Virus record (IMG/VR): IMGVR_UViG_3300045988_078563
DNA length: 57,623 nucleotides
Strand: one strand, 5' to 3'
From: a virus
The translations under genes were made by a program, and so were the position numbers. Of the stretch, positions 1 through 57,623 are shown piece after piece. Positions within the stretch are counted from its first letter, which is position 1; every line of letters begins with the position of its first letter. The notes below the pieces were generated by a model. That model had not been told where the DNA came from, did no database searches, and saw only the letters and a program-made list of their open reading frames with translations.

Positions 1-99
1 AAAAATTGGTACGGCTTTGCTATAACTCCGGAAGAAATTGAAAATGCTGTAGGATTTAATCCTAACCCGCTCACAGATAATAATTAATAAAAAAAAAAG
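1..99. repeat. Terminal overlap identical to 57525..57623 (circular closure); 1..87 duplicates the 3' end of polA
   Basis: Read base by base: aaaaattggtacggc...taataaaaaaaaaag is present at both ends, 99/99 identical. Confidence 0.95.
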
Positions 100-108
100 A
101 AATAATAG

Positions 109-137
109 TTGACATTCCATATATTATGTATTACAAT
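109..137 (+). promoter_or_regulatory. Early promoter copy P1 (TTGACA-N17-TACAAT)
   Basis: ttgaca 109-114, 17-nt spacer ending atgtat, tacaat 132-137, followed by atagtcaagttaagaaa box. Confidence 0.8.
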
Positions 138-189
138 ATAGTCAAGTTAAGAAAACAAATACATATTATATTATATGGAGGTAATTATT

Positions 190-696
190 ATGAACAATAT
201 GATGATTAAAGCAGAAATGAGCAGAGAAGATAAGTTATACTCAATGAAGGGAGATATGCTTATTGCAGAATGTGATAAGTTAGGAGTAAAAGTTAACTGC
301 AATAAGACAAGAACTCAGCTTAAAGAGAGCAAGTCTAAGGTTATAGAAAGAATTTTAGCGTTTGAAAGTGAAGTAGACAATAGCATATCTGTATCTGATG
401 AATCAGTAGTTGAAGATAATAATGATATAGCTAATACATCAGAAAAGAAAGAAACTAATACTATTGATTTAGATGTAGAATCATTTTGTGAAAAAAATCA
501 GTTAACTATGCATACAGCTGTCAAGAAGAATACTTATTATATTAAGTTAAATTCTAAGACTTTAAAATTAAGAGTAACAAAGAAAAATTATATATGTTAT
601 AAGTCAGGTAAGTATGATAATGGTACTTATGAAGAAAAGAGCAATAGAACAAAGTATGTATTAACATCTTTAACTGACTTATTAACTTTAGCATAG
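190..696 (+). CDS. Early hypothetical protein with N-terminal HeH/SAP-like (Rho_N-like) motif
   Basis: ORF track 175..696. TGGAGG sits 8 nt before ATG 190. Motif: LIAECDKLGVKVNCNKTRTQLKESKSKVIERIL. Confidence 0.6.
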   Translation: MNNMMIKAEMSREDKLYSMKGDMLIAECDKLGVKVNCNKTRTQLKESKSKVIERILAFESEVDNSISVSDESVVEDNNDIANTSEKKETNTIDLDVESFCEKNQLTMHTAVKKNTYYIKLNSKTLKLRVTKKNYICYKSGKYDNGTYEEKSNRTKYVLTSLTDLLTLA

Positions 697-709
697 AAAG
701 GAGTACTAT

Positions 710-1452
710 ATGAATGTTATTGATAATGTTGAACCTGGAAATAAGTGGGAATTTGATTCTAATGTAGCAGAGTGTTTTGAGAATATGCTACAGCGTTCTA
801 TTCCACAGTACAATTTAATGCGTGATTCTATAGCTGGATTGAGTAAGTATATACTTGAACATTCAAATAAACATATAGTTAGTATATTAGATATTGGATG
901 TTCTGATGGGTTAATGATTCAATCTTTAAAAGAAACATTAGATAAGTTATCTGATATAGATATTAGATATACCGGGTGTGATGTATCTGAACCTATGCTA
1001 ACTAAGGCAAAACATAGATTTTTGGATGAATTAATTGAAAAGAAAATTACTATTCTTAATTGTGATTTACGCACAGACTACCCGATTGGTCTGTTCGATA
1101 TAGTAACATCTTGCTTAACAATTCAGTTCACTCCAATTGAATATCGTCAGCACATAATTCAAAATATATATATGATTCATTGAGCAGTAAGAATGGAACA
1201 TTTATTATGGTAGAAAAGGTGCTGGGCAGTACAGATATTCTTAATCAGGCTATGGTGAGTAATTATTATGAAATGAAAAAGACTAATGGTTATTCAGAAG
1301 AGCAGATTGAAAGAAAGAGACTATCATTAGAGGGTGTATTAGTCCCAGTTACTAATGATATGAATATTAATCTATTAAAATCAGCTGGATTTAAGCACGT
1401 TGATGTATTTTGGAGATGGATGAATTTTACAGGTTATATTGCAATAAAGTAA
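710..1452 (+). pseudogene. cmoA: cmoA-like carboxy-S-adenosylmethionine (Cx-SAM) synthase, frame broken by a 2-nt excess in the (AT)5 tract 1164..1173 (ORFs 710..1183 and 1180..1452)
   Basis: Joined translation is collinear with E. coli CmoA along its full length. Matching blocks: [63 protein letters not shown]. Confidence 0.8.
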
Positions 1453-1462
1453 AGGAGATTAT

Positions 1463-2500
1463 ATGTTAGAACCTATTAAACAATTAGATTCAAATGGTCT
1501 TACTTGTATAGATTTATTTTGCGGGGCAGGTATAGGAGCATATGGAGTTAAAAGAGCAGGATATAATATTTTATGGTCTGTGGATAATGATGAAGATGCG
1601 GTAAAAACATATAATCTCAATATCGGAAATCACGCTATTTGTGCGGACATTCGTACAATTAAACCTGATGATATACCAGATTGTGATTTGATGATAGCTA
1701 CACCCGTATGTAAACCCTTTTCAGTTTGCGGAGCAAGAAGACTAACAAATGATAAAAAGTACGGAGATTTATTAGCTGAAACTATAAGATTGTTTAGTGC
1801 TAAAAAGCCAAAGGCATTATTTTTTGAAAATGTAGCTGGTATTGCTATGGGAGATAGCTTATCAATTTTTAAGGAATTTTGTCGATTGATTGAAAGTTAT
1901 GGTTATCATACTTATTGGAATATTGTAAATTCATTTGAACTTGGCGTGCCACAGCAAAGAGAGAGAGTATTTATGGTGGCTATTGCAGATTCTATAAAGA
2001 ATGAGTTTATAGTACCTAAATCAGTATGGCATAGAACAACACAGCGAGATGCTATTTATGATTTAAAAGATAAAACTATAGCAGATGTTAAAAATCATAA
2101 TACTGATAAATTGAGTTCTTCTATATATTCAGCATTTAGCAGTAATTTTAGACAGAATACTTGGGATGAACCTGCTAAAACTGTACTATCTTCTCAGCAA
2201 TCAGCTCTATTATATCCTGAACCTTATAAGATATCTGATAACTATAAGGAAGCACATAAGCAGATGTTGAATGATTCAAATTTCCCAAGAAGAATGTCTG
2301 TACGAGAACATCTTAGATTGCAGACTGTCGGGGATGATTTTTATTTCTCTGATGATATATCAATTAAAGAACAATATAATAGATGTTCAGGTGTGCCAAG
2401 TCTTGTAGCATATAAATATACTTGTGCTATTGCAGATTGTCTTTTAGGTAAAACATCAAATAGAGATTCATCTATTAAATATAGAAAGAAGTTGTTTTAA
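1463..2500 (+). CDS. dcm: DNA (cytosine-5) methyltransferase family enzyme with atypical motifs IV and X
   Basis: Motifs DLFCGAGIG (I), ATPVCKPFS (IV), FENV (VI), QQRERVF (VIII), RRMSVREHLRLQ (IX), CSGVP (X). RBS AAGGAG. Confidence 0.85.
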   Translation: MLEPIKQLDSNGLTCIDLFCGAGIGAYGVKRAGYNILWSVDNDEDAVKTYNLNIGNHAICADIRTIKPDDIPDCDLMIATPVCKPFSVCGARRLTNDKKYGDLLAETIRLFSAKKPKALFFENVAGIAMGDSLSIFKEFCRLIESYGYHTYWNIVNSFELGVPQQRERVFMVAIADSIKNEFIVPKSVWHRTTQRDAIYDLKDKTIADVKNHNTDKLSSSIYSAFSSNFRQNTWDEPAKTVLSSQQSALLYPEPYKISDNYKEAHKQMLNDSNFPRRMSVREHLRLQTVGDDFYFSDDISIKEQYNRCSGVPSLVAYKYTCAIADCLLGKTSNRDSSIKYRKKLF

Positions 2501-2622
2501 TGAAAATTTATATATTAGGTAAAATAACAGGAACAACAGATTATATACAAAGATTTGAGAGAGCAGAAAAAGCTCTCTCAAAATATATAGTAATCAATAC
2601 AGCTAAAGTAAATATGCAGTAG
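2500..2622 (+). pseudogene. 40-codon remnant resembling the N-terminus of DUF4406 / nucleoside 2-deoxyribosyltransferase-like proteins
   Basis: MKIYILGKITGTTDYIQRFERAEKALSKY..., taATG overlap with the MTase stop, truncated by TAG. Contains the 9-bp GC-rich hairpin 2556..2580. Confidence 0.35.
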
Positions 2623-2654
2623 AAAATAATTATAAAATAATTTTTGAAAAGTAA

Positions 2655-2683
2655 TTGACTTTTTATATTTTATGTATTACAAT
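2655..2683 (+). promoter_or_regulatory. Early promoter copy P2 (TTGACT-N17-TACAAT)
   Basis: ttgact 2655-2660, 17-nt spacer ending atgtat, tacaat 2678-2683. Confidence 0.7.
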
Positions 2684-2714
2684 ACAAGAGAAATAAATAG
2701 AAAGGAGAAAGACA

Positions 2715-4091
2715 TTGAATTATGATGAATTTCTAAAAACAAAAATAGAGCAATTCAAGCCTTGCGGTTTTGATTGTAATCCCTCAAATGAAAATCTATT
2801 TGATTTTCAAAGAGCTATTGTGAAGATAGCACTTAAAAGAGGAAAATCAGCATTGTTTCTTGACACTGGACTTGGAAAAACTATATGTCAGTTATCTTGG
2901 GCTTATGAAGTGTATAAGCATACTGGAAAGAATGTACTTATACTTGCCCCACTTGCTGTATCAGTGCAGACAAAAAGAGAGGGGGAAAAGTTTGGTATTG
3001 ATGTAAATATTTGTAGAACGCAAGAAGATGTAAAAGAAGGCATAAATATTACTAACTATGAAATGTTAGAACATTTTAATGCTGATGAATTTATAGGAAT
3101 TGTGCTTGATGAAAGCTCAATACTAAAATCATTTTCCGGCAAGACTACAAAGGCATTGATTGATAAGTTTAGAGCAACAGAATATAAACTTGCTTGTTCT
3201 GCCACTCCAGCACCAAATGATTATGAAGAATTGGGTAATCATTCAGAGTTTTTAGGAGTAATGACAAGAACAGAAATGCTTGCTACTTATTTTGTACACG
3301 ATGGTGGAAACACAAGTAAATGGAGATTAAAAGGACACGCAGAAGAACAATTTTGGCATTGGGTATCTAGTTGGGCAAGCGTGATGAAAACTCCAGAAGA
3401 TATAGGTTATAATGGTGATAAATATAAATTGCCTGCCTTGAATGTGCAAGTTGTAAAAGTAGCAGGAGAAACAAAGAGAGGAAAGCTGATTCCTAGTGTT
3501 GTAACAGATTTACAAGATAGGCGAGAAGCAAGAAAAGAAAGTCTTAGTAAAAGAGTATCAAAGTGTGCAGAACTTATAAAAGCTAATAATATGGAAAATT
3601 GCTTGATTTGGTGTGATTTTAATGATGAAGGAAATGCACTTGAAAAAGCAATTCCGAACGCTGTACAGGTTGCAGGTTCAGATACAAATGAACACAAAGA
3701 AAAATCATTATTAGGATTTTCAACAGGAGATATAAAGTTCCTTGTGAGCAAACCGAAGATTGCTGGATTTGGTATGAACTGGCAGAATTGTAACAATATT
3801 ATATTCTGTGGTATATCAGATAGTTATGAAAAATACTATCAAGCTGTAAGAAGATGTTACAGATTCGGGCAGATAAAAGAAGTAAATGTGTACATTGTTA
3901 TAAGTACAAGAGAATTACCAGTTTATAATAATATTCTTGAAAAAGGCAGACTTGCTGATGAAATGAATAAAAAAATGGTTGAAATTGCATCAAAATATCT
4001 TGAAGATGAAATAAAGAACACGACAAGAATGACGGATGAATATGATGCAGAAATAAAAATGAAACTACCAGAATGGGAGGAAATGGAATGA
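2715..4091 (+). CDS. SF2 (DEAD/SNF2-like) helicase, methylase-associated type
   Basis: Walker A LDTGLGKT, DExx box VLDESS, SAT-like CSATP, C-terminal RRCYRFGQ. TTG start after AAGGAG. Confidence 0.75.
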   Translation: MNYDEFLKTKIEQFKPCGFDCNPSNENLFDFQRAIVKIALKRGKSALFLDTGLGKTICQLSWAYEVYKHTGKNVLILAPLAVSVQTKREGEKFGIDVNICRTQEDVKEGINITNYEMLEHFNADEFIGIVLDESSILKSFSGKTTKALIDKFRATEYKLACSATPAPNDYEELGNHSEFLGVMTRTEMLATYFVHDGGNTSKWRLKGHAEEQFWHWVSSWASVMKTPEDIGYNGDKYKLPALNVQVVKVAGETKRGKLIPSVVTDLQDRREARKESLSKRVSKCAELIKANNMENCLIWCDFNDEGNALEKAIPNAVQVAGSDTNEHKEKSLLGFSTGDIKFLVSKPKIAGFGMNWQNCNNIIFCGISDSYEKYYQAVRRCYRFGQIKEVNVYIVISTRELPVYNNILEKGRLADEMNKKMVEIASKYLEDEIKNTTRMTDEYDAEIKMKLPEWEEME

Positions 4092-4984
4092 AAGGACAAA
4101 GTGCAGTAAATGTTGAAAATCAGTTAATCACAGATAAATATGCTTTATATAATGGTGATAGCTGTGAGATTATGAAAGGAATACCTGATAATAGTATTCA
4201 CTTTTCTATATTCTCTCCGCCTTTTGCAAGTCTTTATACCTATTCAAATAGCGACAGAGACTTGGGAAACTGTAGAACAACAACAGAATTTTATGAGCAT
4301 TTTAAGTTTATAGTTTCTGAATTGTACAGAATTACAATGCCCGGAAGATTAGTAAGTTTCCATTGTATGAACTTACCAACAAGTAAAGAAAGAGATGGAT
4401 TTATAGGAATTGAAGATTTCAGAGGACTTCTTATAAAGTTATTTCAAGATAGTGGATTCATCTATCATTCAGAAGTTTGTATATGGAAAGACCCAGTAAT
4501 CGCAATGCAGAGAACAAAGGCACTTGGACTACTTCACAAGCAGTTGAAAAAAGATAGTTGTATGAGTAGGCAAGGAATACCCGATTATCTTGTAACAATG
4601 AGAAAACCAGGGGAGAACCCAGAAAGATGTGAGCATACTAATGAATCATTCCCAGTCAGCAAGTGGCAGAATTATGCCAGTCCAATTTGGATGGATATAA
4701 ATCCAAGTGACACATTACAGGCAAGAAGTGCTAGAGAAGAGAAAGACGAAAAGCATATATGTCCTTTACAGTTGCCTGTTATAGAAAGAGCCATTGAACT
4801 TTGGACTAACCCGAATGACATTGTATTTACTCCATTTCTTGGAATTGGCTCAGAATGTTATAAGGCAATAGAAATGGGCAGACGAGCAATGGGAATTGAA
4901 CTCAAAAAGAGTTATTATGAGCAGGCTTGTAAAAATGTAGCAAGTGTGCCATTTAATAGCTTATATAAGAAAGGTTTATTTTAA
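4088..4984 (+). CDS. Beta-class DNA methyltransferase (N4-cytosine or N6-adenine)
   Basis: SPPF catalytic motif (FSIFSPPFASLY) N-terminal to the SAM motif FTPFLGIGSE. GGGAGG before ATG 4088. Overlaps the helicase stop. Confidence 0.8.
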   Translation: MKGQSAVNVENQLITDKYALYNGDSCEIMKGIPDNSIHFSIFSPPFASLYTYSNSDRDLGNCRTTTEFYEHFKFIVSELYRITMPGRLVSFHCMNLPTSKERDGFIGIEDFRGLLIKLFQDSGFIYHSEVCIWKDPVIAMQRTKALGLLHKQLKKDSCMSRQGIPDYLVTMRKPGENPERCEHTNESFPVSKWQNYASPIWMDINPSDTLQARSAREEKDEKHICPLQLPVIERAIELWTNPNDIVFTPFLGIGSECYKAIEMGRRAMGIELKKSYYEQACKNVASVPFNSLYKKGLF

Positions 4985-4998
4985 GGAGGATTTAATTA

Positions 4999-6093
4999 AT
5001 GAAAGTAGTATCAAGCAGAATGAAAGAAGCAGTAAACAAAGCAATTAAAGGAGCAGGATTTAACAATCTTATTCCTATTACCTCAATGATTGGTATTAAA
5101 TTATCAGATGGAAAGCTGAGATTGCTCACAACAGATATGACTAATACATTATGTATTATCATTGACAAAGTAGCTGGAGAAGATATGGATATTACAGTTG
5201 ATGCAGATAAGTTTGGAAAATTGATTGCAAAGACAACCTCAGAGGATATTGACTTATCTGTAAAAGATGATGTACTTTTTGTAAAAGCAAACGGAACTTA
5301 TAAGATTCCATTGATTTCAGATGAGGAAGGACTTATCTCATTCCCGGATATTAAGATGATGGATGATAAAAATGTACAGTGTAAGACAAAGCTGTCAAGC
5401 GTTATGCAGGCTTATAATATCAATAAATCAGCACTTGCAAAAACACTTGATAATCCAGCATTAACTGGTTACTATTGTGGAGATACTGTTATTAGTACAG
5501 ATGCGAATGTAATCACATTTAATGGATTTAAGATGTTTGATAATGAAGAACCTATTCTTATTTCTGCTCAGCAGATGCAGTTATTGACACTGAATACAAA
5601 GGAAGATATTGTGGTTTTTATAGGAAGAGCAAGTATTCAGTTCGTGACAGAGGATGTTGTGATTGATAGTGCATTGATGGAAGGAATTGAAGATTTCCCA
5701 GCTAACGAGGTAAACGCTTATCTTGATGAAGCATTTACATCTTCTTGCAAAGTACCAAAGGATTTACTTCTTTCTGTACTTGATAGACTTGCATTATTTA
5801 TTGAGCCTTATGATAAGAATGGAGCATATTTTACATTCGGCAGAAAGGGTATCAATATTCACAGCAAGAAGGATGCTTCAACAGAGACTATCAACTATGT
5901 GGAAAGCAAGGACTTTGAACCATTCGTATGTTGTGTTGATATTCCAATGTTAAAGGAACAGTTGCAGGCTAACCCGGACGATACTGTTAAGATTTGCTAT
6001 GGAAATGAAAATGCTTTAAAGATTGAAAGCGGAAAAGTAACACAGGTTATAGCATTGCTTGAAGATGAAGACCTTGACAATATAACTGAATAA
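4999..6093 (+). CDS. dnaN: DNA polymerase sliding clamp (beta, DnaN-like)
   Basis: 364 aa. DnaN-like N-terminus (LIPITSMIGIKLSDGKLRLLTTDMTN) and an aedFP-like SFPDI segment. Confidence 0.7.
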   Translation: MKVVSSRMKEAVNKAIKGAGFNNLIPITSMIGIKLSDGKLRLLTTDMTNTLCIIIDKVAGEDMDITVDADKFGKLIAKTTSEDIDLSVKDDVLFVKANGTYKIPLISDEEGLISFPDIKMMDDKNVQCKTKLSSVMQAYNINKSALAKTLDNPALTGYYCGDTVISTDANVITFNGFKMFDNEEPILISAQQMQLLTLNTKEDIVVFIGRASIQFVTEDVVIDSALMEGIEDFPANEVNAYLDEAFTSSCKVPKDLLLSVLDRLALFIEPYDKNGAYFTFGRKGINIHSKKDASTETINYVESKDFEPFVCCVDIPMLKEQLQANPDDTVKICYGNENALKIESGKVTQVIALLEDEDLDNITE

Positions 6094-6158
6094 GTATATA
6101 CTTTATATTGCAAACGAATTGAAAGACATTACTGTTTTTGCCTCTTTCTTAATGAATG

Positions 6159-6190
6159 CACCCTTATAGAAATATAGGGGTGTATTTTTT
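6159..6190 (+). terminator. Rho-independent terminator
   Basis: cacccttata/tataggggtg stem (one G-U), gaaa loop, then tatttttt. Confidence 0.75.
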
Positions 6191-6211
6191 ATATAAATTT
6201 TAAAAATATGC

Positions 6212-6240
6212 TTGACATTTCTATGTATATGTATTACAAT
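6212..6240 (+). promoter_or_regulatory. Early promoter copy P3
   Basis: ttgaca 6212-6217, N17, tacaat 6235-6240, then ataatcaagttaagaaa. Confidence 0.85.
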
Positions 6241-6287
6241 ATAATCAAGTTAAGAAATACATACATACATAGAAAGAGGTAATTGAT

Positions 6288-6485
6288 ATGAAAGGTTATG
6301 CAATATATTTTACATGGAATGATGGAACAGAAGATAGCTTTAATGTAGCAGATGCTAAAGAAAGAGATTTTAATATTAAAGACATGATAGCTAGAAAAGA
6401 ATTTAAAGCTGTTAGTTATTGTAGAATATATGCTAGTGGAGAATACGGAAAAAAGAGTAGTAGTTTTATAAAGGAGGAAAATTAA
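6288..6485 (+). CDS. Hypothetical early protein
   Basis: ORF track; AGAGGT RBS; first gene after P3. Confidence 0.6.
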   Translation: MKGYAIYFTWNDGTEDSFNVADAKERDFNIKDMIARKEFKAVSYCRIYASGEYGKKSSSFIKEEN

Positions 6486-6659
6486 ATGACAAAAAGAGCA
6501 ACTAAAGCCTTGCAAATATTAGAATCTAATCATTGTATGATTAATAGCTTATGTACGAAAGAAGAATTAAAGAGCTATAAGGATTTTGATTTTGTGGAAT
6601 ATCTAAAGAGGGCTGTTAAAAGTTATGGTAATGATAATGTGGAGGTGATTAGGCGGTGA
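6486..6659 (+). CDS. Hypothetical small protein (57 aa, below the track cutoff)
   Basis: ATG 6486 directly after the upstream stop. GTGA overlap with the next gene. MTKRATKALQILESNHC... Confidence 0.5.
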   Translation: MTKRATKALQILESNHCMINSLCTKEELKSYKDFDFVEYLKRAVKSYGNDNVEVIRR

Positions 6660-7453
6660 GTAGAAGACTAATAAATCTAATAAATAACAATAAACCACAG
6701 CTTCCCGCAAATAAGAAATTCTTATCTGATGTTATGAGTTGTATTGAAAGAATGGAACAAGAAGGAAGAAGAAAAGGAAGTAATTATTATAAACCTTCTT
6801 CTCTTCACTGTATGCGGAATATGTACTTCACTCGTACTAAAGCTCCTACAGACCCACAACCTACAGAATATAATTCTATAGGTATGGCGGATACAGGTAC
6901 AGACAGACACGAAAGAATACAGAATGTATTATTACATATGCAGGAGATGGGATATGATTGGAAATATCTTGATGTAGCTGAGTATGTTAAACAGAAGCAG
7001 AAGTTCGGAAAATGTAAGTCTTTGATTGTAAAGGGTACACAGGGAGCAGAAACACATCTTATAGATACTGTGTTAAATTTATCTTTCAGATGTGATGGCA
7101 TTATAAGGAGAATATCTACAAATGAGGATTATCTTTTTGAATTTAAAAATGTAGTATCCTTCAAATATAATCAACTTGATAATCATTGCTTAGAACAACA
7201 TCACAATCAGGTTATATGTTATTGTACTGCTTTAGATTTGGATAAGGCTTTCGTGACATATGAGAATAGAGATATATGCACACTTGAAGTTCCTGAAGTA
7301 TTTGAAGTAACTCAGGATATGAAAAACTGGCTTGTGAACTATATAAGTGAATGTGAAGGTTATGTAGAAAGAATGATTGCACCACCTAAAACAGAAGATA
7401 CAAGAAACTGTAAATGGTGCAGATATAAGTCAATATGTAGAAAGGCAGGATAA
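6656..7453 (+). CDS. PD-(D/E)XK exonuclease, Cas4/RecB-like with Fe-S cysteines
   Basis: D...EFK core (RCDGII...LFEFKN), QxxxY (QHHNQVICY), N-terminal Cys plus C-terminal CKWCRYKSIC. Confidence 0.75.
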   Translation: MSRRLINLINNNKPQLPANKKFLSDVMSCIERMEQEGRRKGSNYYKPSSLHCMRNMYFTRTKAPTDPQPTEYNSIGMADTGTDRHERIQNVLLHMQEMGYDWKYLDVAEYVKQKQKFGKCKSLIVKGTQGAETHLIDTVLNLSFRCDGIIRRISTNEDYLFEFKNVVSFKYNQLDNHCLEQHHNQVICYCTALDLDKAFVTYENRDICTLEVPEVFEVTQDMKNWLVNYISECEGYVERMIAPPKTEDTRNCKWCRYKSICRKAG

Positions 7454-7455
7454 AA

Positions 7456-7719
7456 ATGCGTAATTATGTTTTATTTGATGTTCAAGATATGGATGTAGAT
7501 TCAGAATTAGAGAATCTTGTAGAAATACCAAACTCTTATGGACATGAACCATACTTAATAATGTCAAAGATGACATTTAAGCTTATTAAAATGCTATCCA
7601 AAGGATATGATGATAAAGATAATTCATGGGTATATGATGGAGGCTTGGGCTGGGTACCATATAAATTTCAAATTGCAATTGATAAAAGTATACCTTTTGG
7701 GGAGGTGAATGTGAAATAA
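7456..7719 (+). CDS. Hypothetical protein
   Basis: ORF track; tight packing with neighbours. Confidence 0.55.
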   Translation: MRNYVLFDVQDMDVDSELENLVEIPNSYGHEPYLIMSKMTFKLIKMLSKGYDDKDNSWVYDGGLGWVPYKFQIAIDKSIPFGEVNVK

Positions 7720-8207
7720 TGATATATATAGGAATTGACCCAGGAAAAAATGGTGGTATTGCTGTGATAAATGATAAGTTTCCTAAACCTGTTAATATAA
7801 CGGTATATAAATATTCAGATGATGATTTGATAGATGTTATTGACGTATGCACAAAAGGTTCTTCCATAGCAGTACATAGAGATGAAGAAATTAAATGTGT
7901 ACTTGAAAAAGTAAATGCAATGCCTGGACAGGGTGTAGTATCAATGTTTAACTTTGGACAGAACTTCGGTTTTATTCAGGGTGTACTTAAAGCATATGAA
8001 ATACCATTTGAATTAGTACCACCCCAGAAGTGGAAAAAAGAGTTTAGTGTAACAAGTGATAAGAATACATCTATTGAAGTAGCTAAGAGATTATTTCCTG
8101 GTGTTAATCTAAAGGCAACAGACAGATGCAGAAAAGACCACGACGGAATGGCAGAGGCATTATTAATTGCAGAGTATGGAAGGAGGCATTATAATGGAAC
8201 ATTATAA
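7719..8207 (+). CDS. ruvC: RuvC-like Holliday junction resolvase
   Basis: N-terminal MIYIGIDPGKNGGIAV, and C-terminal D..AEALLIA acidic motif. Confidence 0.8.
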   Translation: MIYIGIDPGKNGGIAVINDKFPKPVNITVYKYSDDDLIDVIDVCTKGSSIAVHRDEEIKCVLEKVNAMPGQGVVSMFNFGQNFGFIQGVLKAYEIPFELVPPQKWKKEFSVTSDKNTSIEVAKRLFPGVNLKATDRCRKDHDGMAEALLIAEYGRRHYNGTL

Positions 8208-8352
8208 TAACATTATGCACATATACAAAGGAAAATCTGATAATGAATTTTATCAATTGTTGAGTCTTGATGGTTTATATGGAAGATTTATGCGATTAAA
8301 TGATAGGATTGTATATACGAAACATCTAATAGATATGGAATTTTGGGTATAA
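8194..8352 (+). CDS. Hypothetical small protein
   Basis: AAGGAGG 7 nt before ATG 8194. The track start 8167 lies inside ruvC. Confidence 0.45.
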   Translation: MEHYNNIMHIYKGKSDNEFYQLLSLDGLYGRFMRLNDRIVYTKHLIDMEFWV

Positions 8353-8367
8353 TAAGGAGACATTATA

Positions 8368-8925
8368 ATGGCAAGTCGTAGAGAAGGAATAAAAGCAAAT
8401 AACGAACAACCAAAAACTGCTGAATCTATAATGAAAAAGGTGGATGGTATAAGTGATACAATAAAAAGAATATCAGATGGACTTGTAAAAAAATATTGTG
8501 ATGATTTGGACAACTTTATGCAAGTTACAAGAGATATAATAACAAGAAATGACGGCATAACAGATATACAGTTGGAACAGGCTATTCTTGAATTAGCAAA
8601 TATATTATATTTTACAGGTTCAGCACAGGAAGATTTAGGTATTAAAGAAGATACTTGCAAAGCTATCCGACAGGAAGTATATTCAAAGGCAAGGGAGCAA
8701 GCAACCGGAAAGACAGTTGCGGATAAAACGGCACAGGCGGAGCTTATAGCACAAGCAGAAACAATGACACTTGCTATATATTCAAGAGCTTATAAAAAAG
8801 TAAAACTGAGAATGGATGCAGGATATGAGATGTTGAACAGCTTAAAAAAGGTGATGAATAAGCGAATATCCGAGTTGGAATTATCTAACAGCAGATATAT
8901 TAATCATTCAGATAATAACGATTAA
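8368..8925 (+). CDS. Hypothetical protein
   Basis: ORF track; AAGGAG RBS. Confidence 0.6.
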   Translation: MASRREGIKANNEQPKTAESIMKKVDGISDTIKRISDGLVKKYCDDLDNFMQVTRDIITRNDGITDIQLEQAILELANILYFTGSAQEDLGIKEDTCKAIRQEVYSKAREQATGKTVADKTAQAELIAQAETMTLAIYSRAYKKVKLRMDAGYEMLNSLKKVMNKRISELELSNSRYINHSDNND

Positions 8926-8938
8926 AGGAGATGAATAT

Positions 8939-9292
8939 ATGTCTGTATGTAATAGAGATTGTTTTAATTGTACCTATACAGATTGTATATGTGATGAACC
9001 TTCTGACGATTTAGCTTTAGATAGACAGCTTGATTTAGAAGCTAAAATAAATATTACACCGGCGGCTAGAGCTTGTAAAAAATACAGGAAAACAGAAAAG
9101 GGTAAGCAAGCAGTATATAGGTGGAATCATTCAGATAAACATAAAGAAATAATGAGAAATTATAATAAATCTGAAAAAGGAAAGGAACGCTCAAAACGAT
9201 TTGAACAGACAGAGGCTAGAAAGGCATACAGAAGAGAATGGCAAAGAAAAAAGAGATTAAAGTTAAAGGAGGAAAAAGAATTATGTATATAA
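8939..9292 (+). CDS. Hypothetical Cys-rich / basic repeat protein
   Basis: N-terminal CNRDCFNCTYTDCIC, then repeated K-x-EKGK segments. Confidence 0.55.
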   Translation: MSVCNRDCFNCTYTDCICDEPSDDLALDRQLDLEAKINITPAARACKKYRKTEKGKQAVYRWNHSDKHKEIMRNYNKSEKGKERSKRFEQTEARKAYRREWQRKKRLKLKEEKELCI

Positions 9293-9387
9293 CCCCATTC
9301 ATTTTAGGTGTAATTGTAGGTGCATTTAGTATGCTAGTATCAATTGTTATACTGGCATTAATCATAACCGGAAAGAAAGGAAAATAA
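9283..9387 (+). CDS. Small single-pass membrane peptide (34 aa)
   Basis: AAGGAGG at 9266-9272. MYITPFILGVIVGAFSMLVSIVILALIITGKKGK. Confidence 0.45.
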   Translation: MYITPFILGVIVGAFSMLVSIVILALIITGKKGK

Positions 9388-9388
9388 T

Positions 9389-9523
9389 ATGAGCGAAGCA
9401 GAATATATGGAAGATGGAGCAGATTATTTAGAGGAAGGATGTCAAAGACAGACTTGTGATGGCTGTATGGCTTACGATTACTGTATGATAAAAGGACAAG
9501 AGGATGAGCAATGGGAAGATTGA
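9389..9523 (+). CDS. Small acidic Cys-containing protein (44 aa)
   Basis: GAAAGG before ATG 9389. Overlaps the next start. Confidence 0.4.
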   Translation: MSEAEYMEDGADYLEEGCQRQTCDGCMAYDYCMIKGQEDEQWED

Positions 9524-9771
9524 TTGTTGCTGATACTTTAATTAAAGATTTAGGTTATTTATATACAAAAAATCGTATTCCCGTTGATATGAGAGCAAAA
9601 CAAACATTATCAACAATTATGGAGCAACCAACAGCTTACAATGTAAATAAGGTTGTGGAACAGTTGGAAGAAATCAAGGCTTATATGCTATATGAAAATA
9701 TGAACGCTGATGTTAAGTGGATTGATAGGGCAATAGAGATAGTAAAAGCAGGAGGAAATGTAAATGAGTAA
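9511..9771 (+). CDS. Hypothetical protein
   Basis: ORF track. Confidence 0.55.
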   Translation: MGRLIVADTLIKDLGYLYTKNRIPVDMRAKQTLSTIMEQPTAYNVNKVVEQLEEIKAYMLYENMNADVKWIDRAIEIVKAGGNVNE

Positions 9772-10783
9772 TCTTGATTTGATTATAAAAGACTTAAATA
9801 AGAAAATGAAAGTAGGAAATATTCAGCTAGGTGTGGATTTTCAGGAAGTACAGAAGATTCCTTTTTCGTCATGTAGATTGAATTATATGACCTATGGCGG
9901 AATACCTATAGGAAGAATAGCTGAATTTTTTGGTACAGATGGAAGTGGTAAGACAACAACTGCCATTGATATAGCTGGACAGACACAGAAGTTATTCCCA
10001 GATAAGAAAGTGTTGTTTGTAGATATAGAACATACATTTGACCCAGTATGGGCGACAAAGCTGGGATTAAATTGTGATGATTTGCTTTACTTAGACCCCG
10101 ATAGTATGGGAGCAGAAGAAGTATTTAATATTATAATAGATATAATAGACAGTAGAGAAATAAGTCTTTGTATATTAGATTCTATTGGAGCTATGGTATC
10201 TATGCAGGCAAATGAAAAGGAAATTGGTGAGAGAACATATGGTGGAATCAGTATGGCTTTAACTGAATTTACTAAGAAGATAACCCCCATATTAGCTAGA
10301 ACACAGGCGAGCTTTATCGGTATAAATCAAGCGAGAGATGATATGAATAGCCCTTATGGAGGGACTACCACAACAGGTGGGAAGTGTTGGAGACACGGCT
10401 GTAGCACAAGACTTGAATTCAGAAAAGGAAACTATATTGATGAGAAAGGTAATAATCTTTCCAGAGCTTGTGAAAATCCTGCTGGAAATATAGTTAATGT
10501 GTCCTTAATTAAGTCTAAAGTTGTTAGACCGGATAGAAAAGTAGGCTTCTATACTCTTAAATATCTGGAAGGAATTGATTATATTTCAGATGCAGTTGAT
10601 GTAGCTATTAAATTAGGACTTGTTAATCAAGCAGGTTCTTGGTTCACATTAGTAGAACCTGAAACTGGAGAAGTTAAAGAGAAATTTCAAGGCAAGCCTA
10701 AACTTGTTGAATATTTAAAAGATAATATAGACGTATATACGCAGTTATCTAATGATATTCAGACATTGTTAGAAGAAGAGTAG
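9764..10783 (+). CDS. recA: RecA-family recombinase
   Basis: GGIPIGRIAEFFGTDGSGKTTTAI (Walker A). LDSIGAMV and FIGINQARDDM blocks are collinear with RecA. Confidence 0.85.
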   Translation: MSNLDLIIKDLNKKMKVGNIQLGVDFQEVQKIPFSSCRLNYMTYGGIPIGRIAEFFGTDGSGKTTTAIDIAGQTQKLFPDKKVLFVDIEHTFDPVWATKLGLNCDDLLYLDPDSMGAEEVFNIIIDIIDSREISLCILDSIGAMVSMQANEKEIGERTYGGISMALTEFTKKITPILARTQASFIGINQARDDMNSPYGGTTTTGGKCWRHGCSTRLEFRKGNYIDEKGNNLSRACENPAGNIVNVSLIKSKVVRPDRKVGFYTLKYLEGIDYISDAVDVAIKLGLVNQAGSWFTLVEPETGEVKEKFQGKPKLVEYLKDNIDVYTQLSNDIQTLLEEE

Positions 10784-10800
10784 TTATATACAATTTACTA

Positions 10801-10838
10801 AAGTTATTCACATTAAATTGTGGATAACTTTTTTATTT
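10801..10838 (+). terminator. Rho-independent terminator
   Basis: aagttattcaca/tgtggataactt 12-bp stem (one G-U), 6-nt loop, ttttatttat. Confidence 0.8.
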
Positions 10839-10855
10839 ATTTCACATAAAATCAT

Positions 10856-10884
10856 TTGACATTTTTATGTATATGTATTACAAT
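10856..10884 (+). promoter_or_regulatory. Early promoter copy P4
   Basis: ttgaca 10856-10861, N17, tacaat 10879-10884, plus the caagttaagaaa box. Confidence 0.85.
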
Positions 10885-10925
10885 ATAATCAAGTTAAGAA
10901 ATAAAAAAAAACAGGAGGACAAAAA

Positions 10926-11111
10926 ATGAAATTAGCAGAAATCAAGGATTTAGATAGGGAAGTATTAACAATCGAGGAACTTAATGATTTAGAATGTGAA
11001 GAATTTGTGGAAAGAGTGGAGTGTCTTGGTGCTTCCGAAAACAATAAATATTATTGGTATGATGTAACATTAACAGATGATACTCGTATAGATGTATATA
11101 CAGAAAAGTAG
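10926..11111 (+). CDS. Hypothetical acidic early protein
   Basis: ORF track; AGGAGG RBS. Confidence 0.6.
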   Translation: MKLAEIKDLDREVLTIEELNDLECEEFVERVECLGASENNKYYWYDVTLTDDTRIDVYTEK

Positions 11112-11118
11112 GTTTAAT

Positions 11119-11655
11119 ATGAAAGAAATATTTAAACAAATACATAGATATAAAGAACAAGATTTTGAAGAGGGTAAATCGTTTGAGTTTACCCTTGATG
11201 GAAAAAGAAATGAATTAAATACAGAAGATTATATATGTCCTCCAGTCCAGAAAATGGGAGTAGGAAAGTCATATAAAATAACTGTTAAAAAATATATGAC
11301 AGAACCAGCTACAGCCAATTTTGATTTTCAGGATAAGTGGAATAATGGAGAGCCTATGCCGCTTTGTATTATGCAAGGTGAAGTTATAAAAGAAACAAGA
11401 GGAATGTATTATATGAGTTTGCAAGGCAAAGCAGAACCTACATTAAAATGTCTTGTATGTGGTAAGACATTAACTAATCCAATTTCTAAACTTTATGGAA
11501 TAGGTCCAGAATGTTCTGAAAAAGTAGGGTTAATAAGAATAGAAAGTGAGGAGGAAGCAAAAGAAAAATTGAAACACATTATGGAACAGATAGATGATAT
11601 AAGCTGGACGGGTTGGGTAATAAAATCCGCAATAAAAGAATGGGAGGAAATATAA
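11119..11655 (+). CDS. Hypothetical protein with DUF6011-like zinc-ribbon motif
   Basis: CLVCGKTLTNPISKLYGIGPEC (11449..11514). The start is uncertain (11092 or 11119). Confidence 0.55.
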   Translation: MKEIFKQIHRYKEQDFEEGKSFEFTLDGKRNELNTEDYICPPVQKMGVGKSYKITVKKYMTEPATANFDFQDKWNNGEPMPLCIMQGEVIKETRGMYYMSLQGKAEPTLKCLVCGKTLTNPISKLYGIGPECSEKVGLIRIESEEEAKEKLKHIMEQIDDISWTGWVIKSAIKEWEEI

Positions 11656-11656
11656 A

Positions 11657-12115
11657 GTGAGTATGAATGTTAATGTGTATCAGGATAAAGAAAAATTTAA
11701 AGTAACTCTATCTGATGAATATACAACTAAACTTATAAAATGGTACGATAATCTATCAGATGTATACGATTTTGCAAAGGAGATGTTTAATAGATATAAT
11801 ACGTTTGTTTCGATTAAGTTTAGAAAAAATTTAATGCAGGACGAACTGACCGGAACACAGGAGGAGGTATCTACTGCATATGAGCTTATAAACACAGCCA
11901 TAGAATTATTGGAGGATTTAGATGAAGAATATAGAGTGAGTGGTTTTTTGATGAATTGGGAAAAGCTTAGAGCTATATCTTATGCAAGGCAAGATATAAA
12001 TGAGGCTATTAGAGAGCATAAAAAAGCATCATATTTTATTGAACATAAAAATAGCCTGTCTCCTAAACATATACTTGATTGTATAGAGATAACTGAAAAG
12101 AGACTTAAAGATTAG
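11657..12115 (+). CDS. Hypothetical protein
   Basis: ORF track; GGGAGG RBS before GTG. Confidence 0.55.
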   Translation: MSMNVNVYQDKEKFKVTLSDEYTTKLIKWYDNLSDVYDFAKEMFNRYNTFVSIKFRKNLMQDELTGTQEEVSTAYELINTAIELLEDLDEEYRVSGFLMNWEKLRAISYARQDINEAIREHKKASYFIEHKNSLSPKHILDCIEITEKRLKD

Positions 12116-12307
12116 ATGCCTGCGTTAAATCAAGAAGCGTTAGGATAACAACATATAAATATATAAGTGACATTATCACATCTTATTTGAAGGATAGAGA
12201 AAAAAAAAGAAATATAAAATGATTCAATTATTTGTTTGGTCTGTGTTGATGATTATTGCAGGTTGGTTTATTGGGAAATATAATTAGGTGAAAGGAGGAA
12301 TCTACAA

Positions 12308-12433
12308 ATGCCAGTGATTAGAACAAAGAAAGGTTATAAGTGGGGAACAACAGGAAAAGTATATCCCACTAAGAAAGAAGCCTTGAAACAAGGTAGAGCT
12401 ATAGAAGCCAATAAAAGTAGGAAAAATAGATAA
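12308..12433 (+). CDS. Small basic protein (41 aa)
   Basis: AAAGGAGG 7 nt upstream. MPVIRTKKGYKWGTTGKVYPTKKEALKQGRAIEANK. Confidence 0.5.
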   Translation: MPVIRTKKGYKWGTTGKVYPTKKEALKQGRAIEANKSRKNR

Positions 12434-12636
12434 TGAGTAGAGAATAATGTGAAGCTAGATTATTAGAAAAATGTAAAGAAATGAGTGATATTTTGAAAGA
12501 ATATGATAAAGAAGCTGACTATTTATCGATAGTAATATATTCAAAAGATAATTATTTTTTCTATAACTAATAATTATTGGGAAGGTCATCCTATAATAGA
12601 TTTTTTTTAAATTTGATAAGAAAGAGGTGTGCTCGG

Positions 12637-12972
12637 TTGGCAACTAGAGATTATTCAGACAGGCAGGAACAGCATATTGCAAAAGTGACAGGTGGAAAAG
12701 TACAGAGCAATTCAGGAGGAACGAAGTTCGGTGGAGGTGATGTGCATACAGATAAATTCTTTATAGAAGCTAAAACACCTACTAAAGAACAGACATCTTT
12801 CACTATTAAGAAGGATTGGATAATTAAGATGAGAGAGCAGGCATTTGAGCAAGGCAAAGAAGAGGCTGTATTGGCTTTTAGATTTAATCCTTATTTAGAT
12901 AATGATTTATATATATTAAGTCAACGACAATTCTTAGAATATTTAAGATATAAAGAAATGGAGGAGAAATAG
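12637..12972 (+). CDS. PD-(D/E)XK nuclease, Hjc/RecU-like Holliday junction resolvase candidate
   Basis: E..H..SGG...GDV....FIEAKT core. AGAGGTG before TTG 12637. The track start 12577 is unlikely. Confidence 0.5.
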   Translation: MATRDYSDRQEQHIAKVTGGKVQSNSGGTKFGGGDVHTDKFFIEAKTPTKEQTSFTIKKDWIIKMREQAFEQGKEEAVLAFRFNPYLDNDLYILSQRQFLEYLRYKEMEEK

Positions 12973-12974
12973 AA

Positions 12975-13142
12975 TGCTAACAGAATATGAATACGATTAT
13001 TTACAAAGTAGATTTGATAATAAGCTTAAAACTGATATCACTAATAAAGCTCAAGCATATAATTCTGGTGTATTAGCGTGTAAATCAATTTTATCAAGTT
13101 TTTATCATAAGACTAAAGCTAAGGAGGAGATTAAAGAATGAT
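12975..13142 (+). CDS. Hypothetical small protein (55 aa)
   Basis: GGAGGAG RBS; ATGA overlap with the next gene. Confidence 0.5.
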
Positions 13143-13827
13143 TAAATTAGAACATACAGTTTTACCTTCACCGGAACAGATGGATTTTATAATTGAAGGT
13201 ATGCGTAATCCAATGAATAGTTGGGATAGAAGTGATAGTTATATTACTTATAACATCAATAGTGATAAGATATATGCTTTAGGTGTTGAAGATGCTAAGC
13301 TTATGCAGAAACTATCCAAAGCTGGTACGGACCATAGAAAGTATATGCGAATGTTGTCGGTGTATGTAAGAATTACAGCACCTTTATATTGGTGGAAAGA
13401 ATTTGATACTTATAAAGTTGGTACTGTTGCTAATAGTTGTTCAACAATGCACAAAATCCAGGATAAAGGGTTTACGTTGGATGATTTTAGTACCGAGCAT
13501 TTGAATGATACTTTGTTAGGTACATTTATACCTACATCAGCTTATAATCATATAACAGTTAGTCCAAGACAAATGTTAGAAAATTTCATAATACCTTCTA
13601 TGAATCATAGCAGAGAAGAGTTTATAGCAACAAAAGATAAAGCATATTGGTGGCAGATGATACAGCTACTCCCTAGCAGTTATAATCAAACAAGAAATGT
13701 AATGCTTAATTATGAAGTATTATCTAATATGTATCATTCAAGGAAAAACCATAAGTTAGATGAATGGAGAGAATTTTGCAAATGGATTGAAAACTTACCA
13801 TATGCAGAATTAATTATTGGTGAATAA
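13138..13827 (+). CDS. Divergent ThyX-like fold protein lacking the RHR / SxxxxSxR signature
   Basis: By-eye collinearity with ThyX (KAGTDH..VYVRITAPLYWWKEF, LLPSSY..N...L.N). Low certainty. Confidence 0.35.
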   Translation: MIKLEHTVLPSPEQMDFIIEGMRNPMNSWDRSDSYITYNINSDKIYALGVEDAKLMQKLSKAGTDHRKYMRMLSVYVRITAPLYWWKEFDTYKVGTVANSCSTMHKIQDKGFTLDDFSTEHLNDTLLGTFIPTSAYNHITVSPRQMLENFIIPSMNHSREEFIATKDKAYWWQMIQLLPSSYNQTRNVMLNYEVLSNMYHSRKNHKLDEWREFCKWIENLPYAELIIGE

Positions 13828-13882
13828 GTACCAGATAATTTTGATGTACGAAGATGATGTATTGTTAGAAAGGAGAATATAT

Positions 13883-14059
13883 ATGACAAGTGGTTATATG
13901 ATTAAAATTTTCTTTCGTGATGGAAGAACAGAAGAACATTACTGCGATTGTTACGGAAAGAAAAATGGACTGCTTACATATTATGTCAGATTTGGAGTAG
14001 AAAGTGGAGAACACAATATTCCATACGACTTAATCAATAAATTTATTGTAACAAGGTAA
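13883..14059 (+). CDS. Hypothetical small protein
   Basis: AAAGGAG before ATG 13883. Confidence 0.5.
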   Translation: MTSGYMIKIFFRDGRTEEHYCDCYGKKNGLLTYYVRFGVESGEHNIPYDLINKFIVTR

Positions 14060-14078
14060 AAATCAGAAAGGAGCAGCA

Positions 14079-14579
14079 ATGGAGAGATTAACAAAGACAA
14101 TGAGCTGTCAAGATGGAGCAAGACTTTATGATATATCAAACGAGCTATTTGGGTTAAACATCAGCAGAGCAGATAAAACAAGAATGATTTTAGAAAAACT
14201 TGCAGAATATGAAGACTTAGCGGAACAAGGTAGACTTGTTATTCTACCTTGTAAAGTGGGAGAGACATATTACAGCATTGAAGTTAATACGAAATCTTGT
14301 GAAGAATGTGATTTTTTTCAAAAAGGATATTACTGTGACGATTTCTGTGAAAACAAAATCGTCACAGATGAAGATGATGATACATTAATTAATCCTCAAT
14401 ATTCAGATAAGGTGTTCTGCAAAAAACATTTTTATGAAATTAATAAATGCTTTTTTGACAATGTTGATGAAATTTTTAATTTACGAGAGTGTTTTGGTAA
14501 AACAGTATTCCTTACAAAACCTGAAGCAGAAGCAAAACTGAAAGAATTGAGAGGTGGAGAAAATGAAAGTAGTAATTGA
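14079..14579 (+). CDS. Hypothetical Cys-rich protein
   Basis: ORF track; AAGGAG RBS; the KLAEYEDLAEQGRL motif is common in Firmicutes phages. Confidence 0.6.
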   Translation: MERLTKTMSCQDGARLYDISNELFGLNISRADKTRMILEKLAEYEDLAEQGRLVILPCKVGETYYSIEVNTKSCEECDFFQKGYYCDDFCENKIVTDEDDDTLINPQYSDKVFCKKHFYEINKCFFDNVDEIFNLRECFGKTVFLTKPEAEAKLKELRGGENESSN

Positions 14580-15150
14580 CATACCTAAAGATTTCACAGG
14601 AGATTATATTGCTAACAAATTCAAAGATTTCTTTTCAAGGGTTATCGCGGATATTGATGATTATAAAGGTATGTGTGGTAGATATGAGAAAGAAATTGCT
14701 GAAATGTTTTTAAAAGCATTTGATGATAGCGAAGAAAAGATTTTTTGTAACTGCCAGCAGAACGGCAATTCAATAGATAATGAGCCTTGTTGCAGATGTG
14801 ATAGCAGAAAGGAGAATCGAGAAGTGAAAATTGTGACAGTTAGTGATTTGATAAAAATTCTTGATACAAAAGAAAATAGATATGGTGCTACAGGAAAACC
14901 GAGAATGTTGAATTTATCTTTAAATGGCAATTTTGCTGGCAGTATTGAAAATGTAAAGTTGGATGGTTATGGAGATGGACTTATTACGGATGTGACGATT
15001 AAGATTACTGCATCTAAGCTTACAACAACAAATGGTGACAGGATAAGGAATATGTCGGATGCAGAGTTGGCAGATTGGATTTACTACCACAATACTAAAT
15101 TTTCAAGCGAGATGCAGTGGTTTGATTGGCTTCAATCAAAAGCGGAATAG
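14563..15150 (+). CDS. Hypothetical protein
   Basis: ORF track (14554 GTG or 14563 ATG after GAGGTGGAG). Confidence 0.55.
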   Translation: MKVVIDIPKDFTGDYIANKFKDFFSRVIADIDDYKGMCGRYEKEIAEMFLKAFDDSEEKIFCNCQQNGNSIDNEPCCRCDSRKENREVKIVTVSDLIKILDTKENRYGATGKPRMLNLSLNGNFAGSIENVKLDGYGDGLITDVTIKITASKLTTTNGDRIRNMSDAELADWIYYHNTKFSSEMQWFDWLQSKAE

Positions 15151-15158
15151 GAGAGGAT

Positions 15159-15455
15159 ATGGAAGATATAGATATTACTGGGTATGAAAGTCCTATAACC
15201 TTATTAACACAGATATCAACAGAATTAAATGAAGGCATTGAGAAACAGATATATACAGCTATTCAGACTATTGGAGTTGATATAAATAAAGAAGAACTTA
15301 TTAAAGCTCTTAATTATGATAGAAACCAATACGAAACTGGTTATAAGGACGGCTATATGAAAGCTAAAGAAGATTTAAAGACAGCTCTTGCAGATGTATC
15401 ATTAACGGATAGACAGAGAAATGTAATATCTGCAATATTGGAAAATTTATTTTAA
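15159..15455 (+). CDS. Hypothetical protein
   Basis: GGAGAGG before ATG 15159. Confidence 0.55.
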   Translation: MEDIDITGYESPITLLTQISTELNEGIEKQIYTAIQTIGVDINKEELIKALNYDRNQYETGYKDGYMKAKEDLKTALADVSLTDRQRNVISAILENLF

Positions 15456-15461
15456 AATAAC

Positions 15462-15490
15462 TTGACATTTCTATGTATATGTATTACAAT
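15462..15490 (+). promoter_or_regulatory. Early promoter copy P5
   Basis: ttgaca 15462-15467, N17, tacaat 15485-15490, plus caagttaagaga. Confidence 0.85.
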
Positions 15491-15541
15491 ATAATCAAGT
15501 TAAGAGATAACATATACATAGAAAGGTAAAAGGTGATTATT

Positions 15542-15784
15542 ATGAAAAAAGAAATTAGATATGGAGAATTAAAAATAGGTGATGTTGTATTCTTTCATGG
15601 TGCTAAAGTTGTTATTAAAAATATCAATGTTTGTGGTATATGTGATAATAAGTGGCATAAAGGAGAGAAGATTATAAATTTTGAAATTGAACCATATGAT
15701 GAGGAAACAATAGAAATACTTGGTGACTTTTATTCTCATGGTTGGTATGGTGGAGTTGAAAGTTTAACACTATTTATTGAATAA
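15542..15784 (+). CDS. Hypothetical protein
   Basis: ORF track (GTG 15533 / ATG 15542); AAAGGTG RBS. Confidence 0.55.
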   Translation: MKKEIRYGELKIGDVVFFHGAKVVIKNINVCGICDNKWHKGEKIINFEIEPYDEETIEILGDFYSHGWYGGVESLTLFIE

Positions 15785-15833
15785 AATCTTGTGAAGCGAT
15801 AACACTTAAAACACTATATTAAAGGAGGCTAAA

Positions 15834-16073
15834 TTGAGAGACACTACATATTATGTAACAATTAATATCAAGGATAAGGAAGACAAAATTAAGAGAATCA
15901 AATGTGGCTCAAGAAATGAGATAAGCAGTCGTCTTACTCAGCTACATCTAAAAGGTATCACTTCCTATACATTTACACTTATGAAAAATGGTAACAGATA
16001 CAAGGATTTCAATCTTGAAGATTCCTTGATGAAATTTATAAAATATTTGCCACTTATTAAGGAGGGTTTATAA
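15834..16073 (+). CDS. Hypothetical protein
   Basis: AAAGGAGG then TTG start. Confidence 0.5.
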   Translation: MRDTTYYVTINIKDKEDKIKRIKCGSRNEISSRLTQLHLKGITSYTFTLMKNGNRYKDFNLEDSLMKFIKYLPLIKEGL

Positions 16074-17122
16074 TGGCTAAGGAATCATTAGCAGTAAAAT
16101 ATCGTCCTAAAACATTTGACGATATGACAGAACAGAGTGCAATAAAAGATATATTAACTAATCAGATAAATACAAGAACATTTCAACACGGATATTTATT
16201 TACGGGTCCGGCTGGAACAGGTAAAACTACAAGTGCAAGAATATTTGCAAATATGATAAACAACGGAAAGGGAAATCCCATTGAAGTGGATGCCGCAAGT
16301 AATAGTGGTGTAGATAACATAAGACAGATTATAGAAGATGCAAAAAGAAAACCATTGGATGCGGAATATAAAATATTCATTGTGGATGAGTGTCATTCAT
16401 TATCAAATGGAGCTTGGCAGGCATTACTCAAGACACTTGAAGAACCTCCAAAATTTACTATTTTCATTTTCTGTACGACTGACCCTCAGAAAGTACCTGC
16501 AACAATTCTTTCAAGAGTACAACGATACAATTTTCAGAAGATAAGTAATAAAGGTATCGTGAAAAGATTGGAGCATATCTGTGTACTTGAAAACTCTCAA
16601 GATTATAATGACCCTGACCTTAGGGATATTGGTGATATAATAAGATATCCAGAAGCATTAGAATATATTGCAAAGGTTTGTAATGGTGGAATGAGAGATG
16701 CTATTACACTTCTTGATAAATGCCTTTCATTATCTCCTGATTTAACACTGGAAAATGTTTTAAAAACAATAGGTGCAGAAGATTATTCTACATTTATAGC
16801 CTTTTTAGGTGCTTTAGAAATAAGACGAAAAGAGACAGCTATTAGAATCATTGAAGATGTATACAATGCAGGTAAAGATGTTAAGCAGTTTTTGAAGGAT
16901 TTTGCCAAGTTCATTCTTGAAGTAGAAAAGTATGCTATATATAAGAATTTTGATTATATTAGCTTGCCTAATACACTTGAAAAGAAATTACCACCGCTTA
17001 TTGATGATACATTATTCAATGTTATGGATTTTGTAGTTTCTTTGAATAGTCAGATTAAATGGGATAGCGACACTAAGACTTTAATAGAATTATCTATTTT
17101 GATTTATTGTGGAAAGGAATAA
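16073..17122 (+). CDS. dnaX: Clamp loader ATPase, DNA polymerase III gamma/tau-like
   Basis: KYRPKTFDDM, GPAGTGKTT, DECH, SRVQ sensor. Confidence 0.85.
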   Translation: MAKESLAVKYRPKTFDDMTEQSAIKDILTNQINTRTFQHGYLFTGPAGTGKTTSARIFANMINNGKGNPIEVDAASNSGVDNIRQIIEDAKRKPLDAEYKIFIVDECHSLSNGAWQALLKTLEEPPKFTIFIFCTTDPQKVPATILSRVQRYNFQKISNKGIVKRLEHICVLENSQDYNDPDLRDIGDIIRYPEALEYIAKVCNGGMRDAITLLDKCLSLSPDLTLENVLKTIGAEDYSTFIAFLGALEIRRKETAIRIIEDVYNAGKDVKQFLKDFAKFILEVEKYAIYKNFDYISLPNTLEKKLPPLIDDTLFNVMDFVVSLNSQIKWDSDTKTLIELSILIYCGKE

Positions 17123-17128
17123 AGTTAT

Positions 17129-17350
17129 ATGAATAATATAAAAGTAACCCTATTATCTATAGAAGAAGTTAAGAAAAAAATTTTTGATAATGATATTGAT
17201 GATGTGTATGTATTGACAGATGAAGACAATGACTTAAATTTGCGTGTAATAAAGTATAACAGGCTGGATAATGTCATAAGACGAATATCAGATGGTTCAG
17301 CTTTTTTAAAGATTGAGGTGATTAAAGATGATGATAGGACAGAAAAATAA
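17129..17350 (+). CDS. Hypothetical small protein
   Basis: ORF track. Confidence 0.5.
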   Translation: MNNIKVTLLSIEEVKKKIFDNDIDDVYVLTDEDNDLNLRVIKYNRLDNVIRRISDGSAFLKIEVIKDDDRTEK

Positions 17351-18128
17351 TATTCAAACTCTTATTCAGTGGAGATGTAATAAGTCAGTTCCTAGATTCA
17401 TCATTATAGCTGGGGATGAAGGAAGTGGTAGATTAACATTTGCAAAAGCAATTTTAAAAATAATAAATGCTAAAGGTATAATTATGGGTAATAGTATAGC
17501 AGATGTACGAGATACTATAGAACAGGCTTATTATATTACACAGACAACCTGTTATATATTCAGAGATGCAGATGATATGAAAAATGAAGCAAAGAATGCA
17601 CTATTAAAGGTGGTGGAAGAACCACCTAATAATGCTTATTTCATTATGACAGTACACAATATTGATAATATGTTAGGTACTATTAGAAGCAGAGGAACAG
17701 TTATCAAAATGGAACCTTATACAATGCAGGAATTGCGTTCTGTCAGTGAAGATGAATTAAGCCTGGAATATTGTAATAATATAGGTGAGTTACAGATTGC
17801 ACACGAAGAAGTACAGAGAGCAGAAGATTGTGTTGATGGTGTATTAAAGGCTCTGAAGGAAAAGAGTGGCACTAGGCTATTGAAAGCTTGTACACAACTA
17901 AGAGCTAAACAAACAGAAACAGATAAGATTGATTGTTTATTGTTTTTTAAAGTATTTCAAAAAAGATTGTATCGTTTATATGAAACACTTGATTTACATA
18001 TTAATGATTTATCTTGTGTATTTCGCTGTAAGCAGGAATTAAACAGAAATACTATAAATAAAAGAGCTAGTATAGAAGCTATGCTTATTAATCTATTGGA
18101 GGCTATTAGAAGTGCAGAAATTTCCTAG
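17328..18128 (+). CDS. holB: Clamp loader delta'-like subunit
   Basis: IIAGDEGSGRLTFA, ALLKVVEEPP, TIRSRG. Confidence 0.7.
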   Translation: MMIGQKNNIQTLIQWRCNKSVPRFIIIAGDEGSGRLTFAKAILKIINAKGIIMGNSIADVRDTIEQAYYITQTTCYIFRDADDMKNEAKNALLKVVEEPPNNAYFIMTVHNIDNMLGTIRSRGTVIKMEPYTMQELRSVSEDELSLEYCNNIGELQIAHEEVQRAEDCVDGVLKALKEKSGTRLLKACTQLRAKQTETDKIDCLLFFKVFQKRLYRLYETLDLHINDLSCVFRCKQELNRNTINKRASIEAMLINLLEAIRSAEIS

Positions 18129-18450
18129 GTGCTGGGATAAAATAACTTGTATCAATTATCTACAGCGTAAGATAATATTGAATTGTATAGCTTACTATGA
18201 ATTAAACATTAATAAATTAACAGATAAAGAGTATGACGAATTAAGTAGGCAACTTGTAGAACTTCAAAAAGATATAGATATAAGTGATACGCAATATGGA
18301 TATGTGATGTGTGATTTTGATGGAACTACAGGATTTGACTTATATGAAAGATTAAATGATTATGATAAGAAATATTTAATGTCCATTGCTATCCATTATT
18401 GTACAAATAAGGTAAAACACATGAAGAAAAAGAAAGGAGGTTTGTTTTAG
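18112..18450 (+). CDS. Hypothetical protein embedded in the clamp-loader operon
   Basis: ORF track; GTG start; AYYELNINKLTDKEYDEL motif. Confidence 0.5.
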   Translation: MQKFPRCWDKITCINYLQRKIILNCIAYYELNINKLTDKEYDELSRQLVELQKDIDISDTQYGYVMCDFDGTTGFDLYERLNDYDKKYLMSIAIHYCTNKVKHMKKKKGGLF

Positions 18451-19407
18451 TTGGAGCTTGTAAATTTAATGAAAGCCATATCTGAAAATAGTATACCACA
18501 TTATTTAGTCCTTTTTGGTGAAGAGCAGGCAATCCTTGACATTTATATTCAACACATAGCACAGAATTATAAGATTGTATATTGCGATACTGTCGCTTAT
18601 GCTCTTTCGCAGGTTGGAAAAAAGAGTATAGATAAATCCAACAAAGTTTACATTGTGAATGAAGATAATGCTTATAATAAGGTAGAGGAGAGTTGGAAGA
18701 ATGTAAAACAGACATTCGCTAGAAGTAAGCATATATTACTACTTAAATATCATAGCATTGATAAGAGAGGAAAATTCTATACACAGAACAAAGGAAATGC
18801 GGTAGAATTTACACATTTATCCGAAGATGTACTAATTAACTATATTCAGCAAAAACTGCCCGCTTTAAGCGAGAAAAACGCTTCTAAGCTAATAATATGG
18901 TGTAATTATGATTATGGTAGAATACTAATGGAAATAGATAAGATACAACAATGGGTTAATTATTACACTGACAAAGAAGGTACACCTAATACAGATAGTG
19001 CATTTAAGTTATTAAATAAACAAGGCTTGTTCTATAAGGAAATAGGTGATATAACATTTGAATTAACCAATGCAGTATTAGGAGGATATCCAGATACAGC
19101 TATACAGAAACTTGAGGAAGCAAAGCGAAAAGGTGAGCCAGCTATGATGATAGCAAGTATATTATATACAGGTTTTAGAAATCTTCTTGCATATCAAGGC
19201 TTGGGAAATAATAAGCAGAATGCAATGGAAAGAACTGGAATGACAAAAGGGGAATTATATGGATGTACTAAGAATGTCGGAGGTTATAGTATAGCAGAAG
19301 TTAGGAGGAATATGTTATTTTGTCAAAAAATAGAAACAGGTATTAAACAAGGCATAGTTGATGAAGATGTAGCTTTAGAATATTTAATATTGCATTGTCT
19401 TAGATAA
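18451..19407 (+). CDS. holA: Clamp loader delta-like subunit
   Basis: 318 aa. HolA-like N-terminus YLVLFGEEQAILDIY. Position next to dnaX/holB. Confidence 0.5.
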   Translation: MELVNLMKAISENSIPHYLVLFGEEQAILDIYIQHIAQNYKIVYCDTVAYALSQVGKKSIDKSNKVYIVNEDNAYNKVEESWKNVKQTFARSKHILLLKYHSIDKRGKFYTQNKGNAVEFTHLSEDVLINYIQQKLPALSEKNASKLIIWCNYDYGRILMEIDKIQQWVNYYTDKEGTPNTDSAFKLLNKQGLFYKEIGDITFELTNAVLGGYPDTAIQKLEEAKRKGEPAMMIASILYTGFRNLLAYQGLGNNKQNAMERTGMTKGELYGCTKNVGGYSIAEVRRNMLFCQKIETGIKQGIVDEDVALEYLILHCLR

Positions 19408-19457
19408 TATGTTATTATGTAATAGGTCCTCATTATCTAATTATCCACCTTTATAGA

Positions 19458-19497
19458 ATATGTGTATCTTAATCAGAAGATACACATATTTTTTTAT
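19458..19497 (+). terminator. Rho-independent terminator
   Basis: 13-bp perfect stem atatgtgtatctt/aagatacacatat, 6-nt loop, T7. Confidence 0.9.
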
Positions 19498-19516
19498 TTC
19501 TTCTTAAAAAAATCAC

Positions 19517-19545
19517 TTGACATTCCTATATATATGTATTACAAT
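19517..19545 (+). promoter_or_regulatory. Early promoter copy P6
   Basis: ttgaca 19517-19522, N17, tacaat 19540-19545. 19532..19591 is identical to 10871..10930. Confidence 0.85.
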
Positions 19546-19586
19546 ATAATCAAGTTAAGAAATAAAAAAAAACAGGAGGACAAAAA

Positions 19587-20027
19587 ATGAATAAGATAGA
19601 GGAACTTAAAGAAATATTAAAGTATGTTAAGTTAGAAGACATAGGATATAGCTTACCTTCTGATTTTTATAAAGAAAAGGGTGCAGATAGAGCTCTTAGA
19701 GAAATTAACAGAAGAATAAAGCAGTTGGCGGAAGCTTCTGAAATGCGTAAGGAGGAGCTTGCACTCAAATGGTTCCAGAAATGGGACAACGGAAATCAGT
19801 TCTGTGCTCGTATGAATGCCGAATTATCCGATGCAGATATGAGTGACTGGTGCGATATAATCGGCTCTAATACAGAAGCAGAGCCTTTCAGATTAAAAGG
19901 TGTAAAAGATTGTCCATTGTCTTTAGACCTTTTATATAGAGCTAAGTCTTTAGCTAAATTTAGAGGACTTGACAATGATGTTAGGTCTATAGATTTTGAA
20001 ATAGACAGAAAGGAGGAAAATAATTAA
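19587..20027 (+). CDS. Hypothetical protein
   Basis: ORF track; AGGAGG RBS. Confidence 0.6.
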   Translation: MNKIEELKEILKYVKLEDIGYSLPSDFYKEKGADRALREINRRIKQLAEASEMRKEELALKWFQKWDNGNQFCARMNAELSDADMSDWCDIIGSNTEAEPFRLKGVKDCPLSLDLLYRAKSLAKFRGLDNDVRSIDFEIDRKEENN

Positions 20028-20684
20028 ATGACAAAAGAACAGGAACAGCTTGTAACAGATAATCATAATTTGATATATTATTATCTAAAACGTCATAATT
20101 TGGATATATCTTCATATTATGACGTTTGTGCTATAGGCTTATGTAAAGCCGCAATGAGTTATGATAAGAATAAAGCTAGTTTTGCAACATACGCATTACA
20201 TATAATGCACAATGAGTATCTAATGGATATAAGGAAAAATACTCTTGTGAAGAATAAAGATGTATGTATATGCTCATTAGATGAAACCTTAACTAATTCT
20301 AAAGGTGAGCAATTTTATAGATATGAAATTGTCAGTAATGGATTATCTGCATATGATAATATATTGCCTTATAATCTGGAAGAAATATTAGATAAAAGGC
20401 AATTACAAGTTGTACAATTATGTTTATTAGGATATACACAATATGATATAGGTATTAAGTTAAAGTTGAGTCAATCTTATGTTAGTAGAATTCTTAAGCA
20501 GATAAAAAAAAATATTGGAGGCTGGCGGATGAATGATATAAAACAAACTGTATGTAAAAGATGTGGTAGAAAATTAAAAAGTTTGCAGGCTATAGAATTA
20601 GGTATGGGAGCTGTATGCTGGAAAAAGTATCAAGCAGAAAATAATCATAAAAAATTATGGAAGGAAGATAATAAAGATGGATGA
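20028..20684 (+). CDS. Sigma-70 family (group 4-like) sigma factor with a C-terminal zinc-ribbon extension
   Basis: Region 2-like block YDVCAIGLCKAAMSYD..FATYALHIMHNEY. Region 4 HTH block GYTQYDIGIKLKLSQSYVSRIL. C-terminal CKRCGRKLKSLQAIELGMGAVC. Confidence 0.75.
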   Translation: MTKEQEQLVTDNHNLIYYYLKRHNLDISSYYDVCAIGLCKAAMSYDKNKASFATYALHIMHNEYLMDIRKNTLVKNKDVCICSLDETLTNSKGEQFYRYEIVSNGLSAYDNILPYNLEEILDKRQLQVVQLCLLGYTQYDIGIKLKLSQSYVSRILKQIKKNIGGWRMNDIKQTVCKRCGRKLKSLQAIELGMGAVCWKKYQAENNHKKLWKEDNKDG

Positions 20685-20850
20685 TAAATTAAAATTAGAT
20701 TTAGTTCGATTAGTACAGATACAGTATTATAAGAATAAACGAAAAGCTGAGTTTAAACAGGACATAAAAGTAGCTTGTCACGGTTTTCTTATTTTTATTT
20801 TAGCGTGTTTTTTAGCTTTCTTGCTATATAATGTGTATGCTTTTAATTAA
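20677..20850 (+). CDS. Small C-terminally membrane-anchored protein (57 aa)
   Basis: ATG 20677 overlaps the sigma stop. GFLIFILACFLAFLLYNVYAF. Confidence 0.45.
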   Translation: MDDKLKLDLVRLVQIQYYKNKRKAEFKQDIKVACHGFLIFILACFLAFLLYNVYAFN

Positions 20851-20861
20851 AGGAGAAATAT

Positions 20862-21038
20862 ATGTGTAAAAGTGAAGCTGATATACTTACAGATTATATG
20901 AAACATAATTATATGTTATCTGAGGAAATAAATGATATAAGGTTACGATTATATGTTAGATATACAGTAGGCTTTAATGTTTATTATCTAAAGATTAGAT
21001 TAAAGGAATTTTGGAAAATGCTAAAGAAAGGAATTTGA
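20862..21038 (+). CDS. Hypothetical small protein (58 aa)
   Basis: AAGGAG before ATG 20862. Confidence 0.45.
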   Translation: MCKSEADILTDYMKHNYMLSEEINDIRLRLYVRYTVGFNVYYLKIRLKEFWKMLKKGI

Positions 21039-21043
21039 TTATT

Positions 21044-21484
21044 ATGACAAATAAAGAATATTATAGAGATTTATTGGCGGATATAGCTTTAGATGTACCT
21101 TCATATACAGGGAATGTTGGATTAAGTAAATTATCAGGTAAGCCTTTTAGATGTAATCGTTTATCTTGTAATGATTGTGTATTTAATAAAAAGAGTATAT
21201 CTTGTAGCTTCTGTCGTAAGGAATGGGCGGAAAAGGAATATTCTAAAAAATATGTACCTGATGTGGATTGGACATCTGTACCTACAGATACACCAGTTTT
21301 GATATCTATACCAGGAGATTTTATACACAGACATTTTGCGTCTTATGATAGTAGCACAAGAACTATATACACTTATGTAGAAGGTCTAACATCTTGGACG
21401 TCGGAAGGTGTGAAGGAAGAATATAAAGAAGATATAGTTAGTCTTTCAAATGAAGAAGATATTCTGAAATATACACCAAGATAA
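21044..21484 (+). CDS. Hypothetical Cys-rich protein
   Basis: ORF track 21011 (TTG); ATG 21044 preferred. Confidence 0.55.
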   Translation: MTNKEYYRDLLADIALDVPSYTGNVGLSKLSGKPFRCNRLSCNDCVFNKKSISCSFCRKEWAEKEYSKKYVPDVDWTSVPTDTPVLISIPGDFIHRHFASYDSSTRTIYTYVEGLTSWTSEGVKEEYKEDIVSLSNEEDILKYTPR

Positions 21485-21510
21485 CATTAAATATATTAAT
21501 ATATATAACC

Positions 21511-21552
21511 AACAACACATCATTCTTGAGGGAGTGGTGTGTTGTTTTTTGT
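21511..21552 (+). terminator. Rho-independent terminator closing the early/middle region
   Basis: aacaacacatca/tggtgtgttgtt stem of about 12 bp, then ttttgttt. Confidence 0.8.
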
Positions 21553-21587
21553 TTAATAATATGTTAATATAACATTAATAAAAAACT

Positions 21588-21827
21588 ATGAAAGGCGGGG
21601 TAAATATAGACACTAAATCATTAATGTTTAAATTGCAAAAAGCATTAAAGACAAAAGGAATAATATTATGTATTAATACTAATCAATTCTATTCTATAGA
21701 ACAAGATAGATATATAACAATGTATACTGTAGTAAGAAACAAGAAACAATTAATAAGAACAGCCAGTCAAATAAAAGTAATAAGACAACTACAGGAAATA
21801 TGGGAAGAGGTGAAGAATAATGACTAA
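21588..21827 (+). CDS. Hypothetical protein
   Basis: ORF track. Confidence 0.5.
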   Translation: MKGGVNIDTKSLMFKLQKALKTKGIILCINTNQFYSIEQDRYITMYTVVRNKKQLIRTASQIKVIRQLQEIWEEVKNND

Positions 21828-22266
21828 AGAAACAGATAGAGAGAAAGAAGCTAAAAAACATCTAAATCAAAAACAACAGTCTTTTGCTCTTAATTATGTA
21901 GAAAATCATAATATAACACAATCAGCTATTAGTGCAGGATATAGTAAAAAAACAGCAAGTGTACAAGGTTGCAATCTGTTAAAAAACACTAAGGTCCGAG
22001 AATATATAGATTCCATACTCGAAAGGATACAATCTGACAAGATAGCCAATATTGAAGAAGTAATGGAATATCTTACACGAGTAATGAGAGGTGAAGAGAA
22101 AGATAGCTTTGATATGGAACCATCATTACAGGAAAGAACAAAGGCGGCTAATGCTTTAGCTGATAGATTAGATAATAGAGCTAAGAAGCTGGAGATTAAA
22201 ACAGCCGTTACTATCATAGATGATATTCCAGATGATGCAGAGGTGGAAGAGGATGAAGAAGATTAA
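21820..22266 (+). CDS. terS: Terminase small subunit (Terminase_2 / P27-like)
   Basis: LNQKQQSFALNYVENHNITQSAISAGYSKKTASVQGCNLLKNTKVREYI. Confidence 0.85.
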   Translation: MTKETDREKEAKKHLNQKQQSFALNYVENHNITQSAISAGYSKKTASVQGCNLLKNTKVREYIDSILERIQSDKIANIEEVMEYLTRVMRGEEKDSFDMEPSLQERTKAANALADRLDNRAKKLEIKTAVTIIDDIPDDAEVEEDEED

Positions 22267-23515
22267 AGGTAAGTCTTTAACTAACTGTATTGGTCCAGCT
22301 TTCTATAATATCCATAATGATATTAAAAATGGTAAGCATACATATTATGACTTAGAAGGTGGAAGAGGCTCTTTGAAATCCTCTTTTGTCTCTATAGAGA
22401 TTGTGCATAATATGATGAAGCCCGAGAACAATAAACAGCACGCCGTTGTATATAGAAAAGTTGGAGATACATTAGAGACTTCTGTATATGCACAGATAGA
22501 GTGGGCTATTGATAAGTTAGGTGTATCACATTTATGGAAAATGACTAAATCACCTATGAGAGCGGAATATCTTCCTACAGGACAGCGAATTATATTTAAA
22601 GGATTGGATAAAGCGGCAAAGTCTAAATCTATAAAAGTACCTTTTGGATATATAGCTTATCTGTGGTTTGAGGAGTTTGATGAGTTTACTGGTGAAGAAG
22701 AAATTAGAAAAATACAGCAGTCAGTTATTCGAGGTGGAGATAATTTTATAGTATTTAAGTCAATGAACCCACCTAAATCAAGAAATAACTGGGCTAATGA
22801 TTTTATAGAAAAAGAGAAGCTAAGACCTGATACATTAGTATCTCATACGACATACTTACAAGCTCCACCAGAATGGCTAGGACGACAATTCTTAGAAGAT
22901 GCAGAGTGGTTAAAACTTGTAAATCCAAGAGCTTATGAACACGAATATATGGGAATCCCTGTAGGCAATGGAACAGAAGTATTTGATAATCTTGAAATTA
23001 GAGAGATTACAGATAAAGAGATTGCTAAATGGGATAAGTTGTATAGAGGAGTTGACTGGGGCTGGTATCCTGACCCCTTCCATTATGGATGTATGTACTA
23101 TGACAGTGCAAGAATGACATTATATATATTTGAGGAATTCCGAACTAACAAGATGAAGAATGCCGATACAGCTAAAGTATTAATAGAAGATTACAAGTTA
23201 TCTAAATATGATATTGTAACTTGTGATAGTGCGGAAGAAAAATCTGTAGCAGATTATAGAAGTTATGGTATTAATGCACGTCCAGCGGAAAAAGGTCCAG
23301 GAAGTGTTCGTTATGGAATGAAATGGTTACAATCCCTTGTTAAAATTGTTATAGACCCTAGAAGATGTCCACACACCAAGGAAGAATTTAAAAAATATGA
23401 GTATGAATTAGATAAAGAAGGAAATCCAACATCAGCATATCCAGACAAAGACAACCACAGCATTGATATGACACGATACGCAATGGAACCAGTATGGAGA
23501 AGGAAAGGAGCATAG
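22253..23515 (+). CDS. terL: Terminase large subunit (PBSX/XtmB-like)
   Basis: Walker A-like GGRGSLKS, a WFEEFDEF Walker B-like block, and C-terminal nuclease D..D motifs. Confidence 0.85.
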   Translation: MKKIKGKSLTNCIGPAFYNIHNDIKNGKHTYYDLEGGRGSLKSSFVSIEIVHNMMKPENNKQHAVVYRKVGDTLETSVYAQIEWAIDKLGVSHLWKMTKSPMRAEYLPTGQRIIFKGLDKAAKSKSIKVPFGYIAYLWFEEFDEFTGEEEIRKIQQSVIRGGDNFIVFKSMNPPKSRNNWANDFIEKEKLRPDTLVSHTTYLQAPPEWLGRQFLEDAEWLKLVNPRAYEHEYMGIPVGNGTEVFDNLEIREITDKEIAKWDKLYRGVDWGWYPDPFHYGCMYYDSARMTLYIFEEFRTNKMKNADTAKVLIEDYKLSKYDIVTCDSAEEKSVADYRSYGINARPAEKGPGSVRYGMKWLQSLVKIVIDPRRCPHTKEEFKKYEYELDKEGNPTSAYPDKDNHSIDMTRYAMEPVWRRKGA

Positions 23516-23520
23516 ATAGA

Positions 23521-23883
23521 ATGTATGATTATAAGCAAGAGTTTTCGGATAATGTTGATATATTAGGTCAATCATATAGAATTGAATTTTTAGCAGAGGA
23601 TAAGGATTCAAAATTTGAGGATGCAGATGGTTATATAGACCCCACAATACATTTAATAAGAGTCGCATTTTTACAACCTAACAGGAGTTCTGTTCAGGAT
23701 TTAGCAATATATGCTAAGAAAGTAATGAGACACGAGATTGTACACGCTTATTTATATGAATCAGGATTAGCTGAAAATTCTCTTTCTGTTACTAACTGGG
23801 CTACTAATGAAGAAATGGTTGATTGGATAGCTAGGCAGTTTCCAAAAATAAAAAGAACAATGGAGACATTAAACTGCTTATAA
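23521..23883 (+). CDS. Small HExxH zinc metallopeptidase-like protein
   Basis: MRHEIVHAYLYESG. AAAGGAG before ATG 23521. Confidence 0.5.
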   Translation: MYDYKQEFSDNVDILGQSYRIEFLAEDKDSKFEDADGYIDPTIHLIRVAFLQPNRSSVQDLAIYAKKVMRHEIVHAYLYESGLAENSLSVTNWATNEEMVDWIARQFPKIKRTMETLNCL

Positions 23884-23897
23884 GGGAGGACAAGAAA

Positions 23898-24137
23898 ATG
23901 ATAGACAAAGAATATAAAGACAACGCAAATACAAGTTCTTGAGGAGAACAGAATAACTGGAGTTTTCAAGATGGCTGGTATCTTGGAACAGTTCTCAGAT
24001 ATCTATGTCGTAATGGCAATAAGAATGGTAATTCTAAAGAGCAGGGTTTACAAAAATGTATAAACTATTTACAAATGTATTTAGATAAATTAAAATCTAA
24101 AAGAGAACAAACAGAACCCTTAGATTATACAGAATAG
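23898..24137 (+). pseudogene. DUF3310-like small protein interrupted by an in-frame TGA (23940..23942)
   Basis: GGGAGG RBS + ATG 23898. 14 codons, TGA, then 64 codons with no start codon that carry GTVLRYLCRNGNK...LQKCINYLQMYL. Confidence 0.5.
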
Positions 24138-24141
24138 GAGT

Positions 24142-25737
24142 ATGAATATGATTAAAAGATTATTGAGACTTATTCAGGAAGCATTGAATAAGATGTTTGT
24201 CACTAAAGATATAAAAGCGGCATTAAGTATATCTATCGATACAATATCACAAGATATGCAGGACGCAATTGATTTATGGCGACAGATGTATAAAGACAAC
24301 TCGCCTTGGCTTGATGATGATGCTGGGATATACTCGTTAGGGCTTGCCAAGCAGATATGTAAGGAATTACAACAGCAAGTATTAAGCGAACTTGAAACAC
24401 ATATAAGTGAGCCTGGAGTTAGTGATGATGTAGCAGATGAAGATAAGCAGGCTGAGGAAGTAATAGATACAAGAGCTAAATACTTGAATGAAATATATAC
24501 TAAGAGATTTTTAAAACAACTTCCACAGGCAATGGAAAAGGCTTTAGCATTAGGTGGTATGATTATTAAGCCATATTTTAGCAATAACGCTGTATATTAT
24601 GATTATTGTTATCAAGGTGAGTTTTATCCTATAGCTTTTGATGATGATGGAAATATCATAGATATAGCTTTCTATGATTCTTTCACGACTGCTGATTATG
24701 TGTATACCAAGATTGAAAGACAAGAGTTTATTGCATCTGAACATAAGATTATAGTAACCAACACAGCTTATAGAGCGAAGGTTGTTGATAAAGATGATGA
24801 TACAGTTGAGCAGGATTTAGGAAATGAGATTCCATTAACAGAGGTAGATAAGTGGGCTAATTTAGAACCATATGTGCCTATTGAGAATGTGGAGAAGCCT
24901 ATGTATGGATATTTCAAAGTCCCAACAGCTAATAACATTGACCTTAATAGTCCACTCGGAATATCCATATTCAGTCCAGCGACTAAGTTAATAAGAAAAG
25001 CAGACGAACAGTTCTCAAGATTGGATTGGGAATACGATGGAGGACAGCTTGCAATTGATATAGACCCTAATGCAGTACAATATTCAAAAGATTATTTTGG
25101 TACACAGATACAGATGGATAGATGCCAACAAAGATTATATAGAAAAATTGATTTAGGAAACGATAATACCTATAATGCGTGGGCTCCAGCTCTTAGAGAT
25201 GCTAATTATATCAATGGACTTAATGCTTACCTTTGTAAGATTGAGGATATTATAGGACTTGCAAGAGGTACATTATCACAGGTGGAAAGTGAAGCAAGAA
25301 CAGCTACAGAATTAAAGTTGTTAAAACAGAGAACATATATAACAGTATCAGCTATTCAGGAAGCTATGGAAAAGGCTATCAAGGATATTGTGTATGCGAC
25401 TAATGTATTAGTATCTTTGTATAATCTTGCTCCAGAAGGTGATTATGATACTATCATTGAGTGGCAGGATAGCATACTTACTGATACAGATACAGAGCTT
25501 GAACAACAGCTTAATCTCAAGCGTGAAGGCATTATAAGCAAGGCAGAGATAAGAGCTTGGTATAAGGGAGAACCATTAGAAAAGGCTAAAGAAGAAATAG
25601 CTAATATGGAAAAAGAAGCACAGCAACAGCAATTAAATGATATATTCTCAGGTATGCCTTCTACAACACTTGAGAACAATGGCATAGATGATGAGACAAG
25701 CAAGGAAAAACAGACTAAACAAGAAAAAGAGGAGTGA
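24142..25737 (+). CDS. Portal protein (SPP1 gp6-like)
   Basis: 531 aa, located right after the terminase, acidic C-terminus. Confidence 0.7.
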   Translation: MNMIKRLLRLIQEALNKMFVTKDIKAALSISIDTISQDMQDAIDLWRQMYKDNSPWLDDDAGIYSLGLAKQICKELQQQVLSELETHISEPGVSDDVADEDKQAEEVIDTRAKYLNEIYTKRFLKQLPQAMEKALALGGMIIKPYFSNNAVYYDYCYQGEFYPIAFDDDGNIIDIAFYDSFTTADYVYTKIERQEFIASEHKIIVTNTAYRAKVVDKDDDTVEQDLGNEIPLTEVDKWANLEPYVPIENVEKPMYGYFKVPTANNIDLNSPLGISIFSPATKLIRKADEQFSRLDWEYDGGQLAIDIDPNAVQYSKDYFGTQIQMDRCQQRLYRKIDLGNDNTYNAWAPALRDANYINGLNAYLCKIEDIIGLARGTLSQVESEARTATELKLLKQRTYITVSAIQEAMEKAIKDIVYATNVLVSLYNLAPEGDYDTIIEWQDSILTDTDTELEQQLNLKREGIISKAEIRAWYKGEPLEKAKEEIANMEKEAQQQQLNDIFSGMPSTTLENNGIDDETSKEKQTKQEKEE

Positions 25738-25741
25738 TTAA

Positions 25742-26908
25742 ATGCTTTCTGATTCTAAATTAACAGATTATTCCTACATTGTAGCGGCTAGATTTGAAGC
25801 CATTAACACGCATTATATAAAACTAATGGCTAAACAGATAAAGGAGATAGGACAGCTATCTCCTTCTAATATTTATCGATTACAGCAGATGACTAAAATG
25901 CAACAGAATATTGATACTATTAATTATTTACTGGCACAGGAAACAGGAAGAACACTTGAGGAACTATATCAAATCTATGATATGAGTGGAATGTCCTTAT
26001 ATGGAGATACTTATAAGTTATATACTGCGAGAGGAATAGCACAAGTGCCATTTGAACAGAATACAACAATACAACAGTATTTAGAAAGTATGAAACAGCT
26101 TACAGCTAATACATTTGTTAATCTATCGAATACAACAGCCTTATATGAACCTTATAAACATTTAGTGGATACGGCTATAGATGCTATAGTAAGTGGAACA
26201 GGTTCCTATGACGAGCTTATAAGAACACAGCTTACAGACACATCTCTTTCCCCACTTGTAAGAAATGCTGATGAAGGATTAAGAATCACATATGCAAGTG
26301 GACAGACAAGGAGATTAGATAGTGCTATTCGTATGAATGTATTAGATGGTGTTCGAGAAGTTAATAATGGTATTAGAGAGCAAGTTGGAAAAGAGTTTGG
26401 TGCAGATGGTGTAGAGGTTACTGTACATGCTTTATGTGCCACTGACCATATAGATATTCAAGGAAAGCAGTTTAGCAAGGAAGAGTTTGCTAAAGTTAAT
26501 GGTGCTTTAAGCAGGAAGATATCAACTTGTAATTGTAAACACGCAATATTTCCAATTATTCTGGGTATATCTAAACCAGCTTATACAGATGAAGAATTAG
26601 CTTCCTATAAAGCCAACAGTGAGCAGACAGTAACTATAGATGGAAAAGAAATGACTAAGTACCAAGCTACACAGGTTCAAAGAAAGGTTGAAACAGCAAT
26701 ACGAAAAGCAAAGGATAAAGCTATATTTGCAGAAAACTCTGGAGACACAGAATTAGCAAAGCAAGCTAAAGCAAGGGTGGAAACACTAAAAAAGCATTAT
26801 AATAATGTCTCAAGACAAGCTGGATTAACTCCTAAGATGGATAGAACCTATGTACAGGGTTATACAGGAAAGCAGGTAAAACCTAAGTCAATTAAATTGT
26901 CAATATAA
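25742..26908 (+). CDS. Head morphogenesis / minor capsid protein (Mu F / SPP1 gp7-like)
   Basis: RRLDSAIRMNVLDGVRE...ATDHIDIQGKQF block; position after the portal. Confidence 0.65.
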   Translation: MLSDSKLTDYSYIVAARFEAINTHYIKLMAKQIKEIGQLSPSNIYRLQQMTKMQQNIDTINYLLAQETGRTLEELYQIYDMSGMSLYGDTYKLYTARGIAQVPFEQNTTIQQYLESMKQLTANTFVNLSNTTALYEPYKHLVDTAIDAIVSGTGSYDELIRTQLTDTSLSPLVRNADEGLRITYASGQTRRLDSAIRMNVLDGVREVNNGIREQVGKEFGADGVEVTVHALCATDHIDIQGKQFSKEEFAKVNGALSRKISTCNCKHAIFPIILGISKPAYTDEELASYKANSEQTVTIDGKEMTKYQATQVQRKVETAIRKAKDKAIFAENSGDTELAKQAKARVETLKKHYNNVSRQAGLTPKMDRTYVQGYTGKQVKPKSIKLSI

Positions 26909-26910
26909 TA

Positions 26911-27098
26911 GTTATCAACAAAAATAAAAGTTATCAACATAGTTATCAACATATTAACATAGTTATTAACATAAAATTGTTGATAACTTTTATTTTAGTC
27001 TTTAATGTGCATAACTTTGTGTATAATATGTGTATATGTGTATAACTTTCTAAAAATTGTTAATAACTTTGTTGATAACTATTTACATTGTTGATAAC
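26911..27098. repeat. Array of GTTATCAAC (forward) / GTTGATAAC (reverse) 9-mers, with an 18-bp perfect inverted repeat (26921..26938 / 26979..26996)
   Basis: Forward copies at 26911, 26930, 26942 (variant 26962). Reverse copies at 26979, 27071, 27090 (variant 27059). Confidence 0.85.
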
Positions 27099-27110
27099 TT
27101 TGTGTATAAT
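27082..27110 (+). promoter_or_regulatory. Extended -10 promoter upstream of scaffold/capsid (TTTACA-N17-TGTGTATAAT). A second tgtgtataat lies at 27018..27027
   Basis: tttaca 27082-27087; tataat 27105-27110, preceded by tgtg. Confidence 0.6.
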
Positions 27111-27180
27111 ACAAAATGTAAATAATCCATATTCCAGAAAGTGGAATTAAAAAATATTTTAGATTAAAGGAGACAATGAT

Positions 27181-27816
27181 ATGAAGAACATTTATGAAAT
27201 CTTGAAGTCCTTTGGACTTGCCGTACCAGAAGATAAGAAAGAAGAGTTTGACAAGATGCTCAACGAAAATTATAAAACGCAGGCAGAAGTCAATAATCTT
27301 AATGGTAAGTTATCCAAGGCAGAAAGTGAGAGAGATGCTTTACAGGTTAAGTATGACAATGATATTAAACAGCGTGATACTGACCTTGCAGATTTAAAAC
27401 AGAAACTTGCTGATGCTGGCACTGATGCAGAAACATTAAAGAATCTTCAGACTGAATTTGATACTCTAAAGACTAATTATGCCAATGCTCAAGCTGATTA
27501 TCAGAAGGAACTTAATAAGCAGGCTTATGAGTTTGCCATTAAGGAAAAGACTAATGGCTTACAGTTCACAAGTAATTCTGCTAAGAAAGCATTTTTAAAT
27601 GATGCTTTAGCAAAAAATCTTACTATGGATAATGGCAATATATTAGGCTTTGACGATTTTGTAAGTGCTTATAAGGAGCAGGATGCAGGTGCTTTTGTAG
27701 TAGAAAATACTTCAGCAGACACTAAGCCTCCTATGTTCGGTTCTAAGTCTACTAAGAAGGATGAATCTACTTCTAATAGAGATGATGAACCTAAAGAAAG
27801 ACCATTAATATGGTAA
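27181..27816 (+). CDS. Scaffolding protein
   Basis: Coiled-coil acidic 211 aa immediately upstream of the capsid gene. Confidence 0.7.
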   Translation: MKNIYEILKSFGLAVPEDKKEEFDKMLNENYKTQAEVNNLNGKLSKAESERDALQVKYDNDIKQRDTDLADLKQKLADAGTDAETLKNLQTEFDTLKTNYANAQADYQKELNKQAYEFAIKEKTNGLQFTSNSAKKAFLNDALAKNLTMDNGNILGFDDFVSAYKEQDAGAFVVENTSADTKPPMFGSKSTKKDESTSNRDDEPKERPLIW

Positions 27817-27836
27817 TTTAGAAAGGAGATTATAAA

Positions 27837-28955
27837 ATGCCAAGAATGACATCAATTGAAGTATTACTTGACCCAAAGGGTAAGATGCTTTTATCCGAAG
27901 CATACGATGGAGTTATTGAGAATGTGCAGAAAGCTACAATCTCAGGACAGTTAAAGAACACAGATTTATCTGGAGACCCAACAGCCGGAACAGTAGAAGC
28001 GAAGAGATTCGTTAATGCTAAGTCTAACGCCTATGGTACAGCTAGAGGAAAGGGAAAAGGTGAGCTTGTAAAAGGTAAGCCAGTAACAATTCCTATTGAT
28101 ACAGACCGAGAGTTTATTGAAGAAGTAGAGCAGAAGGATGTATCTCTTTTAGGTGTTGATGGACTTATTGCAAGAAGAAGTGCTAACCACGCAATGCAGA
28201 TGACTAATGAGCTTGATAGAGCTTTCTTTGCAGAGTGTGTTGCTAGTGGTACACAGTTTACACCATCTACAGAAGCAACAGCAATCCAGGATATTATTGA
28301 GGAAGCTATCGTAACACTTGAAACCCTCAGAAATGATTATATTGATGGTATCCCAAGAAATATGTTATCTGTAGAAGTTACACCAGCAGTATATAGCAAG
28401 ATGAGAAAGTACCTTGATGAGGTTGTTCATAATGCTAATGTTGATACAGCGGCTGAAACATTTGACAGATTTCACGGGGTTAGATTTATTTCAACAATCA
28501 ATATGCCAGCAGGTTGTGACTTCATCGTTCAGGTTGATGGCTCTGTAGCACAGCCAGTAAGAAGTAAGGCATATTCAGCTGAGAAGATTCCAATGTCTGA
28601 AGCTTATGCTATTGAGTTATTCTTCTACTATGGCACTAAGGCAGTCACACCAGAAACAATTCTCTTCTACTCTGCTACAGGTACAATGACTGTTATTTCT
28701 AAGGCTGGCACAGAGGAAGGTAAGACAGCTCTTACAGTTTCTCCAGCTAAGACAGGAACTAACACATACTCTTATAAGACAGCAGAATCAGTTGATGTTC
28801 CTAAGTTAGGAGCAACAGTAGAAGGATATACAGCTTGGAAGGGTACAGATGAAATCACAGCCACAACAAACAATGATATTGTTGTAGTTGAGCTTACAGC
28901 AACAGATTCTAAGGTTGTAAGAGCTGGTAAGACTAAAGTAACAGCTAATGACTAA
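27837..28955 (+). CDS. Major capsid protein (with a C-terminal Ig-like extension)
   Basis: 372 aa after the scaffold. The C-terminal roughly 90 aa are Thr/Val-rich and beta-like. Confidence 0.7.
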   Translation: MPRMTSIEVLLDPKGKMLLSEAYDGVIENVQKATISGQLKNTDLSGDPTAGTVEAKRFVNAKSNAYGTARGKGKGELVKGKPVTIPIDTDREFIEEVEQKDVSLLGVDGLIARRSANHAMQMTNELDRAFFAECVASGTQFTPSTEATAIQDIIEEAIVTLETLRNDYIDGIPRNMLSVEVTPAVYSKMRKYLDEVVHNANVDTAAETFDRFHGVRFISTINMPAGCDFIVQVDGSVAQPVRSKAYSAEKIPMSEAYAIELFFYYGTKAVTPETILFYSATGTMTVISKAGTEEGKTALTVSPAKTGTNTYSYKTAESVDVPKLGATVEGYTAWKGTDEITATTNNDIVVVELTATDSKVVRAGKTKVTAND

Positions 28956-28970
28956 TCAAGGAGGTAGCAT

Positions 28971-29162
28971 ATGAGATTACAGCTAGTTAGTGGTGTAATC
29001 TTAAATACCGACAATGAATCTTTAATTCAACAGTATCTGAAATATGGTGCTGTTGAATATAAAGAGTCAGTGGAGGCTATTATTGAAGAAGCACCTAAAA
29101 CAGAAGATGTTGTTGAAGAAGCACCTAAAACAACAAGAACAAGAAAGAAAGCGGTTAAGTAG
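28971..29162 (+). CDS. Hypothetical small head-module protein with an EEAPKT duplication
   Basis: 20-bp direct repeat 29083..29102 / 29113..29132. Confidence 0.5.
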   Translation: MRLQLVSGVILNTDNESLIQQYLKYGAVEYKESVEAIIEEAPKTEDVVEEAPKTTRTRKKAVK

Positions 29163-29169
29163 TTAGGAG

Positions 29170-29565
29170 GTGGGTTCTCTGTATCTTTCTTATAGTGAAT
29201 ATAAAGAGCTGGGTGGTACAATGGACGAAGCCACTTTCAATAAAAATGAGTTCGAGATTGAAAGTAAGATTGACTATTTAACTAATGGTAGAATTAAGAA
29301 TCTATCCCAAGTACCACAAGCGGTCAAGATGTTATGTTTCAGACTTGGAACGAGCTTTTGGGAAAAGGTAGATATAGACGCACCTAATAACTTATCCAGT
29401 TATTCTAATGGGATTGAGAGTTTTGGCTATGCCAACACGACTACATCACAATCATCTAGTACATCTGTTATAGATAAACAAGTTAGTAACCTTGTAGCTG
29501 AGTATCTATGGGAATATCCCGAGTTATTATACAGAGGGAGGAAACAATGGAAGCGAAAGTTATAA
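29170..29565 (+). CDS. Head-tail connector (gp6-like) candidate
   Basis: Position and the LSYSEYKELGG N-terminus. The start codon is uncertain because GTG 29170 abuts the RBS. Confidence 0.45.
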   Translation: MGSLYLSYSEYKELGGTMDEATFNKNEFEIESKIDYLTNGRIKNLSQVPQAVKMLCFRLGTSFWEKVDIDAPNNLSSYSNGIESFGYANTTTSQSSSTSVIDKQVSNLVAEYLWEYPELLYRGRKQWKRKL

Positions 29566-29957
29566 CGATTGCAAACAGGCTTAATCGAACAGATAGTGTG
29601 ACTGGATTAGATGTATGGTATAAGACAGAATTACATAATATAACATACTCTAAAGAGCGTGTAACAGATGTAAATGGAACACAAGTGAGTGTGGGAGAAG
29701 TATTTACAATCTTGATACCATTTGATAAGTACTATAAGCCATATATTGAATGGAAGAAGTTAGCTGATAAAGACGGCTTCTATACATTATCACAAGGCGA
29801 TTATATTTTCCTGACACAAGTTGAAGAAGATATACAACCTAATAATGTAATGACATTGAAGAATAGTTATAAGCCGTTAGTATGTGAAGTGCGAAGCATT
29901 ATAGAAGTCGCTCAACATTATGGAGCTACTATAAGATTGAAAGTGAGTGGTGTATAA
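29547..29957 (+). CDS. Head-tail joining / head closure protein candidate
   Basis: GGGAGG before ATG 29547; synteny. Confidence 0.45.
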   Translation: MEAKVITIANRLNRTDSVTGLDVWYKTELHNITYSKERVTDVNGTQVSVGEVFTILIPFDKYYKPYIEWKKLADKDGFYTLSQGDYIFLTQVEEDIQPNNVMTLKNSYKPLVCEVRSIIEVAQHYGATIRLKVSGV

Positions 29958-30391
29958 TGAGTACAACTAAGGTCACAACGATTATCACTGACCCAAAAGG
30001 TACTATTAACAGGATTTTAGATGATGAAGTTGGTAAATTTGTAGCTAGTGAATGGGCTAGATACTTCGCTAAATATGTTCCTATGAGAGAAGGAACTTTA
30101 GCACAAAACATCACTATTGAACCTTACCAAGTCACCTATAATTCACCCTATGCACATTATCAATGGGAAGGTAAGTTATATGTTGACCCTATCACAGGAA
30201 ATGGAGCATTTTATGACCCTGATTATGGTTTCTGGAGTCGTCCTGGAGTAACTAAGATTCCAACAGACACACCCTTAAATTATAGTAAAGAACAAAATCC
30301 ACTGGCTACAAGCCATTGGGAAGTTCCTGCTTACACAGCATTTAGAGAGACTGTTGCTAAAGCTGTGACAAATTACTTAAAAAGGAAGTAG
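29957..30391 (+). CDS. HK97 gp10-like tail-completion / neck protein candidate
   Basis: KYVPMREGTLAQNI motif; synteny. Confidence 0.45.
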   Translation: MSTTKVTTIITDPKGTINRILDDEVGKFVASEWARYFAKYVPMREGTLAQNITIEPYQVTYNSPYAHYQWEGKLYVDPITGNGAFYDPDYGFWSRPGVTKIPTDTPLNYSKEQNPLATSHWEVPAYTAFRETVAKAVTNYLKRK

Positions 30392-30397
30392 CAATAT

Positions 30398-30835
30398 ATG
30401 AACTTATATAATAATATAAATGACTGGTTAAGAAATAACTATATACCTCTCGGTAATAACTGGTTATACTTTAATGCTACACCTACGATTGTAGGAACAA
30501 CAGCTATGAACAGTGTAGCAGGTAATAGAGTAACTAGGAGGTTCATTGACGGAACTAAACAACACGAATTATTGTTTGGAATTGATATGATTACTCAATA
30601 TGATAATCAAGGCACAAGTGATATTAATATGCAAGCTATGGATGAGGTTAATAAGTTCGCTGAATGGCTTGATACATTAAGTGTTGACAATTATCCAGAT
30701 TTTGGTACTAATAATACTATTCTTAAAATAGAAGTATTAACTAATGTACCTAATCTATTAGTGGACTCTACTCAACAGCTTGCTAAATATCAATTTCAAA
30801 CAAGAATAACATATAATGAAGAAAGGAGTATATAA
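30398..30835 (+). CDS. Tail terminator candidate
   Basis: Synteny only. Confidence 0.35.
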   Translation: MNLYNNINDWLRNNYIPLGNNWLYFNATPTIVGTTAMNSVAGNRVTRRFIDGTKQHELLFGIDMITQYDNQGTSDINMQAMDEVNKFAEWLDTLSVDNYPDFGTNNTILKIEVLTNVPNLLVDSTQQLAKYQFQTRITYNEERSI

Positions 30836-30837
30836 TA

Positions 30838-31323
30838 ATGAAATTAGAAAGAGAAGCTCTTATGCACTTTTTAGATGCGTCTTTTGACATATCTCAAGAA
30901 ACACCTAGCTGGTACATCATAGGAAAAGACATTGAGGATATGAGCGTGGAGCTTAATCCTGATACAGAGACAACTAAGAACATCTTAGGTGAAACAACTG
31001 TTAAAGATAATGGATATGAACCAAGTATGTCAGCTGACCCTTATTATGCTAATCCAGACGATAGCATATATGAGAAGCTAAGAGATATTGCTATGAACAG
31101 ACTAAAGGGTGATAAGTGTAAGACAAGATTACTTGAGGTAATCATAGAAGATACAGCAGATTCTACGCATAAAGCTTGGATGGAAGAGGTTATTGTTAAA
31201 CCTCAGTCATATGGTGGTGATACATCAGGTGTATCTATTCCGTTCGATGTTTTATTTGATGGTAATAGAAAAGAAGGTACAGTTACTATAACAGCAGGTG
31301 TACCAACATTTACACCCAGCTAA
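30838..31323 (+). CDS. Major tail (tube) protein
   Basis: 161 aa directly before two terminator hairpins and the chaperone genes. Confidence 0.6.
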   Translation: MKLEREALMHFLDASFDISQETPSWYIIGKDIEDMSVELNPDTETTKNILGETTVKDNGYEPSMSADPYYANPDDSIYEKLRDIAMNRLKGDKCKTRLLEVIIEDTADSTHKAWMEEVIVKPQSYGGDTSGVSIPFDVLFDGNRKEGTVTITAGVPTFTPS

Positions 31324-31324
31324 T

Positions 31325-31354
31325 GCTAGTGTAAATCAAAACACTAGCTCTTTT
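31325..31354 (+). terminator. Hairpin terminator 1 after the tail tube gene
   Basis: gctagtgt/acactagc 8-bp stem, then tctttt. Confidence 0.5.
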
Positions 31355-31396
31355 GATGACACATCTGAACTTAGTGAATTAATTAATGACTAATCA

Positions 31397-31437
31397 TAAG
31401 GATAAGGGTATTAAATTATCCTTATCCTTAATTTTTT
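31397..31437 (+). terminator. Rho-independent terminator 2 after the tail tube gene
   Basis: aaggataagg/ccttatcctt 10-bp stem, 12-nt loop, aatttttt. Confidence 0.75.
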
Positions 31438-31456
31438 ATTTAGGAGGATTTATATT

Positions 31457-31885
31457 ATGGCAAGTATTAAAATTGAAACAGGTTTAAAAACATATGATAT
31501 TGAAGATGAACACGGCAACATAAGAGGTCAAATTACTCTTAACCCTAAGGATATAGGCTTTTTCAGTAGAGCACAAAAAATGAAAGAAACTATCTTACAT
31601 TATATGGATGAGTTAAACATAGATGATACAAATAAAACCGAACAACAGATAACAGATATAATTGAATCTACAGATTATTTAATTAAAGATGAAATTGATA
31701 AATTATTTGGTGAAGGCACGAGCCTTATAATATTCGGACATCAAAGTTCTTTGTCTACTATTAATGGAGTTACTTTTGTTGAGCGTTTTTTATCCGCTTT
31801 TATGCCGATTATCAAACAGGAATTTCAGCAGGAAATGGATAATAGTGCAGGTAGAATTAACAAATATGTAAATCAGGTAAAATAA
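31457..31885 (+). CDS. Tail assembly chaperone candidate
   Basis: Position upstream of the tape measure. Confidence 0.45.
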   Translation: MASIKIETGLKTYDIEDEHGNIRGQITLNPKDIGFFSRAQKMKETILHYMDELNIDDTNKTEQQITDIIESTDYLIKDEIDKLFGEGTSLIIFGHQSSLSTINGVTFVERFLSAFMPIIKQEFQQEMDNSAGRINKYVNQVK

Positions 31886-31886
31886 T

Positions 31887-32438
31887 ATGATAGGACGATT
31901 ACCCACAAGCTTAACAGTAGCTGGAAAAGTATATGATATCCGAACTGATTATCGAGATTGTCTTACTGTTATAACAGCCTTTAATGACCCAGAATTATCA
32001 GACTGGGAAAAATTAATTATAACAGTTAAGATTATCTATATAAATCCCCCAGAAAACATTCAGGAAGCATATGATAAAGCCATATGGTTCCTGGATTGTG
32101 GGAAAGAAATTGTGCAAGATAATAAATTCAAACCTCAGTTGTACGATTGGGAACAGGATGAACAAATGATGTTCTCTGCTATCAATAAGGTAGCAGGTAA
32201 AGAAGTTAGAGCTGAAAAATATATGCACTGGTGGACATTTATGGGTTTATTTAATGAGATAGGAGAAGGAATGTTCGCTAGTGTTGTTAGTATAAGAAAC
32301 AAGAAAGCTAAACATAAAAAGTTAGAAAAATACGAACAGGAAATGTATAAAGAATATAAAGATATTATTGATTTACATACAACTAAAAAACAAAGAAGTG
32401 AGGAAGAGAAAGCCGCAATAGAAAAACTGCTTTCTTAA
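31887..32438 (+). CDS. Phage Gp15-like tail assembly protein
   Basis: RLPTSLTVAGKVYDIRTDYRDCL N-terminus typical of the Gp15 family; position. Confidence 0.5.
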   Translation: MIGRLPTSLTVAGKVYDIRTDYRDCLTVITAFNDPELSDWEKLIITVKIIYINPPENIQEAYDKAIWFLDCGKEIVQDNKFKPQLYDWEQDEQMMFSAINKVAGKEVRAEKYMHWWTFMGLFNEIGEGMFASVVSIRNKKAKHKKLEKYEQEMYKEYKDIIDLHTTKKQRSEEEKAAIEKLLS

Positions 32439-32456
32439 ATATAGAAAGGAGGTAAA

Positions 32457-35447
32457 ATGGCAGACGGAAAAGTTATAATCGAAACTGGCTTGGATATGAC
32501 TGGTGCAACTAAAGATTTGAATAATCTTGGTAAAACCATTGAAAAAGAAGGAAAAGAAATTCCTCCTATAAAACCTGAAGTAAAGCCAGAAGTTGATGAA
32601 AAAGCTAAAACCAAGACGAAAGCTGATATTAATAGTTTAGTCGAGGAAGTAAATAGAATACTCAAAAATGCTAAAACAGATGTAAACATCAATGTATCTG
32701 ATGATGACCTTAATATAGTTTCTTCCAGAATTGATACTATATTATCTAATACCCAGTTAGTCACCTCTGAAAAAGTAAAGAAAATCAATGCTGAGTTTAA
32801 AAAAATCGGTATATCTGGTATAGGAGATAACGTAGAACAAAATGTCACATCTAAGATAGAACAAGGTATGGATAAAGCCACTAAAGCTACAAATAAAGCT
32901 ACACAAGCAACACACAAAGCAACACAAGCTAATAAAGATTTAGATAAACAATCAAAAACACTAAATAATAGTCTTAAAAAAACTGGAACAATTGGTGCTA
33001 ATGCGATGCAGAAAATATCTAAATCAACTAATGGCTCAATTAGCTCTGTATCAGGTCTTAAAGGTGCTTTAGGTAAGATAATAGGTGTGTTAGGTACTAT
33101 TGTATCTATAAGAGCTTTAATCGATTTAGGTAAACAATCTGTTAATTTAGCTTCAGACTTGACGGAAGTACAGAATGTTGTTGATACTGCTTTCGGTTCT
33201 ATGTCACAGAAGATGGAAGATTTTGCGGACACAGCTATTGAAACATATGGTATATCTAAACTGACTGCTAAGAATATAGGTTCCACCTATACAGCTATGG
33301 CAAGAGGTATGGGTCAGTCATTAGATGAAGCCACAGACAAAGCACTTGAAATGACTGGAAGAGTAGCAGACATAGCTTCCTTCTATAATCTAACTATAGA
33401 TAGAGCTAACACAATAGGAAGAGCTGTATATTCAGGTGAGACGGAACCTTTGAAGCAAATTGGTGTTATAATGACAGAAGACCAATTGGCGGCATTTGCT
33501 TTGGCTAATGGTTATGATACATTATATAAGAATATGAATGCCGCTCAGAAATTGGAAGTACGACAAGCATACTTCTTATCACAGACTAATCTTGCCGCTG
33601 GAGATTTTGTTAAAACTCAAGATTCTTGGGCTAACCAGACTAAGATTTTATCTGAAAGATGGAAAGAGTTCCTTTCTGTTTTAGGCACAGGACTTATTCA
33701 AGTATTAACACCAGTGATAAAGTTTTTAAATCAATTTCTATCTATGATAACATCTGCTTTAATTGCTTTTAATAAGTTTTTGGGTATTAATACAGAAGTA
33801 TCTTCCACAGGTGCGGCAGGTATAGCAGATATTGCAGATAGTATGGATGATGTTACAGATAGTACTAAAGAAGCTACTAAAGCACAAAAAGATTTACTGG
33901 GTAGCTATGATAAACTTAATGTGATACAGAAAGATACAAGTTCTGATACGTCAGGCACTGGTGCAACTGGCGGAGCAGGAACCAGTGGTTTAGATATAAC
34001 TGAAACTGTAGATAATTCTAAACTACAAGCTTTTAACAATTATTCAGAAAAGATAAAATCTATATTACAGAATTTAAGTTCTTATATCAATACCAATTTT
34101 GGACAAAGTATCACAAATTTTGTTGATAACCTTAAAAATAATGCTTCAAATTCCTTCAACATAGTTAAAAAAGTAATAGAGGATATAAAATCTTTATTGC
34201 CAGCTTTTACAACGTATCTACAGACGGATTTTGCAGATTTAATTAATGCTGTAATTACTAATATTGACGTAAAAGTGAATGGAATATGGGATACACTCAA
34301 TATGATATTTTCTGATTTATGGGATATAGTTATATTTCCATTTTTAACTAAAATGGTGGAAGAAGGATTGCCAATGATTACACAATTCTATACGGAATGG
34401 TTGGATACTTCTTCTTTAATATTTAGTGAAATTAAAGATGATTTTGATATGCTTTGGACAGAAGGTGTTGTTCCTGCGTTAGAATTATTTCGAGATGTAT
34501 TCAGTGATATTATAGATGATGTATCTGCAAAATGGAATGAATATGGTGTTCCTATATTCGATGGGATAAGAGAAACTATCAAAGAAGTTAGTGACTTATT
34601 TAAGAATATATGGGAAACTATCTTGAAACCTATATGGGATAAAATTATGGATACACTAGATGAAATATGGGAAGACCATCTTCGTATATTATTACAAAAT
34701 ATAATAGATTTTGTTGCTAAAGTCATATTATTAGTAGAAAAAATTATAAATAAAGTAATAATACCTATAGTAGATTGGGTTGTAGATGTTTTAGGTCCAA
34801 GTATAGTAGATGTTATTAATAATATAATAGATAAAGTAAAGATAGTTGTGAACACTATAATTGACGTAGTGGCTAAAATAGTAGCTATACTTACTGATAT
34901 TATAGATTTTATAGACGCGGTATTCTCTGGTGACTGGGAAAGAGCGTGGAGTAACATTAAAGATATTTTTGCTAATATTATAGGAATAATAGGAGATATT
35001 GCAAAAGGATTAGTTAATACAGTTGTTGGATTCATTAATACGTTGCTTAATGGTGTAGAATCTGCAATAAATCTTATTGTACGAGCATTGAATTCTATAT
35101 CTATTGATATACCAGACTTCGTTCCTGGAATCGGTGGAGAACATATAGGATTTGATATACCTAAAGTAGATATAAGTAGAATACCTTATCTTGCTAGTGG
35201 AGCAGTTATTCCTCCAAACAAAGAATTTATGGCGGTGTTAGGTGACCAGTCATCAGGTACTAACATCGAAACACCACTGAAAACTATGATAGAAGCTTTC
35301 AATAAAGCCTTAGATGCAAGAGGAGGTAATTCTAAAGAACCTATCATATTACAATTACCTAATGGAAAAGTTATTGCTGAACTTGTATGGAGTGAAGAGG
35401 AGAAACGCTATAAACAAACAGGTTCTTATAAACCACGTTATTCTTAG
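32457..35447 (+). CDS. Tape measure protein
   Basis: 996 aa, coiled-coil/low-complexity N-terminus, hydrophobic central segments. Confidence 0.85.
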   Translation: MADGKVIIETGLDMTGATKDLNNLGKTIEKEGKEIPPIKPEVKPEVDEKAKTKTKADINSLVEEVNRILKNAKTDVNINVSDDDLNIVSSRIDTILSNTQLVTSEKVKKINAEFKKIGISGIGDNVEQNVTSKIEQGMDKATKATNKATQATHKATQANKDLDKQSKTLNNSLKKTGTIGANAMQKISKSTNGSISSVSGLKGALGKIIGVLGTIVSIRALIDLGKQSVNLASDLTEVQNVVDTAFGSMSQKMEDFADTAIETYGISKLTAKNIGSTYTAMARGMGQSLDEATDKALEMTGRVADIASFYNLTIDRANTIGRAVYSGETEPLKQIGVIMTEDQLAAFALANGYDTLYKNMNAAQKLEVRQAYFLSQTNLAAGDFVKTQDSWANQTKILSERWKEFLSVLGTGLIQVLTPVIKFLNQFLSMITSALIAFNKFLGINTEVSSTGAAGIADIADSMDDVTDSTKEATKAQKDLLGSYDKLNVIQKDTSSDTSGTGATGGAGTSGLDITETVDNSKLQAFNNYSEKIKSILQNLSSYINTNFGQSITNFVDNLKNNASNSFNIVKKVIEDIKSLLPAFTTYLQTDFADLINAVITNIDVKVNGIWDTLNMIFSDLWDIVIFPFLTKMVEEGLPMITQFYTEWLDTSSLIFSEIKDDFDMLWTEGVVPALELFRDVFSDIIDDVSAKWNEYGVPIFDGIRETIKEVSDLFKNIWETILKPIWDKIMDTLDEIWEDHLRILLQNIIDFVAKVILLVEKIINKVIIPIVDWVVDVLGPSIVDVINNIIDKVKIVVNTIIDVVAKIVAILTDIIDFIDAVFSGDWERAWSNIKDIFANIIGIIGDIAKGLVNTVVGFINTLLNGVESAINLIVRALNSISIDIPDFVPGIGGEHIGFDIPKVDISRIPYLASGAVIPPNKEFMAVLGDQSSGTNIETPLKTMIEAFNKALDARGGNSKEPIILQLPNGKVIAELVWSEEEKRYKQTGSYKPRYS

Positions 35448-35457
35448 GAGGTACAAG

Positions 35458-35877
35458 ATGAGTAATTTTAAAGGTTATTTATTAAGAGCAGTTAGAACAG
35501 ATACAATATTTCCTAATGATTATATACTTTATTCCAGCTGGAAATCAACACCTAATCAGCGAGAAGAGATAAAAGCTTATAGAGATGATAATACAAGAGA
35601 ATTATATAGAGTTACAGCCGAAGGACAAAAAAGTATATTTCAATTTGATACAATTGATGGTTTATCGTTACAAGATAAAATAAATATTCAAAATTTCTTC
35701 ACATCTGCGGAAATAAATACAAAAGAAAGAAAAGTACAATTGGAGTTCTGGAATGAAGAAAATAATCAATATAGCATTGGTTATTTCTATAGACCTAATA
35801 TGGAATTCACTATACAGGATATAAGTGAAGATGATATAACATACAGTTCTTTAACATTTGAATTTGTTGAATACTAA
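35458..35877 (+). CDS. Distal tail protein candidate
   Basis: GGAGG before ATG 35458. The track start 35314 lies inside the tape measure gene. Confidence 0.4.
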   Translation: MSNFKGYLLRAVRTDTIFPNDYILYSSWKSTPNQREEIKAYRDDNTRELYRVTAEGQKSIFQFDTIDGLSLQDKINIQNFFTSAEINTKERKVQLEFWNEENNQYSIGYFYRPNMEFTIQDISEDDITYSSLTFEFVEY

Positions 35878-35894
35878 GAAAGGATACTTTTAAA

Positions 35895-38414
35895 ATGGCT
35901 AGAAAAACTTTGATTTATATTGAAGAAATTGAAGGCGAATTATATCCATCTGAAAACATATACCCTGCCGATAATATGTACCCTAATTTGGGTACGTTAA
36001 TTATCGGTGAGGTTACTGGGGTGAACTATACAGGTATTGTTAGTGGTTCGTTATCCCTTAATGAGTTATTAATGGATAACGAACTCACAATAGGTAAATG
36101 CTGTTCAAACAAGTTTGAAGTCGAATTATACAATGTTCGTTCTGATTTGAGTAAGCATAAAATATCTGTAATACAAAGAATTGATGATAGACAGATTGAT
36201 GTATTTACAGGTATTATAGACTCTAGTGAGAAAAATGATGATGGAATAACAAGGAAAATAACTGCATATGATATATACTATTTTAAGAAGGATTTGGACG
36301 TTGCAAGCTGGTGGAATCCTTTATTTGATAACCAAGCTAAGCACACGATTAAAGAATTAAGGGAAGGTTTACTTACTTATCTAGGAATTCCCTTTAGTAA
36401 GGTAACTTTACCTAACGATAATGTACAATTTGATAATACAACATTATTCAACAGTATTACAGCTGATACATTATTAACACTGTTATGTGAGTTCTCTGGT
36501 GTTACACCCAACATCAATCGTTCAGGTGTTATGGAATTTTTATATTTGGGTACAACACAAAAAAACTTAACAGACTTATACGAAAAGAATACAAGCACAT
36601 TTGAGGATTATACAACAGCTGATATTACAGGAATTCAGCTGTATGGTGACTCTAATAGTGTTGCACAAATTGTAGGAACTGAAGATAATTCATTTGCAAT
36701 ATCCAGCAATGCTTTAATGCTGACTAAATCAGCTTCAGAACTTGATACAATACTTAATAACATATTTGATACTTTAAAATCTATTAAATATGTTCCAAGT
36801 GACGTACATATGATAGAGTCAGATTGGAATATACACCTAGGTGATAAAGTTAGTACAGAACACGGAATTCACTATGTTATGGAACTTGATTTTAGTGGTT
36901 CGATATTTATTGAACAAACTTTAAAATCAGTTGCGAAAGGTGAAACATTAGAAAATAGCCCTAGTAATTCCAGAGACTTAATGGCATTTGACGGAAAAAT
37001 TTCAAAGGTAGAAAAAAATATTGATGGACTTACAGTAGAATTTAGCGATGCTATTAAAGCAACAAACGCTAAAATAGATGTGACAGCAGAACAAATAAAA
37101 ACAGAAGTAGGTAAAAATTACACAACAAAAACAGAAACATCAGAAGTTCAACAAAGTTTAAAATCAAGTATTAACGAAACAGCAGAACAAATAAAAACAG
37201 AAGTAAGTGAAACTTATAGCACTAAAGATGAAACACAAGAAATAAAGAAGGATTTAGGTAGTAGCATTGAACAAAGTGCTAGCAGTGTACTGGCTACTGT
37301 AGAAAAAACTTATAGCACTAAGACGGAAGCACAAAACTTGGAAACAGCTTTAAAACTATATGCAGATAGTGCAAGTTTATCTGCCGCAGGTACAGTAAGT
37401 AATAAGGTAGATAATGTACAGAAAACCCTTCAAGCTTCAATTGACGTAAAGGTAAATACAAAAGATTTGATTTCTGAAATAAATGCTAGTGCGGATGTTA
37501 TCACATTAAAAGGAAACAGAATATCTATCACTTCAAGCAATGCAAGTTGGGATAAAGATGGAAATGTTAAATTTAATAAAGGTGTAATTGGACAATGGAC
37601 TATATATGATGGATTATATAGTAAGACAATGGATAATAATGGATATGTACGACAAGCTTGGATGCGAGGTCCAAATGTAGCTGATAACAATTGTGATAAC
37701 ACTTGGATATATTCCGTTCAGAAAGGTGATAGAGTGGGAGAAAACCCAGGTTCATTAACTGGTTTATGGGTAGTTTATGGTAATGGTAATATGAAAGCTC
37801 AAGATATATATTGTAAAAATGTGACTTGTGAAGAATTACAATGCGGGTCAGATGGCAATGCTAAACTTGTAAGTTTTTATGCAAATAACCCTAATTCAGA
37901 AGATATTCCGGCTACAAACGTGTGTATATATAATGCTGAAGAGGTTCATTATCGTTATACAATGACAGAGTTCTCTTTATGGGGGTCAATGATTGCTAAA
38001 TTTGCTATTACAGCAGAAGGTGGTTTTATTGGAACAATGGCATCTGATTCTGATAGAAATGTTAAAAAAGATATTAATTCATTAGATATAGACCAATCAG
38101 CTAACTTCGTGTACAGCCTAAACCCGTGTGAATTCCGAATGATTGAAGGTACTTCTAATAGGCTACATCACGGATTTATCGCACAAGAAGTTAAAGAAAC
38201 AATGGGTGATGCTGATTGGGGTTTATTCATTGATAAACAAATCAATTCACCCGATTATCAAACTATAATAGTAGATGATAGCGGAAAAATTGAAAAAAAA
38301 TTGACCGCAAGGTACGCTCTGCGTTATGATGAACTTATAGCTGATTTAGTGGCTACAGCACAATCACAAAATAAACGTATATTAGAATTAGAGAAGTTAA
38401 TAAAGGAGAGATAA
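35895..38414 (+). CDS. Tail-associated fibre protein with a C-terminal intramolecular chaperone (Peptidase_S74) domain
   Basis: SDRNVKKDI...HHGFIAQEV autoproteolysis/chaperone motif. Internal units of about 32 aa (TAEQIKTEV...). Confidence 0.7.
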   Translation: MARKTLIYIEEIEGELYPSENIYPADNMYPNLGTLIIGEVTGVNYTGIVSGSLSLNELLMDNELTIGKCCSNKFEVELYNVRSDLSKHKISVIQRIDDRQIDVFTGIIDSSEKNDDGITRKITAYDIYYFKKDLDVASWWNPLFDNQAKHTIKELREGLLTYLGIPFSKVTLPNDNVQFDNTTLFNSITADTLLTLLCEFSGVTPNINRSGVMEFLYLGTTQKNLTDLYEKNTSTFEDYTTADITGIQLYGDSNSVAQIVGTEDNSFAISSNALMLTKSASELDTILNNIFDTLKSIKYVPSDVHMIESDWNIHLGDKVSTEHGIHYVMELDFSGSIFIEQTLKSVAKGETLENSPSNSRDLMAFDGKISKVEKNIDGLTVEFSDAIKATNAKIDVTAEQIKTEVGKNYTTKTETSEVQQSLKSSINETAEQIKTEVSETYSTKDETQEIKKDLGSSIEQSASSVLATVEKTYSTKTEAQNLETALKLYADSASLSAAGTVSNKVDNVQKTLQASIDVKVNTKDLISEINASADVITLKGNRISITSSNASWDKDGNVKFNKGVIGQWTIYDGLYSKTMDNNGYVRQAWMRGPNVADNNCDNTWIYSVQKGDRVGENPGSLTGLWVVYGNGNMKAQDIYCKNVTCEELQCGSDGNAKLVSFYANNPNSEDIPATNVCIYNAEEVHYRYTMTEFSLWGSMIAKFAITAEGGFIGTMASDSDRNVKKDINSLDIDQSANFVYSLNPCEFRMIEGTSNRLHHGFIAQEVKETMGDADWGLFIDKQINSPDYQTIIVDDSGKIEKKLTARYALRYDELIADLVATAQSQNKRILELEKLIKER

Positions 38415-38416
38415 TT

Positions 38417-38623
38417 ATGGAAAAATCAGTAGGCTTACAGATGATGGAACTCACAAACAAATTAATGAATGATATTATAGATAGTGAATTACCAGCAACT
38501 TTAATTCATTATGTCATTGATGATATTGCAAGAGAAATTAATGCACAAGCTAAGAATAATCTTGTTGCAGAGATTAATGAATTACAGCAAAATAAGGAAA
38601 AGGAGGATTGTGCTAATGAATAA
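38417..38623 (+). CDS. Hypothetical small tail-module protein
   Basis: ORF track. Confidence 0.5.
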   Translation: MEKSVGLQMMELTNKLMNDIIDSELPATLIHYVIDDIAREINAQAKNNLVAEINELQQNKEKEDCANE

Positions 38624-40880
38624 AGTATATGAACGTATTAATTGGGAAAATTATCCTTCAATTCATACACCAATTAACGAAAAAAACTTAAACAAACTTG
38701 ATTTTGCGGCAGACGCTCTTGATAATCGTATCATTAATTTAGATACAGCAAAAGTAGATAAATCAAGTATTCAAACAAATGTAGCTGATTGGACTATGGA
38801 TAGTGATACCGGTATTATTACTATCACAAAAGTTAATGGGGAAAAGGTTATATTTGACTTGAATATAGAGAAAATACCAATTGAGTTTAAGCTTACACCA
38901 GAAGGAATACTTATAATGATAACAGATGATGGAACACAGTTTAAAGCTGATATAGGTTCAATGATACCCATATTAACTTTCAATTCCTCATCTGAAATAC
39001 AAGTAACAGTTACAGGCACAGGAATAAATAAAGTTTATTCTTTCAGTATTATTAAGAATTCTATAACTGAAGATAAATTGGAAGCTAATTATTTAGCAGA
39101 TATTAAAACAGAAGTAGCTAAAGCACAATCTTCTAGTAAAACAGCTACTGATGCCGCTACTACTGCCACGAATATGGCTAACAATGCAAAATCATACAGC
39201 GAAAATGCCGCCGCATCTAAAATGAGTGCAGAGACTGCCGCTTCAATTTCCGAGACAAACTCACAGCAAGCTTCTACAAGTGCTAATAATGCGGCAAAAT
39301 CAGAAGCTAATGCAAAACTTTATATGAATGCTGCATTAAACAGCAGTTTAGATGCCGAAACATCCAAAAATCAGTCTGACTTAAATGCAGAAGCGGCTTC
39401 ACAAGCGGCTACTCTAGCTAAATCTTATGCAGTCGGTGGAACAAATACAAGAACGGATGAAGATACAGATAATGCAAAATATTATTCAGAACAAGCTAAG
39501 CAATCCGCAAAAAATAGTGTAACTATATATAATGACGCAACACATACTAATGGGGTTAATAATTACAAGGGACCTAATGATATAAATGCAACAGAATTCG
39601 TGGTTGGAATGAGTAGAGGTGCGTCCGGTAATCCCTTAAATAAAAAAAGTTGGATTCATTTACTAAATTTAGGATGGAATGCTGATAATCCTCAGAATTG
39701 GATTACACAACTTGCATTTGGTACAGAAGCAGGTACTGGTATGTACTATCGAAGTGCTAATGATGTTATAAAACTACCAAATAAACCTTGGACTCGTGTA
39801 TTAGATAGTCAAAATTATAGAGATTATATAGGTGAAACATCAAATAAGATTAGTCTTACAATGCCTAATTGCGTTATTATGCTACCACAGAGTATAAATT
39901 ATGTATCCACATTTAGTAAGCAACAACTTACAGAATGGGCAAAAACAACTCAATGTAATTTGTATACTTATGCAGATGATATAGATGATAATGAAGATGA
40001 ATTAAATGTAAGTATAACTGAAAAAATTATGGACGTATACAATGCTAATGCTTCCGTGATTAATAGTGCAGATTCAATCTTCATATGTATTCCTATTTAT
40101 TATCATAATCAATCTGTTAATATTGGTAATATGAAAGATTATTGGGATAGCTATAAAATTAACTGTATATATACACTATTTGACACTTTTAACCAAAATG
40201 GAATAACTAATACTCGTAAAGTATATGTAATAGGTATAATTCCAGATGAGTATGAATATTTAACGCTACTGGATATAATACAATATTCTAATTTTAAACG
40301 TGAAGTTAGGTCTTCCTATACTAATGCAGGTACATTAATAGATTTTACTATTTTCAATTGTGTACAATTAAGTAATCTTCACAACATATTAAAATCTTAT
40401 GTATACTCTAAGTACAATAACTTACCTGTTACTGTGATGGATTTAGTAAGTTATGATAGTAGTTTTACTGAATTAACAATACCTGGTTATAGGTATAATA
40501 ATAGTACAGGAGCAATAGTTGCATCAACTGCTATAAATATAGTATACTCATTCTCACCTAACAGGTTAAAGCTTAAGCTGATATTAAATGGCTCACAGTA
40601 TATTAGACAGCTACCTAATAATAGTCATATAGAATTCAGTGGTGTAGATATGATACCCGAATATCTAATGCCTATTAGAATACCATTAGGTTCTTTAAAG
40701 TTATTTGGAGGCACTACTTATAATGAGGCATATTTAGATATATATTCAAGTTATCTAACAATTGGATATCACAATTACAGCTCAAATAGCGGAAGTGAAC
40801 AAACTATAACCAATGCAGGTTATTATAATATAGGTGCTTATGAAAATTCGCTTGAAGTTGAGATTGATACAACAATATGA
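38616..40880 (+). CDS. Tail fibre / receptor-binding protein
   Basis: AAGGAGG before ATG 38616. N-terminus YERINWENYPSIHTPINEKNLNKLD. Ala/Ser-rich coiled region. Confidence 0.65.
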   Translation: MNKVYERINWENYPSIHTPINEKNLNKLDFAADALDNRIINLDTAKVDKSSIQTNVADWTMDSDTGIITITKVNGEKVIFDLNIEKIPIEFKLTPEGILIMITDDGTQFKADIGSMIPILTFNSSSEIQVTVTGTGINKVYSFSIIKNSITEDKLEANYLADIKTEVAKAQSSSKTATDAATTATNMANNAKSYSENAAASKMSAETAASISETNSQQASTSANNAAKSEANAKLYMNAALNSSLDAETSKNQSDLNAEAASQAATLAKSYAVGGTNTRTDEDTDNAKYYSEQAKQSAKNSVTIYNDATHTNGVNNYKGPNDINATEFVVGMSRGASGNPLNKKSWIHLLNLGWNADNPQNWITQLAFGTEAGTGMYYRSANDVIKLPNKPWTRVLDSQNYRDYIGETSNKISLTMPNCVIMLPQSINYVSTFSKQQLTEWAKTTQCNLYTYADDIDDNEDELNVSITEKIMDVYNANASVINSADSIFICIPIYYHNQSVNIGNMKDYWDSYKINCIYTLFDTFNQNGITNTRKVYVIGIIPDEYEYLTLLDIIQYSNFKREVRSSYTNAGTLIDFTIFNCVQLSNLHNILKSYVYSKYNNLPVTVMDLVSYDSSFTELTIPGYRYNNSTGAIVASTAINIVYSFSPNRLKLKLILNGSQYIRQLPNNSHIEFSGVDMIPEYLMPIRIPLGSLKLFGGTTYNEAYLDIYSSYLTIGYHNYSSNSGSEQTITNAGYYNIGAYENSLEVEIDTTI

Positions 40881-40890
40881 AAATAATAAC

Positions 40891-40919
40891 TTGTAATCCT
40901 TTAACATTTATATTATAAT
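40891..40919 (+). promoter_or_regulatory. Sigma-A-type promoter of the lysis cassette (TTGTAA-N17-TATAAT)
   Basis: ttgtaa 40891-40896; tataat 40914-40919. Confidence 0.6.
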
Positions 40920-40949
40920 GTAATTATCAAAATGAAAGGAGTAAATTAA

Positions 40950-41909
40950 ATGGAATTTCCAGTAGTACAGACTAAGTATGACCACGTTAATAAGTTCATT
41001 AATACTTTAGCACCTATTGTATGTAATGAATGGTTAAGACGTAGAAACTTAGGAAATAAAACAATCTCACCTGCGGTTGTATTAGCACAGGCAGGTCTTG
41101 AGTCTGGATGGAACCTCGAAGCTAAAACATTATTCGGTATTAAAGGTGATGGAGAAACATTAGATACATCTGAATTCATTAATGGCGAATATGTGCATAT
41201 TAAAGATAGCTTTAAGTCATACCCAGGATTAGCCGAAGCAGTTCAGGGTTATTATGAACTTATGCAGTGGGAAAATTATGATGATGCCACATCTGCTACC
41301 ACAGCTGAGGGCGAATTATATGGTTTAACTAATGCAGTAAACGGCACAGACCGAGATGCAGAGGGTAATCCGGTTGGTTACAATTATGCAACATCACCTG
41401 ATTATTATGCAAACTGCTTATCAATTGTCAACAATTTCGGATTAACAGTATTCAACACTTATGTGGAGTCAACAGAAGGTAACTCGGAACCTGATGTTCC
41501 TACAGATGATGAAAATACTAATCCTATAAAATCAACTGAAGAACTTGCGGACGAGATATATCGTGGTGAATGGGGAAATAACCCAGAAAGACGTGAAAGA
41601 ATTACAGAAGCTGGTTACGATTATGAAGCGGCTCAGGCAAGAATGATGGAAAAGTATTATCCTGAATTAAATGTACCTGTATTAAATGTACCTGTTAATG
41701 ATACACCTGCAGAAGATAGTTCAGCTCCTACAGACTTCAATGTTGGCGACAAAGTAAGATTTACAGGTTCAACTGATATTAATGGAACACCTCTCAAGTA
41801 TACTGACAGAGAATATGAAGTATATCAAACTGGAGATGATTTCATTGTATTGTCCATTGATGGACAAATATATGCGAGAGTAGCTCGTAATGAGGTTGAA
41901 CATATTTAA
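40950..41909 (+). CDS. Endolysin: GH73 N-acetylglucosaminidase + Cpl-7-like repeat + SH3-like C-terminus
   Basis: LAQAGLESGWN...LFGIKG; YRGEWGNNPERRERITEAGYDYEAAQ. Confidence 0.85.
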   Translation: MEFPVVQTKYDHVNKFINTLAPIVCNEWLRRRNLGNKTISPAVVLAQAGLESGWNLEAKTLFGIKGDGETLDTSEFINGEYVHIKDSFKSYPGLAEAVQGYYELMQWENYDDATSATTAEGELYGLTNAVNGTDRDAEGNPVGYNYATSPDYYANCLSIVNNFGLTVFNTYVESTEGNSEPDVPTDDENTNPIKSTEELADEIYRGEWGNNPERRERITEAGYDYEAAQARMMEKYYPELNVPVLNVPVNDTPAEDSSAPTDFNVGDKVRFTGSTDINGTPLKYTDREYEVYQTGDDFIVLSIDGQIYARVARNEVEHI

Positions 41910-42092
41910 TTGTCAACACAAAATAAATTAGGTGACATTGTTTCTGGTACTTTGATAAAATTTCCTGGAGACAATGTCATTTATGTTGTAGGAGAAATTT
42001 TCGCTAATGCCTATTGTAAATTATATGATGCAAATACACATAAATATAAAAATAAATATACAATAGCCGAAATTAAAGCTTATGTGAGGTGA
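41910..42092 (+). CDS. Small SH3-like protein
   Basis: TTG start; resembles the endolysin C-terminal module. Confidence 0.4.
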   Translation: MSTQNKLGDIVSGTLIKFPGDNVIYVVGEIFANAYCKLYDANTHKYKNKYTIAEIKAYVR

Positions 42093-42097
42093 TATTA

Positions 42098-42382
42098 ATG
42101 GAAATTTGGGTTAGTTTAATAAGTTCATTAATCACTGGGGGATTAGCTTTATTAGGAGTTATATATACTTCTCGTAGACAGCACGATATTACTATTCAGG
42201 AAGTGAAAACTGAAGTAGCTTTAATCAAAAAAGACATAACTACATTAGAAACAAGTGTTTCCAAACATAATGGAGTAGTAGAGAGAATGTTTGCCGCTGA
42301 GAAAGCAATAACTCTATTAGACGAAAAGGTGAAAGTAGCAAATAACCGAATAGCTGACTTAGAGGAGGAATCTAAAAAATGA
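42098..42382 (+). CDS. N-terminally membrane-anchored coiled-coil protein (lysis-associated)
   Basis: One TM (WVSLISSLITGGLALLGVIY), then a coiled coil. GAGGTGA RBS. Confidence 0.5.
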   Translation: MEIWVSLISSLITGGLALLGVIYTSRRQHDITIQEVKTEVALIKKDITTLETSVSKHNGVVERMFAAEKAITLLDEKVKVANNRIADLEEESKK

Positions 42383-42588
42383 AACTTACAGACAGTACAT
42401 ATAATATAATGAAGTGGATAGCTCTTATTGCACTTCCGGCTTTAATTACTTTCTATGGTGTTGTAGGAGCAACCTGTAATATTCCTTATACAGATACAGT
42501 ATTAACAATAGCAACAGCATTTGACGCAATGCTTGGAACATTATTAGGTATCAGCACTAATACTTATAATAAGAATAAGAATAATTAA
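42379..42588 (+). CDS. Holin (Phage_holin_1-like)
   Basis: YNIMKWIALIALPALITFYGVVG...TIATAFDAMLGTLLGIS. Confidence 0.75.
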   Translation: MKLTDSTYNIMKWIALIALPALITFYGVVGATCNIPYTDTVLTIATAFDAMLGTLLGISTNTYNKNKNN

Positions 42589-42611
42589 AGATAACACAGG
42601 AGGGCTTGTGT

Positions 42612-42833
42612 ATGGAACAGAATGAAACATTAGCAACAGAATTATTACACGAAGTTAAATGCTCCAGTAGAAGAAATTTTATTTTATTCATAATAACTCT
42701 GGTTATGTTATTCGTGACTAATGCGTTATGGTTATATGCTTGGACATTACCAGTTGAAGAGACAGCAGTTACAACTACTACAACCACAGTAGACCAAAAT
42801 GCTGAAGATAATGGTGCTAACCACATACATTGA
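42612..42833 (+). CDS. Small membrane protein (lysis module)
   Basis: AGGAGGG RBS; one TM. Confidence 0.5.
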   Translation: MEQNETLATELLHEVKCSSRRNFILFIITLVMLFVTNALWLYAWTLPVEETAVTTTTTTVDQNAEDNGANHIH

Positions 42834-42853
42834 TAGTGAAGGAGATGTAAATT

Positions 42854-42940
42854 ATGGCGAGACAGACAATTAAGAAAACTTCCACAACTACATCCACAAA
42901 GCGTAGAAGAGGTGGAGGTAGTAGAAAGGGTCGTAAATAA
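42854..42940 (+). CDS. 28-aa Arg/Lys/Thr-rich peptide
   Basis: GAAGGAG RBS; taATG coupling to the next gene. MARQTIKKTSTTTSTKRRRGGGSRKGRK. Confidence 0.35.
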   Translation: MARQTIKKTSTTTSTKRRRGGGSRKGRK

Positions 42941-43140
42941 TGACTATTTCTGATTTCACACAGATTGAACTTGATTATTTTAGAGATAAATGTAATTTTG
43001 TTAATTTAGAAAAAGATGTATTTGAATTGAGAGCAAGTGGATACACACTTGAATATATTGCTGAAAAATTAAATATATCTGTCGACTATGTCAGAAAACT
43101 AAGTCAAAAAGTTAATCGTAAAATAATCAAAGTATTATAA
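42940..43140 (+). CDS. Small HTH protein (sigma-70 region 4-like)
   Basis: GYTLEYIAEKLNISVDYVRKLSQKVNRKI. Confidence 0.45.
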   Translation: MTISDFTQIELDYFRDKCNFVNLEKDVFELRASGYTLEYIAEKLNISVDYVRKLSQKVNRKIIKVL

Positions 43141-43162
43141 TCTAATACATATATAGTACATT

Positions 43163-43207
43163 AAGAGTACACATTCATTACATTGTGAGTGTGTACTCTT
43201 TTATTTA
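43163..43207 (+). terminator. Rho-independent terminator ending the late operon
   Basis: 11-bp perfect stem aagagtacaca/tgtgtactctt, 16-nt loop, ttatttat. Confidence 0.8.
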
Positions 43208-43244
43208 TACTTTAAATATAAACAAAGAGGGAGGTATATATTGT

Positions 43245-43394
43245 ATGAATGATTTAATTTCCAAATTAATAATAGATGAAAACATACAAGATATACCTAT
43301 ATTACACATATGTAGAGTTGCTATAGAAGTTATTAAATTGTTAGAGGAAGAAAATGAAAAATCTGATAATAGAAGACCCGATAGAACTAATTAA
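43245..43394 (+). CDS. Hypothetical small protein
   Basis: GAGGGAGG RBS before ATG 43245. Confidence 0.45.
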   Translation: MNDLISKLIIDENIQDIPILHICRVAIEVIKLLEEENEKSDNRRPDRTN

Positions 43395-43444
43395 ATACTC
43401 ACATAGATTAAGAGATATTTTAAATGGAAAGGAGTGCGGTTGCG

Positions 43445-43864
43445 ATGTACGGATACCCAACAATGAATCAACAAGTCAATTATCCAAATATGATGAACAA
43501 TTTAGCAAATCCAATGGGAATAAATATGCAGAATAATATCCCTATGAACAATTCACTTATGCTCACCAGAGTTACTGGATTAGAGGGTGCAAAAGCTTAT
43601 CAAATGCCTGCGAATAGTACTGTAGCACTATTCGATAATAACGAGGATTTAATGTATATTAAAACAACCGATGGAGCAGGATTTCCTACTATAAGAACAT
43701 TCGCTTTTAAGGAAGTTGTTGCTAATAATAACACTGTTCAAGAAAATGCAGATTATGTAACAAGAGACGAATTTAATAAATTAAAGGAGGAATTGTTAAA
43801 TGGCAAGCAGTCTATTTCAAGGTCAAAATCAAACCTCACAACAGATAAATCCTCAGATAATTAG
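43445..43864 (+). CDS. Hypothetical protein with a Q/N/M-rich N-terminus
   Basis: AAAGGAG RBS. MYGYPTMNQQVNYPNMMNNLANPMGINMQNN, then a globular part. Confidence 0.5.
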   Translation: MYGYPTMNQQVNYPNMMNNLANPMGINMQNNIPMNNSLMLTRVTGLEGAKAYQMPANSTVALFDNNEDLMYIKTTDGAGFPTIRTFAFKEVVANNNTVQENADYVTRDEFNKLKEELLNGKQSISRSKSNLTTDKSSDN

Positions 43865-44015
43865 TCAAGCGAAAGCTATGATGAACAACGCAGGACAAAT
43901 ACAACAGTTATTAGGAATGCTTGGTGGTAAAGGATTAAACCCAGAACAAGCAGTAAGAAATATATGCAAACAAAAAGGCATAAATGTAGATGAATTTATG
44001 TCACAGCTTAAATAA
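43800..44015 (+). CDS. Hypothetical Q-rich small protein
   Basis: AAAGGAGG RBS. Overlaps the upstream ORF by 65 nt. Confidence 0.5.
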   Translation: MASSLFQGQNQTSQQINPQIISQAKAMMNNAGQIQQLLGMLGGKGLNPEQAVRNICKQKGINVDEFMSQLK

Positions 44016-44068
44016 GGATTTTGCAAAATCAATATAAATATTAAAAAAAATGAAAGGAGACTATCACT

Positions 44069-44680
44069 ATGACAGATGGAGTATCTTTAGCAGACATTGC
44101 GGCTGTTACTGACAACAAAGATGGTATGTTCGGTGGTGCAGGTGGTGGCGGAATGTGGATTTTCGCACTTTTAATTCTCTTGCTTATTGGCGGAGGCGGT
44201 TTCTTTGGTGGAAATCGAAATGTAAACGGAGAACCAGTTACAGAAGCAGGTCTTTGTAACGCTATGAATTTCAACAATCTTGAAAATTCAGTTGGCAGAC
44301 TGAATGATAATGTTCAGCACAACTATCAGGGATTACAGAATGGACTTTGCAATTTAGGTTATGAAACACTTCGTAACTTCAATACAGTTCAGCAACAGGT
44401 TGCTGATTGTTGCTGTACAACACAGAGAGCTATTGATGGTGTGAACTATAATGGAGCTATTAATACAGCCGCTATTAACGCTAATACAACAGCTCAGACA
44501 CAGAAGATTCTTGATGCTATGGCACAGAATAAGATTGAAAGCCTTCAGGCTCAGGTCAACCAGCTTCAGCTTCAGTCCGCTATGTGTGGTGTAGTTAGAT
44601 ATCCTAATGCAACAACATACACAGCAGGTATGAACCCTTACTGGAATAACTCATGTTGCAATAATGGAGTTAATATTTAG
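44069..44680 (+). CDS. Gly-rich membrane-anchored, Cys/Asn/Gln-rich protein
   Basis: GGAGGGGMWIFALLILLLIGGGGFFGG TM, then CCC and CC clusters and a coiled-coil QAQVNQLQLQ. Confidence 0.6.
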   Translation: MTDGVSLADIAAVTDNKDGMFGGAGGGGMWIFALLILLLIGGGGFFGGNRNVNGEPVTEAGLCNAMNFNNLENSVGRLNDNVQHNYQGLQNGLCNLGYETLRNFNTVQQQVADCCCTTQRAIDGVNYNGAINTAAINANTTAQTQKILDAMAQNKIESLQAQVNQLQLQSAMCGVVRYPNATTYTAGMNPYWNNSCCNNGVNI

Positions 44681-44705
44681 TCATTTAGACAAGGTTTGAT
44701 ATTAT

Positions 44706-44736
44706 GAGGAATGCCTTGTCGGTATTCCTCTTTTTT
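44706..44736 (+). terminator. Rho-independent terminator
   Basis: gaggaat/attcctc stem, 11-nt loop, T6. Confidence 0.65.
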
Positions 44737-44755
44737 AATGAAAGGAGATAACATT

Positions 44756-45175
44756 ATGAGTTGTAAATCAGGAATTTATGTTGTAAATACTACAACAGGA
44801 ACATCTATTGGTATTGGTGGTACTTATGTACCATCTACAATAATTAGACGATATGGTAAGTATTGCCAGTTAAGTGGAAATGGTGTTTCTATAGGAAACG
44901 CTTGTGGAGGTGCTGGTTACTATGATGTAAATGCAAGTGTAGCAGTAGTCGCTACTGCCATAGGAAATGTGACAGCAACATTATACAAAGATGGAGCACC
45001 AGTACAAGGAGCTACAGCTATTGCAACAGCAACAGCGATAGGTAATATTGTAACTCTTCCTATATCTGCACTTGTAAGATTAAACTGTGATTGTGACACA
45101 GCTAATCTTACAATAGTAATTGGTGGACAGGCAGTAACTGCTCAGAATCTTGCGTTTGTGGTTGAGAAAATCTAA
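44756..45175 (+). CDS. BclA-C-terminal / C1q-TNF-like jelly-roll candidate
   Basis: AAAGGAG RBS. 139 aa rich in G/A/T/V beta strands: GYYDVNASVAVVATAIGNVTATLYKDGAPVQGA...FVVEKI. Confidence 0.45.
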   Translation: MSCKSGIYVVNTTTGTSIGIGGTYVPSTIIRRYGKYCQLSGNGVSIGNACGGAGYYDVNASVAVVATAIGNVTATLYKDGAPVQGATAIATATAIGNIVTLPISALVRLNCDCDTANLTIVIGGQAVTAQNLAFVVEKI

Positions 45176-45399
45176 TGGATGATAGACAATTTGATATATT
45201 AGACATATTAAATATATTGTCTTTTGTCATAGGGGTTAAGAATCTAAATGAGAACTTATCTCAAAATACTGCCGAAGATTTATTATCTGCGGCAGTAAAA
45301 GAGATACATGAGCATTTATCCGAACAGGACAAAAAGATTGATTTAATTCTAAAAAAGTTAGGAGTTGATTATAATGACGAAAATAAAAAAGTTAGCTGA
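45175..45399 (+). CDS. Hypothetical protein
   Basis: ORF track; taATG coupling. Confidence 0.5.
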   Translation: MDDRQFDILDILNILSFVIGVKNLNENLSQNTAEDLLSAAVKEIHEHLSEQDKKIDLILKKLGVDYNDENKKVS

Positions 45400-45673
45400 A
45401 CACATTGAAGAAGAGCTTTTGGGTGCTAAAGAATATGCTGAAAAGTATGTTGAGTGTAAAGCAAAAGGAGATATGCAATGGGCTAATCGTTATAAGGAAA
45501 TGGCTAATGATGAACTAAAGCACGCAAGCTATCTGCATGATAAAGCTGTGCAGGATATAGAAGAAATAGGGAAAGTATTTAAACCTACAGAAGAGATGGA
45601 AGAAAAGTGGGAAAAATGCCATAAGAAATATGTTGAGCAAACCGCTTGGATTAAGCAGATGCTGACTATGTAA
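45374..45673 (+). CDS. Helical, ferritin-like candidate
   Basis: HIEEELLGAKEYAEKY...NDELKHASYLHD. Confidence 0.4.
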   Translation: MTKIKKLAEHIEEELLGAKEYAEKYVECKAKGDMQWANRYKEMANDELKHASYLHDKAVQDIEEIGKVFKPTEEMEEKWEKCHKKYVEQTAWIKQMLTM

Positions 45674-45684
45674 AGGGTGATTGT

Positions 45685-46020
45685 ATGACATTTAATGAGA
45701 GTATTCCTATCGCTAAAGAGCTAGCAGAAAATGAATTAAAAAGACATTTTGATGCAGATGCTTTTATAATTCTTGCATTAATCGACAAGATGAATATTGA
45801 TTTAGTTCCTGAGAGTAATGTTGATGAAACTATTACAGACATTCAAGGCTTGTTTATTAATTATATGCACAATAGAAGTATTGGTAATCTTGAAGCATTA
45901 ATGTCTACTATTAGGAAGATGTTAAGTGAATTATATCATACTTGCTCAACAGAAGAAAAAGAAGTATTCACTAAGTATCTATCTAATTTAGCAGATATAG
46001 TGCATACAACATCAATATGA
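45685..46020 (+). CDS. Hypothetical protein
   Basis: ORF track. Confidence 0.5.
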   Translation: MTFNESIPIAKELAENELKRHFDADAFIILALIDKMNIDLVPESNVDETITDIQGLFINYMHNRSIGNLEALMSTIRKMLSELYHTCSTEEKEVFTKYLSNLADIVHTTSI

Positions 46021-46033
46021 TATGTTTGTCATA

Positions 46034-46066
46034 AGGCTGAGATTAAATTCTCAGCCTATTTTTATT
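46034..46066 (+). terminator. Rho-independent terminator
   Basis: aggctgaga/tctcagcct 9-bp stem, 6-nt loop, atttttatt. Confidence 0.85.
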
Positions 46067-46093
46067 GACATTTTTATTTATATGTATTACAAT
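46065..46093 (+). promoter_or_regulatory. Early promoter copy P7
   Basis: ttgaca 46065-46070, N17, tacaat 46088-46093. Confidence 0.8.
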
Positions 46094-46123
46094 ATAAATA
46101 GATTAAAGGAAGGAGAAATAATA

Positions 46124-47839
46124 ATGATTAACATACAAATAGGAGAGCCTGATAAGCTCTCCAACAATATTTTAGTAAAAAAGAGTGCTTTTGTATCTTT
46201 TGATTATAATCCGGATATTGTGAATTATATCAAGCAGATGGGAACAAGAGTATATAATCCGGATAATCATACTTGGGAAATGCCTATAAACAATATAATA
46301 GGTTTATGTAATAAGTTTGAAAATGAAGAAATCAAAATTGAAGGTATCTATGAAGATTTGCATAAGCAGGAATTTGAAATTGATATTCCAAAAGATTTTG
46401 AGTTTAAAACAAAGCCGTTTAATCATCAGATTGATGGTGTAAGATTTGGTTTGAATAAGAAAAAATTCCTCTTATGTGATGACCAGGGATTAGGAAAGAC
46501 CAAGCAGATTATAGACCTTGTTGGATGTCTTGAAAAAACAGACACAATAAATAAGGTGCTTATTGTGTGCGGTGTAAATTCGCTAAAATATAATTGGCAG
46601 TTAGAAATTGGTATACATTCAGATGAAAAAGGCTGGGTACTAGGAACACGCTATAGAAAGACTACAGGAAAAGCATATGAAGGAAGTACAAAGGATAAAT
46701 TGGCAGACCTTGATAATCTCCCAGATTGTCGCTATTTAATCACTAACATAGAAACATTAAGAGCAGGAGCTGAAAAAATAAGTAAAAGCAAATATCATTT
46801 TCCAGTTGCTGAAAAGTTAGCTGAATTATGTAAAAAGGGAATTATATCTGTTATAGCATTTGATGAGTGTCATAAATCAAAAGACCCTACATCTTTACAG
46901 AGCCGAGCAATGTCATTGTTATCTGCTCCATATATGGCGGCTATGAGTGGAACACCCCTTATGAACAATCCACTTGATTTATATTTCCCTTTAAGCTGGC
47001 TTGGTTATGAAAAACATAGCTTCTATCAGTTCAAACAGCATTATTGCACTTTAGGAGGCTGGGGCGGTTCACAAGTTGTAGGTTATAAGAACCTTGAAGA
47101 AATAAGAGCCTTAATGGATGAAGTAATGCTTAGACGATTAAAGACAGAAGTACTTGACTTGCCTGAAAAGATTAGAAAGATTGAATATGTAGATATGACA
47201 GCTAAACAGGCTCAGATATATAAAGAAGTATATATGGGAGTTATGAATGAATTACAGAAAATTAAGTTTTCAAACAACCCTTTATCTATGATGATTAGAT
47301 TAAGACAAGCTACAGGCTGGACAGGTATATTATCACAAACAGTTCAGGAATCAGCTAAAATGGATAGAATGGTTGAGCTTATAGAAGAAATAAGTGCAAG
47401 TGGACAGAAAGCTATTGTTTTCAGTAACTGGGAAAGTATGACGGAAATAGCAAGAGAAAAGTTGAAAGCATATAATCCAGCTTATATTACAGGTGCAACA
47501 AAAGCAGATGATAGAATGAATGAAGTTACTAGATTTCAGAATGATAAGAATTGTAAGGTTATAATCGGAACTATTGGAGCAATGGGAACAGGACTTACGT
47601 TAACAGCCGCACAAAATGTTATCTTTCTTGACAGTCCTTGGAATATGGCTCTTAAAGCACAAGCAGAAGATAGAGCCCACAGAATAGGTACACAGGGAAC
47701 AGTCAATGTTATAACTCTTGTATGCAAGAATACTATAGATGAGCGAATCGAAGAACTTGTTGAAAAGAAAGGACAGATTGCGGATGCACTTGTAGATGGC
47801 AAAGTAAGTATAGAAGATATTAATTATTTATTATCTTAG
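46124..47839 (+). CDS. SNF2-family helicase/translocase
   Basis: DDQGLGKTKQ, DECHKSKD, SGTPLMNNPLDLY, QAEDRAHRIGTQG. GGAGAA RBS. The track start 46022 runs through the terminator and promoter. Confidence 0.85.
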   Translation: MINIQIGEPDKLSNNILVKKSAFVSFDYNPDIVNYIKQMGTRVYNPDNHTWEMPINNIIGLCNKFENEEIKIEGIYEDLHKQEFEIDIPKDFEFKTKPFNHQIDGVRFGLNKKKFLLCDDQGLGKTKQIIDLVGCLEKTDTINKVLIVCGVNSLKYNWQLEIGIHSDEKGWVLGTRYRKTTGKAYEGSTKDKLADLDNLPDCRYLITNIETLRAGAEKISKSKYHFPVAEKLAELCKKGIISVIAFDECHKSKDPTSLQSRAMSLLSAPYMAAMSGTPLMNNPLDLYFPLSWLGYEKHSFYQFKQHYCTLGGWGGSQVVGYKNLEEIRALMDEVMLRRLKTEVLDLPEKIRKIEYVDMTAKQAQIYKEVYMGVMNELQKIKFSNNPLSMMIRLRQATGWTGILSQTVQESAKMDRMVELIEEISASGQKAIVFSNWESMTEIAREKLKAYNPAYITGATKADDRMNEVTRFQNDKNCKVIIGTIGAMGTGLTLTAAQNVIFLDSPWNMALKAQAEDRAHRIGTQGTVNVITLVCKNTIDERIEELVEKKGQIADALVDGKVSIEDINYLLS

Positions 47840-47841
47840 AC

Positions 47842-47870
47842 TTGACATTTCTATCTATATGTATTACAAT
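47842..47870 (+). promoter_or_regulatory. Early promoter copy P8
   Basis: ttgaca 47842-47847, N17, tacaat 47865-47870. Confidence 0.8.
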
Positions 47871-47900
47871 ATAAAATATATGAAAGGAGGTGATAAATAA

Positions 47901-48203
47901 GTGAAACAATTTTCAACAGCAAGAACCGCACAAATACTGGATATATCAACAATTACTTTAAAACGCTGGTATAAATGGTACGAAGATGATAGTTATACTA
48001 AGCCTTTAGGCTTAAAATTACCAGAATATACCACAGATAATAGAGGAACAAAATTCTTCACAATGCAAGCTATACAGCAACTTGAGGATTTCAAGACTAA
48101 ATTAAAAACTGAGTATCGAGGTTGTATGGCTGAATTCAATGCAGTATATCAGTGGGGTCAGCGTGGAGCTAAAATATTAGAGAAAAATAAGGAGGAAAAA
48201 TAA
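47901..48203 (+). CDS. MerR/excisionase-type HTH DNA-binding protein
   Basis: FSTARTAQILDISTITLKRWYKWY. GTG start after AAAGGAGG. Confidence 0.5.
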   Translation: MKQFSTARTAQILDISTITLKRWYKWYEDDSYTKPLGLKLPEYTTDNRGTKFFTMQAIQQLEDFKTKLKTEYRGCMAEFNAVYQWGQRGAKILEKNKEEK

Positions 48204-48205
48204 AG

Positions 48206-48610
48206 ATGAGTAGAAGAGAAGTATTTGACTTATCTAAAGCAATTGACTTATACAAGGAAAATAAAGACCTTGAAAATAAGTTAAAAAAGACTAATACGGA
48301 AGCAGGTAATATAATTAAAAATTATTTTCTTGAAAAAGGAATAACCAGTGCAAGCAGTGAAAAATATACTGCTACAGTTACCACAACAACTAAGTCAACT
48401 CTTAATGAGGAGCTGGCTATTGAGATTATTAAAGAGAATCTTGGTGGAGCTTTGCTCCGTTCAGTTATAAAGAAGAAAGAGTATATAGACGAGGATGCTC
48501 TGGAAAAACTTGTATACAATGGTGATTTTGATATTACTAAGCTGGAAAAAGCCAAGATTGACACTACTACTCAGACATTGAGAATAGCAAAGAAAAAGGA
48601 GGATAAGTAA
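48206..48610 (+). CDS. Hypothetical protein
   Basis: ORF track. Confidence 0.55.
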   Translation: MSRREVFDLSKAIDLYKENKDLENKLKKTNTEAGNIIKNYFLEKGITSASSEKYTATVTTTTKSTLNEELAIEIIKENLGGALLRSVIKKKEYIDEDALEKLVYNGDFDITKLEKAKIDTTTQTLRIAKKKEDK

Positions 48611-49209
48611 TGAGAGTATGTAAGTATGCAGGAGACCCAGAAGACGAGTATTGCAAGAATTGTAACGGCTGTACAATGGAAGTTGAAGGGAAATCAATAT
48701 CTTGTGCAGAGTGTGCAGGATATGAAGAAGGTGATACAGATGTTGACACAGAGACAGGAGTTGTTACAGATGAAGAACCTATGAATCCACCAGTTGAAGA
48801 GGCTGTTGAAGAAGAGACAGTTGCTAAGCCTGTTCAGAAAGCCGATACAGCGGCTAAAAAGACTAAAGCAACAAATACTACAGCTAAAAAAGAAAAAGCC
48901 GAGGAAAGCAAGAATACACAGCCTGACGATGGTGGTAAGGTTACAATCGAAACTTCTATAAAAGTCAGGGAAGAAAAACATAAGGAAGAAGAATCTGAAT
49001 ATACTCCTACAGGTATTCAGGTAACATCATTAAGATATACATCCGGTGCTACAGTTAAGAAAGGAGATAATTATTTCAAGTTTATAGCTGAGGAAGAATG
49101 GGATGTATCACAGGCTAAGCAGGATATCCAGGAGATAAGAGAACAGTTATGGGCTAAACTCAATGCAGAAGTGGATGCTCAGATTGAAGAATTAAATTCA
49201 ATGAATTAA
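48610..49209 (+). CDS. Hypothetical acidic protein with an N-terminal Cys cluster
   Basis: CKYAGDPEDEYCKNCNGC...SCAEC. Confidence 0.55.
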   Translation: MRVCKYAGDPEDEYCKNCNGCTMEVEGKSISCAECAGYEEGDTDVDTETGVVTDEEPMNPPVEEAVEEETVAKPVQKADTAAKKTKATNTTAKKEKAEESKNTQPDDGGKVTIETSIKVREEKHKEEESEYTPTGIQVTSLRYTSGATVKKGDNYFKFIAEEEWDVSQAKQDIQEIREQLWAKLNAEVDAQIEELNSMN

Positions 49210-49212
49210 GTG

Positions 49213-49241
49213 TTGTAAAATAATTGTGTGTATGTTATAAT
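49213..49241 (+). promoter_or_regulatory. Extended -10 promoter of the replication-initiation operon (TTGTAA-N17-TGTTATAAT)
   Basis: ttgtaa 49213-49218; tgt+tataat 49233-49241. Confidence 0.65.
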
Positions 49242-49243
49242 AT

Positions 49244-49391
49244 AGTTGCGAGTTGAATATTGAATAATTTAATAAAGTAACAATTATCCTTGTTATAAAT
49301 AGGTGTGTCTTTATACACACAACTAACTTTTTATTCAACTCGCAACTGACTAAAAAGAAAGGCACATCTATTTATAACAAGGATTTTTTTA
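49244..49391 (+). promoter_or_regulatory. Structured leader with interleaved inverted repeats A/A' and B/B', plus a T7 tract (attenuator or ori-associated structure)
   Basis: A 49244-49259 / A' 49332-49347 (16/16). B 49286-49307 / B' 49363-49384 (21/22, with one G-U), followed by ttttttt. Confidence 0.6.
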
Positions 49392-49410
49392 ATGTAAGGA
49401 GAATGTCTAT

Positions 49411-50196
49411 ATGATTAAAAATGAAAATTTTATTACAATACAAGGTTGGATGCTTAATGAATTAAAATTAAAAGGAAATGCTTTACTTGTATATGCAATA
49501 ATATATGGTTTCTCACAGACAGATGATTGTGAGTTTACAGGCAGTGCTAGTTATTTAGCTGGATGGTGTGGATGTTCAAGACAAACTATTATAACAACTC
49601 TTAATAGACTTGTTAATGATGAATTACTTATAAAAAAAGAAGAATTTAAAAATAATATCAAGTTTTGTTCATATCGTGTTAATTTGATAGGATGTCAAAA
49701 TTCTTTACAGGGGGATGTCAAAAAATTTGACAGGGGGATGTCAAAAAATTTGACAGGGGGATGTCAAAATTCTTTACATAATAATATAAATAAAACTATA
49801 AATAAAACTATAGAAGATAATATAGATAAAAAAAATTCTAAAAAAAGTTCAACAATTTCAAAACTTGTTATAGATACTTGTTTAAAAAATGATATAGAAG
49901 ATGATGAGAGTATAGAATTAATTGAACAGTTTTTAGAAGAAATGAAAATAAAAACAAAAGGAGCTATACAAGCTAATATAGCAAAAATAGCAGGAAAAGA
50001 TTATACAACAATTAAAAAATGTATAGATACAAGTTATCAAAGAAACTATAAATATATAACACCACCTGAATGGTTAGTAGATATTCATAAGAAAAAAACT
50101 GTATCAAGTGATTTGATACTTAATGATACAACAACAAAAGAGGGCAGAGAAGAAATACGTCAAATGAGGAATAATGGAACACTTATGAAATTTTAA
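49411..50196 (+). CDS. Replication initiator / replisome organizer (N-terminal winged-helix)
   Basis: FITIQGWMLNELKLKGNALLVYAIIYGFSQ...SASYLAGWCGCSRQTIITTLNRLV. Iterons lie inside the gene. Confidence 0.6.
   Translation: MIKNENFITIQGWMLNELKLKGNALLVYAIIYGFSQTDDCEFTGSASYLAGWCGCSRQTIITTLNRLVNDELLIKKEEFKNNIKFCSYRVNLIGCQNSLQGDVKKFDRGMSKNLTGGCQNSLHNNINKTINKTIEDNIDKKNSKKSSTISKLVIDTCLKNDIEDDESIELIEQFLEEMKIKTKGAIQANIAKIAGKDYTTIKKCIDTSYQRNYKYITPPEWLVDIHKKKTVSSDLILNDTTTKEGREEIRQMRNNGTLMKF
49690..49781 (+). repeat. Four 23-bp iterons (GGATGTCAAAA...) in ABBA order: candidate replication origin
   Basis: Units start at 49690, 49713, 49736 and 49759. Units 2 and 3 are identical, as are 1 and 4 apart from their last 2-3 nt. 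Confidence 0.85.
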
Positions 50197-50208
50197 AGGA
50201 GGCTTTAT

Positions 50209-50535
50209 ATGAAAGGTGATATAGAATATTTAAAAGAATTGGTATTGCAGGAAATACCTTCTGAACCTTGTGGAAAACATCATAAAGATATAGCTTTTAA
50301 TACAGGTCTTAATTGTAGGGATGTTCGCATCCTCATACAAAAATTAAGAGATGATGGATATCCTATATGTGGAACACCTCAGGACGGCTATTGGATGGCC
50401 AGATATAGTGGCGAGCTTAATATAACGATTAAAACCTTGCAGAATCATTGTGATAGTGCTATGACCACTATCAACGCACTTAGAGAAGCTCAGAAACAGT
50501 TACAGAAGCAGGAGGCTTTAGATAATGGATATTAA
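50209..50535 (+). CDS. Winged-helix DNA-binding protein candidate
   Basis: HKDIAFNTGLNCRDVRILIQKLRDDGYPI. Confidence 0.4.
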   Translation: MKGDIEYLKELVLQEIPSEPCGKHHKDIAFNTGLNCRDVRILIQKLRDDGYPICGTPQDGYWMARYSGELNITIKTLQNHCDSAMTTINALREAQKQLQKQEALDNGY

Positions 50536-51190
50536 TCATTGTTGGTATAAAAGAGTATGCACTAAGAAATGTTCTGAAAACTGTATAAGATACAGACTTA
50601 TGTATTCTCTCTTTAATCAATCACAACTTCCTGAATCTTTATGGGAATATAAAGATTTAATGTGTAAACAAGATGGAGATATGAAAGCATTTAGAACATT
50701 AAGTGGTATATCCAGTAATATGGAAGATTTTGTAAAGCACGGACATAATTTGTATATTTATTCAGAAAATCCAGGTAATGGAAAAACAAGTTGGGCTATA
50801 CGTTTGATGTATGCCTATTTTGATAAAATATGGCATAGAAGCTGTTTAGATTGCAAGGCTTTATTTGTTAATGTACCAACATTTTTATATAACTGTAAGC
50901 GTTCAATTTCACAGGACGTAAAAGGGTTTGAAGAGCTATGTAACCTTATATCTACTGTTGATTTGGTTATATGGGATGACATTGGAGAAGGTGCTGTAAG
51001 TGGTTATGAACATCAAATATTATTGCAGTATATAGATAGTAGGATAAATTCAAGAAAAACAAATATATATACGAGTAATAAGAATGAAGAAGAGCTTAAT
51101 CTTGTACTTGGTACAAGATTAGCAAGCAGAGTGTATAAATGCTCAAATGTTATAGAATTGGTAGAAAATGATAAAAGAGGTATACTTTAA
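50525..51190 (+). CDS. dnaC: DnaC/DnaI-like helicase loader ATPase
   Basis: Walker A SENPGNGKTS; Walker B DLVIWDDIG. Confidence 0.7.
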   Translation: MDINHCWYKRVCTKKCSENCIRYRLMYSLFNQSQLPESLWEYKDLMCKQDGDMKAFRTLSGISSNMEDFVKHGHNLYIYSENPGNGKTSWAIRLMYAYFDKIWHRSCLDCKALFVNVPTFLYNCKRSISQDVKGFEELCNLISTVDLVIWDDIGEGAVSGYEHQILLQYIDSRINSRKTNIYTSNKNEEELNLVLGTRLASRVYKCSNVIELVENDKRGIL

Positions 51191-52458
51191 TGGTTGAATT
51201 ACAAATAATCAATAAAATATTAAAGGATAAAGATATATCTATACTTGCTAATAATGATATTACAAGAGATTATTTCAACCAGTATCAGGAAGAATATGAC
51301 TACATAATGGAACATAAACAGAAATATGGGAATGTTCCAGACCTTGAAACATTCATAACAAAGTTCCAAGATTTTGATGTGGTTAATGTATCTGAAAGCA
51401 CTGAATATCTTGTTAATACCTTTAGAGAAGAATATCTGTACTCTCAATCCGTTCCAGTGCTTACAAAGATGGCTGAACTATTACAGACAGACGCATATTT
51501 CGCAGTTGATTATCTTAAAAGAGAACTGCCTAACCTACAGATATCTGGTGTGTCTAAGGGTGTTGATATTATAGCTAATGCACAGGAAAGATTAGAAGAA
51601 TGGCAGAATACCAAGAATAGTAGTGATACACATTTCATTCCCACTGGATTTCAAGAGATTGATGAAGATTTAGGAGGTTGGCATAAAGGTGAGGAACTTG
51701 TAGTTTTATTTGCACGAACAGGACAAGGTAAATCTTGGGTATTAATTAAAATGTTAGAACATGCTTGGAAAATGAATTTAACTCCAGGATTATTAGAGCC
51801 TGAAATGTCTGCAAATAAAACAGGATATAGATTTGATACATTACATCAGCATATTAGCTCAACAGCTTTATATCGAGGGGAAGATATAAGAGGTTATGAA
51901 AAGTATATTGATAAGTTATCAGCAAGCAAGATTCCATTCTATGTAGCACACCCAAAAGACTTCAATAGAAAAGTGACTGTCAGTAAGTTAAAAAGCTGGG
52001 TAGAAGCTAATCACATTAATATATTAGCTGTAGATGGTATATCTTATTTGCAAGATGAACGAAAAGAAAGAGGAGATAATACAACAACACAGCTCACACA
52101 TATATCGGAAGATTTAATGCAGTTAAGTATTGATTTAGAGATACCAGTTCTTGTTGTAGTACAGTCCAATAGAGAAGGACAACTAAATGAAGATTTAGAT
52201 TTAACTAATATTCGTGATTCTGATGGAATAGCTTATAATGCTTCTATTGTGTTATCAATACAACAGAAAGAAACTGGCTTACAGATACAGAATATTAAAG
52301 CAAGAAATAGTAGAGTAGGTATCAAATGGGTATATATGTGGGATACAGATAAGGGAACATTTGACTATATACCACAGCCAGAAAAAGGTGAAGAAGATGA
52401 AGAGAAAGCAGAGAATTTAAGACGAAGTTTTAAAGATAAAGAAGAGGAGGAATATTAA
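51190..52458 (+). CDS. dnaB: Replicative DNA helicase DnaB
   Basis: TGFQEIDEDLGGWHKGEELVVLFARTGQGKSW; RecA-like C-terminal domain. Confidence 0.85.
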   Translation: MVELQIINKILKDKDISILANNDITRDYFNQYQEEYDYIMEHKQKYGNVPDLETFITKFQDFDVVNVSESTEYLVNTFREEYLYSQSVPVLTKMAELLQTDAYFAVDYLKRELPNLQISGVSKGVDIIANAQERLEEWQNTKNSSDTHFIPTGFQEIDEDLGGWHKGEELVVLFARTGQGKSWVLIKMLEHAWKMNLTPGLLEPEMSANKTGYRFDTLHQHISSTALYRGEDIRGYEKYIDKLSASKIPFYVAHPKDFNRKVTVSKLKSWVEANHINILAVDGISYLQDERKERGDNTTTQLTHISEDLMQLSIDLEIPVLVVVQSNREGQLNEDLDLTNIRDSDGIAYNASIVLSIQQKETGLQIQNIKARNSRVGIKWVYMWDTDKGTFDYIPQPEKGEEDEEKAENLRRSFKDKEEEEY

Positions 52459-52749
52459 ATGATATTTGTAATTAATAATCTAAAATATGATACTGATAAA
52501 ATGGAACTGATTTCTGAAAAATGTCAATATGTCTACACTTGGGTATTCATATTAACAGATACAAAAATGAGTAGTTATGGAAAAGATGTTAAACTGTGGA
52601 AAAGTAAAAAAGGAAATTGGTTATTAACATATCGTACCGATTATCAGTCAAAAGGAGTTAAACTACTTGAGGAAGATGTTAAAAAGTTATTGATGGAATA
52701 TGATTTACAAAAGTATGAAGAATTATTTGGAGAGCTTGAGGAGGCATAA
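52459..52749 (+). CDS. Hypothetical protein
   Basis: ORF track. Confidence 0.5.
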   Translation: MIFVINNLKYDTDKMELISEKCQYVYTWVFILTDTKMSSYGKDVKLWKSKKGNWLLTYRTDYQSKGVKLLEEDVKKLLMEYDLQKYEELFGELEEA

Positions 52750-52752
52750 ATC

Positions 52753-53739
52753 TTGATAAAACTACAAGATACAATTATACAATCTGATACTCAATCAATA
52801 TTAGATATGCTTAAATTTGACCTAGCTCAACACGGAGTAGATAGATTTCATATTTTCAGAAACAACGGAGAAAATGTTCAAACGAATTGTCCTTTTCACA
52901 AGAATGGACAAGAACGAAAGCCCTCATTTGGTGTAAATGGAGAGATTGATAAATGTCACTGCTTTGCTTGTGGTTGGAGTGGAACAATAGAAGAAATGAT
53001 ATCTGAATTGTATGGGTATCAAGATGAAGGCAAATTTGGCAAAAGATGGCTAATAAAAAGATTCAATACTGTTGAAATTGAAACAAGACCAAATATAATG
53101 GAGGGATTTAATGGTAGACAGATTCATACTTATAATTGTAATAGGCACAATAATATATGCGATAATGAATATAATAGGGATTGTGATAGATATATTGGAG
53201 AATTGGAACTAGACAAATATAGATATATTCATCCTTATATGTATAAAAGAGGATTAACAGATGAAATTATAGAAAGGTTTGACATAGGTTATGACAGAGA
53301 GCGAAAAGAAATTACATTCCCGGTTAGAGACATTGAAGGAAGATGTGTATTTGTTGCAGGAAGAAGTGTCAAAAGCAAATTTTTCAGATTGCCGAAAGGA
53401 ACGGATAAACCAGTATATCAAGGATATAGATTTATCTCTGGCGACTATAAGAAAGCGTATATAACAGAGTCATTTTTAAATTGTTTGACTTGCTGGAAGT
53501 ATAATAAGCCTGCTATGGCTATGATAGGCACTGGAAATCAAAAGCAGTATGAAATATTGAATAAGTTACCAGTTCGGGAATATATTCTTGCATTTGACCC
53601 GGACGAAGCAGGAAGAAAAGCAACAGAACGATTTAGAAAAAATGTACACGGAAAAATTATAAAAGAGCTAGTATACTCAGATAATCGAGATATAAATGAC
53701 TTGCAAGAAGAATTTTTAAATTGCAAAATTATTTTTTAA
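52753..53739 (+). CDS. dnaG: DNA primase (CHC2 zinc finger + TOPRIM)
   Basis: CPFHKNGQERKPSF...CHCFACGWSG; AFDPDEAGRKA. TTG start. Confidence 0.85.
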   Translation: MIKLQDTIIQSDTQSILDMLKFDLAQHGVDRFHIFRNNGENVQTNCPFHKNGQERKPSFGVNGEIDKCHCFACGWSGTIEEMISELYGYQDEGKFGKRWLIKRFNTVEIETRPNIMEGFNGRQIHTYNCNRHNNICDNEYNRDCDRYIGELELDKYRYIHPYMYKRGLTDEIIERFDIGYDRERKEITFPVRDIEGRCVFVAGRSVKSKFFRLPKGTDKPVYQGYRFISGDYKKAYITESFLNCLTCWKYNKPAMAMIGTGNQKQYEILNKLPVREYILAFDPDEAGRKATERFRKNVHGKIIKELVYSDNRDINDLQEEFLNCKIIF

Positions 53740-53746
53740 AAAAGTG

Positions 53747-53775
53747 TTGACAAACATCTTTTTATGTATTACAAT
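53747..53775 (+). promoter_or_regulatory. Early promoter copy P9
   Basis: ttgaca 53747-53752, N17, tacaat 53770-53775, plus caagttaagaga. Confidence 0.8.
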
Positions 53776-53819
53776 ATAATCAAGTTAAGAGATACATAGA
53801 AAGGTAAAAGGTGATTGAT

Positions 53820-53981
53820 ATGTATGATACAACATTATCAAGAAGTAGACATTTATATAAGTGGGTTTCTGATAATAAGGTTATTGCAGATGGATTTACA
53901 AGTCAGAAAAAAGCTATGGATTGGTTAAAAGCCAATAATTTGAAAGGAACTGGTTGTACATTATATGCTTATAAGAACTAA
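53820..53981 (+). CDS. Hypothetical small protein (53 aa, below the track cutoff)
   Basis: Its leader is homologous to that of 15542. AAAGGTG RBS. MYDTTLSRSRHLYKWVSDNKV... Confidence 0.5.
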   Translation: MYDTTLSRSRHLYKWVSDNKVIADGFTSQKKAMDWLKANNLKGTGCTLYAYKN

Positions 53982-54038
53982 CCTACAAATGAATATAAAA
54001 ATAATGTGAAGCGATAACACACATATAAACACTAATAT

Positions 54039-54110
54039 AGCCCTTTCGCCAAGTGGTAAGGCACAGGAGTTTGATTCCTGTATTCGTTGGTTCGAATCCA
54101 ACAAGGGCTG
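54039..54110 (+). tRNA. tRNA-Gln (anticodon UUG)
   Basis: Hand-folded cloverleaf. Acceptor AGCCCTT/AAGGGCT, D-arm GCCAAGTGGTAAGGC, anticodon stem CAGGA/TCCTG with loop GTTTGAT, T-arm GTTGG-TTCGAAT-CCAAC. No encoded CCA. Confidence 0.85.
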
Positions 54111-54274
54111 TTTGTCCTCTGTAGGACAAGTAAATAAATCTGAGAATATATCCCTGGCAGACAAAAGAAAAAGGACCGGATATTAGGAGAATGCGTTCAT
54201 TGGGGTAGACAGGAATAAAGCTGGGAATACTGTCAAAATGGAATATAAGTGATTGCGATGTAATGGGCTTATAA

Positions 54275-54314
54275 TGAATGTTCTGGAGGTTGTTCATTCA
54301 AAAACTAAAACAAC
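54275..54314 (+). promoter_or_regulatory. Predicted H-type pseudoknot in the ssb 5' leader (candidate autoregulatory operator)
   Basis: S1 tgaatg 54275-80 / cattca 54295-300. S2 gttgtt 54289-94 / aacaac 54309-14. An A-rich unstructured tract then runs to the RBS. Confidence 0.45.
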
Positions 54315-54343
54315 TAACATCAATAAGAAAGGAAAAAAGAAGT

Positions 54344-55027
54344 ATGGGAAGAATTAACTATGATGATGTAGACAAGTATGGCGGTTCAGAAAGCGAATTT
54401 TTAAAACTTGAGAATGATGGCGATATGGTAACAGCACAGCTCCTTGTATCTGATATGGAAGATGTTGATATTTATGCTTGTCATCAGGCTGTTGTTGGCA
54501 AGTGGGATGATGGAAATGATAAGACAAGATTTGTAAATTGTCTTAGAAACTATGATGACCCTATTGATGTATGCCCTATGTGTGCCGCAGGATTAAAGAC
54601 ACAGGTTGTAATGATGTTGGCTATGGTTGACCAGCAGGACGCAAAGATTAAGATATGGAACAGAGGAAAGACTTTCATTCCTAAGATTAAGAATCTTGTA
54701 AACCGCTGGGGAGATATGCGTATGCAACCAGTAGATATTATTCGTAATGGTAAGAAAGGTGATAAGAAAACTAAGTATGATATACAGGTATCTCCAGCAA
54801 AGCCTATTGATATCAGTAATTTTGAAAAGCCAGAGTTTTTAGGTGGTTATATTATGGATAAGTCAGCTGATGAGATGCAGGAATATCTTGATACAGGTTC
54901 ATTTCCTGATACAGATAATACAGACACTAATCAGGAAGATAATACACAGGTAAGACGCAGAAACACAGAACCACTTCCATCAAGAAGAGGTGCAAGCAGA
55001 GCAACAAGCAGAAGGGCAGGTATGTAA
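54344..55027 (+). CDS. gp32-like zinc-containing ssDNA-binding protein
   Basis: His/Cys3 spacing CH-x18-C-x10-CPMC as in the T4 gp32 zinc site. KIWNRGKTFIPKI compares with gp32 RFGKKIWDKI. Confidence 0.65.
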   Translation: MGRINYDDVDKYGGSESEFLKLENDGDMVTAQLLVSDMEDVDIYACHQAVVGKWDDGNDKTRFVNCLRNYDDPIDVCPMCAAGLKTQVVMMLAMVDQQDAKIKIWNRGKTFIPKIKNLVNRWGDMRMQPVDIIRNGKKGDKKTKYDIQVSPAKPIDISNFEKPEFLGGYIMDKSADEMQEYLDTGSFPDTDNTDTNQEDNTQVRRRNTEPLPSRRGASRATSRRAGM

Positions 55028-55028
55028 T

Positions 55029-55289
55029 ATGGGTGAATCAATAACAAATCTTTCCCAAACAGCATGTATGATGACTAGTATTTATTATAAAGAACGATTC
55101 AGAGCAGAATATGCACAGGTTGTTATTCGTTATCAGAGGTTAAAAGCTATGCTTGAAAAATGGGATAACGGAGAACTTAGCTATACTCCTACTTGTCCGA
55201 GAAGCACTTATGATATGCAGATTAAAGCTATGACAGATTATATTGCAGTTCTTGAAGCAAGAGCAGTTATGGAAGATATTGTATTATAG
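55029..55289 (+). CDS. Hypothetical protein
   Basis: ATG 55029 lies 1 nt after the ssb stop. The track start 54990 overlaps ssb. Confidence 0.55.
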   Translation: MGESITNLSQTACMMTSIYYKERFRAEYAQVVIRYQRLKAMLEKWDNGELSYTPTCPRSTYDMQIKAMTDYIAVLEARAVMEDIVL

Positions 55290-55298
55290 GAGGATTAT

Positions 55299-57611
55299 AT
55301 GGCATTATCATTCGCAAGACCAAAAAGCAATGATAAGAATATAATTAAAAAATCTAAAACAGTAACCAATAGAACAAGTATTAGGAGCGGCGGAAATAAT
55401 CTAGCCGCTCAAGTACAATCTATAGTTGCTATAGCTAATCAAAAATTAGCAATACATAAAGATGATTATATTCTTATTAGAGAACCTGACCAGTTATATG
55501 AATATATGAAAGAAATGAAGCAAGTTGGGGAGGGTGCATTAGATACAGAAACAACAGGATTAAATCCGTTACTTGTAGATATAGTTGGTGGATGTATTTA
55601 TACTCCAGGACAGAAAGCGGCATATATTCCAATCAATCATAAATCTTATATAACAGGTGTAAGAACTAAAGACCAGTTAGACGAACAGACCGTATCAAAA
55701 ATTATGAAAGATTTTCATAATGATATTAGATGGATATTCCATAACGCAAAATTTGATATTAGAGTATGTCGAAAAACTTTAGGTATTGATATAGCACCAT
55801 ATTGGGATACACAGCTTGCCGCTCAATGTATAGATGAAGAAGAAAGCCACAGATTAAAGGATTTACATTTAAAATACTGCAATAGCAAAGATATAGAATC
55901 ATTGACTTTTGATAGTTTATTCAAAGGAGTAACATTTGATAATATTCCTATTTCTACAGCATATTTATATGCGGCAGGTGACCCAATTAAGACATATGAA
56001 TTATATGAGTATCAAAAGACATTACTCAATAGAAGAGTATTAGCGGGTCCATATAATGTATTTTGGAATATTGAAATGCCTTTGATTCCAGTTGTAGCAG
56101 ATATGGAAGATAGAGGTGTATGTTTGGATTTTGATGTATGTAATAATTTACACGAAAAATATCATAAGATAAGAGAAGAAAGACAGAAGCAGGCTAATGA
56201 AGCAATAGCAATGTATAAGGATGAAATTGATAATTATAAAATGAAACATCCGGATAATAAGTTGTCAGACCCTATATCATTATCAAGTCCTACACAGCTT
56301 GCAATATTATTCTATGATATATTAGGATTAGAAAGCCCTGATAAAAAAGCACCTAGAGGAACAGGTGAAGACATTCTAAAACACTTTGCACAAGGAAAAG
56401 AAAAGAATCTATGTGAAGCTATCTTGGGAATGAGAAACGTGGAAAAATTGTTAGGAACTTATATTGATAAGATGCCAGAAATTGCTCTTAAAGATGGACG
56501 AGTACACGCAAGTTATAATCAGTATGGAGCTAAAACAGGAAGATTCAGTTCACAAGACCCTAACCTACAGAATATTCCTTCACACAATAAAGAGATTAGA
56601 CAGATGTTTAAAGCTCAAGATGGTTATGTTCTTTTAGGTTCTGATTTTAGCCAACAAGAACCTATGGTTACTGCGTATTTGTCACAGGACGAGAAAATGC
56701 AGGAAGCTTTTATAAATGGAAAAGATATATATGCTACAATAGCGGCACTTGCTTTCCATAAGCCTTATGAAGAATGCAAAGAGTTTAGAGAAGATGGAAC
56801 AGTAAACCCAGCAGGTAAGGAAAGACGAGGACAGGCGAAAAGCATCGTATTAGGTATATTATATGGACGACAGATTCCTTCAATTGCAGAACAGCTTGGA
56901 GTATCTACTAAGGAGGCTCAGGCTATATATGATAAGGTTATAGCTTCCTTTCCAGCTCTTGGAAAGTTCATTGAGGACTCACAGGAAATGGCAAGAACTG
57001 AGGGCTATGTGACTACAGCGTGGGGCAGAAGAAGACATTTAAAGGATATGCAGTTAGAACCATATGAATTTAGTTATAGCGGAAAAGTAACTAATTTTGA
57101 CCCTCTGGCTTTTGGAAGTGAAGTATCTACAGAAGTTCCAAAGAAAGTAAAGGATAACTATACTAAACAGCTTCAAAAGGCTTTTGGTTGGAAAAAGAAA
57201 AATGATATAATTCAGAATGCTTTAGCTCAAGGAATTAAAATTAAGGATAATGGCGGGTATATATCACAGGCAGAAAGACAGTGTGTTAATGCAAGGGTTC
57301 AAGGTTCTGCCGCTGACATAACAAAGCTGGCAATGATTGCAATAAATAATGATGAAAGAATGAAAGAGCTTGATTTTCATTTGCTTATACAGGTACACGA
57401 TGAAGTAATAGGCGAATGTCCTATTGAAAATGCAAAGGAAGTAGGAGAAAGACTTTCTTACCTTATGAGAACAGCTCCAACGACATTGATTAAACTTCCC
57501 TTTAAATGTGATGTTGAGATAACTAAAAATTGGTACGGCTTTGCTATAACTCCGGAAGAAATTGAAAATGCTGTAGGATTTAATCCTAACCCGCTCACAG
57601 ATAATAATTAA
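55299..57611 (+). CDS. polA: Family A DNA polymerase with a 3'-5' exonuclease domain
   Basis: ExoI ALDTETTGL. Motif A GSDFSQQEP, motif B RRGQAKSIVLGILYG, motif C QVHDEV. Confidence 0.9.
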   Translation: MALSFARPKSNDKNIIKKSKTVTNRTSIRSGGNNLAAQVQSIVAIANQKLAIHKDDYILIREPDQLYEYMKEMKQVGEGALDTETTGLNPLLVDIVGGCIYTPGQKAAYIPINHKSYITGVRTKDQLDEQTVSKIMKDFHNDIRWIFHNAKFDIRVCRKTLGIDIAPYWDTQLAAQCIDEEESHRLKDLHLKYCNSKDIESLTFDSLFKGVTFDNIPISTAYLYAAGDPIKTYELYEYQKTLLNRRVLAGPYNVFWNIEMPLIPVVADMEDRGVCLDFDVCNNLHEKYHKIREERQKQANEAIAMYKDEIDNYKMKHPDNKLSDPISLSSPTQLAILFYDILGLESPDKKAPRGTGEDILKHFAQGKEKNLCEAILGMRNVEKLLGTYIDKMPEIALKDGRVHASYNQYGAKTGRFSSQDPNLQNIPSHNKEIRQMFKAQDGYVLLGSDFSQQEPMVTAYLSQDEKMQEAFINGKDIYATIAALAFHKPYEECKEFREDGTVNPAGKERRGQAKSIVLGILYGRQIPSIAEQLGVSTKEAQAIYDKVIASFPALGKFIEDSQEMARTEGYVTTAWGRRRHLKDMQLEPYEFSYSGKVTNFDPLAFGSEVSTEVPKKVKDNYTKQLQKAFGWKKKNDIIQNALAQGIKIKDNGGYISQAERQCVNARVQGSAADITKLAMIAINNDERMKELDFHLLIQVHDEVIGECPIENAKEVGERLSYLMRTAPTTLIKLPFKCDVEITKNWYGFAITPEEIENAVGFNPNPLTDNN

Positions 57612-57623
57612 TAAAAAAAAAAG
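57525..57623. repeat. Terminal overlap identical to 1..99
   Basis: Direct comparison of both ends. Confidence 0.95.

Follow-up and report, generated by a model that had tools for sequence, protein, structure and literature searches.

The stretch of DNA analysed (hereafter the window, 57,623 nucleotides) represents a siphophage genome of about 57.6 kb, in which positions 710 to 2500 fall in the replication-gene region. The features of this region and its surroundings are as follows.

109-137, plus strand: promoter-like TTGACA-17-TACAAT (11/12 consensus matches, a consensus match only), upstream of the operon formed by the ORF at 175, cmoA and the methyltransferase (MTase) gene
175-696, plus strand: ORF of 173 aa, function unassigned, first gene of the operon
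710-1171, plus strand: N-terminal part of a cmoA-like gene (residues 1-154), SAM-binding Rossmann core
1164-1173, plus strand: (AT)5 tract with a +2 frameshift, (AT)4 in relatives
1174-1452, plus strand: C-terminal part of the cmoA-like gene (residues 155-246) in the -1 frame, holding Arg203 (1318-1320)
1452-1457, plus strand: AAGGAG, ribosome-binding site (RBS) of the MTase gene as read from the sequence, overlapping the cmoA stop
1463-2500, plus strand: C5-cytosine DNA methyltransferase, putatively a carboxymethyltransferase, 345 aa, HaeIII-like, of the lineage here called RCSG (PF00145, 4e-58)
1697-1723, plus strand: motif IV, A-T-P-V-C83-K-P-F-S, with the catalytic Cys83
2372-2398, plus strand: motif X, Q304-Y-N-R307-C-S309-G-V-P
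2500-2622, plus strand: remnant of a DUF4406 / nucleoside 2-deoxyribosyltransferase-like gene, 40 aa

A second, similar promoter-like site was located at 2655-2683, ahead of the next operon. The 173-aa product of the first gene had no match in Pfam or PHROG, and its slot in the relatives is occupied by an ORF of 147-168 aa. The DUF4406-like gene encodes 95 aa in the relatives, the window copy having been deleted for 129 + 3 nt. It was also noticed that the phage encodes a tRNA-Gln gene. No megablast match to a near-identical phage was obtained in INPHARED, and the GTDB genomes gave a single distant match to the phage or a prophage; the host type was therefore taken solely from the relatives of its PolA, Clostridium phages phiCTP1 and FA88 and Streptococcus phage Dp-1. 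These would point to a low-GC Gram-positive, Clostridium-like host, in agreement with a preliminary description of the locus.

Translation of 710-1171 followed by 1174-1452 reproduced the 246-aa CmoA-like protein of that description, and every block of E. coli CmoA that had been quoted there was present in the real EcCmoA (247 aa; L033, 1703-2446). The repaired protein matched TIGR00740 (CmoA) over model positions 14-239 of 239 with an E value of 6e-44 and 150.5 bits, which is below the NCBIfam equivalog cutoff of 193.3 bits, and further matches were to phrog_4752 (6e-65) and to the PDB entries 1im8 (YecO, 2e-26) and 4gek (EcCmoA, 1e-21). The match to the CmoA family is far beyond chance. In EcCmoA, Arg199 forms a salt bridge with the carboxylate of carboxy-SAM (Cx-SAM), and the SAM-contacting residues have been listed (PMC3663124). 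Alignment placed Arg203 of the repaired protein at the position of this arginine and revealed that the equivalents of Y39, D62, G64, S66, D89, D117 and F137 were all kept, while N90 and N132 were replaced by V and C, respectively. A tblastn search of the window with EcCmoB gave a best E value of 0.76, bearing out the earlier statement that no CmoB-like ORF is present. Public annotations label the CmoA-like protein as 'tRNA (cmo5U34)-methyltransferase'.

In the window, the frame that opens at 710 ends only with the TGA at 1181-1183 and encodes 157 aa. The break is a +2 insertion consisting of one additional AT in the tract at 1164-1173, so that cmoA has no uninterrupted reading frame and Arg203 is shifted to another frame. 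By contrast, an uninterrupted cmoA of 738 nt (246 aa) was found in four IMG/VR relatives (96-98% aa identity) and in L028, and 19 of the 20 members of the 90% cluster had a full-length CmoA. The dN/dS of cmoA against the relatives was 0.07-0.10 with the part past the frameshift included, and about 0.03-0.06 for the C-terminal part, suggesting that the lesion is recent. The possibility that the (AT)n tract programmes a frameshift was considered and rejected, as there is no X-XXY-YYZ slippery site and the intact relatives are one repeat unit shorter. A different cmoA frameshift, in a poly-A run, was seen in the relative L029. Barring a consensus sequencing error, the module in this strain has probably been switched off by the recent cmoA lesion. 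Since Gram-positive hosts are not known to make Cx-SAM, DNA of this frameshifted strain may be without carboxymethylation altogether.

The MTase gene starts with an ATG at 1463, 10 nt past the cmoA stop codon (TAA, 1450-1452) and behind its own RBS, as previously noted, and is intact (TIGR00675, 4e-49, in addition to PF00145). M.HaeIII was its best PDB match by sequence (3e-35), and Foldseek searches with an AF2 model (pLDDT 83.6) gave TM scores of 0.76-0.83 to M.HaeIII and 0.67 to SpCmoX (8yf3, E 2e-19). The fold and motifs are those of a C5-MTase, with C83, E122-N-V and Q164-x-R-x-R168 invariant in the lineage. GGCC, the HaeIII-like target, is not supported as the target of this enzyme, since the genome holds a single GGCC.

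Natural 5-carboxymethylcytosine (5cxmC) was established only in December 2025, when Yang et al. (Nat Commun; PMC12783734) described a phage CmoA-CmoX(-CmoY) pathway yielding this base; in Synechococcus phage S-B43, CmoA + CmoX (+ CmoY) give 5cxmC and its glycine amide, 5gcxmC. In SpCmoX (PDB 8YF3), R350 contacts the carboxymethyl group by crystallography, and the SPPC motif corresponds to S95-P96-P97-C98 (PMC12783734). Careful examination of the window MTase revealed neither signature: T80-P81-V82-C83 stands in place of SPPC, and Ser309 occupies the position of HhaI N304 and SpCmoX R350, where it lines up with the Asn that M.HaeIII and the sister lineages have in motif X, with Arg307 at -2. 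An alternative MAFFT alignment put R307 opposite SpCmoX R347 and a gap opposite R350. The canonical Gly-Asn of motif X is likewise replaced, by R-C-S-G. Among the 120 homologue clusters listed (60-93% identity), ATPVCKPF[ST] was kept in all and Q-Y-x-R-C-S-G-[VI]-P in 119, whereas motif X was aligned for 54 of the nearest representatives, with Asn at this position in 43 and RCSG in 11. We infer that R-C-S-G, that is, Ser for Asn plus Arg307 at -2, is the means of accommodating the carboxylate of the cofactor. Two other candidates were discarded. Lys84 (PVCK), considered as the carboxylate binder, is no lineage hallmark, as this residue varies among K, T, L and Q across the RCSG superclade and PVCK is also present in the Asn-bearing, CmoA-less sister P0124; Asp41 (motif II), considered as an analogue of M.MpeI E45D, is not discriminating, since many Asn-bearing sisters have Asp too.

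The genomic linkage to a phage CmoA that, often together with a CmoY ligase, marks CmoX proteins was found for the window MTase and, in the survey of cmoA/C5-MTase adjacency that had been proposed, for its lineage: about 40 of the loci inspected had an RCSG-motif MTase next to a gene of the CmoA family. All relatives with flanking sequence had cmoA directly upstream (L005-L009, L012, L013, L015, L019, L028-L032, L050 and L060), and pattern scans of IMG/VR and metagenomes added about 20 further CmoA-adjacent cases. More divergent RCSG MTases (36-46% identity; P0121, P0122, P0126, P0131 and P0132) each adjoined a gene whose best family was CmoA, and two of these loci also contained a chorismate mutase, which makes prephenate. 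A ligase homologous to SpCmoY (27-38% identity) was located between cmoA and the RCSG MTase in L012, L019 and L030-32, an arrangement that is sensible only with a carboxyl group on the DNA; no CmoY homologue was found in the window. A cmoA-cmoY-MTase arrangement, with VVGGVI as motif X of the MTase, is carried by Mammaliicoccus phage vB-SscS-F1 (MW589261), a culturable phage of a Gram-positive host. In several loci, a second, Asn-bearing C5-MTase lay beside the RCSG enzyme, which argues for different chemistry of the two. P0124 and P0129, the closest of the sister MTases that retain Asn, had no CmoA within 4-5 kb. A clear exception is the RCSG MTase of L081, for which about 3 kb of sequence to the left and to the right contained no CmoA, and none was present in the 0.9 kb of sequence upstream of that of L090.

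Taken together, we consider it fairly probable that 710-2500 is a two-gene cytosine-carboxymethylation module of the CmoA-CmoX kind, with an MTase of a separate lineage and with cmoA frameshifted in this genome. In close relatives, where cmoA is intact, the CmoA homologue would turn SAM and host prephenate into Cx-SAM. Cys83 of the translationally adjacent HaeIII-like C5-MTase would then attack C6 of cytosine, and the enzyme would load C5 with the carboxymethyl group taken from Cx-SAM. Since no CmoY-type amide ligase is encoded in the window, the resulting 5cxmC would itself be the end product, and may guard the phage DNA against restriction. As both CmoX signatures are absent, it is the gene context rather than a known determinant that points to the use of Cx-SAM by the MTase. 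The earlier proposal that the phage makes Cx-SAM for its own MTase is thus upheld in part: such a pathway has been shown in S-B43 (PMC12783734), and adjacency to CmoA, CmoY-like ligases, chorismate mutase and the loss of Asn in the lineage all agree with it, but the MTase has no SPPC and no Arg at the R350 position, and cmoA is frameshifted in this genome. The idea of carboxymethylation by a phage CmoA and a C5-MTase is, moreover, already published (PMC12783734); the MTase lineage described here is a different one.

An ordinary SAM-dependent 5mC enzyme, next to a CmoA that acts independently through SAM depletion or an MTase-inhibiting analogue (anti-BREX or anti-R-M), seems unlikely, even though all the catalytic motifs of C5-MTases are present, M.HaeIII is the closest enzyme, and SAM depletion has been posed as an open question (PMC12783734). 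The MTase has stayed intact while cmoA is broken, so it could also work with SAM, and cofactor choice is not absolute, as wild-type M.MedI, with its Asn in place, works well with SAM and poorly with Cx-SAM. What such an enzyme would leave unexplained is the loss of a nearly invariant motif X Asn, with RCSG tracking CmoA adjacency and Asn-bearing sisters being without CmoA, as well as the CmoY-like ligases inserted between cmoA and the RCSG MTase and the Asn-bearing second C5-MTases beside it. A role of CmoA in tRNA modification, by which the phage would manipulate cmo5U34 of host tRNA, is very improbable. It would fit the public annotation and the tRNA-Gln gene of the phage; however, tRNA-Gln is not among the cmo5U tRNAs, a CmoB homologue is absent from the window, and the gene invariably occurs in linkage with a DNA MTase rather than with tRNA enzymes. 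The cmoA/cmoB pathway is also not typical of Gram-positives (PMC12783734).

The frameshift, for its part, might be a sequencing or assembly error in a phage whose module is fully working, which we regard as possible though doubtful. The lesion is one repeat unit of a short simple repeat, strong purifying selection is evident past it, only one of the 20 members of the 90% cluster falls short of full length, and the frameshift of L029 differs and lies at a typical error site. On the other hand, the identical 157-aa product occurs in assemblies from JGI, ENA, Logan and NCBI (4-6 contigs, although the four collections may go back to one set of reads), dinucleotide repeats of 4-5 units are not where Illumina data classically go wrong, and the loss of 129 nt from the adjoining DUF4406 gene in the same strain indicates that decay of operon genes is real.

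If the module is a genuine carboxymethylation system, the RCSG MTases would constitute a second lineage of cytosine carboxymethyltransferases that work with a CmoA, and their end product would be 5cxmC. We lean slightly toward a broader reading in which they are an independent, convergent, HaeIII-like second family of natural cytosine C5-carboxymethyltransferases, recognising Cx-SAM without an Arg350-type residue and therefore missed by a census based on SPPC and R350. This family would be spread widely among phages whose Firmicutes-type hosts are human-associated or environmental, with some modules supplying their own chorismate mutase for prephenate, and the window strain would be a natural cmoA-null variant. 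The known distribution of 5cxmC rests on a single active-site signature; should the RCSG enzymes be carboxymethyltransferases as well, the modification would be commoner than counted, extending to phages of Gram-positive gut bacteria, and nature would have more than one way of binding the Cx-SAM carboxylate. Such an alternative could be useful for engineering sequence-specific carboxymethyltransferases to be used in 5mC sequencing (for instance DM-seq and CMD-seq), and the phage chorismate mutase would reveal how phages obtain prephenate. The strain with the broken cmoA and its intact siblings offer a natural on/off pair for learning what the modification protects against.

Comparison with the nearest known systems places the locus close in organisation to that of S-B43. 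In both, a phage CmoA adjoins a C5-MTase that has lost the motif X Asn, CmoB is absent, and the predicted chemistry runs from SAM and prephenate through Cx-SAM to 5cxmC; an SpCmoY-type ligase occurs in relatives of the window phage, whereas the window itself has none, so that its predicted end product is 5cxmC and not 5gcxmC. The hosts also differ, a cyanobacterium for S-B43 and a presumed low-GC Gram-positive here, as does the state of cmoA, which is frameshifted in the window. The window CmoA is collinear over its full length with EcCmoA (PDB 4GEK/4IWN) and H. influenzae YecO (1IM8), but unlike EcCmoA it has no CmoB partner, its gene is interrupted and its score is below the cutoff. With SpCmoX the MTase shares only about 25% identity, and it is nearer to M.HaeIII in sequence and fold, with TPVC and Ser, and an Arg two residues upstream, in place of SPPC and R350. 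It shares motifs I, IV (Cys), VI (ENV) and VIII (QxRxR) with M.HaeIII and phi3T-type enzymes, its best matches, but these have (I/V)-G-N-A-V-P as motif X and no link to CmoA, whereas the window MTase has R-C-S-G-V-P. The engineered M.MpeI N374K and M.MedI N377K mark the motif X Asn as the residue that has to be altered before a C5-MTase takes Cx-SAM, and the window lineage has lost this Asn too; the engineered enzymes carry Lys at that position, while the natural RCSG family has Ser there and a basic residue at -2.

Translation of both frames gave the 246-aa CmoA-like protein that the preliminary description had joined across a frame break. It matched TIGR00740 (carboxy-SAM synthase CmoA, NCBIfam; model positions 14-239 of 239, E = 6e-44) with 150.5 bits, a score under the equivalog cutoff of 193.3, as well as PHROG 4752 (6e-65) and, end to end, the CmoA structures 1im8 (2e-26) and 4gek (1e-21). 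The E. coli CmoA (EcCmoA) blocks quoted there were correct against the E. coli protein. The Dcm-type C5-methyltransferase (MTase) proposed to follow behind its own RBS was also found, with an AAGGAG overlapping the cmoA stop (1450-1452). The features of this region, together with one from the replication region, were as follows.

109-137 and 2655-2683: promoter-like sites TTGAC[AT]-17-TACAAT, near-identical, with similar flanks
710..1183, + strand: cmoA-like ORF, N-terminal part, 157 aa
1174..1452, + strand: continuation of the same protein, -1 frame
ATG at 1463, + strand: C5-cytosine MTase, 345 aa (PF00145, 4e-58; TIGR00675, 4e-49)
2500-2622, + strand: DUF4406/nucleoside 2-deoxyribosyltransferase-like remnant, 40 aa, overlapping the MTase stop
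54038-54111: tRNA-Gln (UUG) gene, replication region

The two promoter-like sites bracket an operon of ORF175, cmoA, the MTase and the DUF4406 gene.

The closest sequence and fold match of the MTase was M.HaeIII (3e-35; TM 0.76-0.83), with SpCmoX of Synechococcus phage S-B43 (8yf3) ranking behind it (1.8e-12, TM 0.67); the enzyme is outside the SpCmoX type. Its motif IV reads A-T-P-V-C-K-P-F-S and its motif X Q-Y-N-R-C-S-G-V-P (hereafter RCSG). In alignments with M.HaeIII and with the closest Asn-bearing sisters, which have Y-[RK]-[IVL]-V-N-G-V in a loop of the same length, Ser309 occupied the position of the Asn, and Arg307 stood two residues before it. Among the 120 listed homologue clusters (60-93% identity), ATPVCKPF[ST] was kept in all and Q-Y-x-R-C-S-G-[VI]-P in 119. 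At 50% clustering the lineage forms one representative, and the next match falls from 454 to 258 bits. Compared with locus L005 (86% identical overall), the target-recognition region (2075-2290, residues ~205-275) was divergent and the catalytic parts nearly identical, whereas in contig L028 the MTase was 93% identical and CmoA only 76%; these patterns point to mosaicism and possibly to swapped target specificity. Two RCSG-type MTases of ~680 aa (P0127 and P0138) were interrupted by inteins, matching intein N- and C-terminal models.

A C5-MTase was located beside every IMG/VR relative of the window CmoA (41-98% identity), and was of the RCSG, the FPCK/ER-A-G-R or the SpCmoX type. Within the RCSG lineage, cmoA was immediately upstream in every relative with flanking sequence, and an SpCmoY homologue (27-38% identity) lay between the two genes in L012, L019 and L030-32. 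Five divergent RCSG MTases (P0121, P0122, P0126, P0131 and P0132; 36-46% identity) were on unrelated contigs, and the neighbour of each had CmoA as its best NCBIfam match (5e-12 to 4e-51). Motif pattern scans added adjacent CmoA in 4 further loci from IMG/VR and in 17 informative ones from metagenomes. CmoA was not found within 4-5 kb of the Asn-bearing sisters P0124 and P0129. The linkage had one clear exception, L081 (3733-4860), whose RCSG-type MTase has the canonical motif IV FPCQ, no CmoA within ~3 kb on either side and neighbours with no Pfam match; a further exception was L090, where CmoA was not found in the 0.9 kb available upstream of the RCSG gene. The RCSG motif X is the sole signature tracking CmoA. 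Gene context argues that the RCSG lineage works with CmoA, and we infer that the window MTase uses carboxy-SAM (Cx-SAM).

Two other candidate determinants were rejected: Lys84, which varies across the superclade and also occurs in the CmoA-less P0124, and the motif II Asp, being common among Asn-bearing sisters.

In L043/L044 and L045, which are loci of the divergent RCSG MTases, a chorismate mutase gene separated the cmoA-like gene from the MTase, and several loci with CmoA and an RCSG MTase had a second C5-MTase.

L043:1286-1546, L044:1317-1553, L045:3721-3999: chorismate mutase (PF01817 and several NCBIfam chorismate mutase models)
L040:2307-3317, L045:2136-3068, L048:3488-4312, L053:5383-6291: second C5-MTase

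Chorismate mutase produces prephenate, the co-substrate of CmoA, and its presence suggests a phage-encoded prephenate supply for Cx-SAM synthesis; L043 also had a CmoY-like gene upstream. The second MTases of L045, L048 and L053 kept the motif X Asn (F-T-C-N-G-M-T), and no similar motif was seen in that of L040. The second MTases suggest that writers of 5mC and 5-carboxymethylcytosine (5cxmC) may sit next to each other.

The frame of cmoA is broken by a single additional AT unit within an (AT)n tract (1164-1173). The truncated 157-aa product would be unable to act as a synthase, because Arg203, equivalent to the carboxylate-binding Arg199 of EcCmoA (PMC3663124), comes after the frameshift. An uninterrupted 738-nt cmoA was present in 4 IMG/VR relatives (96-98% aa identity) and in Logan contig L028, and 19 of the 20 members of the truncated protein's 90% cluster were full-length. 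The identical truncated form has entries in JGI/IMG, ENA, Logan and NCBI nr (DAT76534.1, TPA Caudoviricetes sp.) and occurs on 4-6 contigs. Against relatives, dN/dS was 0.04-0.08 for the MTase and 0.07-0.10 for cmoA, also 3′ of the lesion; these values imply that it either arose recently or is an error. Real recent inactivation is somewhat more likely than an artefact. In the neighbouring DUF4406-type gene, 95 aa long in L028 and L029, the window copy lacks 129 + 3 nt, and this strain's 129-nt deletion is real. An independent cmoA frameshift occurred in the close relative L029 (1140-1181; ENA ERZ28661602 scaffold_297), with a poly-A of A9, not A8, and the gene called as 191 aa.

At ~57.6 kb, the window amounts to an essentially complete siphophage genome and encodes PolA, DnaB, primase, clamp, clamp loader, RecA, two SNF2 helicases, an N4/N6 MTase, a sigma factor, terminase and portal. 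Since PolA was closest to Clostridium phages phiCTP1 and FA88 (48-49%) and Streptococcus phage Dp-1 (43%), and GC content was 32.5%, a low-GC Gram-positive host is likely, as initially supposed. INPHARED contained no near-identical isolate and GTDB representative genomes no prophage. In agreement with the reported lack of a CmoB-like ORF, no homologue of E. coli CmoB was found in the window, nor was one of a CmoY-type ligase. Short palindromes were strongly avoided across the window relative to Markov expectation (GATC, 0 against 178; GCGC, 0 against 27; GGCC, 1 against 30; CATG, 14 against 180; CGCG, 2 against 10), with ATGCAT and CTGCAG likewise depleted; besides modification, the phage appears to depend strongly on avoiding such sites.

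Among other phages, the INPHARED protein that best matched the window CmoA (42% identity) was from Alcaligenes phage Afa-NA1 (PV550095, 6001-6753), with no C5-MTase within 6 kb; its neighbours were NUDIX hydrolase, dTMP kinase, adenine methylase and thymidylate synthase genes, and CmoA may have another partner there. In the cultured Staphylococcus/Mammaliicoccus phage vB-SscS-F1 (MW589261, 4980-7498), which has a Gram-positive host, cmoA, a CmoY-like gene and a C5-MTase are consecutive. This MTase has motif X Y-D-V-V-G-G-V-I, without Asn or Arg, and is a further CmoA-linked type beyond the published signature; the phage offers a practical test organism.

In Synechococcus phage S-B43, CmoA forms Cx-SAM, the C5-MTase homologue CmoX uses it to produce 5cxmC, and CmoY ligates glycine to the carboxymethylated base (Yang et al., Nat Commun, 7 Dec 2025, PMC12783734). 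In crystal structure 8YF3, the carboxymethyl group is bound by Arg350, the residue corresponding to M.HhaI Asn304, and the census of 5,615 CmoX candidates required both the SPPC motif and R350 (PMC12783734). In engineered enzymes, too, the motif X Asn acts as the switch (M.MpeI N374K, M.MedI N377K). Therefore, the proposal that CmoA supplies Cx-SAM to the adjacent MTase for 5cxmC was right in kind, although as a novelty it had been anticipated by this published pathway. Beyond that work, the present analysis contributes evidence that a second lineage of CmoA-coupled C5-MTases exists outside the published signature, describes this strain as a probable natural cmoA-null, and links chorismate mutase to such modules, an association absent from the account in PMC12783734.

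What the first reader, a model, noticed from the sequence alone, without database searches (positions are those of the whole stretch)
1700..2398. The C5-MTase carries non-canonical catalytic-loop and cofactor-pocket motifs (TPVCK instead of PPCQ; CSGVP instead of GNxVP)
Seen: motif I is DLFCGAGIG. Motif IV is ATPVCKPFS, with catalytic Cys83 at codon 1709..1711 followed by Lys84. Motif VI is FENV, VIII is QQRERVF and IX is RRMSVREHLRLQ. Motif X is RCSGVPS, with Ser309 at 2387..2389 where the near-invariant Asn is expected.

Established: C5-MTases almost always have Pro-Cys-Gln in motif IV and Gly-Asn in motif X, and both line the cofactor methyl/target cytosine pocket. To my recollection, the engineered switch to Cx-SAM use in M.MpeI was at a conserved C-terminal Asn (N374K).

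Inference: replacing that Asn with a smaller Ser, and placing a Lys next to the nucleophilic Cys, is the kind of change that could accommodate and charge-match a carboxymethyl group. This fits the adjacent cmoA-like gene. The alignment was done by eye, so the residue equivalences need confirmation.
Basis: partly seen in the sequence, partly recalled or inferred. Interest (0 to 1): 0.65.

Follow-up and report, generated by a model that had tools for sequence, protein, structure and literature searches.

The report
Variant phage DNA carboxymethyltransferase candidate
This phage cytosine methyltransferase has lost two pocket residues that normally fit a methyl group and sits next to a carboxy-SAM synthase gene, so it probably adds carboxymethyl rather than methyl groups to DNA, using a different active-site design from the one natural enzyme of this kind described so far.

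Summary
The 345-aa C5-MTase (1463..2500) reads ATPVCKPFS in motif IV (Cys83, Lys84) and RCSGVPS in motif X, at the stated coordinates. Both strings are invariant in 119 of 120 homologues down to 60% identity.

The canonical Gly-Asn of motif X has collapsed to a single Ser. HMMER aligns Ser309 to the Asn. A profile-profile alignment deletes the Asn position instead.

Natural DNA C5-carboxymethyltransferases are already published: CmoX of Synechococcus phage S-B43, Nat Commun 2025. That family is defined by SPPC plus Arg350 at the Asn position. This enzyme meets neither criterion and is closer to M.HaeIII.

- **Context supports carboxy-SAM use:** In a set deduplicated at about 90%, all 27 RCSG enzymes with Lys or Thr after the Cys lie next to cmoA.
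- **Ligase link:** In 60-70% identical relatives a CmoY-like amide ligase sits between cmoA and the MTase, in the same order as in S-B43.
- **Lys84 is not decisive:** It is neither universal in the clade nor specific to it.
- **Arg307 was overlooked:** This invariant residue aligns with Arg347 of the CmoX-type enzymes compared.
- **This copy may be inactive:** The window's own cmoA carries a +2 frameshift that six relatives lack.

Verdict: a probable second lineage of carboxymethyltransferase, a new variant of a known kind, with no biochemical test yet.

The parts
109..137 (+). Sigma-70-like promoter (TTGACA, 17 nt, TACAAT) ahead of the orf173-cmoA-MTase gene string
   Evidence: Best consensus match in 1..2800, 11 of 12 positions. 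A near-identical element lies at 2655..2683 ahead of the next gene block. This is a consensus match only; the total count of promoter-like sites is no higher than in shuffled sequence.
175..696 (+). 173-aa ORF of unknown function, first gene of the string
   Evidence: No Pfam, NCBIfam or PHROG hit. It is conserved in the same position in L002 and L003.
710..1183 (+). cmoA-like gene, N-terminal fragment (157 aa), ended early by a frameshift
   Evidence: TIGR00740 (CmoA) is the best NCBIfam hit, E = 9.5e-18, profile positions 14-148. Pfam finds class-I methyltransferase domains.
1163..1174 (+). Frameshift site in cmoA: two extra bases in an (AT)n run
   Evidence: The window reads CAAAATATATATATG where six relatives read CAGA--ATATATATG. 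The relatives encode an intact CmoA of about 246 aa, for example L002 4504..5244 and L003 5250..5990.
1180..1452 (+). cmoA-like gene, C-terminal fragment (90 aa) in the other reading frame
   Evidence: TIGR00740, E = 5.6e-20, profile positions 153-239 of 239. It continues directly from the first fragment.
1463..2500 (+). C5-cytosine DNA methyltransferase homologue (345 aa), candidate carboxy-SAM-dependent carboxymethyltransferase
   Evidence: PF00145, E = 4e-58. TIGR00675 dcm, 167.9 bits. AlphaFold2 model with pLDDT 87.9 and pTM 0.89. Best structural match is M.HaeIII 1DCT at TM 0.78; 8YF3 (CmoX) ranks 13th. The gene starts 11 nt after the cmoA stop codon.
1511..1537 (+). Motif I, DLFCGAGIG (cofactor binding)
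   Evidence: Read from the sequence. D17 to G23 and G25 are invariant in the family; position 24 varies between Ile and Val. The motif also occurs in canonical relatives, so it is not diagnostic.
1697..1723 (+). Motif IV, ATPVCKPFS: catalytic Cys83 (1709..1711), Lys84 (1712..1714) in place of Gln, Val82 in place of the usual Pro
   Evidence: Invariant in 119 of 120 homologues. The catalytic loop 83-96 has pLDDT below 50, as expected for a mobile loop.
1823..1834 (+). Motif VI, FENV
   Evidence: F121, E122, N123 and V124 are invariant.
1952..1972 (+). Motif VIII, QQRERVF
   Evidence: Q164, R166 and R168 are invariant.
2288..2323 (+). Motif IX, RRMSVREHLRLQ
   Evidence: Aligns with HaeIII RRLTVRECARVQ.
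2381..2401 (+). Motif X variant, RCSGVPS: Arg307 (2381..2383), Cys308, Ser309 (2387..2389). The Gly-Asn pair is collapsed to one Ser
   Evidence: R307, C308, S309, G310, P312 and S313 are invariant. RCSG marks a clade spanning 35-100% identity that is usually next to cmoA.
2500..2622 (+). Remnant (40 aa) of a DUF4406 / nucleoside 2-deoxyribosyltransferase-like gene
   Evidence: The gene is 94 aa in L002 (phrog_355, E = 2e-28). The window lacks 130 nt inside it.

Best explanation
The gene at 1463..2500 encodes a DNA cytosine-C5 transferase that probably uses carboxy-S-adenosylmethionine (Cx-SAM) instead of SAM. It would write 5-carboxymethylcytosine (5cxmC) into the phage genome, presumably as protection against host restriction.

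The chemistry would be the standard C5-MTase mechanism. Cys83 attacks C6 of a flipped-out cytosine, the C5 carbanion attacks the transferable carbon of the cofactor, and beta-elimination releases the enzyme (inferred from the conserved motifs I, IV, VI and VIII).

The cofactor switch is attributed to a rebuilt pocket around the transferable group.
- **Asn wall removed:** The Gly-Asn of motif X is collapsed to one Ser (shown).
- **Gln replaced:** The Gln after the catalytic Cys is replaced by Lys (shown).
- **Charge supplied:** The positive charge that binds the carboxylate comes from Arg307, from Lys84, or from both (inferred).

This is a different arrangement from SpCmoX. There an Arg occupies the Asn position and a small Ser follows the Cys.

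Cx-SAM is meant to come from the CmoA gene immediately upstream. In this particular genome that gene is frameshifted, so this copy of the system may be inactive unless the shift is an assembly error. The window lacks the CmoY-like ligase found in some relatives, so the end product here would be plain 5cxmC rather than an amide derivative.
For: 1. **Gene linkage.** The MTase starts 11 nt after the cmoA stop. In loci deduplicated at about 90% identity, RCSG enzymes with Lys after the Cys are next to cmoA in 20 of 20 cases, and those with Thr in 7 of 7. The nearest canonical Gly-Asn relatives with adequate flanks have cmoA in 0 of 2 cases.
2. **The neighbour is CmoA-like.** TIGR00740 is the best NCBIfam hit. 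The intact L002 copy scores 152 bits. The CmoA of cyanophage S-B05 scores 115.6 bits; S-B05's CmoX is identical to the crystallised S-B43 enzyme.
3. **Ligase in relatives.** In 60-70% identical relatives a PP-loop amide ligase lies between cmoA and the MTase (L004, L013, L023-L027, L029, L030). It is homologous to SpCmoY (27% identity over 250 aa, E = 4e-23). The gene order cmoA-cmoY-MTase matches S-B05 and S-B43. CmoY acts on 5cxmC in DNA (PMC12783734).
4. **Both changed positions line the pocket.** In M.HhaI, Q82A and N304A cut methyl transfer, and N304A above all speeds transfer of larger groups (PMC3526304). A positive charge at the Asn position gives carboxymethyltransferase activity in M.MpeI N374K, M.MedI N377K and natural SpCmoX R350.
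5. **The same pattern recurs in other CmoA-linked C5-MTases.**
   - At the Asn position: Arg in SpCmoX, PaBG and L033; Gly in Staphylococcus phage SPbeta-like.
   - After the catalytic Cys: Ser, Cys, Ala, Lys or Thr in the CmoX-type and RCSG enzymes examined.
6. **Tandem arrangement.** L033 carries one cmoA followed by an RCSG-type MTase and then a SPPC/GR CmoX-type MTase.
7. **Purifying selection.** TPVCK and RCSG are invariant over 119 of 120 homologues.
8. **Host.** The endolysin has Glucosaminidase and CW_7 domains, pointing to a Gram-positive host. From my own knowledge, such hosts usually lack CmoA, which would explain why the phage carries its own.
Against: - No biochemical or structural test of the cofactor was possible. 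The AlphaFold2 model gave no coordinates and no ligand, so whether Arg307 or Lys84 reaches the carboxylate is not shown.
- RCSG enzymes that keep Pro-Cys-Gln often have no cmoA within about 6 kb: 4 of 7 with adequate flanks. Vibrio phages ICP1 and 1.161.O add two more with only 3-kb flanks. RCSG alone therefore may not mean Cx-SAM use.
- PVCK occurs with a canonical Gly-Asn and no cmoA nearby (P0124).
- The enzyme fails both sequence criteria used to define CmoX, SPPC and Arg350.
- The cmoA in this window is frameshifted.
- The locus counts are not phylogenetically independent.
Confidence: 0.68

Rival explanations
1. It is an ordinary SAM-dependent 5-methylcytosine methyltransferase whose motif IV and X variants are lineage quirks. 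The neighbouring CmoA has a separate job, such as draining host SAM to blunt SAM-dependent defences or modifying tRNA.
For: - RCSG with Pro-Cys-Gln occurs without a nearby cmoA in L032/L053, L035, L042, L044, ICP1 and Vibrio phage 1.161.O.
- PVCK occurs with a canonical Gly-Asn and no cmoA.
- All catalytic motifs for C5 attack are intact.
- The CmoX paper itself raises SAM depletion by CmoA as an open question.
Against: - A CmoY-like ligase sits between cmoA and this MTase type in several relatives. It makes sense only if the MTase produces a carboxyl handle.
- Within the clade, 27 of 27 enzymes with Lys or Thr after the Cys are linked to cmoA.
- Loss of the Gln and the Asn each cut methyl transfer 16- to 30-fold in M.HhaI.
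- No CmoB-like gene was found among the window ORFs scanned.
Confidence: 0.17
2. In this particular genome the module is decaying. cmoA is a pseudogene, so the MTase has no cofactor supply in a host that lacks CmoA and is functionally silent, whatever its ancestral chemistry.
For: - A +2 frameshift in an (AT)n run is unique to the window among seven aligned relatives.
- Just downstream, the DUF4406-like gene carries a 130-nt internal deletion relative to L002 and L018.
- The genome avoids GATC, GCGC, GGCC and CATG almost completely, which is an alternative defence that does not depend on modification.
Against: - The MTase ORF itself is intact, and the 98% match reported for L001, L002 and L018 shows no sign of relaxed constraint.
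- A 2-nt error in a dinucleotide repeat could be an assembly or sequencing artefact.
- Read data were not available to check.
Confidence: 0.35
3. The enzyme is cofactor-promiscuous. It uses both SAM and Cx-SAM and produces a mixture of 5mC and 5cxmC, depending on how much Cx-SAM is available.
For: - Wild-type M.MedI shows weak carboxymethylation, and the N374K and N377K variants still methylate.
- An enlarged pocket with small Ser and flexible Lys need not exclude SAM.
- Clade members without a nearby cmoA would still be useful if they can methylate.
Against: - SpCmoX accepts only Cx-SAM.
- In HhaI, pocket enlargement weakened SAM and SAH binding and slowed methyl transfer.
- There are no direct data for this family.
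Confidence: 0.15

Closest known systems
CmoX, the DNA cytosine C5-carboxymethyltransferase of Synechococcus phage S-B43 (PDB 8YF3; Yang et al., Nat Commun 2025, PMC12783734)
   Same: - A phage C5-MTase homologue encoded next to a phage CmoA.
- Relatives of this enzyme carry a CmoY-like amide ligase in the same cmoA-cmoY-MTase order.
- The motif X Asn and the motif IV Gln are both absent.
- An Arg three positions before the Asn site (Arg347 in SpCmoX, Arg307 here) is shared.
   Different: - Sequence similarity is low: phmmer E = 1.8e-12 over the N-terminal half only, and about 21% identity in the structural alignment.
- Motif IV is TPVC-K rather than SPPC-S.
- No Arg stands at the Asn position; the site is a Ser or is deleted.
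- The enzyme would not pass the published SPPC + Arg350 filter.
- It is closer to M.HaeIII than to CmoX and falls in a separate clade of a rough neighbour-joining tree.
- The target sequence is unknown; SpCmoX targets GC.
Engineered carboxymethyltransferases M.MpeI N374K and M.MedI N377K
   Same: The same principle applies: the motif X Asn is altered so that a positive charge can pair with the Cx-SAM carboxylate.
   Different: - Those enzymes carry a single Asn-to-Lys substitution at the Asn position in CG-specific enzymes.
- Here the Asn site is Ser or deleted, and the candidate charges are Arg307, upstream in motif X, and Lys84 on the catalytic loop.
- This enzyme is natural, not engineered.
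M.HhaI Q82A/Y254S/N304A and M.HpaII Q104A/N335A, sterically engineered for extended cofactors (PMC3526304)
   Same: The same two conserved positions, the motif IV Gln and the motif X Asn, are changed to open the pocket around the transferable group.
   Different: The engineered enzymes use Ala at both positions and carry no charge matching. They were designed for synthetic propargylic cofactors, not for Cx-SAM.
M.HaeIII (GGCC; PDB 1DCT) and the related Bacillus phage phi3T / SPbeta-type C5-MTases
   Same: These are the closest solved structure and the closest cultured-phage homologues. phmmer gives E = 3e-35 over residues 15-323, including the target-recognition domain; TM is 0.78 and identity about 30-33%.
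   Different: - HaeIII has the canonical PCQ and GNAVP motifs and uses SAM.
- The window contains only one GGCC, against 30 expected, so a GGCC target is unlikely.

Membership tests
C5 cytosine DNA methyltransferase (PF00145 / TIGR00675 dcm superfamily) | Profile match above the curated cut-off | tested here: met
   PF00145 scores 197.8 bits against a cut-off of 22. TIGR00675 scores 167.9 bits against 100.65.
C5 cytosine DNA methyltransferase (PF00145 / TIGR00675 dcm superfamily) | Catalytic Pro-Cys dipeptide in motif IV, usually Pro-Cys-Gln | tested here: inconclusive
   The Cys is present (Cys83). The residue before it is Val rather than Pro, with the Pro one position earlier, and Lys follows instead of Gln.
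C5 cytosine DNA methyltransferase (PF00145 / TIGR00675 dcm superfamily) | Motifs I (FxGxG), VI (ENV) and VIII (QxRxR) | tested here: met
   DLFCGAGIG, FENV and QQRERVF are present; the key residues F19, G21, G23, E122-V124, Q164, R166 and R168 are invariant in the family.
C5 cytosine DNA methyltransferase (PF00145 / TIGR00675 dcm superfamily) | Gly-Asn in motif X | tested here: not met
   The sequence is RC-S-GVP, one residue shorter and without Asn.
CmoX as defined by Yang et al. 2025 (PMC12783734) | C5-MTase homologue encoded next to a phage cmoA | tested here: met
   cmoA fragments lie at 710..1452 and the MTase at 1463..2500. The adjacency is conserved in relatives.
CmoX as defined by Yang et al. 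2025 (PMC12783734) | SPPC motif (S95 P96 P97 C98) | tested here: not met
   The window has TPVC. More distant clade members have GFPC.
CmoX as defined by Yang et al. 2025 (PMC12783734) | Arg at the position of HhaI Asn304 (SpCmoX Arg350) | tested here: not met
   The aligned residue is Ser309 by HMMER or a gap by hhalign. Arg307 aligns with Arg347, not Arg350.
CmoX as defined by Yang et al. 2025 (PMC12783734) | Cx-SAM-dependent formation of 5cxmC in DNA | not testable with these tools
   This needs an enzyme assay or LC-MS of modified DNA.
CmoX as defined by Yang et al. 2025 (PMC12783734) | Frequent association with a CmoY-type ATP-dependent amide ligase | tested here: inconclusive
   No such ligase was found in the window. 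One lies between cmoA and the MTase in 60-70% identical relatives. It is homologous to SpCmoY at E = 4e-23 and its best NCBIfam hit is asparagine synthase.
CmoA, carboxy-SAM synthase (TIGR00740) | Profile match above the equivalog cut-off | tested here: not met
   The intact relative L002 scores 152.4 bits against a cut-off of 193.3. It is still the best hit by far, and higher than the 115.6 bits of the S-B05 CmoA, from a cyanophage whose CmoX is identical to the crystallised S-B43 enzyme.
CmoA, carboxy-SAM synthase (TIGR00740) | Intact open reading frame | tested here: not met
   The gene is split into 710..1183 and 1180..1452 by two extra bases in an (AT)n run. It is intact in six relatives.

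The most novel reading that the evidence does not exclude
A second, independently evolved lineage of natural DNA cytosine-C5 carboxymethyltransferases exists. It derives from HaeIII-like methyltransferases rather than from the SPPC/Arg350 CmoX lineage and is widespread in gut and rumen phages of Gram-positive hosts. It recognises the carboxy-SAM carboxylate through a shortened motif X (Arg-Cys-Ser-Gly), with help from a Lys or Thr after the catalytic Cys. The published sequence definition of CmoX therefore misses a whole class of these enzymes. Cultured Vibrio phages such as ICP1, which carry the Pro-Cys-Gln form without their own cmoA, may draw on host carboxy-SAM.
Probability: 0.55. Interest if true: 0.72.

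Novelty: new variant of a known kind. Interest (0 to 1): 0.6.

Why it matters
5-carboxymethylcytosine was called an unnatural base until December 2025. Only one natural enzyme family has been described for it, defined by SPPC plus Arg350. If this family also writes 5cxmC, three things follow.

1. The modification would extend to human-gut and rumen phages of Gram-positive bacteria.
2. Cofactor switching in C5-methyltransferases would have evolved at least twice with different residues. That gives enzyme engineers a second template for carboxymethylation tools such as DM-seq and CMD-seq, probably with a different target sequence.
3. Motif-based censuses of CmoX would be undercounting.

It would also give a simple rule for annotation: a C5-MTase next to cmoA that lacks the motif X Asn, and usually also the motif IV Gln, is a candidate carboxymethyltransferase.

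Tried and rejected
- **Asp41 in motif II as a natural counterpart of the M.MpeI E45D mutation.** Rejected: Asp at this position is common in ordinary Gly-Asn relatives.
- **GGCC as the target, by analogy with HaeIII.** Unlikely: the window has 1 GGCC against 30 expected. The target remains unknown.
- **Programmed frameshift in cmoA.** Rejected as the default: six relatives have a plain in-frame gene and lack the two extra bases.
- **A CmoY-like ligase or CmoB elsewhere in the window.** phmmer with two CmoY seeds found nothing. Pfam scans of 16 window ORFs found replication, recombination, sigma-factor and lysis functions but no ligase or CmoB. Not every ORF was scanned.
- **Close relatives among cultured phages.** Megablast found no match. 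The best tblastn hits are about 33% identical.
- **Host inference from bacterial genomes.** Only two loci were found. One is an Aneurinibacillus megaplasmid carrying cmoA plus an RCSG MTase.
- **Residue-level 3D check.** The structure tools return confidence values and fold matches but no coordinates. Distances from Arg307 and Lys84 to the cofactor could not be measured.
- **Overlap with the published CmoX set.** A search of the CmoX paper's supplementary files for these contigs and motifs found nothing.
- **Published work on the ICP1 MTase.** None was found in the library.
Full report
**What is in the sequence**

The finding lies in a 345-aa ORF at 1463..2500 on the + strand. It is a C5-cytosine DNA methyltransferase homologue: PF00145 at E = 4e-58 over profile positions 2-315 of 324, and TIGR00675 at 167.9 bits.

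- DLFCGAGIG at 1511..1537.
- ATPVCKPFS at 1697..1723, with Cys83 at 1709..1711 and Lys84 at 1712..1714.
- FENV at 1823..1834.
- QQRERVF at 1952..1972.
- RRMSVREHLRLQ at 2288..2323.
- RCSGVPS at 2381..2401, with Ser309 at 2387..2389.

HMMER alignment to M.HaeIII (1DCT, E = 3e-35, full length) and to M.HhaI puts Lys84 opposite the Gln of Pro-Cys-Gln. It puts Ser309 opposite the Asn of GNAVP, with the conserved Gly missing.

An AlphaFold2 model built from 61 family members is confident (pLDDT 87.9, pTM 0.89). The exception is the catalytic loop 83-96, which is normally mobile. The model's best structural match is HaeIII at TM 0.78.

**The variants are selected and rare**

A search of 5.8 billion proteins returned 284 relatives at E ≤ 1e-20. 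The best 120 are 60-93% identical. ATPVCKPFS occurs in 119 of them, the other being a fragment, and RCSG[VI]PS is invariant. The mean column identity of the family alignment is only 69%.

In an exhaustive HMMER search of 1.84 billion cluster representatives, only 10 of the 150 best hits carry RCSG, all of them the closest relatives. Nearly all of the others in which motif X could be read have Gly-Asn. Gln follows the catalytic Cys in the large majority.

A proper alignment does not restore Asn or Gln, and the variants are not common.

**A caveat on residue equivalence**

The family is one residue shorter than canonical enzymes between the conserved Tyr and the Val-Pro of motif X.
- HMMER deletes the Gly and aligns Ser309 with the Asn.
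- A profile-profile alignment against three CmoX-type enzymes aligns Ser309 with the Gly and deletes the Asn/Arg350 column. It also aligns Arg307 with Arg347, which is invariant in those three enzymes.

The safe statement is that the Gly-Asn pair has collapsed to a single Ser.

**What is already known**

A paper from December 2025 (PMC12783734) showed three things in Synechococcus phage S-B43:
- CmoA makes carboxy-SAM.
- A C5-MTase homologue, CmoX, transfers the carboxymethyl group to cytosine in GC sites.
- An asparagine-synthetase-like ligase, CmoY, then adds glycine.

In the crystal structure (8YF3), Arg350 replaces HhaI Asn304 and contacts the carboxymethyl group. The authors' census required SPPC plus Arg350.

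I recovered the SpCmoX sequence from phage S-B05, whose protein is identical to 8YF3. It reads GSPPCSAFS and TERVGRMVPP. The window enzyme meets neither criterion and is only distantly related to CmoX: E = 1.8e-12 over the N-terminal half, and rank 13 by fold.

The two pocket positions are well documented.
- In M.HhaI, Gln82, Tyr254 and Asn304 crowd the transferable group.
- Q82A and N304A reduce methylation, and N304A above all speeds transfer of larger groups (PMC3526304).
- M.MpeI N374K and M.MedI N377K gain carboxymethyltransferase activity through a proposed salt bridge to the carboxylate (PMC12015181).

**Genomic context**

Upstream lies a cmoA-like gene, but it is split into 710..1183 and 1180..1452. 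These fragments match TIGR00740 positions 14-148 and 153-239. The cause is two extra bases in an (AT)n run at 1163..1174. Six relatives lack them and encode an intact protein of about 246 aa.

The intact L002 copy scores 152 bits on the CmoA model. That is below the curated cut-off of 193, but above the 115.6 bits of the S-B05 CmoA. S-B05 is the cyanophage whose CmoX is identical to the crystallised S-B43 enzyme.

I collected 60 or more related loci from viral, metagenome and genome collections and scored them with local phmmer searches. RCSG in motif X marks a clade spanning 35-100% identity. After deduplication at about 90% identity, the counts are:

| Motif X | Residue after catalytic Cys | With cmoA | Without cmoA (≥3 kb flanks) |
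|---|---|---|---|
| RCSG | Lys | 20 | 0 |
| RCSG | Thr | 7 | 0 |
| RCSG | Gln | 3 | 4 |
| Gly-Asn (nearest canonical relatives L049, P0124) | Gln or Lys | 0 | 2 |

Two Vibrio phages (ICP1 and 1.161.O) also have RCSG with Gln and no cmoA, but only 3-kb flanks were examined. Comparing Lys/Thr (27:0) with Gln (3:4) gives a hypergeometric p of 7.5e-4. The loci are not phylogenetically independent.

The most telling observation concerns the ligase. In relatives at 60-70% identity (L004, L013, L023-L027, L029, L030), a PP-loop ligase of about 290 aa lies between cmoA and the MTase. It is homologous to SpCmoY (27% identity, E = 4e-23), and its best NCBIfam hit is asparagine synthase. The gene order matches the cyanophage system.

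Two further loci fit the picture.
- One contig (L033) has cmoA followed by an RCSG MTase and then a SPPC/GR CmoX-type MTase.
- An Aneurinibacillus megaplasmid has cmoA followed by an RCSG MTase.

**Interpretation**

The best reading is that this family is a second lineage of carboxy-SAM-dependent cytosine-C5 carboxymethyltransferases. A rough neighbour-joining tree places the RCSG clade among HaeIII-like Gly-Asn enzymes, far from the SpCmoX clade. It has no support values.

Other CmoA-linked C5-MTases show the same two-site pattern.

| Enzyme | Motif IV | Motif X | Note |
|---|---|---|---|
| SpCmoX | PCS | GR | |
| PaBG | SPPCK | GR | |
| L033 (second MTase) | PCC | GR | |
| L006 | PCA | GR | |
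| Staphylococcus phage SPbeta-like | PCQ | VVGGVI | Asn position is Gly |

Loss of the Asn is therefore the common denominator.

Replacement of the Gln is frequent, but it is neither necessary nor sufficient. Lys84 is one of several solutions (Lys, Thr, Ser, Ala, Cys). It also occurs with a canonical Gly-Asn and no cmoA nearby (P0124).

It is invariant across the whole RCSG clade and aligns with Arg347 of the CmoX-type enzymes compared. Ordinary enzymes have Gln, Met or Ile at that position. I consider Arg307, alone or together with Lys84, the likeliest partner for the carboxylate. This is inference, because no coordinates were available.

**State of this particular copy**

Three features suggest the module may be decaying in this genome:
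- The cmoA frameshift.
- A 130-nt deletion in the DUF4406-like gene just downstream.
- Near-total avoidance of GATC, GCGC, GGCC and CATG across the genome.

The two lesions could instead be assembly errors. The MTase ORF itself is intact.

The endolysin domains (Glucosaminidase and CW_7) point to a Gram-positive host. From my own knowledge, such hosts generally lack CmoA. A real frameshift would then leave the enzyme without its cofactor.

No CmoY-like ligase was found in the window, so the predicted product here is plain 5cxmC.

**Verdict**

- **Observation:** confirmed.
partly supported. Carboxy-SAM use is well supported by context. The role given to Lys84 is overstated. Arg307, the broken cmoA and the published precedent were all missed.
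- **Novelty:** a new variant of a known kind.
- **Decisive test:** LC-MS of DNA modified by the enzyme in E. coli with and without cmoA, together with R307, K84 and S309 mutants.

Noticed in passing
window 1..57623: The genome avoids short palindromes to an extreme degree. GATC occurs 0 times (178 expected), GCGC 0 (27), GGCC 1 (30) and CATG 14 (180). GC content is 32.5%, and G is much more frequent than C on the + strand, which carries nearly all the long ORFs.
   Followed up: partly
window 1163..1174: cmoA is split by two extra bases in an (AT)n run. Six relatives, including relatives whose MTase protein is 98% identical, have the intact gene. It could be a real slipped-strand mutation or an assembly error.
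   Followed up: yes
window 2500..2622: The DUF4406 / nucleoside 2-deoxyribosyltransferase-like gene after the MTase has a 130-nt internal deletion relative to L002 and L018. A 40-aa stub remains.
   Followed up: yes
L033 5225..9127: One cmoA is followed by three tandem C5-MTase homologues with different pocket designs: FPCT + RCSG, SPPCC + GRAVPP (CmoX type), and YPCK + AGRGIVVP.
   Followed up: partly
L061 9232..10311 (Aneurinibacillus megaplasmid) and L047 2280..3314: Downstream of cmoA and an RCSG MTase lies a CmoX-like paralogue in which the catalytic Cys is replaced (SPPS in L061, SPPA in L047). It is presumably catalytically dead.
   Followed up: no
L068 4421..6496 (protein P0127); also P0138: These RCSG MTases carry an intein with a homing-endonuclease domain. 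It is inserted directly before the catalytic Cys (FP|CFP...HN|CQP), so the catalytic Cys is the +1 residue of the intein.
   Followed up: no
L072 2995..4014 (Vibrio phage ICP1, MW794141.1 57477..58496) and L071 2995..4017 (Vibrio phage 1.161.O): These cultured Vibrio phages encode PCQ + QYERCSGIPP enzymes annotated as hypothetical protein or C5 methylase. No cmoA lies within 3 kb, and Vibrio does not appear among the organisms named in the summary of the 85 phage records with a CmoA match. They could serve as experimental entry points.
   Followed up: partly
L073 3983..5682 (Staphylococcus phage SPbeta-like, KT429160.1): cmoA lies directly upstream of a gene annotated 'hhaIM'. Its product keeps SPCQ, but motif X reads VVGGVI, with Gly where Asn is expected. 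This is a third pocket variant next to cmoA.
   Followed up: no
L075 (Erwinia phage Y3) and L074 (Alcaligenes phage Afa-NA1): In Erwinia jumbo phage Y3, cmoA is followed by an asparagine-synthase-like gene, with no C5-MTase within 5 kb. In the Alcaligenes phage, cmoA stands alone near a DNA adenine methylase. What accepts the carboxymethyl group in these phages is unclear.
   Followed up: no
window 40950..41909 and 54038..54111: The endolysin has Glucosaminidase and CW_7 domains, suggesting a Gram-positive host. A single tRNA-Gln (anticodon TTG) is also present.
   Followed up: no
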